Shown here: positions 1 through 32,000 of the stretch, in pieces
How positions within the stretch are numbered: position 1 is the first letter of the stretch
How the letters are laid out: every line of letters starts with the position of its first letter
DNA from: Pseudodesulfovibrio mercurii
GTDB lineage: Bacteria > Desulfobacterota > Desulfovibrionia > Desulfovibrionales > Desulfovibrionaceae
Length of the DNA: 32,000 nucleotides
Assembly (NCBI RefSeq): GCF_000189295.2
Contig: NC_016803.1
Coordinates: 210,001-242,000, forward strand
Reading direction: 5' to 3'
The notes under the pieces: generated by a model
Seen by the model: only the letters and a program-made list of their open reading frames with translations
What the model was told of the DNA's origin: nothing
The model's database searches: none
Translations under genes and position numbers: made by a program

Positions 1-501
1 AGACCCACGGAGCTCGGGGGCACTCTCAAAGAAAGCGGGGGGGACATAGTACGTCACCTTGGCGAGCCACCAGAAGCCTCCGTCCGAGGAATCCGTGGAC
101 TCCGCGATCATTGCGTCGGCGAGGCCCATGCAGATGGCGGGATACAAATGAGGCGGGTAATCGCTGAGGACGGCCTCGTCCGAATCAATGACCACGTTCT
201 TGAGGTATTGCTTGGCATCGTCGGGACCGATCTCGGTCAGGGGTTCGTCAATCTCGACGACGCCGATCCTGTAGGATTTGTCACCTGATTTCAGCGTGAT
301 GAGCACCGGTTGGTCGCGTTCGATCTCGGTTCTGAACTCGACTTGCGCCTTCAGAACGCCACGGAAGGTGATCTGTACCTCATCGTACATGGGCAAATCA
401 AGCTGTTTCAGGACGGTCGGCAGGGCCTCAAGGAGCATCGTGCTGTTGACGTAGTCACGTTTCCCCTGCCGTTTGAAAGTGTATCTCGCTACGTTGGACA
501 T
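1..501 (-). CDS. hypothetical protein (C-terminus cut by window edge)
   Basis: Not in the ORF track because it runs off the left edge. Hand translation of the minus strand from ATG at 501-499 gives MSNVARYTFKRQGKRDYVNSTMLLEALPTVLKQLDLPMYDEVQITF..., open to position 1. GGAGGG Shine-Dalgarno lies 5 nt upstream. It starts 24 nt after the stop of the AAC(3)-like gene, so it is the last visible gene of that operon. No family recognised. Confidence 0.6.
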   Translation of the reverse strand, partial: MSNVARYTFKRQGKRDYVNSTMLLEALPTVLKQLDLPMYDEVQITFRGVLKAQVEFRTEIERDQPVLITLKSGDKSYRIGVVEIDEPLTEIGPDDAKQYLKNVVIDSDEAVLSDYPPHLYPAICMGLADAMIAESTDSSDGGFWWLAKVTYYVPPAFFESAPELRGS

Positions 502-525
502 AAGTTCCCTCCGGGGTTGATCCGG

Positions 526-1329
526 TTACTTTTGATAGGGCCTCGAAGTCGGCAACACTCTCAGCCAGATGTATATATCCTTGGCCAGAATCTTGGTACA
601 CTCGTCGTAGAAATTCCTTGCGCCCACCGAATAGACAAAACCCTTGCCTATGGGGGCCTTCAGTATGCTGGTTCCCCTTTTCTTCAGCTCTTCGACGATC
701 TTCCTCACCCCATCGCGTTTGAGGCCGCAGTGCTCGTACCAGACGTGCCTGTAAAAGGGCTGGATGGAGACTTCGCCGTTGATCGAGATCGGGTGCATGT
801 ACTCTTTCGTATACCTGTAGGGAACCCCCATGACATGTTCGACATGGTGGATCAGGGCCATGTTGCGGATGTCCTTCCCGAGACAGACGCAGAGCCCATC
901 CAGCTCCACCACGCGGGCTTCCGGCGTCTCCGGCCCGAAGGCGTGGCGGGACACGTCCTTGCAGATGTAGTCGGCGTTTTTGCCGATGGCGGTGTAGGAG
1001 ACGAAGGGGTGGAAGCTGCGCACGGCCTCCGGTTTCCGGCGGATGTATTCCGTGAGCAGGCCGGTTTCGCTCGGCGTGTTGTCCGGGTCGTACGGGATAT
1101 CCGTGTTGCACAGGGACAAGGACGCCGTGGGGACGACCAGGGTTCCCTGCTTCAAGTCGATAAGCTCGCTCAGGGCATTGAAATGCGCTTCGAGGATGCT
1201 GTTGCGATCCCGTTTTTCGTAAGGGCCCAGCCGGAGCAGGTCGGTTCTTAGGATGACCGTTGCGCCCCGGCGGACTCCAACGGTGCTGTAGGCTTCAATC
1301 AGGTCGTCGTATGTATAGGGTTTATTCAT
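526..1329 (-). CDS. AAC(3)-family (Antibiotic_NAT-like) N-acetyltransferase homologue
   Basis: The ORF 526..1368 tail matches the aminoglycoside 3-N-acetyltransferase family layout: GTLVVPT, RSFHPFVSYTAIG, LDGLCVCLG, LIHHVEHVMGVPYR. The preferred start is ATG at 1329 (MNKPYTYDDL), 4 nt after the upstream stop at 1334 and preceded by GGGGAA. The longer track start would overlap the upstream gene. Confidence 0.75.
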   Translation of the reverse strand: MNKPYTYDDLIEAYSTVGVRRGATVILRTDLLRLGPYEKRDRNSILEAHFNALSELIDLKQGTLVVPTASLSLCNTDIPYDPDNTPSETGLLTEYIRRKPEAVRSFHPFVSYTAIGKNADYICKDVSRHAFGPETPEARVVELDGLCVCLGKDIRNMALIHHVEHVMGVPYRYTKEYMHPISINGEVSIQPFYRHVWYEHCGLKRDGVRKIVEELKKRGTSILKAPIGKGFVYSVGARNFYDECTKILAKDIYIWLRVLPTSRPYQK

Positions 1330-1333
1330 GGTA

Positions 1334-2080
1334 TTATTCCCCGGCAGCGCCAGTTTCCTTGTGAACAATCTTTCTGTATACGGCCTTGATTTTCGCCTTG
1401 ACGCTGTCCATGGAGAACAGTTTGCCCGTCAGGTAGGCGAGCTCCCAGCTCTTCCAGAATCTGCCGCCTTCCAGCTCCATCAGGCGCTTGTCGGCGCGCA
1501 GGTGCTCGACGTAGTCGGTGTAAAGGACTTTGATCGCCTGTGAATGAAAAATGATATACGGATGCGACAGGATGTCGATCTCGTTCAGCAACCGCGTCCA
1601 CTGGTCCAGGAAAAATGCATTGTTTTCCATTGAGGGACAAAAGGATGTCCATCCCTTGGCCTCGTAGGTCCAGTCGTATATCGACCCGCTCAGGATGCCT
1701 TCCAGGGAACCGTCCAGTCCCACGATGGGCACAAACGGATACATCTTGCACAGCAGCGGTTTGGGAAAGGACTCGGAGCAGCTGCCGTTCAGGCCGCAAT
1801 GCGCCGTGACAATGCGCAGGTCCTCATCCTCCCCGAAATCCATCCGCATCTCTTTGGCGGGGAGGTCCATATCCTCGATCCTGGACTTGAAGTAGTCATA
1901 CTCATCCCCCATGAAGATCAACGTCGTCCCGGAGGTCGGCAGCATGTTGAACGCAATGTCGTCCACCAGATTCATATTGCAGCAGGACCCGCCGCGACAG
2001 GAAAGCCAACATTGGGGCGTGGCGACAAATGATTGGGCGTGGAGTTCCGCCCACTGTTCCGGCGTCAATTTAGGCAGCAT
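1334..2080 (-). CDS. Cys-rich protein, YkgJ/UPF0153 (CxxCxxCC-type) putative metal-binding family-like
   Basis: ATG at 2080 with AGGAA upstream; overlaps the upstream stop by 11 nt. N-terminal Cys cluster CWLSCRGGSCC plus HCGLNGSCSESFPKPLLCKMYPFVP, which resembles the second C...C..y..RP..C..yPf block of the UPF0153 family. Function unknown. Confidence 0.55.
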   Translation of the reverse strand: MLPKLTPEQWAELHAQSFVATPQCWLSCRGGSCCNMNLVDDIAFNMLPTSGTTLIFMGDEYDYFKSRIEDMDLPAKEMRMDFGEDEDLRIVTAHCGLNGSCSESFPKPLLCKMYPFVPIVGLDGSLEGILSGSIYDWTYEAKGWTSFCPSMENNAFFLDQWTRLLNEIDILSHPYIIFHSQAIKVLYTDYVEHLRADKRLMELEGGRFWKSWELAYLTGKLFSMDSVKAKIKAVYRKIVHKETGAAGE

Positions 2081-3419
2081 GCTTTCCTACTCTTGTTACC
2101 CTGAAGCAGTCCTTGTAGGCCTGGGTGATCTCCAGAGAGGCAAACCCATCGTCGAAAAAAACGAAGCGGTTGGCAAGCTCCCTGAATGCTTCCAGGCTGA
2201 GGGCGGGCCATTTGGGGTTCAACTTGTCAGGTTGTGATTTCATCTTTCTGATTTGCCATTTCAGCATCCGGTTCCAGTGGCGAATTCGGGCGTCGAATCG
2301 CGTCCGCAAACTGAAAAACGGTTCCCTGGCGCGTTCCATTCGGGCCAGCGCCCGCAGGTGTTCCAGCACCAGCGGAGAGGACAGTTCCGCCCCGCTGCGA
2401 TGGGCGTACGGAGCCAGGACCTTTTCCCACTCGGGCCGCTTGGACCGGATCCGTTCATCCAATTCTCCCTCGACACAGCGGCAAAGCTCCTCAAAGTCGA
2501 GGATGTGGTACGAAATCTTGTTTGGCAAGCATTCATCCAGTTCCGATTGCACCGGTCGATAGCACACGCATGGAGTGCCCAGCAAGAAGGCCTCGATGGC
2601 CGTGGTGCAGCCGTTTTGCAGCATCAGGTCGCTGGCCAGGATCCACTTGTGCACGTTTCCTTCCCGGACGACGTGCAGGTTGGGATAGTCCCGCGCGAGT
2701 TCGAACCACGGCTCCAGCTTCTCGGCGGGGTGGGGCCGCAGGACGAAGTTTCGGGACGGGTACCGGACGCAGAGGCGCTTCAGCGAGTCGATCAAGGCGT
2801 AGAAGTACTGTTCATCGGCCTCGTAGCGTTTCATGAGGTATTCTATGTTCGGCCCGTGCTTGCCCGACAGGAACCGCTCCTTCATCGCCTCGCCGCCGAT
2901 GGTGTTGTTGTTGGTGGTGAAGCGCGTGTTGATCAGTATGAACCGGCCAAACGTGTCGTGTATGGCCCGGACGTCCCGTTCGTGAAATTTCCTGAGCCGG
3001 GGGTGGAGCAGGTCCAGCCTCGGATTGCCCGTGACGTGGGCGCGGTCGGCCATGTCCGGCAGACGGCTGACCATCAGATCCCTTTGCAGGGAGCCCCATG
3101 CGAAAAACATGTCCACGCTCTCCGAAACCGCCGGGGTCAGATTGAACAGGCTGTATTGCTTGGGATTGATGCAGAGGCCTTCTTCGTCGTTGACGGCGAT
3201 GCGATGTCCCAGCCGTTTCAGGAAGTTGAAGAGCGGGGGGTATTCCGAGTGGATGCTTTTGTCCAGGAGTATGCCGGGCTCTCCGAGGACGGCCAGCCGC
3301 CGGATCATGTCTTCGGCGCCGATATAGACATCAAAACCCTCCTGGGCCGCACAACAGGCCAGGAAAGTCTTCGCTTCGAGTTCGCGAGATGCTATTTCAA
3401 CCGTAATGTATAGATTCAA
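2070..3419 (-). CDS. surface carbohydrate biosynthesis protein-like (TIGR04396/capsule-biosynthesis-like), tentative
   Basis: 449 aa ORF. The N-terminus MNLYITVEIASRELEAKTFLA resembles the characteristic (I/V)E(I/V)..RE(L/F)..K..L start of that family as I recall it. Start is TTG at 3419 with AAGGAA 8 nt upstream, 5 nt after the stop of the preceding gene. The family call is from memory only. Confidence 0.55.
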   Translation of the reverse strand: MNLYITVEIASRELEAKTFLACCAAQEGFDVYIGAEDMIRRLAVLGEPGILLDKSIHSEYPPLFNFLKRLGHRIAVNDEEGLCINPKQYSLFNLTPAVSESVDMFFAWGSLQRDLMVSRLPDMADRAHVTGNPRLDLLHPRLRKFHERDVRAIHDTFGRFILINTRFTTNNNTIGGEAMKERFLSGKHGPNIEYLMKRYEADEQYFYALIDSLKRLCVRYPSRNFVLRPHPAEKLEPWFELARDYPNLHVVREGNVHKWILASDLMLQNGCTTAIEAFLLGTPCVCYRPVQSELDECLPNKISYHILDFEELCRCVEGELDERIRSKRPEWEKVLAPYAHRSGAELSSPLVLEHLRALARMERAREPFFSLRTRFDARIRHWNRMLKWQIRKMKSQPDKLNPKWPALSLEAFRELANRFVFFDDGFASLEITQAYKDCFRVTRVGKHAA

Positions 3420-3424
3420 TACAA

Positions 3425-4780
3425 TTATTCCTTGTGGTTGCGAAAGCTGCTTTCCGGTTCGCCGGGCTTCCCGTCAACGATGGGAATACGGTACGCGGAC
3501 GAATTGAAATAATTGTCGTTGGTGGCGAAGGCTATCGCTTCGAGGCTCCCCAGCGGGATGGAGTCGGCGTCGAAGGTGAAGCTCCAATGGTTGCCGTCCT
3601 GCCTGTCCATGTTCTCGTGCAGATACCGTTGATCCAGAGTCTTGAAGCTCATCCAGGGCTGCGGTCCCCAGATGTCCTTGTCGGCGCGGACGTCAACCCG
3701 GTTTCCGGTCCACGCAATGTCGAAGCGGACAGGGGACTGCTCGGGAACGCCGCAGACCCGCCGGACGGCATCGACGGCGTTGGCGTGGCGTATGCGGACC
3801 TCGGGGTACTGTTTCTGCACGTCCCGTATCAGGTCCATGTAGCGCGTGATGGGGGCGCCCATCTTGTTCTGGTCGTGGCTCGTGACGGACAGGATCGTCG
3901 GCTCGCCATTCCGAACCTGTCGGAACGCCCGCTCTATCTCCTCCCGCGTGATGGGGCGGATGCGGGCGTTCAGGTTGAGGCAACGGGCGATGTACCGCTT
4001 CATGCCCCCCGGTTTCTGGTAGTCGTACCAGTCGGGGTGGTAGACGCCCCACGTGGATTTCGCCCGGCGCCAGTCGCCGAACCTGCCGCCGCTCACATCC
4101 TTCTGGATGGCGTCCTCGGCGCGTTCGGGCATGGCCTGGTTGCCGAAATCGACGGGAATCCACATCTCGAGGAACAGGTGGATGTCGGGGCGTTCGCAAT
4201 GGAGTCCGGGCCGGAAGGCCGAGGGGAAATCCAGGTGGTCCAGCAGGCGGCGGCCGATGGATTCGATGTGGCAGTTGGTGAAGCTGTAATTGCAGGACGC
4301 CCTGTTGGCCGCATGGGAAAACGGCACCGGGTGAAAATGCCAATAGAGGGCATCGTGTTCCGGCGTGTATTCGCTCAGGATCTGTTGGTAATGCTCGTAG
4401 ACGGCATGGAATCCCAGGGCGCGCTGCCGGGGGTTCGTGGTGAATCCCACGTGGTCCATGACGAACCAGGAGAAGACGTATCCATTGCCGAAGTCGTCCG
4501 CGTGCCGCATGCGCCAGTCGTCCGACATCAGTTCATGAAGCATCGCATCGACTTCGGTCCAGGTGGCGTTGTAGTCGAGCCGCGCGTCGGAAACGAAATC
4601 CATGACGTTGGCCCGCAATGCCTCGGGGACGTCTTTTCCCGCCTTCAGGCGATTCAGCTGATTCGTCGAGGGCTTGAAGTTGAGACCGAATGTCTGTCTG
4701 ATCCGTTCGAAAGTCGCCGTCAAAGACTCATAGAGAGGACCTTCCGTATCAACGCAATGTACGAGGAATAGTTCTTTCAT
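3425..4780 (-). CDS. hypothetical protein (possibly carbohydrate deacetylase/hydrolase-fold; unverified)
   Basis: 451 aa ORF with ATG at 4780 (MKELFLVHCVDTEGPLYE...). It is the first gene of the five-gene minus-strand operon. Coding-like composition, no low-complexity stretches. No confident family assignment. Confidence 0.65.
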   Translation of the reverse strand: MKELFLVHCVDTEGPLYESLTATFERIRQTFGLNFKPSTNQLNRLKAGKDVPEALRANVMDFVSDARLDYNATWTEVDAMLHELMSDDWRMRHADDFGNGYVFSWFVMDHVGFTTNPRQRALGFHAVYEHYQQILSEYTPEHDALYWHFHPVPFSHAANRASCNYSFTNCHIESIGRRLLDHLDFPSAFRPGLHCERPDIHLFLEMWIPVDFGNQAMPERAEDAIQKDVSGGRFGDWRRAKSTWGVYHPDWYDYQKPGGMKRYIARCLNLNARIRPITREEIERAFRQVRNGEPTILSVTSHDQNKMGAPITRYMDLIRDVQKQYPEVRIRHANAVDAVRRVCGVPEQSPVRFDIAWTGNRVDVRADKDIWGPQPWMSFKTLDQRYLHENMDRQDGNHWSFTFDADSIPLGSLEAIAFATNDNYFNSSAYRIPIVDGKPGEPESSFRNHKE

Positions 4781-5366
4781 GGGAATTATACGCTTTGCGG
4801 GCGGGTTAAAATTGTATTCCGGATCGTTCGTGAACGGATTGCGGATGGTTGTCGGTCAGGGCGTTGTTGCCGGAGGGTATGCATTTTCGGGAGAGTCGAT
4901 GTTGCCATCTGAAATCGTAATGCATTGTGTGATCCCGGTGAACAGGTGATCGGGCAACGACGGAGAGCCTTCCAGGTATAATGTGATCCGGTACCGGCCT
5001 GCGCTCGGTTTTTCTCATAAAAACAGGCCATTCCATGAGGACCGGGATGGAGCCGAATACCAGCGGCGACTCTCCGGTCGGTTCGCCCCGATACGAGGGC
5101 GGTCTGGCCTCTGTCCGTTGCAATCGTGTGGAATGCGGTACTACCTTTGAGTTGTTCGGCGATGGAAAAATTGTTGAACAACCTTACTCGCAATGCGTCA
5201 ACGCGAACGTTGATCGAAAACTGCTTCTAATTTTCTTCGAAGTCAATACCCCCCGGATTCGGATTCAACAAATCCGATGTGATAGGGGCGGCTTCCCTCA
5301 TGTCGTCGATCGGACAACGGCGTTTCCGCGCCTTGGCCGAAGGCGGGGGGCCTGATCGACCCGATA

Positions 5367-7061
5367 TCATTCAGCCAATCGGGCCAGCAGGGCCTTTCTG
5401 TCGACCTTTCCGTTTGCATTGAGGGGCATGGTCTCGACCTGGTAAAACCGTTTGACCTGCATGTACGTCGGCAGGTTCTCCTTGCAGACCGCGTCGAGGT
5501 CCGTTTCCGGGCTGCCGCTGTAAAAGACTAGTATTTCATACGGAATGTCCGGGGTGGGCCTATGGCCGATGGCGACCAGATGCTCCAGGCGGGCCGATTT
5601 CCGCAAGAGATGCTCGATCTCCCCCAATTCGACCCGGTGTCCCGCGATCTGGATCTGGTCATCGATCCTGCCGATGAAGACAATGTCGCCGTTCGCGTCG
5701 AGCCGGGCAAGGTCGCCGGTGCGGTACCAACGGTTGTCCTGTTCGCGGGCCGAGGTGTTCAGGGGACAGAATTTGGTGTTCGTGAGGCCGGGATTGCGCC
5801 AATAGCCCGGGGCGAGTTGCGGACCCGCGAGGCACAGTTCTCCGACCTCCCCGTCGGCAACGGGCTTCAGGTTCGGATCGACGATCGCGGCCTCCAGGCC
5901 GGGGAGGGGCTTCCCGATGGGCACGATCCCCTTGTACTCCGCGCCGAGTTCCGTGCCCGGCGAGTAAGTGTAATAGGTGAAATACACGGTGGCTTCGGTG
6001 GGCCCGTAGAGATTCTCGAGAATCGCGTTGGGGGCGGCCAGGGCAAAGTCCCTGGCGGAGCTTTCCAGCAGGGCTTCGCCGCAGAAGAGGGCGAGCCGCA
6101 GGTGCGGAAGGCTGTCGGGCTTGAGCAGTTTGAACTTGGAAAGAAAAACGGCCACGGCCGGAACCGAAAACCAGACGGAGAGCTTGTGCTTGTTGACGAA
6201 ACGATGGGGCAGCATCATTTCGCCTTTGGGGACGCAGAAGATCGAGCCGCCCACGGTCAGGGGCACGAAGATGTCGAATACGGAGAGATCGAAAGTGAAA
6301 TCGAAGAGTTGGGTGAACGAATCTTCCTGATTGAACTGGTATCGGTCGATGGAAGCGGCGATCATGCTGAGGGCGTTGCGGTGCGTGATGCCGACACCCT
6401 TCGGGTCTCCCGTGCTGCCGGAGGTGAAGAGAAGATAGGCGATGTCGCCGGGATCGACCGTCGGCATGCCGAGCGGGGCGTCCTCGGCGGACAGGGCCTT
6501 GAGCCGCGACTCGGGGATGCTCGTGAGCGAAATCTGATCGGGGATGTGCAACCCCTCTTCATGTTCGCCGAGCACGATGATCGAATGGCTTTCGTCCGAT
6601 TCGGCGAGCAGTTCCAGCAGGGAGGCAAGGTGCGCGCCGTCGGTCAGGATGATTTTCGTGCCCGCTTTGGCGATGGTGTTCTGGACGCGTTTTTGCGGGA
6701 AGATCGGACTGAGGGGGACATAGCAATGCCCGGACAGGAGGGCGGCGAGAATGGCCGAGTACATGTGGATCGAGCGGTAGGCGTATATCCCGATCTGCCT
6801 GCTGTCGTTGTCCTTCCCAAGTATCTCATGGGCGATGCATTGAACGCGGGACGCCAATTCCCTGTAGGTATAGGGCGTGTCGTCCACAAAAAGGGCGAGA
6901 TTATCGGGATATGAATCGGCGCTTCTGATGAAGCCGCTGATGAGGGAGTCGGTTTTCAAGATGGATACCCTGGTTTTTCGGTCCGCAGGATGCGTGTGGT
7001 TTTTCACTCGGATCCCAATCGAAAGCCTGGATTTGGTACCAAGAGGACAATCGGCCGTCAA
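5367..7061 (-). CDS. stand-alone adenylate-forming enzyme (DltA-like / NRPS A-domain-like AMP-dependent ligase)
   Basis: Core adenylation motifs are present: LFTSGSTGDPKGV, YGPTE, YRTGDLARLDANGDIVFIGRIDDQIQIAGHRVELGEIE, LNANGKVDRKAL. The track start at 7061 is TTG and there is no in-frame ATG near the N-terminus. GTG at 7007 or TTG at 6959 are alternatives, so the true start is uncertain. Confidence 0.85.
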   Translation of the reverse strand: MTADCPLGTKSRLSIGIRVKNHTHPADRKTRVSILKTDSLISGFIRSADSYPDNLALFVDDTPYTYRELASRVQCIAHEILGKDNDSRQIGIYAYRSIHMYSAILAALLSGHCYVPLSPIFPQKRVQNTIAKAGTKIILTDGAHLASLLELLAESDESHSIIVLGEHEEGLHIPDQISLTSIPESRLKALSAEDAPLGMPTVDPGDIAYLLFTSGSTGDPKGVGITHRNALSMIAASIDRYQFNQEDSFTQLFDFTFDLSVFDIFVPLTVGGSIFCVPKGEMMLPHRFVNKHKLSVWFSVPAVAVFLSKFKLLKPDSLPHLRLALFCGEALLESSARDFALAAPNAILENLYGPTEATVYFTYYTYSPGTELGAEYKGIVPIGKPLPGLEAAIVDPNLKPVADGEVGELCLAGPQLAPGYWRNPGLTNTKFCPLNTSAREQDNRWYRTGDLARLDANGDIVFIGRIDDQIQIAGHRVELGEIEHLLRKSARLEHLVAIGHRPTPDIPYEILVFYSGSPETDLDAVCKENLPTYMQVKRFYQVETMPLNANGKVDRKALLARLAE

Positions 7062-7162
7062 CAGAAGCGGTCCCGGTTGTCCGGATCACCGCGACGGTTT
7101 CAGGGTGGACGTGTTCGGGGTTGCGCCGCTCTTCCGGGCCTCTTTCGACATTCAACAAGTGC

Positions 7163-8524
7163 TCAGCCGTTGAAAAGGGGATCACCCGTGCCCAGATCCC
7201 GAAGCCGCAGACAATCGCGGTGGAAGAGCAATTCAATCTTGCCGCAGAGCCCGTAACGGTTCTTGGCGACGTGAACATCCACACCGTCCGTCAAGGATTC
7301 ATCGCCTTCGTAATATTCGGCATCCCTGTAGAGCAGCAGGATGGTATCCGCGGCCTGTTCATAGGCTCCATGGCAAAGGAGGTCCGACAGTTTCGGCTCG
7401 TTGTCCTGGCGCTCATCCACTTCGGAATTGAGTTCCGACAAAACAAGGATGGAGATGTTCAACTCGGAAGCCAGATGTTTCAGTGCCCGAGAGATTGCGG
7501 CAGCTTCCTGCTCCAGACCGCCCGCCGGATGCTCCATGTCTTTTATCAGCTGCACACGGTCGATGACGACAAGGCCGATGTCATGTTCGTTTTTCATGTG
7601 CCTGATGCGCGAGGATATCTCAAATGGAGACAACGCCGGGGCGCTGTCGAAAAACAAACCGCTTCGGGATATCCTGCCGGCGGATTTGTACAGTTCAAGC
7701 CAGTCGTCTTCAACGAGTTGTCCCGTTTGTATCTTCATGATCGGGATACCCACATGTATCGCAAGCAGCTTTTCCATTATCCGGTCATGATGCTTGTCGA
7801 GTGAAACATAAAATGTAGGGACGTTTGACAACGCTGCCTTCAGAACAACATTGAGCGCAAAGGGTTGTATGCAGTTGCCTGGCCGTCCCGCGAGGACCGT
7901 CAGGCTTCCTTTTCTCAAGCCCGACAGCAGGGAGTCCAAATCCTCGAATCCCGTCTTGAGTCCCGGCCCCGCATTACCCTGTTTGAATTTGCTGTTAATG
8001 GTGTCAAGGACAGACATTATGACTTCACTCGCTGCTGGTTTGTCGAAGGTTTTGGTCTTTCGTTTGAGCTCGAATAGTTCTTTTTCAGCCTCATTCAACG
8101 TGACCAGCGGAGCCTGAGAATTGTACGCCATGGTTGCTATCTTATTACCTAATTGGATAAGGCTGCGCAGAGTTGCCTTGTCCCGGACCTGTTCGGCGTA
8201 TTTTACTATGTCGCGAGGCGACAATGAACCGCCCTCAGGTGTGCAGGTATGTAAATACTCCCTGAGACAAATGTTCCGATTTTCCGCCTCCACGGCCGTT
8301 TGGACAGTATTCGCGTCAATGGGTTCGTTGTTGTCGTAACACGTTGTCATCGCAGCGAATATGGCCCCATGGTCGGGATGGTAGAAGGATTGTCGATTCA
8401 ATAAATCAATAATCTCATGGAATATCGCATTGTTTCGCAGTACACCTTCAAGCACGGCGTGTTCGGCGAGCAGGTCGAATGGCGGGATTTTCCCGTGGGC
8501 CAAGCTTTCAAAATCCATCGGCAT
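7163..8524 (-). CDS. DnaB-family replicative-helicase paralogue with degenerate ATPase motifs
   Basis: DnaB N-terminal-domain-like AEHAVLEGVLRNNAIFHEIIDLLNRQSFYHPDHGAIFAAM, and a C-terminal RecA-like domain with VVIDRVQLI. The start is chosen at ATG 8524 (MPMDFESL...) with AGGAG 6 nt upstream (ACGACAGGAGATCAACATG). The track start at 8716 adds 64 non-conserved residues. The Walker A position reads GRPGNCIQPF, with no GKT. Confidence 0.8.
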   Translation of the reverse strand: MPMDFESLAHGKIPPFDLLAEHAVLEGVLRNNAIFHEIIDLLNRQSFYHPDHGAIFAAMTTCYDNNEPIDANTVQTAVEAENRNICLREYLHTCTPEGGSLSPRDIVKYAEQVRDKATLRSLIQLGNKIATMAYNSQAPLVTLNEAEKELFELKRKTKTFDKPAASEVIMSVLDTINSKFKQGNAGPGLKTGFEDLDSLLSGLRKGSLTVLAGRPGNCIQPFALNVVLKAALSNVPTFYVSLDKHHDRIMEKLLAIHVGIPIMKIQTGQLVEDDWLELYKSAGRISRSGLFFDSAPALSPFEISSRIRHMKNEHDIGLVVIDRVQLIKDMEHPAGGLEQEAAAISRALKHLASELNISILVLSELNSEVDERQDNEPKLSDLLCHGAYEQAADTILLLYRDAEYYEGDESLTDGVDVHVAKNRYGLCGKIELLFHRDCLRLRDLGTGDPLFNG

Positions 8525-8613
8525 GTTGATCTCCTGTCGTGATGCGTCCAACGGCTCGTTCGAGGAGCACGTTGTTGGGCCTATGAACGACAGGTTAGCC
8601 ACTACGTGGGGCG

Positions 8614-8652
8614 TTTCGGGCCCCACAAAAAAAGTTTTTTGTGGGGCCGAAA
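8614..8652. promoter_or_regulatory. long near-perfect inverted repeat / hairpin in the divergent intergenic region
   Basis: GGCCCCACAAAAAA (8619-8632), AG, then TTTTTTGTGGGGCC (8635-8648): perfect 14 bp arms. It extends to TTTC..GAAA (8614-8652) with one bulged G. There is no flanking U-tract, so it is not a canonical terminator. Confidence 0.5.
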
Positions 8653-8739
8653 TCGCCTCAGTTGGTCTGTATGATCCAATCCGGCAAATCCATGGAAGCA
8701 TCGGCATGGTTGTCACCTGCCGGGTAACCGGACATGCGC

Positions 8740-8755
8740 TTTCAACCGGTTGAAA
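8740..8755. promoter_or_regulatory. perfect 16 bp palindrome (candidate operator)
   Basis: TTTCAACCGGTTGAAA equals its own reverse complement. It lies between the divergently oriented DnaB-like gene and the nuclease cassette. Confidence 0.45.
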
Positions 8756-8888
8756 CGCGCCGAAGAAGGAAATGTCGTTCCAGTTCCGGCTGGGGTGGCT
8801 TGAGATGGTGTCGCCGGCCCGGCCGTACCGGTCGGACGTCCCGATGTCACAAGATCAGGGTTGGCATGGTCCCGTTGAAGGGACGCAG

Positions 8889-8905
8889 GGAGAATGCCAT
8901 TCTCC
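8889..8905. promoter_or_regulatory. 17 bp palindrome next to a putative -35 box (candidate operator)
   Basis: GGAGAATG C CATTCTCC: perfect 8 bp arms around one central base, ending 3 nt before the putative -35 hexamer at 8909. Confidence 0.45.
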
Positions 8906-8908
8906 TTA

Positions 8909-8937
8909 TTAAGCAACCAAAGGCAAATACATATATA
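8909..8937 (+). promoter_or_regulatory. putative sigma70-like promoter for the nuclease cassette
   Basis: TTAAGC, a 17 nt spacer, then TATATA, ending 11 nt upstream of ATG 8949. GAGG lies between. Pattern match only. Confidence 0.3.
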
Positions 8938-8948
8938 GCGAGGCAGCC

Positions 8949-9914
8949 ATGGGCAGAGGTTTGGAGAGATTTTTTATTGATGATCTGAATGCCGGGAAAC
9001 TGGTGCCTGTTTTGGAACGGGTGAAGAAAGACCATACGTTGGATCTACAAATCCGCAATAACGAAATCCATGTATACTACCGTGGCGGCAAACTTGTAGG
9101 CATTGCGCCGAAATCCTCCGCATATTCCTATGACGTTTCATTTGATAAAAGCTATCTCAATGATTTTCATTTGGATATCCCCTTGGTGCCCCCCATAACA
9201 AATGTACAAACAGCAAATGAATGTGTCGCGCAATTCCAATCCATGAAGTTGGCCATGGATTATAACTTTTCCAAATACAAAAAAACCGAGCGCGAGTTCC
9301 AACAATTGATTTCTCGCGAGAACAGCTACTCTTCGGTATCAAACGCTACGGACTATTTCGTCGTGGATGTGGAGTTCGAGAAGAATGTGGGTGCCGTCAC
9401 GACGAAGTTTGATGTGATGGCGATAAAATGGGTGAGCACTTCCGGGGCGCGGAAACTCTCCAAGGGGTACAGGCCGAAGTTGGCGATTGTCGAAGTGAAG
9501 TATGGCGACAGCGCGTTGACGGGGGCTGCGGGGCTGGTTGACCATCTTGAAAAGACCTGTTCCTGTCTGCGGGATCAACGGGTCGCCGAAGACATCAAGG
9601 CGACGATTCTGACCCAGTTCAACCAGAAGCGGGAGCTTGGGCTCGTCCTCTTCTCAAAGGGGGGGAACACAAACGAAGTCGTTGCGCTTGATGACCGGCC
9701 CGAATTTATCTTTCTGCTTGCCAATCACGACCCGGCGTCCACCACTTTGGCCACTGAACTTGCATCCGATGCATTCAAGACGGCATTTGCGGAGCTGCGG
9801 CAATATGCGGATATCCGTTTCGCAATATCGTCCTTCATGGGCTATGGGCTGTTCGAGGAGTGCCTTTTGGACGTGAACGAATTCAAATCAACCTTGGCAA
9901 GGCAGTCCGCCTGA
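8949..9914 (+). CDS. hypothetical protein with PD-(D/E)xK-nuclease-like core (predicted)
   Basis: ATG at 8949 with GAGG upstream; 321 aa. Candidate restriction-endonuclease-fold signature: TEREFQ (E) ... KFDVMAIKW (D), 24 residues, then KLAIVEVKYG (E-x-K). No named family recognised. The stop TGA 9912-9914 overlaps the next ATG. Confidence 0.6.
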   Translation: MGRGLERFFIDDLNAGKLVPVLERVKKDHTLDLQIRNNEIHVYYRGGKLVGIAPKSSAYSYDVSFDKSYLNDFHLDIPLVPPITNVQTANECVAQFQSMKLAMDYNFSKYKKTEREFQQLISRENSYSSVSNATDYFVVDVEFEKNVGAVTTKFDVMAIKWVSTSGARKLSKGYRPKLAIVEVKYGDSALTGAAGLVDHLEKTCSCLRDQRVAEDIKATILTQFNQKRELGLVLFSKGGNTNEVVALDDRPEFIFLLANHDPASTTLATELASDAFKTAFAELRQYADIRFAISSFMGYGLFEECLLDVNEFKSTLARQSA

Positions 9915-11167
9915 TGCGTATAACCATCCACCGCGGGACCAACGAGATCGGCGGCAGTTGTGTCGAAGTCGAATACAACGGCACTCGGCTCCTGCTTGAT
10001 GCCGGAACGCCTCTTGATGATTCCCCGGCCGCACTTCCCGCCGACATCGACGCCTATGCGGGCGTGCTGATTTCACACAGCCATCAGGACCACTACGGAT
10101 TGGTCGAAAGATTGCCGGAAGATGTCCCTCTGTACATGGGGAAGGTCGCCTGGCAGTTCGCGCAAAGCCTGAGGCTCTTTACGAAGACCGGCGATTTGCT
10201 GACGCACAATCCCATCCCTTTGGAAGCTGGTAAAACGTTTCGGGTTGGAGATATCTCCGTCACTCCATACCTGGCCGACCATTCCTCTCCCGATGCCTTT
10301 GGTTTCCTGCTGGAGGCGGGAGGGCGCGTCGTCTACTACACCGGCGATTTTCGCGCTCACGGGAGAAAGTCCAAGACCTTCGACTACCTGTGTTCCCGTC
10401 TGCCGAGGAAAATGGACGCCATCCTTCTTGAAGGGACCATGATGGATCGAGGGAATTCTGCGTTCGCCAGTGAGCGTGAAGTGGAAGAAGGCATGGTCGA
10501 AGCCATTCGTGCGGAAAGCGGAATAGTGTGCCTCAATTGTTCGGCTCAGAATATCGACCGGATGGTTTCCGCATTCCGCGCCGCCAAGCGGTCCGGCAGA
10601 ATCCTTGTCGTGGACATCTACACGGCGTGGATCCTGAGGTTGGCCCAACAGCTATCAGCCAACATCCCCGACATCAATTGGGACGGCATGCGCGTGCTTT
10701 CCCATAACAGGCCCGCGGCCGGGTACTATCGCAATGTGAAGGAGCACGCCGAGTTCTTTGGCGGCTTCCTCCAGGACCTCTACAACTCCGGGAATGAGCT
10801 TTGGGTGCAGAACCTCGTTGATTCTCCGTCGAAATATCTCATCAAGTTGAGTGATTACTGGCTGGCCGACATCCTCGACAGGCTTCCCGGGATATCCTCG
10901 ACCATCATCTATTCGCAGTGGGCCGGATATCTTGAGGAGGGGACGCCGCAGTACAATGCAAAAGCGGCCAGCCTGAAGGGGCGCGAGAACTCGACGTTCA
11001 GGCTGATCCATACCAGCGGACACGCCGTGCGCGAGGACTTGATGCGGCTGGTCGGTTCCGTCGAGCCTCAAACGGTCATTCCGCTCCATACCGAGCACAA
11101 GAACGCGTATGCGGAGTATTTCCCCAATGTTCATGTCCTGGATGACGGGGAAGTTTTCGAACTTTAG
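9914..11167 (+). CDS. beta-CASP-type metallo-beta-lactamase-fold nuclease
   Basis: ATG at 9914 (MRITIHRGTNEIGGSCVEVEYNGTRLLLDAGT) shares one base with the preceding stop (TGATG). MBL motifs: LLLDAG, ISHSHQDHYG (HxHxDH), YLADHS, YYTGDF. Beta-CASP-like motifs: LLEGTMMD, HTSGHA, VIPLHTEH, resembling RNase J/CPSF/Artemis-type enzymes. Confidence 0.85.
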   Translation: MRITIHRGTNEIGGSCVEVEYNGTRLLLDAGTPLDDSPAALPADIDAYAGVLISHSHQDHYGLVERLPEDVPLYMGKVAWQFAQSLRLFTKTGDLLTHNPIPLEAGKTFRVGDISVTPYLADHSSPDAFGFLLEAGGRVVYYTGDFRAHGRKSKTFDYLCSRLPRKMDAILLEGTMMDRGNSAFASEREVEEGMVEAIRAESGIVCLNCSAQNIDRMVSAFRAAKRSGRILVVDIYTAWILRLAQQLSANIPDINWDGMRVLSHNRPAAGYYRNVKEHAEFFGGFLQDLYNSGNELWVQNLVDSPSKYLIKLSDYWLADILDRLPGISSTIIYSQWAGYLEEGTPQYNAKAASLKGRENSTFRLIHTSGHAVREDLMRLVGSVEPQTVIPLHTEHKNAYAEYFPNVHVLDDGEVFEL

Positions 11168-11182
11168 CTACATGGCGGCAGA

Positions 11183-12178
11183 ATGCGCGGGACACAGATA
11201 ATTCAGCTTTTCAAGGGCATCCAGGCCCTGAGCAAGACCAACGGCACGACCATCAATGAGCTCATGGAAGTGCTCGGCAGGAACGACAGGAAAGCGGCCT
11301 ACCGCATGCTCGAGACCATTCAGGGGATCGGTGTGCCGGTGTATGAAGAAAAAATACATGGCCAGCGCGCCAAGAGATGGAAAATCGATGAGACTTCCCG
11401 GCAAAAGCTGGCCGGATTGAACCTGCCCGACTTCACCATATCGCTTCCCGACATCGTTGCCCTTCAATTGCTGCGGTCTCAAGCCACGGTATTCAAAGGA
11501 ACGGAAATTGAGACCACTCTCAATCGGCTGTTTTCGCGGCTCGATGCATTTGTGCCGGAAGGGTTGTTCGCCTCGTTGAGCAAGCTGGGGCCTTTGTTCG
11601 GGTCTTCCAATAAATGGGCGAAAGACTATTCGGGGAAGGAGGGCATACTGGATTCGCTTGTCGAAGCCATGCTCGAGCGCAGGACCTGCCTCGTCAGGTA
11701 TCACTCCTTTCAACAGGGCAGGGAGACGCGGTTCAAGATTGATCCGTTGTATTTCTTTGAATACTCGGGCGGCTTGTATCTTTTCGTCAGGACAACCGCC
11801 TATGACGACATCCGGATTCTGGCCCTTGAACGGGTTCGGGAGGTCGCCCCGACCAGTGACGGATTCGAGGAGCCGAAGGACTTCGATGCTCGGGCCCGGC
11901 TCAGCGAACCGTTCGGCATCATAGCCGATGACCCCATAGAAGCGACGGTTCGCGTGTCGGCCGATCAAGCCCGGTACTTACTGGAGCGCCCGTATTTTCG
12001 AGAACGGGTCGTGGCGGAGGAATCGGATGGCGCGGTCATCGTCCAATTGAACACCTCCGGCCGTCACGACGTTGTCAAATGGATACTCTCGTTGGGATCG
12101 CAGGCGGAAGTGCTTGGACCGCCCGAACTCAGGGCTGATGTGAAGAAAGAGCTTGAAGCGACGTTGTCGGGGTACTGA
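11183..12178 (+). CDS. WYL-domain transcriptional regulator (wHTH-WYL-WCX architecture)
   Basis: N-terminal winged HTH (TINELMEVLGRNDRKAAYRMLETIQGIGVPVYEE). Central WYL-like block (CLVRYHSFQQGRETRFKIDPLYFFEYSGGLYLFV). C-terminal extension. ATG lies 15 nt after the MBL stop. Confidence 0.85.
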   Translation: MRGTQIIQLFKGIQALSKTNGTTINELMEVLGRNDRKAAYRMLETIQGIGVPVYEEKIHGQRAKRWKIDETSRQKLAGLNLPDFTISLPDIVALQLLRSQATVFKGTEIETTLNRLFSRLDAFVPEGLFASLSKLGPLFGSSNKWAKDYSGKEGILDSLVEAMLERRTCLVRYHSFQQGRETRFKIDPLYFFEYSGGLYLFVRTTAYDDIRILALERVREVAPTSDGFEEPKDFDARARLSEPFGIIADDPIEATVRVSADQARYLLERPYFRERVVAEESDGAVIVQLNTSGRHDVVKWILSLGSQAEVLGPPELRADVKKELEATLSGY

Positions 12179-12265
12179 TTCCCGAGAGGCGCACTGCACG
12201 TCCGAGCAAAAGGTCCGCAAAAACGAAAAAGGATTCGCCGAGTTGTCCTAACCCCTTGCCTTTTC

Positions 12266-12318
12266 TGGGCGGGAGGAGAGGCTTTGAACCCCCGATCTAT
12301 GGGGCCCGAGCGGGATGC
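12266..12318 (-). pseudogene. decayed 3' half of a tRNA-Pro-like gene (no 5' half present)
   Basis: 12269-12314 aligns without gaps to 27101-27146 of the intact tRNA-Pro with 36/46 identities, including TGG(CCA end), the T arm GGTTCAAAG and GATCT. The anticodon stem is no longer complementary. No CCTCCCG partner for the acceptor stem is found upstream. Confidence 0.55.
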
Positions 12319-12518
12319 TTTTCGTGTCTCCTTGTAATGATTAAGTTTATTCGTCACATGGGAAATACCCATAAACCGGATCCCAAATGCGACAAGACAT
12401 GTGACGGAAACCATTCTCGTGGTTTTGGGGGGAGTTTGATGTGTGGGGATACCGTGAGTGCCGTTCCTCCTTGGTGGGGGCAAATGATTTGAGCGATTCC
12501 TTCTTGAAATGTCCCGGG

Positions 12519-12992
12519 ATGCCCATTGCGAGAAGCCTAACGAATGAAGATGTAACGCATGTTCTGGCTGCTCTGTTTACGACGAGAGAACAGCCAGACT
12601 ATCTGCGATCCGACAACGGCTCCGAGTTCGCGGCTGAAGCCCTCTGCGGATGGTTGAAGGATGTCGGAGTCAATACTGCATCCATTAAACCCGGTAGCCC
12701 TGGGGAGAATGGCTATAGCGAAAGCTTCAATGGCAAATTGCCGGAGGGATGGATTCACGGAGAGCTTCTCTGTTCGTTGAAAGAAGCACAGATCGTGATC
12801 GAAAATCGGCGGCGGGAATACGACACGATAAGGCCTCACGGCTCATTGGAATACCAACCCCCAGCGTCGGTCGCGCCCCTCGGGGTGGAGTTGGGCTCGG
12901 GCTGGACAACCTCGGCAGGAAGAGTGCAGACTGGCATAAGCCCGGACCATAAACCGGGGACAGGTCAACATGTGGACGGTTTTTGTCTGTGA
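12519..12992 (+). mobile_element. truncated IS transposase (C-terminal part of an rve/DDE integrase core, IS3-family-like), pseudogene
   Basis: DYLRSDNGSEFAAEALCGWLKDVGVNTASIKPGSPGENGYSESFNGKL...EAQIVIENRRREYDTIRPHGSLEYQPPA matches the second-D to E region and the YN..RPH tail of DDE transposases. The HTH and first catalytic D region are absent. Conserved positions are eroded (SPGENGY where I recall SPWENGY in this motif). Confidence 0.7.
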
Positions 12993-14125
12993 AGAAGATT
13001 CGTGTCATTGTGAACGCGATCCCATTGATGAACGTGAAGACGGGGATCGGACGGTACGTTGAATCGCTGTACTCGACGATGGAGAGACAGTATTCGGATC
13101 TGTTCGAGTTCCGCTATTTCGACGGCGTCGGTGCCGCAAGTTCCCTTCCCTCCGGGGCACGGGACCTTGACCACTGGTCCTCGAAGGCCGCCTTGTTCTG
13201 GAAACTGCCGCCGTCGCTATCGTTTCTGATCCGGCTGGCCCTGCACCACGTGCGCGAACGCAGGCTGCTGTCCCTGTCAAGGAAGTTCGACGTCTACCAC
13301 GAGACGGCCATGTTCCCCTTTCGCGTGCAGGATGGCGTGGCCACGCTGCTGACCGTGCATGATCTTTCCCTGGAGCGATATCCGCAGTTCCATCCCGCCG
13401 AGCGGGTTCGCTATTTCAACAGATTTTTCGGCAAACGGCTGCGCCTGGCCGACGCGTTCGTGTCGGTTTCGGACTTTACCCGCCATGAGCTGCTGTCCGC
13501 GCACGACCTGGATTCGAGGACCGTCGCGGTGACGCCGCTGGCCTGCGACAAGGACCTGTTCCACCACCGTCAGGGGGAAGAAGTCGAGGCGGTCAAGCGG
13601 GAGCTCGGCATACGCGGGGACTACTTCCTGTCCGTCGGCACGAACGACCCCAGGAAGAACCTCCCCCTCATCTTCGAGGCCGTTCACGGGAGCCCGGACA
13701 CGCAGATGGTCATCGCGGGCTGGTCCGGTTGGGGCGGAAAGCTCCCCGGGGGAGTTCGCGATGTGGGCTATGTCTCCGACCAGACCCTTGCCTGCCTCTA
13801 CAGCGGGGCCACGGCCCTGGTCTATCCCAGCCTCTACGAGGGGTTCGGCCTGCCGGTGCTGGAGGCCATGTCCTGCGGCTGTCCCGTTGTCCTGACCCGG
13901 GAGGCCAGCCTGCCCGAGGTGGCCGGGGAGGCCGGTTGCTACCTGAGCGGCCCCCGCGCCGTGGAGGAGCTCGTCTCCATCATGGAGCGGCTCGGGACGG
14001 ATGAAGCGTTCCGCCGGGAGAAGTCGGCCGCGTCCCTGGAACGGGCCGAACTCTTCTCCTGGGAGCGGACAGCGCTGCTGACCAAGGAGGCCATCCTGGC
14101 CGCCTACAGGGCGAAGCACCCGTGA
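12989..14125 (+). CDS. glycosyltransferase family 4 (GT1-superfamily)
   Basis: C-terminal signature [23 protein letters not shown]. The N-terminus KKIRVIVNAIP is typical. The track start at 12983 is TTG; GTG at 12989 (MKKIRV) is preferred. Confidence 0.85.
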   Translation: MKKIRVIVNAIPLMNVKTGIGRYVESLYSTMERQYSDLFEFRYFDGVGAASSLPSGARDLDHWSSKAALFWKLPPSLSFLIRLALHHVRERRLLSLSRKFDVYHETAMFPFRVQDGVATLLTVHDLSLERYPQFHPAERVRYFNRFFGKRLRLADAFVSVSDFTRHELLSAHDLDSRTVAVTPLACDKDLFHHRQGEEVEAVKRELGIRGDYFLSVGTNDPRKNLPLIFEAVHGSPDTQMVIAGWSGWGGKLPGGVRDVGYVSDQTLACLYSGATALVYPSLYEGFGLPVLEAMSCGCPVVLTREASLPEVAGEAGCYLSGPRAVEELVSIMERLGTDEAFRREKSAASLERAELFSWERTALLTKEAILAAYRAKHP

Positions 14126-14129
14126 CGGT

Positions 14130-15407
14130 CTACCCCATCCTTCGCAAGCGCATCTTGTTCAGCGAGAACTCTCCGCTCTTGTTGCCGGTCCGCAGGACAA
14201 ACTCGAACTTCGTCAGGTCGCGGTAGGCGATGAAGTCGTATTCGTTCCGGCCCGGGGTCAGGTGCAGCGATTCGACCTTGTAGCCGAAGCGTTCGCTGAT
14301 ATCGAGATCAAAGGAGCCGTTGATTTCGCCGTCGATGGTCAGCCGATAGGCTCCCCTGGGCAGATACCAGTACGGACCGTGGAAGAGTATATCGCCCTCG
14401 CGGCGGTCCCTGGCCTGCGAACGGTATGCTCCGTTTTCCATGCCGCCATTGAGGATGTTGAAATCGCACGGGAAAATATCAACGAAGTTTCTTTCGAGCC
14501 CGCCTTCCTCGATCCGTTCCGGGCGTCCGGCCAGGAAATACCCTCCGGTGGTCGTGAACTCGGCGTGGTCGGTCCGCCGGATGGTCGTCCCCGCAATGGC
14601 GTAGATCTGGTAGCCGAGGGAACCGAGCAGCTCGAACAGATCGTCGGCGATGTCGCTGTCGGCCGCCAGCTTTTCGAAGAGGAGAACCGCTTTCGGGGAT
14701 CTTTCAAGCACGGGGAGCATGCCGGTCAGGGCCTTGAGCTCATGGCCTTCGACGTCGAGTTTGATCATGCTGACGCTCGTGCCTTCGGGCAGGACGCTGT
14801 CGAGGGTGCGGACCTGGACCACGTCGCCGTTGCCGTCGCCGCCTTCGAGACTTCCCCCGCCGGCGTGGTCCTTGGGCAGCGACAGGCTGGCTTCGCCGTC
14901 GCGGTTGGAGATGGCGCAGCTGTTGATGTCGATGATGTGCGTGTACCCATTCAGAAAGACGGAGCGCGAAAACAGCTGCCGGATCCTGTCGTTGGGCTCA
15001 AAGGCGTGAATCCTGCCCTGGCGGAGATACGGCGCCAGCCGGAGAGAGTAGACCCCGAGGTTCGCCCCCACGTCCAGGGCGATCCCGTCGGGCGTGCGGT
15101 AGGAAAGAAATACTCCCCATTCTTCCTCTTCATACATGCCGCCGTTGATGAAGTTGAGCGGGCAGCCGATGTCGTCCGTGTTCACGAAGATCGGCGTCTC
15201 ATCCTTCAGGTAGGTCAGCGATTCATTCCTGCCCAGATAGGACGACGTCCGGTTCTTGATGAAATCGACGTCGTTCAATATCCGGTCGAGCTTCCGTTCC
15301 ACTTCGTTCTGCCACATCGTTTGAATAATACTCACCGCATCTTCCTGTTCTTTAAGGTTTTCGTTTATTGTGTCATGCCCGGCCCGGAGCCATCGCCCCG
15401 ACCGCAT
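14130..15407 (-). CDS. FkbM-family SAM-dependent methyltransferase with extra C-terminal domain
   Basis: ALDVGANLGVYSL (SAM-binding glycine loop), IHAFEPN, IKLDVEGHELKAL: typical FkbM/TIGR01444 motifs. About 150 further residues follow (HGPYWYLPRGAYRL...). The start is uncertain: ATG 15407, GTG 15335 with AGGAAG upstream, or ATG 15317. Confidence 0.8.
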   Translation of the reverse strand: MRSGRWLRAGHDTINENLKEQEDAVSIIQTMWQNEVERKLDRILNDVDFIKNRTSSYLGRNESLTYLKDETPIFVNTDDIGCPLNFINGGMYEEEEWGVFLSYRTPDGIALDVGANLGVYSLRLAPYLRQGRIHAFEPNDRIRQLFSRSVFLNGYTHIIDINSCAISNRDGEASLSLPKDHAGGGSLEGGDGNGDVVQVRTLDSVLPEGTSVSMIKLDVEGHELKALTGMLPVLERSPKAVLLFEKLAADSDIADDLFELLGSLGYQIYAIAGTTIRRTDHAEFTTTGGYFLAGRPERIEEGGLERNFVDIFPCDFNILNGGMENGAYRSQARDRREGDILFHGPYWYLPRGAYRLTIDGEINGSFDLDISERFGYKVESLHLTPGRNEYDFIAYRDLTKFEFVLRTGNKSGEFSLNKMRLRRMG

Positions 15408-15436
15408 CGAAGCGGCGGGCGACGGGCCGCATGCCG

Positions 15437-16714
15437 TCAGTACAGGGCCGCCAGCCGCTCCCGGTATCGTTCGGGAGCGAACCGCCCGGCCTGTTTTTTC
15501 CCTTTGGCGATGCAGCGTTCCCGCAGCTCGCGGTCGTTTTCAAAGGCAAGAATGGCGTCCGTGATCTCCCGGGGCCGATAAGGATCGACATACAGCGGCG
15601 CGTCGCCCCCGACTTCTGGTAACGAACTCGTGTTCGAGGTGATCACCGGCGTGCCCAGGGACATGGCCTCGAGCACCGGCAGCCCGAACCCTTCGTAGAG
15701 TGACGGGAAAACGAGTCCCCTGGCCCCCTGGATCAGGGCGACGAGGGCGTCGAAGGGCACGTATTCGAGGTGGATGATCTTCCGCCCCGGCGCATGCGCC
15801 TCCATTGTCCGCTTCTCCCGTTCATATTTCCAGCCGAACGGCCCGACAATGACCAGCGGGCTTTGCACGTTCGCGGCCAGATAGGCCTCGATCAGTGTCC
15901 CGTGGTTCTTTTTGGGCTCGATCGCGCCGACGGCGATGAAATATCCGTCCGGAGACAGGCCGTGCGTCCCGTCGAGAAACCGGGCCAGCGCCGTTTCCTC
16001 CCGGATCAGGGAAGGCGGTATCTCCACGGCCTGGTACGTATTGTGCGTCTTGGCCCCGGCCTCCGGGCACAGGGCGGCGATGTCCCTTTTCGAGTTCTCG
16101 GAGACCGTGATGATCTTGTCCGCCGTTTTGACGATCCTGCGCAGCAGTCGCATGTACAGCGGCTTGTCGTCGAGGGTCGTGTCCGGCAGCTTGGCCGGGA
16201 TGACGTCGTGGATGGTGTAGTAGTTGCGCCCGTTGGCCAGCCTGATGGGCAGGGGGGAGGTCCAGTGGGCCACATCGATGCCGGGTACGTCGATGGTCAG
16301 GAATCGCCCGGTCAGAAAGAAGATGGCCCAGGCGGCCGTGTACACCGCCGTGCTGCTCAGCACTCGGCAATGCGGCGGCACCCGGCCTTCATGGGGCCGC
16401 TTGTCGGCGGACCCGTCCGTCCTGATCTCATGGCAGGTCGCACCGCGAACGAGGTCCCTGAACGAGATCTTCAGGATATCCATTTTCTCTCGGAGCGTCG
16501 CAGTGGAAAATCCCGTGTACGCATGGGGGGCGTGAAAGGAGATTTCATCAAGCGGGCCGCCTTGTCCGCCGCTTCCCGGAGTTGCGTGGTAGCCGTACAG
16601 GACGGACATGTCGTGCCCAAGGGCCGTCAGGGACGCCGTCAGGTTCCGGGCATAGGTGGAGATTCCGGTTCCCTCCGGTTGGCCCAATTTATGTCCGTCC
16701 ACCAATATTTTCAT
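15437..16714 (-). CDS. glycosyltransferase family 4
   Basis: [26 protein letters not shown]-terminus and [33 protein letters not shown] signature. ATG at 16714. Confidence 0.85.
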
Positions 16715-16766
16715 TTCGAGTCCATGGTGCAGCCATGCGGGATATCCACTTGGTGCGGCCGGATTC

Positions 16767-17486
16767 CTAGATTTTCGCGTATTGCCCGGCCACGTCGGCG
16801 GGATCGCCGTCCGCGACGCATTGCCCCTTGTCCAGCAGGATCATCCGGCTGCAATTCCCCATGAGAAAATGGAGGTCATGGGAGACGATGATAGCCGTGG
16901 TCCCCTGTTTGAGCAATTTGTTGATCCGGCCGGTGCATTTCTGGGCAAAGGCCGCGTCGCCCACGCCGAGCACCTCGTCGATCAGCAGGACGTCCGGGTC
17001 TACGGACGTGGCCAGGGAAAAGGCCAGCCGGGCGTACATGCCCGACGAGTACGTCTTCACGGGCTCGTGGAAGAAGCGGCCGATGTCCGCGAATTCGATG
17101 ATGTCGTCCATCCGCCGGGCCAGCTCGGCCTTGCCCAGCCCCATCAGCAGCCCGGACAACCGGCAATTCTCGAGCCCGGTCAACTCGGGGTGGAACCCGA
17201 TGCCGAGTGAGAGCAGGGGGACGACCTTGGCGTCCTTCTGGCGGCGGATGGTCCCGGAGGTCGGGTTGATGATCCCGGACAACAGCCGTAGCAGGGTGCT
17301 TTTCCCCGCCCCGTTCCGGCCGATGACGCCGACGATCTCATGGTCGTCGATCTCAAGGCTCAGCGACTTCAGCGCCTCGTGGTAGGCTGGTTTCCTCCCC
17401 AGGAACACCCGCGACAGAAGTGTGCCGCATCCCTTGTTGCGCACCAGAGAGTATCTGACGGAAACGTTATCGAGTGTATATCTCAT
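16767..17486 (-). CDS. ABC transporter ATP-binding protein, polysaccharide/O-antigen export type (Wzt/TagH-like)
   Basis: Walker A GRNGAGKST, signature YSSGMYARL, Walker B LLIDEVLGVGD, H-loop SHD. The true start is ATG 17486 (MRYTLDNVSV), overlapping the permease stop as ATGA. The 479 aa track ORF is an artefactual N-terminal extension through the permease gene. Confidence 0.9.
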   Translation of the reverse strand: MRYTLDNVSVRYSLVRNKGCGTLLSRVFLGRKPAYHEALKSLSLEIDDHEIVGVIGRNGAGKSTLLRLLSGIINPTSGTIRRQKDAKVVPLLSLGIGFHPELTGLENCRLSGLLMGLGKAELARRMDDIIEFADIGRFFHEPVKTYSSGMYARLAFSLATSVDPDVLLIDEVLGVGDAAFAQKCTGRINKLLKQGTTAIIVSHDLHFLMGNCSRMILLDKGQCVADGDPADVAGQYAKI

Positions 17487-18256
17487 AGGTAAAAATAGAT
17501 TTTCGAGCGGACCCTGCGCAGAAACGCCGCGCTGCACAACCATACACCTGCCGCAATGCCGGATGAGATCAGCCAGTCGGCCCGGCTCGGGAATCGTTTC
17601 CAATAAAGGGGGTCCTGGAAAAGGTGGGCGAAACTCGTCATCGGATGGAACCGCAATAGCTGGCCGTACAGCGAATGCGGATCGATGTTGGATTCCATGT
17701 TCAGGATGATCGAGGAGAAGAAGAGCAGCATCAGTCCCATCTGGACTATCGGCTTTATGTCGCGGACAAAGACGAAAATCGTCGCCGACAGTATGGCCAG
17801 CCCGTTGGCGAGCACGAGCCAGACGAGAAAGGCGAAGGGGAGGACGAGTAGCGGACCGCCCGCCGGGGTGCCGAGGAGGAGGAAGAAGACGGACCCCACG
17901 GCGAAGGTGCACAGCAGGTCCCACACCCCGATGACGGTGCTGACGCAGGGGAAGGTCACAGCGGGCGTATCCATCTGCGTCAGCAGCCAGCGGCCGCCGA
18001 CGATGGACTCCATCCCGTTGAGCGTGGTGCTCTCCAGAAATTTCCATGGAATGAGGCCGCTGAAGAGGTACAGGGCATACTCGGCCAAGGGCTGTTTGTT
18101 GATCTGCGCGAAGACGATGGAGAGCACACCCAGGAACATGAACGGTTCGCCGACCGCCCAGAAGAACCCCAGCATCGCGTTGCGATACCGCAGGATGAAC
18201 TGGCACTTCGCCAGTCCCATCACGACCCGAATGAAATGACTAACCGTATAATTCAT
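17483..18256 (-). CDS. ABC-2 type polysaccharide export permease (Wzm-like)
   Basis: Six hydrophobic segments and an ABC-2-style N-terminus, LRYRNAMLGFFWAVGEPFMFL. The preferred start is ATG 18256 (MNYTVSHF), 17 nt after the upstream stop. Confidence 0.85.
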   Translation of the reverse strand: MNYTVSHFIRVVMGLAKCQFILRYRNAMLGFFWAVGEPFMFLGVLSIVFAQINKQPLAEYALYLFSGLIPWKFLESTTLNGMESIVGGRWLLTQMDTPAVTFPCVSTVIGVWDLLCTFAVGSVFFLLLGTPAGGPLLVLPFAFLVWLVLANGLAILSATIFVFVRDIKPIVQMGLMLLFFSSIILNMESNIDPHSLYGQLLRFHPMTSFAHLFQDPLYWKRFPSRADWLISSGIAAGVWLCSAAFLRRVRSKIYFYL

Positions 18257-18273
18257 GTAACAATGCCAAGTTA

Positions 18274-20040
18274 TTAGCAATTGGTTAATTTGGATTCGAC
18301 CATTTTCAGGATGTCCTCGACGCGGATCGCCTTCATGCATTGCGATTCTTTTGTCCCGGAGAGCGTGCAGGGGGAATATTCATTTCTCCAGCACGGCACG
18401 CAGCGTATGGTGTCGCTTGCGTCGATGTAATCGACGCTCGGATAATGCTTGGTCCGCTGCTCGGCGCTCGTCGGTCCGAACAGGGCAACGCACGGAATGC
18501 CGAGGGCTCCGGCGACATGCAGGAAGCTTGAATCCGGGCAGATGACGACGTCGCACAGGGAGAATATGGCCAGTGCCTCCCGAAGCGGCCTGTCGTCGAT
18601 CGGATGGACGTTTTCAAGCTCGAAGCCCGTAATGGGCTTGTTGTGAAACAGGAACACGGAGTGTTTCCGAGACAGAATCCGGATCAGATCGGCAAAGTGC
18701 GGGTAATCCCGGTACCGTTCATCGGAGTGGAGCTGGATGCCGATCCGTTTCCGGCAGTTTGTCCCGACCGACGAGACGAAGCGCTTCGCGGCGTCGGATT
18801 CCTCCTGCGTCACATGGTAATACGTTTTCCAGTCCCCGCCGCTCGGGCCCTTGATGCCCATGGCCTTGCCGAATATTTCGATCCTGGACAGTTTCACATC
18901 CGGCGCCGTCAGCCCTTCGATGCGGCTTGCCGGGCAGGTCGTGAGGTCGTAGAGGGCGCTGTAGTCGTCCCTGCGGAAGACCCTTTCGTTGATATCCGTG
19001 ACGGTGATCCCCGGCAGGCCCTTCAGCAGCGGCTTGAATTGTCCGGGGACGGCAAAATGCACCGGCCTGGCGGGATTCCTGGCCTGTAGCTCCGTCAACC
19101 CGGCCGTCATCATGAGAATATCGCCGATCCCTCCCATCGCGCGCGTGACCAGGATCGGCAGTCGCCCTTCGGCCTTCGCGCCCTGGCCGTCCCCCTTGGA
19201 AAGCATGGCGAGGGTGTCGCGGCCGACGCGATTGGATGAAAAGCCGAGAGCGCGGTAACCGAATCCGACGGCGCGGGTGATCCACGGCCCGACGAGCGGC
19301 AGCTTCCCCAGTATCGAGGCGCAGCAAAGGGGAAATATAAGCAGCTTGGCGGCCGGGGTCGCTTCTGCGTTGCGGGCGGTCAGGATCGGCAACACGCCGC
19401 GCGAGGCGATGATCAGTTTTTGGGCCCGGGTGACGGTGCGGATGCTGCTCGCCAGTCTCCACTGCAGCCGCATGAAGACGTCGGCATTGCCCGAATGGAG
19501 CTCGGCCTCCGCGTAGCGGTGGACAACATCCGCAAACAGGGATTTGTCGGCGAACAGATAGGGCCTGTCCACATAGTGCGCCAGGATGTCCGCGGCCTTT
19601 CCGGGTTCTCCGAGCTGGAGCGCCGTCGCAGCCATGTCCAGCGAAGCCCGCTGTTCCCATTCCGGGAACCGCCCCGCCGCCTGGCTCTTGGCTTTTCCCA
19701 GCGCCTCCAAGGCCTGTTCAAAAAGCTTTTGCCGGGAAAAGTAGTTCGCCGAATCAACATGGGCGAGAACCGTCTCGATCTGTCCCGGATGCTTTGCGAG
19801 GAGGCCGTCCAGGGCAACGGGAAGCAGCCTCAGTGCTCGGGCGGTCCGGGCCTCGAGCGTATGCGCGTCCTCGCATGTCGCGTTCTCTATGAGCCCCCGC
19901 ACATAGGCCAAGAGGATGTACTTCGAGTCAATGGAGGACAACTCGACATCGGATGTCTTGATGTACTGGTACACATACCTGTTGTCTCCGTTGTATGCCA
20001 GTTTCTCTGTGGTCTTGATGTCCAGTGTCATTGTATCCAT
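18274..20040 (-). CDS. glycosyltransferase family 9 (heptosyltransferase-like) with about 290 aa helical N-terminal extension
   Basis: The C-terminal half carries GT9 hallmarks: ILVTRAMGGIGDILMMTAGLTEL and VICPDSSFLHVAGALGIPCVALFGPTS. The N-terminal half is helical-repeat/TPR-like. ATG at 20040. Confidence 0.8.
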   Translation of the reverse strand: MDTMTLDIKTTEKLAYNGDNRYVYQYIKTSDVELSSIDSKYILLAYVRGLIENATCEDAHTLEARTARALRLLPVALDGLLAKHPGQIETVLAHVDSANYFSRQKLFEQALEALGKAKSQAAGRFPEWEQRASLDMAATALQLGEPGKAADILAHYVDRPYLFADKSLFADVVHRYAEAELHSGNADVFMRLQWRLASSIRTVTRAQKLIIASRGVLPILTARNAEATPAAKLLIFPLCCASILGKLPLVGPWITRAVGFGYRALGFSSNRVGRDTLAMLSKGDGQGAKAEGRLPILVTRAMGGIGDILMMTAGLTELQARNPARPVHFAVPGQFKPLLKGLPGITVTDINERVFRRDDYSALYDLTTCPASRIEGLTAPDVKLSRIEIFGKAMGIKGPSGGDWKTYYHVTQEESDAAKRFVSSVGTNCRKRIGIQLHSDERYRDYPHFADLIRILSRKHSVFLFHNKPITGFELENVHPIDDRPLREALAIFSLCDVVICPDSSFLHVAGALGIPCVALFGPTSAEQRTKHYPSVDYIDASDTIRCVPCWRNEYSPCTLSGTKESQCMKAIRVEDILKMVESKLTNC

Positions 20041-20071
20041 GCTCTGTTTTTATGTTTGAAGTTGCCGGTTT

Positions 20072-22093
20072 TCAGCTTTTGTTGGACTGAAGATTCGTCT
20101 CTTCCCGTGCGCCGGGGGTGTGTAGCGCGTTTTCGTCGGTATCCACTACCCGCCAGAGACCGCCCGTATGGAGGCCGAAGGCCCGAACCGGCTCGAAAAA
20201 CGTCGGGTCGGCCCGATACTGGCCCAGCAACCGGAACAGGACGGAGCGCACAACGGCCCTGTCGGTCACGGCCAGAAAATCGGTGTTCCCGGAATGGGTG
20301 AGGTACGGATCGGGCAGGGCGGCGAAATCGAATTGGGCCGGTTCTTTCCCCGTCAGATCGAGGACACTGCCGAATCCTGTGTAGCCCTTGTCCATTACCG
20401 CCTGCGGCACCACGACGGCCCCGGCGTCCCGGTCATGGCGGAAGTCGCCCTTTTCGAAGAGGTCCAGGTGATTGGCCACGGCGGGCGGATGCTCGTCGAA
20501 GACGTGCGCGAAGGCGTACAGATATCCCACCGTGGTGTAGACGCGCGCGGGGAGGCAGAGGGCCACGGATAGTGTGCCGTTCGTTTTTTCCCGCATGCCC
20601 GCCATGAGTTCCGTGACATACTGCGGCCATTGTTTCCCTCGGCGGGACAGGTCCAATGCCGCATCCCGATGGCTCGCGAAATAGCGGATCCATCGGGCTG
20701 CGGTCCGCTGGTCGGATTGCATGAGCGGGTATGCGGCCACGAAACAGGAGGCGTCGGTCTGTGAGCCGCCGTCGAAATATACCGGCATGCCGGTCAGGAA
20801 TTGGTAGAAGTACCCGTAATCCCACCAGGTCCAGATAAGCGTGTCCTGCGGAAAAGCCTGTTTCATTTCTCGGGCCAAGGTGAAATCCGGTGACGAGAAA
20901 TAGGATTCCGGGGCATATTCCACGGCCTTGGCTCCGGCTCCGCTGAACAGGAGCACGGTGAACACCGCCAGTGCGCCGTATCGGCCGAGCTTCCATCCCG
21001 AGGCGGCCGCGTCCATCCGCGCCGCGAGCAAGCGGCAGACCTCCACGGCGCAGTACACCGTCAGCAGGGCCGCGGCCGGTACGAAAAACGGGATGAAGCG
21101 CCGGGAGAGCAGGGCGAAGATGCCGAAGGCCGCGCCGGGCAGCAGCAGGAAAAGGCTCTTCCAACCGAAACGCCATGCGTACAGGATGAAGCCCGGCGGC
21201 AGGAGGAGCAGCAGCCAGGCGCTTCCCAGCGTCCTGTCGCCGAGCTCCGCGAGCGTCAGCGGGTGCAGTTCCATGATGGCGTTGCTCAGCAGCGCTCCCT
21301 CTGCCCCGCCGAAAGCCAGCGAGATGTGCGCGACGGTGTAATCGTACCAGTCGGCGAAAGGCCATACGCGGGCCAGGGCCAGGGCCGTCGCGCACGCGAT
21401 CGCGGCCAACAGCGTCAGTTTGACCGTGGCGTCTCCCCGCTGCCGGGGCCAATGGAGGAGATGACAGCCGAGGAATCCAGCGGCGAGGAAGGCCCCGGGC
21501 TTCCACCACAGCCATTGCAGAACGAGCAGGGCCGCGTACCCGGCCGCCCAGGCGAGGCGGCGGGAGGGAATGGAAAGGCGCATGACGCAGTAGAGCGACG
21601 CGTATGCCAGAAACGGGGCCAACGCGTCCGTGTCCACCGCGCCCAGGTGGGTCCGGTCGATCCAGTAGGGCGAGAGAAGGGCCAGCAGGGGGGCCAGAAC
21701 AGCAACGGCAGGGGCCTTCGTGTCCATGGCCCAGGGCAATACCGCCAGGAGCATGGTCAGCCCGAGGATCGGGCCCAGGGGAGCGCTCGCCGCAAGCAGG
21801 GACGGGATGTCTGTTCCGCCCAGGAAGGCCAGCAGCCGGGAGAGCAGCATGGAGCCGCTCCACAGCCCCGCGAGAGGGGTGCCCTGGGCCGCGAACAGGC
21901 GGGCGTGGTTCAGGTGGTAGTAGCCGTCGTTGTTGGTCACCGCCATGACGCCGTCCACCCTGCAGCCTGCGGCCTGGAGCAGCCCGGCGTGGTGTTCGGC
22001 GAGCAGAAAATTCAGGAGCACGCCGACCGCCAGCGCGCACAGCCCGGCCAGGGCGGTCCTGTTCGGGGTGGATTGTCCCATGCGGCTCACCAT
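20072..22093 (-). CDS. pglB: STT3/PglB-family oligosaccharyltransferase
   Basis: TWWDYGYFYQFLTGMPVYFDGGSQ carries the WWDYG catalytic motif and a DGG(K)-like motif. The N-terminal loop TNNDGYYH and GAVDTDAL match the two acidic loops of bacterial PglB. Many TM segments precede a soluble C-terminal domain. The start is ATG 22093 (overlapping the upstream stop) or ATG 22081. The 828 aa track ORF over-extends into the hydrolase gene. Confidence 0.8.
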   Translation of the reverse strand: MVSRMGQSTPNRTALAGLCALAVGVLLNFLLAEHHAGLLQAAGCRVDGVMAVTNNDGYYHLNHARLFAAQGTPLAGLWSGSMLLSRLLAFLGGTDIPSLLAASAPLGPILGLTMLLAVLPWAMDTKAPAVAVLAPLLALLSPYWIDRTHLGAVDTDALAPFLAYASLYCVMRLSIPSRRLAWAAGYAALLVLQWLWWKPGAFLAAGFLGCHLLHWPRQRGDATVKLTLLAAIACATALALARVWPFADWYDYTVAHISLAFGGAEGALLSNAIMELHPLTLAELGDRTLGSAWLLLLLPPGFILYAWRFGWKSLFLLLPGAAFGIFALLSRRFIPFFVPAAALLTVYCAVEVCRLLAARMDAAASGWKLGRYGALAVFTVLLFSGAGAKAVEYAPESYFSSPDFTLAREMKQAFPQDTLIWTWWDYGYFYQFLTGMPVYFDGGSQTDASCFVAAYPLMQSDQRTAARWIRYFASHRDAALDLSRRGKQWPQYVTELMAGMREKTNGTLSVALCLPARVYTTVGYLYAFAHVFDEHPPAVANHLDLFEKGDFRHDRDAGAVVVPQAVMDKGYTGFGSVLDLTGKEPAQFDFAALPDPYLTHSGNTDFLAVTDRAVVRSVLFRLLGQYRADPTFFEPVRAFGLHTGGLWRVVDTDENALHTPGAREETNLQSNKS

Positions 22094-22959
22094 AACCCGC
22101 TTTGGGTGAGGATGCCCGGCACCACGTCCCGCCAATCCCCGGTATGGCCCACGCCGTCCACCTTGACGATCCGGACGTTGTCGGGGTTGCCCAGCTCGGA
22201 TGCGTACCGCTCCGCGATCTCGGGGGGCATGATCGCGTCGTCGCGGCTGACGATGTGCAACTGGGGTATTTTTCGCAGGGCCGCCTTGTCGTCCAGGGGG
22301 TTGAGGGAGTTTTGCAGTGGAGACACCTCGTGCAGGCGGGTCCAGAAGGGGTGGTCGATATTGCCGGCCACCGTCACGACCGCGTCCACGTCGTCCCGCC
22401 GCTCGGCCAGCAGCAGCGCGACGCACCCGCCGCCGGAGTACCCCAGCAGCTTGAGCCGGGAGGCGTGCGTCCGGGCCTTGGCCTGGTCGAGAAAACCGTT
22501 CATTTCGGCAATGACGGGCTCCGAGAAGCGGGCCGAGGTCCACAGCGGGGTGGAGCAATTACGGCGTTGGTCGCCTTCGACGTATTGACAGGGACGCGCA
22601 AGGTAGAGCACCGCGTCATGGGAATCCGTGGCGGCCAGCATGAGTCCGATGGGCGTTCCCGGCGTGGGGTCGGAGGACGGACGATTGCGGGTCCGCCAGG
22701 CCATGCCGTCTCCTTCGATGTAGACGCGCAAGGTGGCGCCTGCGCCTCGCTCATAGCCGATCAGGTCGAAATATTTACCGGAATAGGCGACCGGGACGAG
22801 GTTGGCGCTGCGGGCCAGCTCGGCCGGGTCCGTCCGCCCGAGGCAACCGGCCAGGAGCGGCGCGGAGAGAACCGCGACGACCAGGAAGCGGACAAGGCGC
22901 AGGGTCGCGGCAAATCCGCCGTAGCCGCGCAGAGGCGTCCAAGAAAGGAACGTCCGCAT
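22087..22959 (-). CDS. alpha/beta-hydrolase-fold lipoprotein
   Basis: Signal peptide with lipobox LLAGC. Nucleophile elbow GYSGGG. Candidate Asp (SRDDAIMP) and His (GVGHTGDW). ATG at 22959. Confidence 0.75.
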   Translation of the reverse strand: MRTFLSWTPLRGYGGFAATLRLVRFLVVAVLSAPLLAGCLGRTDPAELARSANLVPVAYSGKYFDLIGYERGAGATLRVYIEGDGMAWRTRNRPSSDPTPGTPIGLMLAATDSHDAVLYLARPCQYVEGDQRRNCSTPLWTSARFSEPVIAEMNGFLDQAKARTHASRLKLLGYSGGGCVALLLAERRDDVDAVVTVAGNIDHPFWTRLHEVSPLQNSLNPLDDKAALRKIPQLHIVSRDDAIMPPEIAERYASELGNPDNVRIVKVDGVGHTGDWRDVVPGILTQSGLW

Positions 22960-23036
22960 GTTCAGGTCAACTCCTTGTCAACGTTCACGGGGGGCGAACC
23001 GCCATCTCCAAACGGGCCGGACGAGGTCCGGTTCGT

Positions 23037-23411
23037 TCACCGGTCTTCGCCGTCCGTCTTGTCCCCGTCTTTCCCGAGGTCCATGAGCCGCGCTTCGTAT
23101 GCAGCCATTTTCTGCGTCAGGACCCGTATCCTGGTTTCATGGCGTGTCAGTTGGATCTCCAGGGTGAGCAGCTTGACGAGCAGGATGCACAGGCTGACGA
23201 TAATCAGCAGAACCGGCGGATAGTGCACGCCGAGCAACCCGCCCAGCCAGTCGAGGATGGACGGAAATATCCCGAACAGGATGAGACAGAACACGGCGCC
23301 CAGCCAAAGCGCGGTCTGGTACACGCCGATGCGCTGCCTGCGGATCAGCCAGATGATCACGCCGCCGACGACCAGGGCGATCGCCGTGGAGACTTCATTA
23401 AAAAGCGTCAT
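23037..23411 (-). CDS. small membrane protein, DUF2304-like (GT2-associated)
   Basis: 124 aa with three hydrophobic helices followed by a coiled-coil tail (LEIQLTRHETRIRVLTQKMAAYEARL). It overlaps the upstream GT2 gene by 14 nt. This size, topology and pairing fit my recollection of DUF2304. Confidence 0.65.
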   Translation of the reverse strand: MTLFNEVSTAIALVVGGVIIWLIRRQRIGVYQTALWLGAVFCLILFGIFPSILDWLGGLLGVHYPPVLLIIVSLCILLVKLLTLEIQLTRHETRIRVLTQKMAAYEARLMDLGKDGDKTDGEDR

Positions 23412-24123
23412 GCCCTTCCTGTTCGCGGCTCTTTCGTCCGCTGCCGGTTATCCAATCGACGAAAATCCAGATGAAAGTCTTCACCAGATATTGCCCGACG
23501 TCTAACCATGTGTCGAAAATCCTGGAGTGCCCGACGACCCGTTCGCACATGCCGATGGCGTGTTCGCGGCAGACCAGCCCCTTGCGGCGCAACAACAGCA
23601 ACACGCCGATGTCCTGGTAGTCGAGCAGTGCGCCCTCCCCGGACAGCAACACGTCCAGCGCCTTGTGGTCATACACCCGGAAGCCGGAAGTCAGATCGAC
23701 GATCCCGAGCCCCGTCAACCGCGCGAACAGCCGCCAGGCGAACTTCCTGGCCCGGCTTCCCCGTTGGGGACAGCTGCCGATGAGCGTGTTGGCGTCCTCG
23801 CGCTCAAATTCCCGGATCAGTTCGGGGATGTATCGCGGCTTGTGCTGCCCGTCTCCGTCCATGGTGATGAAACAGTCGTGCTCCGCCCGCCGGAGCGCAT
23901 GGCGAAGCCCCGCCTGAACGGCCATCCAGGCCCCGGCGGTGTAGGGGAGCCTGAGAACCTCGGCCCCGGCCGCGACAGCCTCGCCGTATGTTGTGTCCGC
24001 GCTGTTGTCGTCAACCACGTAGACCGCGCAGCCGAGCTGCCGGACCTGCTCCACCACGGAGCCGATCGTGGGCGCCTCGTTCAGGGCCGGAATGATGACG
24101 GCGACACGGGAGGGGTTGATCAT
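23398..24123 (-). CDS. glycosyltransferase family 2 (polyprenyl-phosphate sugar transferase-like, GtrB/DPM1 type)
   Basis: VAVIIPALNE, VVDDNSADTT and ITMDGDGQH (DxD) motifs. The preferred start is ATG 24123 (MINPSRV); the track start at 24159 is TTG. Confidence 0.85.
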   Translation of the reverse strand: MINPSRVAVIIPALNEAPTIGSVVEQVRQLGCAVYVVDDNSADTTYGEAVAAGAEVLRLPYTAGAWMAVQAGLRHALRRAEHDCFITMDGDGQHKPRYIPELIREFEREDANTLIGSCPQRGSRARKFAWRLFARLTGLGIVDLTSGFRVYDHKALDVLLSGEGALLDYQDIGVLLLLRRKGLVCREHAIGMCERVVGHSRIFDTWLDVGQYLVKTFIWIFVDWITGSGRKSREQEGHDAF

Positions 24124-24161
24124 TCTACTCTCGGCTAGGGTTGAAGGGCAGGGGCTCAAGT

Positions 24162-24193
24162 AAAAAAAAGGACGGCAACAGCCGCCCTTTTTG
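24162..24193 (-). terminator. rho-independent terminator after the beta-barrel OMP gene
   Basis: The minus-strand RNA reads GGGCGGC UGUU GCCGUCC followed by U8: a 7 bp stem with one G-U pair. On the plus strand the same stem has an A-C mismatch, which favours minus-strand function. Confidence 0.7.
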
Positions 24194-24215
24194 TCAGATT
24201 CGCCGGTTGGTGCGG

Positions 24216-25241
24216 CTAGAACTCGTAGCGAATGAAGAGCTGGCCACGGTAAGCCTCGTAGTCGGTGCGTCCCATGCTGGCGCCGCCTTCAAGGCCCAGG
24301 GTCATCGCGTCGTCCAAGTACCAGTTCGTGCCGAGAATGCCTTCGAACTCGTCATAGTCGGAGCCGACCGGGATGGTGGACGTCTGGACGTCGTACAGGT
24401 AACGGAGCGCCGCGTAGGGTTCGAGGCCGAAATCATAGAGATAGGAGGCCTTGGCTTCCGCGCTGACCTGACCCAGGTAGCTGTCCGGGTTGTCGATTTC
24501 GGTGCCGCCGCGCGAGTAGGTGCTCAGGTCGCCGTTTACGTACATGTAGCCCACGCGTCCGCTCAACGTCCACGCGTCGATGTTGTAGCTCTGGCTCAGG
24601 CCGATGCTGGAGAGCAGGCGGGTCGCGTCGTAGTGACTGGTGTCGGTGCCGTCGCTGTCCTTGTAACGACTGTCGGTGTAGCCGAAGGCGGCATCGAGGA
24701 CGGTGCTGTCGGTGAATTTGTAGGCAGCGTAGGGCATGATGGTCCATTCGTAATCGGTCTTGAGGGAACCGTTGTCGGTGCCGTTGTTCCAGCCTTCCTT
24801 GTCGAGGTCCAGGCTGCCGTATCCACCGGCTACACCGATCAGCAGGTCGGGGGTGGCGCGCCAGTCTATCCCGGCAAAGGCGCTGTAGTAATTGGCGTCG
24901 TAGCGGCTGCCGCTGGCCGTGTTCTGGAAGTTGATGTAGGTACCCATGCCCCAGATGCCGAGGTTGGCGGCGACGTCACCGGAGGCAAGGCCGATCTCTT
25001 TGGCATTGGTATTGAATTTGAAATTGCCGTTTGCGTCCAGTTTGGCAACCTGGTTTACCTGGCCGCCTTTGGATCCGGCGCCGGCAATGGAGGCGATGCG
25101 GCTGGTGACGGCCATGACGGCCTGGGTGCTCGATGTACGGACAATGTCGCTGGCGGCCTGCTCCTGGCCATTCGTTTCGGCAAACGCCGCGGGCGCGGCA
25201 AACAGTACGATGGCGGCGATCAGCATAATCAAACGGTTCAT
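24216..25241 (-). CDS. outer-membrane beta-barrel protein, autotransporter-beta-domain-like
   Basis: Signal peptide MNRLIMLIAAIVLFAAPAAFA-ETN. Alternating aromatic/Gly-rich beta-strand pattern. C-terminal signature ...GQLFIRYEF ends in Phe. The start is ATG 25241, with AGGGGA upstream. Confidence 0.75.
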   Translation of the reverse strand: MNRLIMLIAAIVLFAAPAAFAETNGQEQAASDIVRTSSTQAVMAVTSRIASIAGAGSKGGQVNQVAKLDANGNFKFNTNAKEIGLASGDVAANLGIWGMGTYINFQNTASGSRYDANYYSAFAGIDWRATPDLLIGVAGGYGSLDLDKEGWNNGTDNGSLKTDYEWTIMPYAAYKFTDSTVLDAAFGYTDSRYKDSDGTDTSHYDATRLLSSIGLSQSYNIDAWTLSGRVGYMYVNGDLSTYSRGGTEIDNPDSYLGQVSAEAKASYLYDFGLEPYAALRYLYDVQTSTIPVGSDYDEFEGILGTNWYLDDAMTLGLEGGASMGRTDYEAYRGQLFIRYEF

Positions 25242-25504
25242 AAACTTTTTGTCCCCTGATTTGTGGACCATGGACATGACATGCCGGGACGGCTTGCCTG
25301 TGAATGGGCCTCGCTCCTGAATTCGTTAAACCATACAATCCCAAGTGGGCGTGTCAACTTGTCACAACAAAATATAACGAGTTGTTATGACGGCGTAGGG
25401 CCTTCAAACCGACTTGCCGTGCACCCCTTTCATCCGCAAGGAGCGCCAAGCCGATGTTGCATGGTGCGTAACATACCCATGGGCGACTGTAAAGTTATCC
25501 GACT

Positions 25505-25528
25505 AATTAATGTGAAATTTCATTAATT
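25505..25528. promoter_or_regulatory. AT-rich palindrome in divergent promoter region
   Basis: AATTAA TG TGAAATTTCA TTAATT: a perfect 10 bp core palindrome, TGAAATTTCA, flanked by complementary AATTAA/TTAATT arms with a 2 nt bulge. Confidence 0.3.
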
Positions 25529-25663
25529 CAAATTGTTGTCGAGGCCTGGGACGAATCGCCGCAGGCCTTCGCAGACGGGGGCCCACGGAGGTCGCGAACC
25601 GGTAGAGGGGATTGCGGCCGGCAAGTTGCTTCCGGCCGGGGTCTGGTGTACCCGACATCAGAC

Positions 25664-26794
25664 ATGCGCATCCTTCATATAAGCAAGTTCAGCCACCCGG
25701 AGCGCGGCGGCATCGAGTCCTTCGTCAGGGACCTGACCACCGAACAGGCCCGCCAGGGCCATGACGTCGCCGTTCTCTGTCACCAGGCGCACCCATGGAG
25801 AGCCACGGAACGGAGCGTTTCGGAGGGCGTTGTCTCCGTGCAGGCACGGATTTTGTGCAATGTGGGCTTTGCCCCCGTCTCTCCGCTGTTTCCCCTGCAT
25901 CTGCGGCGTCTTGTCCGGGAGAAGCGGCCCGAGATCATCCATTTGCACCTGCCGAACCCGGCGGCGCTGTACTCGGGGTGGTTCCCCGCCGATATTCCCT
26001 TGGTGATCCATTGGCATGCCGACGCGGACGGTCTGCCCGGCCGCCTGTATCGCAGCTTGTACCCTGTCTATGGGCTGTTCGAGGCCAAATGCCTCTCGCT
26101 GGCCGACTCCGTGATCGCGACATCGCCGGCCTACGCCGCGTCGAGCCGATCCCTGGCGCACCTGCGGGACAAATGCGTGGTGGTGCCCCTGGGGCTCGAT
26201 CTTGCCCGTTATCCGGAAGACGCGCAGCTTTCGCGGACGCAGGAGCCCACCATCCTGAGCGTGGGCCGCTTCGCCTATTACAAGGGATATGAAACCCTGG
26301 TCGAGGCGGCGCGGATGGTCCCGGCGGCGCGGTTCGTCATTGTCGGGGACGGCCCGCTGCACGGAAAAATCAGCTCCATGATCCGTGAGCGGGGGCTTGC
26401 CGACCGGGTCCGACTTCCGGGTTCTCTGCCGGACCGGGAACTTCGGGTCCTGTTGCAGCTGGCGACCCTTGTCTGCCTTCCCTCGGTGGACCGAGCCGAG
26501 GCCTTCGGCCTGGTCCAGCTGGAAGCCATGCGCTATGGAGTTCCCCTTGTCAGCACGGCCATTCCCGGGTCAGGCGTCGACTGGGTCAACCAGGACGGCG
26601 TCACCGGCCTGGTGGTACCGCCAGGGAACGCGGAGGCGCTCGCCCACGCCTTGCAATGGGTCGTCGATCATGAGCAAACCGCCGAAGCCATGGGCAAGGC
26701 GGGGCGCCTTCGCCTGGAGTCCCATTTTACCATTGAAAGGGTAACGTCGGCGCTCGACAACGTGTATGCGCGAGTACGGGGGCTTTCAGGGTAG
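25664..26794 (+). CDS. glycosyltransferase family 4
   Basis: MRILHISKFSHPERGGIESFVRDL N-terminus and PSVDRAEAFGLVQLEAMRYGVPLVSTAIPGSGV signature. ATG at 25664; the track start at 25646 is GTG. Confidence 0.85.
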   Translation: MRILHISKFSHPERGGIESFVRDLTTEQARQGHDVAVLCHQAHPWRATERSVSEGVVSVQARILCNVGFAPVSPLFPLHLRRLVREKRPEIIHLHLPNPAALYSGWFPADIPLVIHWHADADGLPGRLYRSLYPVYGLFEAKCLSLADSVIATSPAYAASSRSLAHLRDKCVVVPLGLDLARYPEDAQLSRTQEPTILSVGRFAYYKGYETLVEAARMVPAARFVIVGDGPLHGKISSMIRERGLADRVRLPGSLPDRELRVLLQLATLVCLPSVDRAEAFGLVQLEAMRYGVPLVSTAIPGSGVDWVNQDGVTGLVVPPGNAEALAHALQWVVDHEQTAEAMGKAGRLRLESHFTIERVTSALDNVYARVRGLSG

Positions 26795-27045
26795 TCGTAC
26801 GGACATGGGGCAATGGGCGGAAACGGGTCAGGGTCATCGCCTGCCCCCGTTGTCTCCACCGCAGCCTTCGGGGAGCAGGGAAGGCATGGAAACACGGAAC
26901 TGGTCCCGCGATCACAGCCAGGGAGTTCTTCGAAGCCGGGAATGCGATGTGAACCCACGGTCACCCGATGACGAATCCGAAATGCCGTCAACCGGTTGTC
27001 ATCGTTCAGCCGTCCATCCCCCCCCATGCGAGGGTGGTCGGAGGG

Positions 27046-27089
27046 GCGAAAAAGGAAAAAGGGTTTACGGATTATCTCCGTAAACCCTT
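27046..27089 (-). terminator. rho-independent terminator downstream of tRNA-Pro
   Basis: Perfect 12 bp stem AAGGGTTTACGG / CCGTAAACCCTT (27059-27089) with a 7 nt loop. On the minus strand it is followed by UUUUUCCUUUUUC. Confidence 0.7.
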
Positions 27090-27097
27090 GTCTTTTC

Positions 27098-27174
27098 TGG
27101 TCGGGATGAGAGGATTTGAACCTCCGATCTCTGCGTCCCGAACGCAGCGCTCTACCAGACTGAGCCACATCCCG
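27098..27174 (-). tRNA. tRNA-Pro (anticodon CGG)
   Basis: The reverse complement folds as a cloverleaf: CGGGATG TG GCTC AGTCTGGTA GAGC G CTGCG TTCGGGA CGCAG AGATC GGAGG TTCAAAT CCTCT CATCCCG A CCA. It has the C1-G72 pair and A73 typical of bacterial tRNA-Pro, and an encoded CCA. Confidence 0.9.
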
Positions 27175-27414
27175 ATGCACGTGAGGAGTGGTGTTTAGCG
27201 TAGGGGGAATAAAAAGGCAAGGCAAAATTACACATGAAGTTCAAGGTTGTGGACAAAGGGGCTAAAGCTCCTTAAAAGAAGGGATTGCAAGACATAATAA
27301 TACCCTGCCGCATCGGGGCCGGGTACTGTCGCATACTGGTGGCCGCTTTTCCGCGGCACGGGGCCGTCCCGGGCGGTGGGGGGCGGAATGCGGCGTTTCC
27401 AAGGAGTTGTATAC

Positions 27415-28467
27415 GTGATCACAGTTCTCGTCGTTGATGATTCCGCCTTTATGCGCAAGGCCATCAGCACGATGCTCGACAAGGACCCCGGCATCACCGT
27501 GGTGGGGGTGGCGCGCAACGGCCGCGAAGGCCTGGACATGGTGCGCAAGCTTGACCCCGACGTCGTGACCATGGACATCGAGATGCCCGAGATGGACGGC
27601 CTGACCGCTCTTCGGCACATCATGATGGAATGCCCCCGGCCCGTGCTCATGGTCAGCTCCCTGACCACCGAGGGCGCGGAGTCCACCCTGAAGGCCATGG
27701 AGCTCGGCGCCGTGGATTTCATCCCCAAACAGCTTTCCAAGGTCTCGCTGGACATCATCAAGATCGAGCGCGACCTCATCGACAAGGTCAAGACCGTGGC
27801 CGCGCGCAAGATGCGCCACGTGGCCGCCCGGCCAGCGTCCCGTCAGGCGGCTCCGCGCAGGCCCGCGCCCCCGCCCCGGCGGGACGGCCGTCCCGTGCGC
27901 GATGTGGTGGCCATCGGCGTGTCCACCGGCGGTCCGCCCGTGGTCCAGAAGATCCTGTCCTCGCTGCCCGCCGACTTTCCGGCGGGCATCGTCATCGCCC
28001 AGCACATGCCCGCGGCCTTCACCGGCCCCTTCGCCGCCCGGCTCGACAGCGTCAGCCGGATATCGGTCAAGGAGGCCGAGACCGGTGATGTGCTCCGGCC
28101 CGGCCTTGCCTTCGTGGCTCCGGGCGGCAGGCACATCGTGCTCGACCAGAAGGTCAGCCGCGTGGAGGTGGTGGTCACCGACGAACCCCGCGACGCCCTG
28201 TACAAGCCCTCGGCCAACGTGCTCATCAACTCGGTGGCGCAGGCCGTGGGACGCAGGGGGCTCGGGGTCATCCTGACCGGCATGGGCAACGACGGCTGCG
28301 AAGGCATCCGCGCCCTCAAGGGGAAAGGGGGGCGGGCCCTGGCCCAGAGCGATTCCACCTGCGTGGTCTACGGCATGCCCAAGGCCGTGGTGGAGGAGAA
28401 CCTGGCGGACGAGATCGTGGACATCGACGACATGGCCGAAAGCATCATGGCGAATCTGTACAAATAA
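27415..28467 (+). CDS. cheB: chemotaxis response regulator protein-glutamate methylesterase CheB
   Basis: REC domain (VLVVDDS, VVTMDIEMPEMDG) plus a methylesterase domain with GVSTGGP, AQHMP and GMGNDG (Ser-His-Asp). The start is GTG 27415 with AAGGAG 8 nt upstream; the track start at 27376 is less likely. Confidence 0.9.
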   Translation: MITVLVVDDSAFMRKAISTMLDKDPGITVVGVARNGREGLDMVRKLDPDVVTMDIEMPEMDGLTALRHIMMECPRPVLMVSSLTTEGAESTLKAMELGAVDFIPKQLSKVSLDIIKIERDLIDKVKTVAARKMRHVAARPASRQAAPRRPAPPPRRDGRPVRDVVAIGVSTGGPPVVQKILSSLPADFPAGIVIAQHMPAAFTGPFAARLDSVSRISVKEAETGDVLRPGLAFVAPGGRHIVLDQKVSRVEVVVTDEPRDALYKPSANVLINSVAQAVGRRGLGVILTGMGNDGCEGIRALKGKGGRALAQSDSTCVVYGMPKAVVEENLADEIVDIDDMAESIMANLYK

Positions 28468-28505
28468 CGAACGACCCGCGAAATGGAAGGGGGAGGTCTG
28501 GCAAC

Positions 28506-30437
28506 ATGGCGGATTGTAGCGATTATCTGGCCCTACTGAGCAGCGACAACAAGGAGATCGTCCGGGAGAGCGCCTTCAGGGCCGGAGAGGACAACTGCGT
28601 CGAAGCCGTGCCCAAGCTGGCGGAGCTGCTCAAGACCAACCACCTGGGCATCCAGGAGGCGGTGGACAGCTCCCTGCGCAAGATCGGCGGCCGGGAGACC
28701 GTCGAGGCGGTCATTCCGCTGCTGCGCAGCGACGAGGCCCCGGTGCGCAACCTGGCCATGGACATCCTGCGCGAGGTGGGCAATCAGGACATGCCCTCGC
28801 TCATCGAGCTGACCCAGGACGAGGACCCGGACATCCGTATTTTCGTGGCCGACATCCTCGGCTCCACCGGCAACCTCCTGGCGGTCCAGCCTCTGTGCGA
28901 GGCCCTGCTCAGGGACCCGGAGGTCAACGTCCGCTACCAGGCGGCCGTGAGCCTGGGCGAGCTGGGCATGGAGGAGGCCACCCCCTGCCTGAACAAGGCC
29001 ATCAACGACGAGGAGTGGGTCCAGTATTCCGTGATCGAGGCCCTGACCAAGATCGGGCACACCAGCTCGGTGGACGCCCTGGTCAAGGCCCTGGACGGGG
29101 CGTCCGACCTGGTCGCCTCCATGATCATCGACTCCCTGGGCGAGATGGGCAATATCAAGGCCGTGACCATGCTGCTCAAGCGCATGGCCGACGCCCCAAC
29201 CGCCCTGCGCAACAAGATCGTCAAGGCCATCGTCAAGATTCTCGGCGGCAAGTCTCTGACCCTGCTCAGCGACGACGAGCGCGAGCGCTTCCGCAGGTAT
29301 CTGTTGGTGGCTCTGCAGGACGAGGACGAGGAGATCCAGGACGCCGCCATCCAGGGGCTGGCCTTCGTGGGCGGCGAGGAGGCTTCGTCCGGCATCCTCA
29401 GGATCGCCGGCGGGCTGGACCAGGACCGCGACCAGGACCGGCTGCGGCTGATCATCGGCTACCTGGCCCGGATCGGCCTGACCGAGGCCCTCAAGGCGGG
29501 GCTCCTCGGCGAGGACCAGGACGTGGCCCGCGTGGCCGTGCAGGTCCTCTCCCAGATCGCCCCCGACGCCTGCTCCCTGGAGGACTGCGTCTGCCGGGTG
29601 CTCATGGACGCCTTCTGGCGGGCGACCCTGCCCGTGCAGCGCCAGATCGTCGGCGTGGTGGCCTCCAAGGGCGGGGAACAGTCCAAGGAATTCTTCATCA
29701 GGGTTCTCGACGAGCACGAGGACGGCACCGTGCTCAAGAGCGCGGTCTACCTGCTCGGCGAGATGCTTCGGCTGCCCGAGGTGGTGGACCGGATATTCCC
29801 GCTCATGGACCACCAGTACGACGACGTCAAGGAGGCCGCCCTGGATGCCTGCATCGCCATCGGCGGTCCGGACGTGCAGGCCCGCTTCCAGGAGATGTTC
29901 CGCAGCCCGGAGCCCATCCGGCGGCTCATGGCCACCTACGCCCTGGGCAAGCTCGGTCCCATGGAGAATCTGGACATCCTGACCCAGGCCGTGGAGGACG
30001 AGATTCCGGATATCCGCAAGGTGGCCATCGAGGCCCTGGCCGGGTCCGGCGGCGACGATGCCGTGTGGCGGCCCCTGGTCCTGCACCGGCTGTCCGACGA
30101 GAGCAAGGACGTGCGTCTGACGGTGATCGAGATCATGGGCCGACATTACGACGAGGAGATGATCCCGCACCTGCTGCACGCCCTGAACGACGAGGATGAC
30201 TGGGTCAAGATCCGGGCCATGGACGCCCTGGGCGAGCACGGCACGGTCCAGGCGGCCCAGGTCATGATCGACATGCTGAAAAACCCCAACCGGTTCGTGG
30301 TCATGAAGGCCATCGAGGCCCTGGGGAACATCGGCGGCAGCGCGGCCTTCGCGGCCTTGCTGGAGGTGACCAACAGCGACGAGTACGAACTGGTCAGCGC
30401 CGCTGAGGAAGCCATCTCCAAGATTCAGGAAATGTAG
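28506..30437 (+). CDS. HEAT-repeat (PBS-lyase HEAT-like) protein
   Basis: 643 aa of tandem units of about 30 residues with recurring D..VR..A..ALG..G patterns: DEAPVRNLAMDILREVG, DPDIRIFVADILGSTG, DPEVNVRYQAAVSLGELG, DEDDWVKIRAMDALGEHG. ATG at 28506 with GGAGG upstream. Confidence 0.85.
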   Translation: MADCSDYLALLSSDNKEIVRESAFRAGEDNCVEAVPKLAELLKTNHLGIQEAVDSSLRKIGGRETVEAVIPLLRSDEAPVRNLAMDILREVGNQDMPSLIELTQDEDPDIRIFVADILGSTGNLLAVQPLCEALLRDPEVNVRYQAAVSLGELGMEEATPCLNKAINDEEWVQYSVIEALTKIGHTSSVDALVKALDGASDLVASMIIDSLGEMGNIKAVTMLLKRMADAPTALRNKIVKAIVKILGGKSLTLLSDDERERFRRYLLVALQDEDEEIQDAAIQGLAFVGGEEASSGILRIAGGLDQDRDQDRLRLIIGYLARIGLTEALKAGLLGEDQDVARVAVQVLSQIAPDACSLEDCVCRVLMDAFWRATLPVQRQIVGVVASKGGEQSKEFFIRVLDEHEDGTVLKSAVYLLGEMLRLPEVVDRIFPLMDHQYDDVKEAALDACIAIGGPDVQARFQEMFRSPEPIRRLMATYALGKLGPMENLDILTQAVEDEIPDIRKVAIEALAGSGGDDAVWRPLVLHRLSDESKDVRLTVIEIMGRHYDEEMIPHLLHALNDEDDWVKIRAMDALGEHGTVQAAQVMIDMLKNPNRFVVMKAIEALGNIGGSAAFAALLEVTNSDEYELVSAAEEAISKIQEM

Positions 30438-30452
30438 GAGCAACCCACCGGA

Positions 30453-31328
30453 ATGTCGTCTCTTTTTTCGAAGACCATATCCCTCGGCAAGGAACTCAAG
30501 ATCACCGATCAGGAGTTCGTCAACCTGCGGGATTTCATCTATGCCGAATGCGGCATCTATATCGCGGACAACCGCAAGTATTTGCTGGAAAACAGGCTCG
30601 GCAACAGGCTCAAGAAGCTGAACCTGAAGAATTTCGACGAATACTACAACCTCCTGCGCTTCGACTCGGCCAAGGGCGCGGAGATGAAGAAGCTCTACGA
30701 GGTCATCACCACCAACGAGACGAGCTTCTACCGCAACCCGCCGCAGCTCAAGGTCTTCCAGGAGGAGGTCCTGCCCGACGTGCTCGACTCCTGCCGGAAG
30801 AAGGGCAGACGGCTGCGCATCTGGTCGGCGGGGTGCTCCACCGGCGAGGAGCCGTACACCATCTCGATCATCATCCACGAGATGCTCAAGGCCGAGATGC
30901 CCGGCTGGGACATCCGCATCACCGCCAACGACCTGTCGGAGCGGGTCCTGGAGTCGGCCCGGCGGGGTGTGTACAACGACTACACCCTGCGGACCACTCC
31001 GGAGGAGGTCGCCGCGCGCTACTTCGACATGAACGACGGACAGAACAAGATCCGGTCCGAGGTCAAGCGGCTGGTCAGTTTCGGGCAGATCAACCTGCGC
31101 GACCGCATGCAGCTCAAGCGGGTGGAGCGTTCCCAGGTCGTTTTTTGCAGAAACGTCATCATCTATTTCGACGACGAGATGAAGAAGCGGGTCATCAACG
31201 CGTTCTACGACAACCTGCTGCCGGGGGGATACCTGATCATCGGCCACTCCGAGTCGCTGCACAACATCACCCGTGCGTTCAAGCCCATTCACTATCCGGG
31301 TGCCATCATCTATCAAAAGGAGGAGTAG
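30453..31328 (+). CDS. cheR: chemotaxis protein-glutamate O-methyltransferase CheR
   Basis: TNETSFYRNPPQL, RIWSAGCSTGEEPYTISI (SAM-binding) and VFCRNVIIYFD motifs. Confidence 0.9.
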   Translation: MSSLFSKTISLGKELKITDQEFVNLRDFIYAECGIYIADNRKYLLENRLGNRLKKLNLKNFDEYYNLLRFDSAKGAEMKKLYEVITTNETSFYRNPPQLKVFQEEVLPDVLDSCRKKGRRLRIWSAGCSTGEEPYTISIIIHEMLKAEMPGWDIRITANDLSERVLESARRGVYNDYTLRTTPEEVAARYFDMNDGQNKIRSEVKRLVSFGQINLRDRMQLKRVERSQVVFCRNVIIYFDDEMKKRVINAFYDNLLPGGYLIIGHSESLHNITRAFKPIHYPGAIIYQKEE

Positions 31329-31387
31329 GACATGTTCCGTGGCGGAATTGATCATGTGGCGCATGCCGTGCTATCCAGGGGGGAGTC

Positions 31388-31756
31388 ATGCCTAAACATA
31401 TTCTGATAGTGGACGATTCGAAGACGGTCAGGAACCTGGTGGCCTTCATCATGAAAAAGGAAGGGTTCAAGGTGACCACGGCGGAGGACGGCCTGGACGG
31501 ACTGGAAAAGCTGTACAGCCTGTCCCACGTGGATCTGATCGTATCCGACGTGAACATGCCGCGCATGGACGGCCTGACCTTCATCAAGACCGTCCGGGAG
31601 CAGGCCGCCTACCGGGACATCCCCATCGTGGTTTTGTCCACCGAGGGCCAGGACAAGGACATTCAGACGGGATTGACCGTGGGCGCGAATCTGTACATGA
31701 TCAAACCCGCCCAGCCGGAAAAGCTCGTCCGCAACGTCAAGATGCTGCTGGGTTAG
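31388..31756 (+). CDS. cheY: CheY-like single-domain response regulator
   Basis: 122 aa REC domain: ILIVDDS, phospho-acceptor in LIVSDVNMPRMDG, T in VLSTEG, K in YMIKP. Confidence 0.9.
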   Translation: MPKHILIVDDSKTVRNLVAFIMKKEGFKVTTAEDGLDGLEKLYSLSHVDLIVSDVNMPRMDGLTFIKTVREQAAYRDIPIVVLSTEGQDKDIQTGLTVGANLYMIKPAQPEKLVRNVKMLLG

Positions 31757-31846
31757 CCGTTCCGGCCACGGACGGCCCGTTAACGCAAATCGACGCGGCG
31801 GGACGCGGGTCCACGAAGGGACCCCGCCGCCGCATGAGGAATCTCG

Positions 31847-32000
31847 ATGAGCCAGGACTTTCTCGACTCGGAAATCTTGTCCGACTTTTTTATTGAAGCC
31901 AAGGAGCACCTGGAGACCATCGAGCCCAACCTGCTCGAACTGGAGAAGGCACCGGACAACCTCGGCCTGTTGAACGAGATCTTCAGGCCTATGCACTCCC
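31847..32000 (+). CDS. cheA: chemotaxis histidine kinase CheA, N-terminal Hpt domain (cut by window edge)
   Basis: Hand translation from ATG 31847 (GAGGAA upstream): MSQDFLDSEILSDFFIEAKEHLETIEPNLLELEKAPDNLGLLNEIFRPMHS... This is the typical CheA P1 start, ending at the phospho-His motif (FR..H). Confidence 0.75.
   Translation, partial: MSQDFLDSEILSDFFIEAKEHLETIEPNLLELEKAPDNLGLLNEIFRPMHS

Follow-up and report, generated by a model that had tools for sequence, protein, structure and literature searches.

A DnaB-family protein with replaced catalytic residues, encoded on a tRNA-Pro island lineage in Pseudodesulfovibrio: a candidate pseudo-helicase

Few bacterial enzymes are as highly conserved as DnaB. 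Walker A mutations in E. coli dnaB are dominant-lethal, the Ban protein of phage P1 co-assembles with host DnaB and, in work by Crampton and colleagues from 2006, a single dead subunit reportedly poisons the ring of T7 gp4. The clamp-loader delta-prime subunit (HolB) is a dead paralogue within an ATPase ring, albeit one of the AAA+ rather than the RecA type. The DnaB family itself is defined by five motifs (H1, H1a, H2, H3 and H4), of which H4 is implicated in DNA binding (PMC1950529), and in the numbering of the G. stearothermophilus protein (Bst), which is used throughout, K216 is the P-loop Lys and R420 the arginine finger (PMC12214026). A literature search on inactive or pseudo-DnaB proteins and on heterohexamer poisoning found no directly relevant paper. 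A full-length DnaB that lacks the ATPase site and the DNA-binding loop, yet is under purifying selection, would constitute a natural pseudo-helicase. We describe here a candidate for such a protein, encoded within a 32,000-nt stretch of Pseudodesulfovibrio mercurii DNA (NC_016803.1, positions 210,001 to 242,000; hereafter the window), and we read it, with confidence that is about evenly balanced, as the former replicative helicase of an integrative island that is now kept as a non-enzymatic mimic of DnaB.

Architecture and active-site residues of the DnaB-like protein

The open reading frame at 7163-8524 of the minus strand runs uninterrupted to a TGA stop codon and encodes a putative DnaB-family pseudo-helicase of 453 aa, made up of an N-terminal domain, a linker helix and a RecA-like C-terminal domain. 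An AGGAG ribosome-binding site (8531-8535, minus strand) lies 6 nt 5′ of the ATG and is also present in the gene's close relative, and an identical 453-aa product is found on two Logan contigs, the gene calls being independent. Pfam recognises both the DnaB N-terminal domain (PF00772, 7.8e-18) and DnaB_C (PF03796, 6.5e-62). The protein aligns over its full length with G. stearothermophilus DnaB (2r6a; E about 1e-61 to 5.7e-61) as well as with 6bbm and 2q6t, and its AlphaFold model (pLDDT 85.5) gives TM values of 0.78-0.83 against E. coli, V. cholerae and Bst DnaB chains. On the evidence of Pfam, the alignments and the model, the protein has the two-tier DnaB architecture. The full-length DnaB organisation and the intact frame with its AGGAG site, both proposed in an initial annotation made from the letters alone, are thereby confirmed, and the G+C counts given there (26 of 60 at 8101-8160 and 44 of 60 at 29401-29460) proved exact on recounting. 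PHROG 19 is also matched (3.6e-67). The TIGR00665 score of 317.2 bits is below the equivalog cut-off of 385.25, and all 15 of the full-length DnaB-family NCBIfam models that match the protein (13 equivalogs, the phage type and the SPI-7 type) score under their cut-offs.

The departures from canonical DnaB lie in the motifs, all of which are on the minus strand. In place of ARPSMGKTAF, the Walker A stretch (H1) at 7862-7891 reads AGRPGNCIQP, with Gly, Lys and Thr all gone (G215C, K216I and T217Q), so that the pattern GxxxxGK[ST] is replaced by GRPGNCIQ. H1a at 7793-7804 reads SLDK where SLEM is canonical, the catalytic Glu being changed to Asp (E241D), and H3 at 7430-7441 reads LSEL rather than LSQL, which turns the gamma-phosphate-sensing Gln into Glu (Q362E) in the window protein and its relative alike. 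The H4 DNA-binding loop at 7346-7387 reads SDLLCHGAYEQAAD where the canonical sequence is SDLRESGAIEQDAD, with SDLLCHG...EQAAD in place of SDLRESG...EQDAD; Arg, Glu, Ser and one Asp are gone (R381L, E382C, S383H and D389A), and G384, E387, Q388 and D391 are retained. Walker B (H2; VVIDRVQL at 7547-7570) keeps its Asp (D320), next to which a Tyr that is conserved at 99% has become Arg (Y321R). The beta-hairpin AKNRYG at 7250-7267, the equivalent of Bst K418/R420, retains both residues of the trans-acting arginine finger, here and in the relative. The initial annotation had read the Walker A peptide and its DNA, the H1a and H4 substitutions and the preserved Walker B-like motif correctly; its list lacked two further losses, Y321R and R365S. 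Retention of K418/R420 is a further point that it did not mention.

The rarity of such changes can be gauged against the rest of the family. Across 60 columns that are at least 90% conserved among 127 canonical DnaB representatives, the 453-aa protein is changed at 19, compared with 1.8 on average and 7 at most for canonical DnaBs. The P-loop residues, the catalytic Glu, the H3 Gln and the Arg and Glu of the DNA loop, all lost here, are 99-100% conserved in 378 other DnaB-family proteins. The P-loop Lys is found in 378 of 378 and the P-loop Gly in 376; the H1a Glu is found in 377, the exception being the close relative (Asp), which is also the only one of the 378 to deviate at multiple key residues. 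Among the family members examined, then, the catalytic Glu varies in this lineage alone and the P-loop Lys is invariant. All 16 viral DnaB homologues inspected are equally divergent (25-31% identity) and keep every P-loop, catalytic and arginine-finger residue checked, their sole deviation being a conservative Glu-to-Asp change at DNA-loop position 382 in 5 of the 16. Alignments and the predicted model together show that the cis residues of the ATPase (the P-loop Gly-Lys-Thr, the catalytic Glu and the H3 Gln) and the Arg-Glu-Ser of H4 are gone and that the DnaB fold is complete, and along with the conserved-column counts they support the earlier description of a DnaB paralogue that has lost its catalytic residues. 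It is scarcely credible, in our view, that the protein is instead an active helicase or NTPase, replicative or accessory, with a non-canonical active site. The complete fold, the retained Walker B Asp and arginine finger and the presence of the P-loop Lys in the relative could be taken in that sense, but the P-loop Lys, Gly and Thr, the catalytic Glu, the H3 Gln and the Arg and Glu of the DNA loop are all replaced, these same positions are held almost constant both in the 378 family members and in the equally divergent phage homologues, and the protein falls under every NCBIfam DnaB cut-off.

Relatives, rarity and selective constraint

The sole close relative (P0002, 62% identity) is encoded by an uncultured Pseudodesulfovibrio at a locus that we call L001. 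The changes G215C, E241D, Q362E, R381L and D389A are common to the two proteins. The relative's Walker A reads GRPGNCKRA, with Lys present and Gly and Thr gone, and its H1a reads SLDT; loss of the P-loop Lys is confined to the window copy. Over 453 gap-free codons the dN/dS between the two genes is 0.19 (pN 0.20 against pS 0.61), a value that rests on one sequence pair, with synonymous sites near saturation and genomes that differ in G+C, and neither copy contains a stop, frameshift or indel at a dS of about 1.2. Since the inactivating substitutions are shared, both lineages appear to have stayed constrained after catalysis was lost. At the level of sequence, the comparison shows that the inactivating changes are older than the split of the two copies and that both copies have since been under purifying selection, and the previous judgement that this is not an obvious pseudogene is borne out by the dN/dS and by the shared changes.

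The linker-helix region is the least conserved part of the protein, at 40% identity between the two copies and 14% against the canonical consensus. This region is needed for ring assembly. The DnaB-like gene has twice the dN of neighbouring genes, and its rate of evolution is two to three times that of the beta-CASP nuclease and WYL regulator genes discussed below. Lineage-specific changes number 43 in the window copy and 29 in the relative, a mild asymmetry in which the window copy is slightly faster; as the P-loop Lys and the island partners are also missing from this copy, it may be on its way to decay. A stronger version of the same idea would make the gene a functionless relic, that is, the helicase gene of a decaying island becoming a pseudogene, with constraint that is weak, residual or an artefact of having two sequences. 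The extreme rarity of the lineage, the disappearance of mobility and replication genes from the window island, the Lys missing from the window copy alone, the count of 43 against 29 and the doubled dN would all fit such an account. We nevertheless consider it rather improbable, given the low dN/dS and the clean reading frames of both copies at a dS above 1, the inactivating substitutions common to both copies (so that constraint persisted after the loss of catalysis), and a ribosome-binding site and 170-nt upstream region that are better conserved than the coding DNA. The rate asymmetry, moreover, is far too mild for neutral evolution of one copy.

A word-indexed search of 5.8 billion proteins returned one relative, that described above, and when 1.84 billion representatives were searched exhaustively with HMMER, P0121 was the sole addition. 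Close relatives were found neither in GTDB genome contigs nor in JGI metagenomes, and there were none in IMG/VR (best identity 31%) or among plasmids and phages (best identity 34%). The DnaB-like lineage is real but very rare, with two genomes found, and this distribution limits its general importance unless a function is shown. P0121, the nearest intact relative, is an ordinary DnaB helicase encoded among unannotated genes on an unclassified 6.7-kb contig, which we infer to be a mobile element. It forms a clade with the window protein and its close relative (95% NJ bootstrap) on a long stem branch. When a Desulfovibrionales DnaB profile was used to search for the canonical dnaB, the matches listed (120) were all from other taxa.

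The tRNA-Pro island, its divergent cassette and a candidate operator

At L001, the DnaB-like gene lies inside an 11.5-kb island at a tRNA-Pro gene. The ends of this island are the intact tRNA-Pro (5126-5202) and a 67-nt direct repeat (16656-16722), and between them are an integrase gene, an excisionase-like HTH_17 gene and a phage O-type replication initiator (PHROG match, E = 1.6e-12), for which a search for viral relatives found none. The att repeats, integrase and initiator of a replication module are all present there; the window has a degenerate att half-site only. This is the 3′ half of a tRNA-Pro(CGG) at 12253-12298 (minus strand; 89% over 46 nt), the old att end of the island, and the equivalent position in L001 is occupied by the intact tRNA. 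The intact tRNA-Pro(CGG) of the window, which is the integration target, is at 27098-27174 (minus strand), and some 14.8 kb of sequence inserted later stands between it and the old island. The window copy of the island is decayed: it lacks the integrase, excisionase and initiator and retains only the nuclease and WYL regulator genes alongside the DnaB-like gene. The stop codon of that gene marks the exact end of homology between the window and L001, and a 154-aa gene 3′ of the relative's gene has no counterpart in the window. These sequence comparisons show that the DnaB-like gene belongs to an integrative island lineage targeting tRNA-Pro(CGG), and the att half-site in the window bears out the earlier suggestion that the gene is a mobile-element remnant. 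We also considered, and rejected as unproven, the possibility that the island was inherited vertically with its host: pS is 0.75-0.86 for backbone che genes and 0.60-0.67 for island genes, a comparison confounded by the difference in G+C between the genomes.

The divergent cassette (8949-12178, plus strand) opens with a gene for a 321-aa protein (8949-9914) that has no match in Pfam, PADLOC, NCBIfam or PHROG and whose single-sequence AlphaFold model is unusable (pLDDT 34.6). A 325-aa gene in the same slot of L001 was considered as its homologue and rejected, no homology having been found. The 321-aa gene pairs as a mobile unit with the next gene, which encodes a 417-aa MBL-fold beta-CASP nuclease of RNase J-like type (9914-11167; 82% identical in L001, dN/dS 0.06), and beyond this is the gene for a WYL-WCX transcription regulator of the PafBC/DriD/BrxR type (11183-12178; 80% identical in L001), the only DNA-binding protein common to both islands.

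The initial annotation proposed a functional link between the DnaB-like gene and this cassette. In its fullest form, such a link would make the DnaB-like protein a working part of a defence-type system with the 321-aa protein, the beta-CASP nuclease and the WYL regulator; the protein may, for example, be a decoy through which phage helicase loaders or replication proteins are detected and the nuclease is licensed. At both known loci the divergent arrangement is conserved, as is a palindrome in the intergenic region that the two transcription units share, and the DnaB-like, beta-CASP and WYL genes outlasted the loss of the integrase, excisionase and initiator in the window. In addition, beta-CASP relatives occur in defence-island-like neighbourhoods with AbiE, HigBA and Fic genes, and WYL regulators often accompany defence systems (PMC9122601). 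Other features make this explanation unlikely, however. The pair formed by the 321-aa and beta-CASP genes is found at 60-64% identity in a different mobilizable element (L005/L006; 321-aa homologue 60% identical) that carries neither a DnaB-like gene nor an adjacent WYL gene, the beta-CASP gene elsewhere adjoins other partners, and more than 3,700 members are counted in the beta-CASP family, against two in the DnaB-like lineage. What lies between the DnaB-like and beta-CASP genes is not homologous across the two islands, three unrelated genes filling this slot in L001, and the DnaB-like gene outpaces the beta-CASP and WYL genes in its rate of evolution. In PADLOC-DB 2.0, the WYL regulator alone is matched and the DnaB-like, 321-aa and beta-CASP proteins are not. 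The only co-occurrences of the DnaB-like gene with the cassette were in two copies of a single island lineage and, given the pair's existence elsewhere without a DnaB-like gene and the unrelated genes in the slot, the adjacency is best read as inherited island synteny rather than recurrent association. The proposed link is therefore left unsupported, and on present evidence the 321-aa gene would fall outside the pseudo-helicase unit.

The non-coding leader and promoter region of the DnaB-like gene (8525-8690, minus strand) is about 85% identical to that of the relative, with a 2-nt indel, and over its length of about 170 nt it is better conserved than the coding DNA. The palindrome lies within it at 8607-8660 (strand-neutral), with 26-nt arms and a 2-nt spacer; its centre is about 110 nt upstream of the ATG, in the divergent intergenic region common to the DnaB-like gene and the cassette, and it is conserved in L001 at 9856-9919. 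Comparison with Rfam gave nothing significant. Possible copies elsewhere, amounting to five matches in unrelated phyla, were rejected because by our own estimate about four are expected by chance in a scan of this kind (exact pattern with 19 specified bases, both strands, 596 billion bases of genome contigs). WYL regulators of the BrxR family bind to inverted repeats, and their genes are commonly preceded by repeats that are 20 bp or longer (PMC9122601); another WYL regulator, DriD, activates a cell-cycle inhibitor upon DNA damage (PMC9186387). The palindrome is probably the operator of the DnaB-like gene, and the island's WYL regulator would be the obvious candidate repressor or activator at this site. 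Were the regulator to control the palindrome, expression would be conditional, for instance on DNA damage or infection.

Possible roles and comparison with known systems

Our preferred reading, in which the island's former replicative helicase survives as a non-enzymatic DnaB mimic, commands about as much confidence as doubt. A protein of this kind would most likely act via the DnaB surfaces that it retains, which are the N-terminal collar, the interface between subunits and the arginine finger. One possibility is that it joins or caps an active DnaB ring, whether that of the host or of an invading element; another is that it titrates out a partner of DnaB, for example the loader or primase. 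Either route would block or redirect helicase activity. A more specific proposal, which we put forward as speculation and think unlikely as it stands, is that the island keeps the dead DnaB as a conditional replication poison or decoy, switched by the WYL regulator via the palindrome upon DNA damage or infection, and arresting replication through co-assembly with or capping of the host or phage replicative helicase, or through trapping of its loader. If true, a new effector class, made up of pseudo-enzymes, would be added to those at work when mobile elements, hosts and phages come into conflict. Should the protein act by docking onto active rings of helicase or onto their partners, it would show how mobile elements interfere with replication and would offer a ready-made dominant-negative probe for DnaB assembly.

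Compared with canonical DnaB (E. coli; G. stearothermophilus 2R6A and 4ESV), the 453-aa protein has the same length and three-part architecture and retains the Walker B Asp and the K418/R420 finger, whereas GKT, the H1a Glu, the H3 Gln and the H4 Arg-Glu-Ser are replaced and the gene's setting is a tRNA-Pro island acquired by horizontal transfer and not a housekeeping locus. The DnaB proteins of mobile elements (P22 gp12, the P1 Ban type, TIGR03600, the SPI-7-type NF040583 and PHROG 19) are likewise encoded by mobile elements, and the L001 gene resembles them further in adjoining a phage O-type initiator. Unlike the 453-aa protein, they are catalytically intact as far as the residues of the 16 inspected viral homologues indicate, and the best identities of the 453-aa protein within the phage, plasmid and IMG/VR collections, at 31-34%, do not amount to a close relative. 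In terms of regulation, the nearest parallels are the genes controlled by WYL proteins (BrxR-BREX, CapW-CBASS and DriD-didA). The window island also encodes a wHTH-WYL-WCX regulator, and the promoter region of the DnaB-like gene carries a long conserved inverted repeat as candidate operator, but here the regulator gene lies distally in the opposing operon, and a dead helicase as the regulated gene is undescribed for this regulator family.

The loss pattern itself recalls delta-prime (HolB) and the dominant-negative Walker A mutants of DnaB and T7 gp4, a likeness that we draw as a functional analogy only: delta-prime is not homologous to the 453-aa protein, and the Walker A mutants are laboratory constructs rather than naturally maintained genes. 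What the protein has in common with these cases is that its own nucleotide site is destroyed and the fold and the trans-acting arginine finger are retained. By this analogy, the loss pattern of the 453-aa protein is the one that would be expected of a subunit that still docks against active neighbours.

Retained fold and lost motifs of the DnaB-like protein

The DnaB-like gene is an intact ORF at 7163-8524 on the minus strand that reads through 453 aa to a TGA stop, and a sequence check places its AGGAG ribosome-binding site at 8531-8535 (-). This agrees with the initial annotation, whose quoted peptide and DNA strings are all present in the window and whose two G+C counts are exact. Two independent Logan contigs from the same organism carry gene calls with an identical product. 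Pfam finds a DnaB N-terminal domain and DnaB_C, the protein matches solved structures of DnaB over its whole length (E = 1e-59 to 1e-61), and an AlphaFold model made from an input of 62 sequences (pLDDT 85.5) matches the E. coli, V. cholerae and G. stearothermophilus DnaB chains with TM 0.78-0.83. It has the full-length DnaB fold but misses all NCBIfam DnaB equivalog cut-offs (e.g. TIGR00665, 317 bits versus 385).

The DnaB family has five defining motifs, H1, H1a, H2, H3 and H4; H1-H3 form the lining of the nucleotide pocket, and H4 has been implicated in the binding of DNA (PMC1950529). Residues are numbered here as in G. stearothermophilus DnaB, where K216 is the P-loop lysine and R420 the arginine finger (PMC12214026); our alignment of the 453-aa protein recovers both published positions at the expected places. 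Walker A carries G215C, K216I and T217Q, the catalytic Glu of H1a is changed (E241D), as is the residue after Walker B (Y321R), H3 carries Q362E and R365S, and the H4 DNA-binding loop carries R381L, E382C, S383H and D389A. Because these losses fall in the motifs that define the family, four of the five are broken. The earlier reading of substituted ATPase signatures therefore stands, with P-loop Lys and catalytic Glu both replaced in alignments to DnaB structures and representatives; the nucleotide site and DNA loop are dead. The fold is kept, as is the trans-acting arginine finger, which lies in an unchanged K418/R420/G422 hairpin; R211, P212, D320 (Walker B), Q323, K347, G384, E387, Q388 and D391 are also unchanged.

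Among 60 near-invariant columns (conservation of 90% or more across 127 canonical DnaB representatives), 19 are altered, whereas canonical proteins average 1.8 altered columns and never exceed 7. Multiple key-residue deviations occur in just one of 378 other family members, which is the one close relative. The P-loop, catalytic and arginine-finger residues are all unchanged in 16 of 16 viral homologues (25-31% identity), where only DNA-loop position 382 differs, with Asp for Glu in 5/16. Judged from these alignments, the motif loss is well beyond ordinary divergence. That a protein with an unchanged Walker B aspartate and arginine finger, and with its P-loop Lys and catalytic Glu replaced, is still an active helicase seems to us scarcely credible.

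Relatives and selection

A search of 5.8 billion proteins gives a single close homologue, P0002 (62% identity), from a 3.52-Mb contig of an uncultured Pseudodesulfovibrio and publicly annotated as a 'DnaB-like helicase C-terminal domain-containing protein'; all other matches are at most 36% identical. Scanning 1.84 billion representatives exhaustively with HMMER added a single intermediate, P0121 (382 bits), above a background of ~300 bits headed by Desulfovibrionales housekeeping DnaBs. Searches of IMG/VR, GTDB genome contigs, JGI metagenomes, plasmids and phages yielded no close relatives, and our literature search turned up no account of a DnaB paralogue that is naturally inactive. P0002 and the window protein have in common G215C, E241D, Q362E, R381L, D389A, Y321R and others; the P-loop Lys is present in P0002 (GNCKR), and all motifs are intact in P0121. 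The three form a clade with 95% NJ bootstrap, in which a long stem branch precedes the two dead copies. Directly downstream of the P0121 gene, at the contig end (L004 5942-6688), lies a second DnaB_C-like ORF that lacks the N-terminal domain; it has GKT, and SMKLS in place of the DnaB SLEMS (catalytic Glu to Lys), and looks like another degenerate paralogue of the same mobile-element lineage.

The window and P0002 genes align over 453 codons without gaps, and both copies are free of stops and frameshifts. They give dN 0.233, dS 1.23 and dN/dS 0.19, values that come from a single gene pair with synonymous sites near saturation and genomes differing in G+C; the adjoining beta-CASP and WYL genes give dN/dS of 0.06 and 0.07. 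Since the inactivating substitutions are common to both copies, this constraint acted after catalysis was lost. With P0121 as outgroup, 43 lineage-specific changes fall in the window copy versus 29 in P0002 (p about 0.05-0.1), which points to mild extra relaxation, not neutrality. A functionless relic might show such relaxation, but we regard this explanation as unlikely given the dN/dS and the two undisrupted frames, which bear out the initial view that the gene is not an obvious pseudogene and show that it is under purifying selection.

A decayed island and its nuclease cassette

In L001, the locus that carries the P0002 gene, an 11.5-kb island lies between tRNA-Pro(CGG) (5126-5202) and a 67-nt repeat of the 3' part of this tRNA (16656-16722). 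It reads WYL, beta-CASP, three small unknown genes, the divergent DnaB-like and 154-aa genes, an HTH_36 protein matching phage O-like replication initiators (PHROG E = 1.6e-12), an HTH_17 excisionase-like gene, two unknown genes and a tyrosine integrase. The 154-aa gene (11421-11885) has no family match and no counterpart in the window; on the same strand as and immediately 3' of the DnaB-like gene, it is a possible operon partner.

The chemotaxis operon beside the L001 tRNA is syntenic with window 27.4-32 kb. The window has an intact tRNA-Pro(CGG) at 27098-27174 and a degenerate 3'-half copy at 12253-12298 that directly adjoins the WYL gene, the two being separated by 14.8 kb in which lie an IS remnant and a glycosylation cluster. 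Homology with L001 ends exactly at the stop codon of the DnaB-like gene, and no integrase, excisionase or initiator was found in the window. By the half-copy, the lost mobility genes and the intervening 14.8 kb, the window carries an old, decayed island copy, pushed from the tRNA by later insertions. Its G+C is 0.52-0.55, versus 0.58-0.63 in the flanks. The proposal that the gene was left over from a mobile element is borne out by the intact L001 island and the degenerate half-site. By sequence, tRNA-Pro(CGG) is a reused integration hotspot; L001 has two further partial repeats (16656-16722 and 19459-19512), which suggests tandem or successive islands.

The IS remnant, a truncated 183-aa rve-family transposase ORF (12441-12992; rve_3 plus partial rve domain), marks the junction between old island and later insertion. 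Between half-site and tRNA, the surface-glycan cluster (12983-22558) encodes several GT4 and GT9 glycosyltransferases, an FkbM methyltransferase, an ABC transporter ATPase and an 828-aa protein with an STT3/PglB oligosaccharyltransferase core domain. At the other end of the window, non-syntenic with the L001 flank, four ORFs of 248-451 aa within 310-4780 (310-1251 on the plus strand; 1334-2080, 2070-3419 and 3425-4780 on the minus) match nothing in Pfam at E <= 0.001 and are situated upstream of a gene for an AMP-binding enzyme (5367-7061, -).

Could the DnaB-like protein be a component of the nuclease/WYL system? Its gene, the beta-CASP gene and the WYL gene were all kept in the window after island decay, the WYL regulator is the only DNA-binding protein common to window and L001, and the leader of the DnaB-like gene (8525-8690; L001 9845-10000) is conserved beyond coding DNA (~85% identity over the 170 nt 5' of the ATG versus 71-77%). 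Within the leader lies a palindrome (8607-8660) whose 26-nt arms flank an A/T-rich centre and for which Rfam gave no match, as for the leader, and genome contigs no true relatives; it may serve as an operator, perhaps one for a WYL regulator, or as an origin, or form an RNA hairpin. PafBC and DriD are relatives of the WYL regulator. WYL regulators of the BrxR family bind to inverted repeats, and their loci commonly carry repeats of 20 bp or longer (PMC9122601).

Against such a link, the beta-CASP family is large (more than 3,700 matches), and Desulfovibrio sp. JC022 pairs 321-aa (60%) and beta-CASP (64%) homologues in a different mobilizable element (integrase, AlpA, DUF3987, MobC, relaxase) that lacks a DnaB-like gene and has no WYL gene alongside the pair. 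An unrelated 283-aa gene precedes another beta-CASP homologue (62%), the genes beside beta-CASP in L001 are unrelated to the window 321-aa gene, and PADLOC matches only the WYL regulator among the window genes of interest. Because the 321-aa/beta-CASP genes recur without the DnaB-like gene and with other partners, the cassette is independent cargo. We consider membership of the system doubtful, the functional link first proposed is unsupported, and the adjacency is, on present comparisons, inherited synteny observed in one island lineage.

The 321-aa gene and the 417-aa beta-CASP (RNase J-like) gene form a mobile two-gene module (window 8949-11167; JC022 loci L005/L006 9036-11254), in which the nuclease ATG at 9914 overlaps the stop codon of the 321-aa gene by 1 nt. 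The JC022 pair adjoins PDDEXK_4, Fic and HigBA genes in the relaxase-bearing element, the nuclease is also paired with other upstream partners, and a further beta-CASP module locus lies at L007 9129-11254. An IVEVK motif in the 321-aa protein resembles PD-(D/E)xK nucleases. As no PADLOC model matches the pair, it is a candidate uncharacterised defence-like module.

A possible DnaB mimic

The DnaB-like protein is a real, cleanly documented pseudo-helicase known from two genomes only. Our preferred reading, to which we give about even weight, is that the island's former replicative helicase became a non-enzymatic DnaB mimic. With its own site destroyed and the trans finger kept, such a subunit would be expected still to dock on active neighbours, although the poorly conserved linker helix calls for caution. 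Walker A mutations in dnaB are dominant-lethal, one dead subunit is enough to poison the ring of T7 gp4, and host DnaB co-assembles with P1 Ban. A dead DnaB under regulation would thus be expected to block an active helicase or its partners potently, or perhaps to serve them as an adaptor.

Follow-up and report, generated by a model that had tools for sequence, protein, structure and literature searches.

What is the role of three co-directional genes, here called g1, g2 and g3, on the plus strand of the Pseudodesulfovibrio mercurii ND132 genome? They lie in a window of 32,000 nucleotides (NC_016803.1:210001-242000; all positions below are counted from its first letter), and an initial annotation had proposed that together they form an undescribed defence or DNA-processing system. 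The features of the locus are as follows.

7163-8524, minus strand: DnaB-like helicase paralogue with a degenerate Walker A motif, divergent from g1
8607-8660, no strand: inverted repeat with 26-nt arms, 85% complementary, and a 2-nt spacer, in the divergent intergenic region between the DnaB-like gene and g1
8949-9914, plus strand: g1 (DND132_0198), 321 aa, of an unnamed family, N-terminal alpha/beta domain and PD-(D/E)xK-like core
9914-11167, plus strand: g2, 417 aa, RNase J/EF2904-like beta-CASP nuclease of the metallo-beta-lactamase (MBL) fold, as predicted by homology
11183-12178, plus strand: g3, 331 aa, WYL and WCX transcription regulator
12246-12312, minus strand: decayed copy of the tRNA-Pro 3'-half with downstream bases, 57/67 identity to 27076-27144
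12441-12992, plus strand: truncated IS integrase (rve/rve_3) fragment (rve_3 5.8e-18, rve 1.2e-6; partial profile coverage)
27098-27174, minus strand: intact tRNA-Pro(CGG) (ARAGORN; Rfam 69 bits; blastn to the sister island L168)

The gene arrangement first described is present in the sequence: g1 and g2 are translationally coupled by a TGATG overlap (stop codon TGA at 9912-9914, start codon ATG at 9914-9916), and 15 nt separate the g2 stop from the g3 start. The context had been called AT-rich but is merely relatively GC-poor, with 54% GC for the islet, 49.8% for g1 and 56.9% for g2 against 58-63% in the flanks. The decayed tRNA-Pro half reported downstream matches, at 57 of its 67 positions, a region (27076-27144) that overlaps the intact tRNA-Pro gene. 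It appears to be the remnant of an old attachment site at the right end of the islet, and the intact tRNA-Pro(CGG) gene appears to be an integration hotspot. The islet is separated from the intact gene by a later insertion of 14.7 kb (12313-27048), the beginning of which would be represented by the downstream IS fragment, an rve integrase ORF that is indeed truncated. The WYL gene of L168 leads straight into the tRNA-Pro region (blastn). As stated initially, the module has no methyltransferase gene (ORF and profile searches found none between 7163 and 12312), and no cas genes were found in the islet.

The divergent gene is a DnaB paralogue with a degenerate ATPase motif, as described. Its product matches the DnaB_C (9.7e-62) and DnaB N-terminal (9.9e-18) domains but stays under the DnaB equivalog cut-off (316.6 vs 385 bits), and its Walker A motif reads GRPGNCIQP instead of GxxxxGK[ST], with loss of the Walker A lysine. 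The alignment with the L168 orthologue, 62% identical, begins at residue 65 of the ORF, so the gene most likely starts near 8524 and not at GTG 8716.

A predicted beta-CASP enzyme and its PD-(D/E)xK-like neighbour

All 27 aligned g2 homologues start at an equivalent M(K/R)xxIHRG, which places the true start at ATG 9914; GTG 9860, upstream of this conserved start, was rejected. The protein matches Lactamase_B_2 (1.3e-14) and RMMBL (2.8e-7). The Pfam Beta-Casp model gave no match at E<=0.01, and the beta-CASP assignment is based on homology to RNase J and EF2904, the RMMBL match and motifs A-C. The closest PDB chains are 2AZ4 (EF2904; 4.8e-20) and then RNase J, and the alignment to both spans the beta-CASP insert. 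The complete HxHxDH and beta-CASP-like motifs claimed for g2 are invariant in 28 sequences; they comprise D29, H55, H57, D59, H60, H123 and D145 of the MBL domain, E173 (EGT) in motif A, H366 and H370 (HTSGHA) in motif B and H392 (PxH) in motif C. A histidine in motif C is the RNA-type state of beta-CASP enzymes, and the spacing of motifs A, B and C is close to that of the motif positions of Bacillus subtilis RNase J1. At least 3717 homologues were found at E<=1e-10, some of which are labelled 'ribonuclease J' by their sources. As an RNase J equivalog, g2 was rejected: it scores 65.1 bits (4e-18) against a cut-off of 400 for TIGR00649 and 59.5 against 820 for RnjA, and it ends at motif C, without the C-terminal dimerisation domain of RNase J. 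It is predicted to be a minimal RNase J/EF2904-like beta-CASP enzyme whose catalytic motifs are all invariant. No described function for EF2904 was found in the literature searched.

Searches with g1 returned no Pfam, NCBIfam or PADLOC match, even at E<=5, and none in the PDB by sequence. Its homologues number 2025 cluster representatives at E<=1e-3. Its N-terminal domain (approximately residues 1-85; motif IR-N-x-I-x-I-YYRGG), initially called unrecognised, remains without a match in these libraries and is alpha/beta in the model. The core carries E114/E116, D140xE142, D155 and E182-V-K184, of which E114/E116, D155 and E182-x-K184 are invariant among 33 sequences with 38-61% identity to g1. 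The E...D-x24-E-V-K pattern originally read from the sequence is thus correct in its residues but not in its spacing, which is D155-x26-E182-V-K184. In the AF2 model (pLDDT 90.6, pTM 0.90), the core has the order alpha-beta-beta-beta-alpha-beta (helix 113-126, strands 136-147, 150-160 and 177-185, helix 196-208, strand 252-258), a topology reproduced by a domain-only model, and the invariant residues fall on the expected PD-(D/E)xK elements, with the acid on helix 1, the aspartate on strand 2 and (D/E)-x-K on strand 3. Foldseek matches of the core were all weak (SfsA, E=0.017, probability 0.91; BsmI, 0.02; HamA, 0.06), the best with a TM of ~0.3; further weak ones included Can2/Card1 and viral PD-(D/E)xK proteins, and many of the BFVD matches are annotated as PD-(D/E)xK. 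Of the restriction-endonuclease fold first proposed, the topology and the signature hold, but the best structural match (E ~0.02) is not statistically significant. We describe g1, from these weak fold matches, its modelled topology and its invariant E/D/ExK residues, as a PD-(D/E)xK-like protein and predicted nuclease.

SfsA is a PD-(D/E)xK-fold DNA-binding protein. Its two entries, 4dap and 4dav (Foldseek probability 0.91 and 0.82), resemble the g1 core at E ~0.02, a TM of ~0.33 and 11-13% identity, and its N-terminal domain is an OB-fold, different from the alpha/beta domain of g1. In one g1 variant, a DEDDh RNase_T exonuclease is fused to the protein, and this gene, too, adjoins g2.

The g1-g2 pair as a unit and its variable partner

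The initial annotation had treated g1 and g2 as parts of one two-nuclease module, and their homologues do keep together. Of 80 genome loci that carry a g1 homologue, 65 have g2 directly adjacent on the same strand, in the order g2-g1 in 39 and g1-g2 in 26, and these gene-order classes coincide with clades. The median intergenic gap is 0 nt (71 adjacent pairs), with overlapping codons, and the divergence of the two proteins is correlated (Mantel r=0.385; 0 of 999 permutations reach this value). Neither a third gene common to the g1/g2 loci nor a conserved methyltransferase, helicase or protease beside the pair was found across them. The real unit is g1 plus g2, and in bacteria and archaea alike the two genes have been passed on, reordered and exchanged together. 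This synteny already largely refutes the view that g2 is a housekeeping RNase J paralogue for RNA turnover and g1 an unrelated neighbour. Its RNase J homology and the annotation of part of its homologues would favour such a role, but g2 adjoins g1 in both orders in different phyla, the two proteins diverge in a correlated way, and the low equivalog scores, the missing C-terminal domain, the location in an island and the low GC content all speak against it, so that we consider it highly improbable.

Genomes of 185,579 species were scanned, which gave 239 confirmed matches in scattered phyla, including Bathyarchaeota and CPR. Neither 50,697 phage records nor 72,556 plasmids contained a match, and 2.9 million viral contigs contained three; phages and plasmids essentially lack the pair.

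Some 19% of g1 genes stand without g2, and for many g2 genes no g1 can be recognised, so the two can function apart or with other partners. Among 78 g2-anchored metagenome loci, 33 have a neighbour of the g1 family. At least three other partner families of about 250-320 aa with a D...ExK signature occur, namely cl21 (4 loci), cl24 (4 loci) and cl6 (directly adjacent in 3; in 5 more loci a 153-aa cl14 gene sits between cl6 and g2). All three carry a D...hhh-E-x-K pattern, and hhalign relates cl21 (P=3e-4) and cl24 (P=4e-3) to the g1 core. The g1 slot itself has been exchanged in the sister island: blastn against L168 aligns 7165-8675 (71% identity) and 9914-12312 (77%) with nothing between, and the replacement, a different 325-aa protein and a split g1-like gene, ends exactly at the g2 start codon. 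Thus g2 is the conserved component and the PD-(D/E)xK-like partner the variable one.

Tight coupling of overlapping genes in both orders would also be expected of a toxin-antitoxin or addiction module, in which one nuclease, probably g2, is a toxin held by the other protein and stabilises the island. The lack of a self-protection gene fits this, as does the presence of the pair on mobile elements with HigBA and AbiE modules. Both proteins, however, are large (321 and 417 aa) and their catalytic residues are invariant, unusual traits in an antitoxin, and g1 is often alone while g2 is often found with non-homologous partners. We regard an addiction module as very unlikely, although it overlaps with, and does not exclude, defence by abortive infection.

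Neighbourhoods and the WYL regulator

As first suggested, the pair is found in defence and mobile neighbourhoods, with restriction-modification (R-M), CRISPR-Cas, MADS, Bil-like and AbiE genes and integrases near the loci; since many PADLOC models were also matched by genes lying 5 kb or more from the pair within these loci, this defence-island argument is qualitative. PADLOC matches within two genes of the pair were mad2 (four times), a type I MTase, BnzA, IetA, REase_II, HerA, PsyrT and DpdF. Elsewhere, the pair adjoins cas3 of a type I-E system, or a Bil-like (ubiquitin-like conjugation) gene set and a BrxR-type regulator; in a Geobacter locus, it is preceded by a BrxR-type regulator. Other neighbours are ScoMcrA_N and hsdR upstream and AbiEii directly adjacent; integrases are frequent, and some solo g1 genes come after type I hsdR.

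Several loci suggest instead that the pair serves integrative mobile elements as a DNA-processing accessory, for instance by acting on ends or replication intermediates when an element excises, replicates or transfers, and that it works with the DnaB-like helicase and not in immunity. In the window and in L168, which additionally carries HTH_17 and HTH_36 genes, the pair sits between the DnaB-like gene and the tRNA-Pro attachment site; locus L042 has a row of a WYL gene, a DnaB_C-like gene with an intact GLPSTGKS, g1 and g2. In JC022, where an integrase/relaxase element carries the pair along with PDDEXK_4, Fic and HigBA, the pair comes after DUF3987, MobC and a relaxase, and in five loci PcfJ-like genes flank g2. 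Yet DnaB-like genes are present in 3 of ~160 loci, no element gene is common to the loci, the DnaB-like protein of the window lacks the Walker A lysine, many pairs lie in plain chromosomal R-M, CRISPR or MADS neighbourhoods, and defence systems are typical cargo of such elements. We therefore consider an accessory role of this kind unlikely, and the DnaB-like gene, initially offered as context of the module, is probably part of an integrated-element backbone and not of the nuclease module.

The third gene is the WYL regulator it had been taken for, with a WYL domain (9.6e-12, residues 155-222) and a WCX domain (5e-20, residues 251-328). No Pfam HTH model matched its N-terminus; generic PADLOC WYL models match the protein, PDLC01457 aligning from residue 7, and its closest solved relative is PafBC (6sj9, 5.8e-10), with further WYL structures matched as well. 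An 80% identical orthologue occupies the same position in L168. WYL genes were found in ~14 of 160 related loci (~9%) at varying positions, and g3, introduced as an integral third component, is instead an accessory gene that accompanies the pair in islands of this type. It shares WYL (and WCX) domains and a small operon with possible target genes with BrxR, CapW, PafBC and DriD, but lies downstream of the pair in contrast to an upstream or divergent placement.

The relationship to PafBC also bears on a further explanation, a DNA-damage or stress repair cassette under a PafBC/DriD-type WYL activator, in which a structure-specific PD-(D/E)xK endonuclease and an SNM1/Artemis-like 5'->3' beta-CASP exonuclease would process lesions, for example crosslinks or blocked ends. 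Beta-CASP enzymes do include the DNA-repair nucleases SNM1 and Artemis, the best fold match of the g1 core, SfsA, was crystallised with DNA, and several pairs (L003, the L017 group, L036, L088) have PHP/DnaE-derived ORFs and genes for replicative polymerases as neighbours. This 'DnaE-like' association, however, was rejected as an artefact, because single-linkage clustering had lumped together housekeeping DnaE/PolC, PHP fragments and ADP-ribosylglycohydrolases. The pair occurs rarely and in patches, spread by transfer and not conserved by lineage, few loci have a WYL gene, g2 has the RNA-type histidine in motif C and an RMMBL match, and a hypervariable partner slot fits conflict genes, not repair genes. 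A repair function thus appears quite unlikely.

Relation to known systems and proposed function

No named system for the pair exists in Pfam, NCBIfam, PADLOC-DB v2.0.0 or the open literature searched, in agreement with the first reading of the locus. Against PADLOC-DB v2.0.0, whose models date from 2023, g1 and g2 matched no family at E<=0.01 and g3 alone matched the generic WYL models. Restriction-modification of types I-III was rejected, as there is no cognate methyltransferase in the operon and none conserved beside the pair. Shedu and other one- or two-gene PD-(D/E)xK defence nucleases resemble g1 in combining a variable N-terminal domain with the core, in their location in defence islands and in the lack of a methyltransferase; they differ in that no sequence or profile relationship was detected and that g1 is coupled to a second nuclease in ~80% of loci. 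Cas14 of type VII CRISPR-Cas, like g2 a beta-CASP nuclease, is recruited via a crRNA-guided Cas5/Cas7 complex, and was the sole beta-CASP nuclease with an established prokaryotic immune role in the literature searched. An identity of g2 with Cas14 was dismissed, since cas14_MBL_CASP gave 19.8 bits against 800, over the N-terminal 68 residues only, and there are no cas genes or array.

Hachiman (the DUF1837 nuclease HamA with the helicase HamB) likewise has a PD-(D/E)xK effector in a small operon, and HamA (8vxy) ranks high among the fold matches of g1, albeit weakly supported like the others. In the HamMAB variant, an MBL-fold nuclease is added upstream (PMC12799240, PMC13069673); HamM is an MBL pro-nuclease of the ComEC type, and the trypsin-like protease fused to it brings about its activation (PMC12799240). 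In contrast, the g1-g2 pair lacks a helicase and a protease, and g2 is a beta-CASP protein whereas HamM is not. With no PADLOC or Pfam Ham or DUF1837 match and no conserved helicase or protease, g1 and g2 were not assigned to Hachiman or HamMAB.

Taken together, the sequence data favour, with a probability of roughly 55%, a self-contained and horizontally mobile nuclease module that most likely acts in innate anti-phage or anti-plasmid defence; the pair is probably an undescribed nucleic-acid-degrading immune module. In the mechanism we propose ('cut, then chew'), the N-terminal domain and PD-(D/E)xK core of g1 would recognise and cut the nucleic acid of an invader, or else a structure that arises in the course of infection, and g2 would load on the resulting 5' ends and degrade 5'->3'. 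This hand-off is reasoned by analogy with the two enzyme families: PD-(D/E)xK cleavage leaves 5'-phosphate ends, and RNase J and SNM1-type beta-CASP enzymes load on 5'-monophosphate ends and degrade 5'->3'. BrxR and CapW control other defence operons, and g3 may control expression in this island type, probably at the inverted repeat 8607-8660. This repeat is kept in L168, borders the exchanged g1 slot on its left side, and is a candidate operator or recombination boundary.

Genes of the islet and their products

The islet at 7163-12312 extends from a DnaB-like gene to a decayed half of a tRNA-Pro gene. The three co-directional ORFs that the initial annotation had read as a candidate undescribed, regulated two-nuclease defence or DNA-processing system (g1, g2 and g3) were all found on the plus strand:

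7163-8716, minus strand: DnaB-like ORF, probably over-extended by 64 codons, with an orthologue-supported start near 8524
8949-9914, plus strand: g1, PD-(D/E)xK-like protein of 321 aa
9914-11167, plus strand: g2, RNase J/EF2904-like beta-CASP MBL nuclease of 417 aa
11183-12178, plus strand: g3, WYL/WCX regulator

The g1 stop and the g2 start overlap in TGATG; since the homologues of g2 all begin at the position equivalent to ATG 9914, the upstream GTG at 9860 is not the g2 start. The g3 gene starts 15 nt past the g2 stop. The surroundings, initially described as AT-rich, are only relatively GC-poor, with 54% GC in the islet and 49.8% in g1 against 58-63% in the flanks. Promoter and terminator scans of window positions 8600-12500 gave nothing over shuffled expectation.

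The g1 product has exactly the sequence of DND132_0198 from Pseudodesulfovibrio mercurii ND132. It had no match in profile scans of Pfam, PADLOC-DB v2 or NCBIfam, 33 members of its family had none in Pfam at E<=5, and the g1 family profile found none among PDB sequences. A word-indexed search returned 368 matches to g1 relatives, and an exhaustive scan 2025 representatives of 50%-identity clusters at E<=1e-3 (639 at E<=1e-30). Invariant residues of the family are E114, R115, E116, Q118, Q119, D140, E142, D155, E182 and K184, together with H199, Q226, N259 and G298-Y-G300. The active-site pattern recognized in the initial annotation is present, with the spacing D155-x26-E182-V-K184 instead of the x24 given there. 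In a confident AlphaFold2 model (pLDDT 90.6, pTM 0.90), two helices and four strands form an N-terminal domain (approximately residues 1-85), after which a helix-strand-strand-strand-helix-strand succession follows, and the invariant acidic and lysine residues occupy the positions that they have in PD-(D/E)xK enzymes. Foldseek searches of PDB and BFVD with the whole protein and with the core domain gave nothing at E<=0.001. The best matches, none of them significant, mostly have the restriction fold: the whole protein gave BsmI and HamA (E 0.02-0.06), the isolated core SfsA (E 0.017, probability 0.91, below significance) and BFVD several annotated PD-(D/E)xK proteins. Because the topology is confident and the residues are well placed but no Foldseek match is significant, we consider the g1 fold to be probably PD-(D/E)xK, highly diverged.

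Searching with a profile of the N-terminal domain alone for fusions to other effectors yielded short fragments and split ORFs but no new architectures; the matches comprise 66 short proteins (P0380-P0445), some of them on contigs of several hundred kb. The domain can also be a separate small ORF, as in the sister island L168 (5995-7010), where 93 aa are followed by a 238-aa core. In another locus (L170, 6001-7548, protein P0337) a g1 homologue carries a DEDDh RNase_T exonuclease domain at its C-terminus, with a g2-type MBL gene directly before it and a DUF2779 (Cas4-like) fragment upstream. Such an exonuclease-fused variant beside g2 fits a degradative role.

The g2 product has the full set of MBL motifs, beta-CASP motifs A, B and C (E173, H366/H370, H392) and an RMMBL match, and these MBL and beta-CASP motifs are unchanged in 28 homologues at 27-41% identity. 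Its nearest solved relatives are EF2904 (2AZ4, 4.8e-20; uncharacterised) and RNase J; unlike the latter, it falls far under the equivalog threshold and lacks the C-terminal domain. Motif C is His, a state tied to RNA-acting members and a weak predictor. With at least 3717 proteins at E<=1e-10, the g2 family is about ten times as large as the g1 family.

PafBC is the nearest solved relative of g3, a WYL + WCX regulator, and one could read the operon as a WYL-controlled damage-repair cassette, which we find quite unlikely. WYL-cluster genes are present in 14 of 160 loci, variously upstream, divergent or downstream, and the regulator is accessory to the pair.

Linkage of g1 and g2 and exchange of the partner

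A pattern scan that took one genome from each species gave 239 stretches coding for g1 relatives; of these, the best 80 were examined. They come from Desulfuromonadales, Bacteroidota, Chloroflexota, Clostridia, Planctomycetota, CPR lineages and one Bathyarchaeota MAG. In 65 of these best 80 of 239, a g2 homologue is directly adjacent on the same strand, in the order g2->g1 in 39 and g1->g2 in 26, and clades match the two orders. The median intergenic distance across 71 adjacent pairs is 0 nt, and pairwise distances of g1 and g2 correlate (Mantel r=0.385, reached by 0 of 999 permutations). The initial annotation had named a lack of synteny of g1 and g2 elsewhere among the findings that would refute its proposal; both the adjacency and the correlated distances show that synteny is present. 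Sequence comparison thus shows g1 and g2 to be a co-inherited pair, with predicted nuclease-type active sites intact in both. All-against-all clustering of 1053 neighbouring ORFs revealed no further gene common to more than a handful of loci.

In the reverse direction, 80 metagenome loci were anchored on g2 homologues, and a g1-family gene adjoins g2 in 33 of 78. Some of the other loci contain recurrent partners of 250-320 aa without a Pfam match: cluster cl21 in four loci, cl24 in four, and cl6 directly beside g2 in three and separated from it by a 153-aa cl14 gene in five more. In profile-profile comparison the g1 catalytic strands align onto cl21 (P=3e-4) and cl24 (P=4e-3), and cl21, cl24 and cl6 all have an acidic helix, a D and a hydrophobic-E-x-K motif, which is suggestive of PD-(D/E)xK relatives, not proof. 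A regular expression (D...hhhExK) for classing unassigned g2 neighbours was too strict, catching 11 of 28 true g1 members, and was dropped. Small PcfJ-like proteins come after g2 in five loci (L097, L099, L100, L050, L091), the first three of which have a divergent WYL gene upstream of g2 and no recognisable g1-family gene; these loci are another variant architecture of the g2-centred module.

The island L168, from an uncultured Pseudodesulfovibrio genome, has the same arrangement as the window, with amino acid identities of 62% (DnaB-like), 82% (g2) and 80% (WYL). By blastn, DNA similarity of the islet to L168 is limited to 7165-8675 and 9914-12312, resuming exactly at the g2 ATG. In L168 the slot between is occupied by another protein, of 325 aa and with a D...ELK motif of its own, and by a divergent g1-like gene that is broken into ORFs of 93 and 238 aa (g1 HMM 2e-5 and 8e-11). 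The replaced slot and the lower GC of g1 together show cassette exchange at the partner position, a behaviour that, we infer, the specificity or sensor parts of conflict systems typically display. Thus g2 is conserved and its partner exchangeable, and the two islands offer a clean natural experiment in modularity: the effector is kept, and the slot for its partner is swapped precisely at the start codon.

An inverted repeat at 8607-8660, with 26-nt arms (TGGGGCGTTTCGGGCCCCACAAAAAA / TTTTTTGTGGGGCCGAAATCGCCTCA), lies inside the divergent intergenic region. It is kept in L168 with one change at the matching position of both arms, and the DNA homology to L168 ends 15 nt beyond it. This repeat may serve as operator for the WYL protein, or may mark a boundary at which recombination exchanges the g1 slot.

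Neighbourhood, relation to known systems and proposed function

Immediate neighbours of the pair elsewhere include MADS components, type I and type II R-M, BnzA, IetA, HerA, PsyrT and DpdF. Among individual loci, one has ScoMcrA_N upstream and a YjiV-type helicase downstream of the pair, one a solo g1 beside cas3 of a type I-E system, and one type I hsdMSR followed by a solo g1 and SIR2. In Geobacter sulfurreducens subsp. ethanolicus (L085, 4552-9524), a co-directional block of BrxR-type WYL regulator, RlaP nucleotidyltransferase, cpYpsA (SLOG-like), g2 and g1 adjoins a Bil-like (ubiquitin-like conjugation) defence cluster and an integrase; its g1 has 507 aa, including a C-terminal extension of about 190 aa of unknown fold. 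Since many PADLOC models (type I S subunits, mad5, MTase_I) are matched as well by genes of the same loci that lie 5 kb or more from the pair, such genes provide no valid background, and the enrichment in defence genes is qualitative. In three unrelated genomes (L022, L054, L087), a solo g1 without g2 comes right after type I hsdR and is co-oriented with it, and g1 may also serve as an R-M accessory.

An integrase/relaxase element near DndB carries g1-g2-PDDEXK_4-Fic-HigBA, and another locus has the order integrase-partner-g2-DUF6933-AbiE. The pair could have a DNA-processing function of a mobile element, which we consider unlikely. Among 50,697 phage records g1 had no match, nor among 72,556 plasmids, and 2.9 million viral contigs gave only three. 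A toxin-antitoxin module is in our estimate very unlikely, and this reading overlaps with abortive infection.

No PADLOC v2 model was assigned to the pair, and compared with Hachiman/HamMAB, trypsin-MBL modules, type VII CRISPR-Cas and R-M it fell outside each by their membership tests. The trypsin-MBL/HamMAB modules, considered because HamA is among the top fold matches, were rejected: they are protease-dependent and helicase-containing with a ComEC-type MBL, and the pair has no PADLOC match. The literature searched (beta-CASP/MBL with defence, EF2904/2AZ4 and the DND132 locus tags) held no description of the pair and no mention of the locus tags. It assigns an immune role for beta-CASP only to Cas14 and for MBL nucleases only to the ComEC-type, protease-activated HamM/Avs1a family, and mentions EF2904 only briefly, in a structure paper about a different beta-CASP protein. 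A recent naming of the pair, after the 2023 model sets, is possible.

PD-(D/E)xK cleavage leaves 5'-phosphate ends, and beta-CASP enzymes of the RNase J and SNM1 types are 5'-monophosphate-dependent 5'->3' exonucleases. The most economical model is therefore a cut-then-degrade division of labour, in which g1, with its N-terminal domain and core, would recognize the target and make the first cut, and the resulting 5'-phosphate ends would be passed to g2 for degradation. The pair is a well-supported candidate for a small nuclease-based defence-island cassette. A more far-reaching reading, to which we give a probability of roughly one in three, is that g2-type beta-CASP proteins and interchangeable PD-(D/E)xK-like partners (g1 family, cl21, cl24, cl6) form an unnamed modular two-nuclease immune family of bacteria and archaea. 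The hypervariable partner would act as specificity or sensor component, make the first cut and hand over 5'-phosphate ends; in one subtype, infection cues would act on expression or activation through the WYL regulator and possibly through the catalytically dead DnaB-like protein.

If true, this would be the first stand-alone, non-CRISPR defence based on beta-CASP. A protective pair would represent a new class of innate immune module on the beta-CASP/RNase J-like fold, so far linked to immunity only via type VII CRISPR-Cas, and would give a function to two orphan families: g1, which forms about 2000 clusters at 50% identity and lacks a Pfam entry, and the EF2904-like MBLs (at least 3700 proteins, a solved structure, no known role). 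In the non-defence case, the strict pairing of PD-(D/E)xK and RNase J-like proteins across bacteria and archaea would point to an undescribed nucleic-acid processing pathway.

Replication-gene neighbours and history of the islet

DnaB-like genes occur in three loci: the window, L168 and L042. The Walker A motif reads GRPGNCIQP in the window (no Lys or Thr) and GRPGNCKRA in the L168 orthologue, so that a conserved, apparently ATPase-impaired DnaB paralogue is kept beside the nuclease pair in two islands. As a part of the system it was rejected, being confined to these three loci with Walker A intact in L042 and dead in the window, and we treat it as element backbone.

DnaE/Pol III alpha was rejected as a third component, because NCBIfam showed the 14-locus BLAST single-linkage cluster to be a chimera of housekeeping DnaE (L003), PolC (L017, L053 and L058, one lineage), PHP or finger fragments (L036, L088) and unrelated ADP-ribosylglycohydrolases (L015, L148, L150). 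The pair directly adjoins DnaE in a Cloacimonadales MAG (L003) and PolC in the Clostridium MAGs (L017/L053/L058), and it lies beside permuted or truncated DnaE PHP and finger fragments in L036 and L088 (residues 569-786, then 3-306, in Geobacter L036); these polymerase genes may mark an insertion hotspot or be recombination leftovers. The ADP-ribosylglycohydrolases next to the pair are DraG/Tri1-like (L015 3867-4823, L148 19-1311, L150 7456-9297), the last fused to an inositol-monophosphatase-like domain.

A tRNA-Pro and chemotaxis region matching window 27049-31998 directly follows the WYL gene in L168, which indicates that the islet at first lay right against tRNA-Pro. The old junction survives as the decayed tRNA half at 12246-12312, and 12313-27048 is a later insertion of 14.7 kb with an IS fragment at its start. 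This insertion, which L168 lacks, lies between the decayed half and the intact tRNA-Pro and has genes for four GT4/GT2 glycosyltransferases, an FkbM-type methyltransferase, an ABC ATPase, a GT9 heptosyltransferase-like protein, an 828-aa STT3/PglB-like oligosaccharyltransferase and an autotransporter beta-domain protein, and looks like a horizontally acquired glycosylation island, possibly for protein N-glycosylation.
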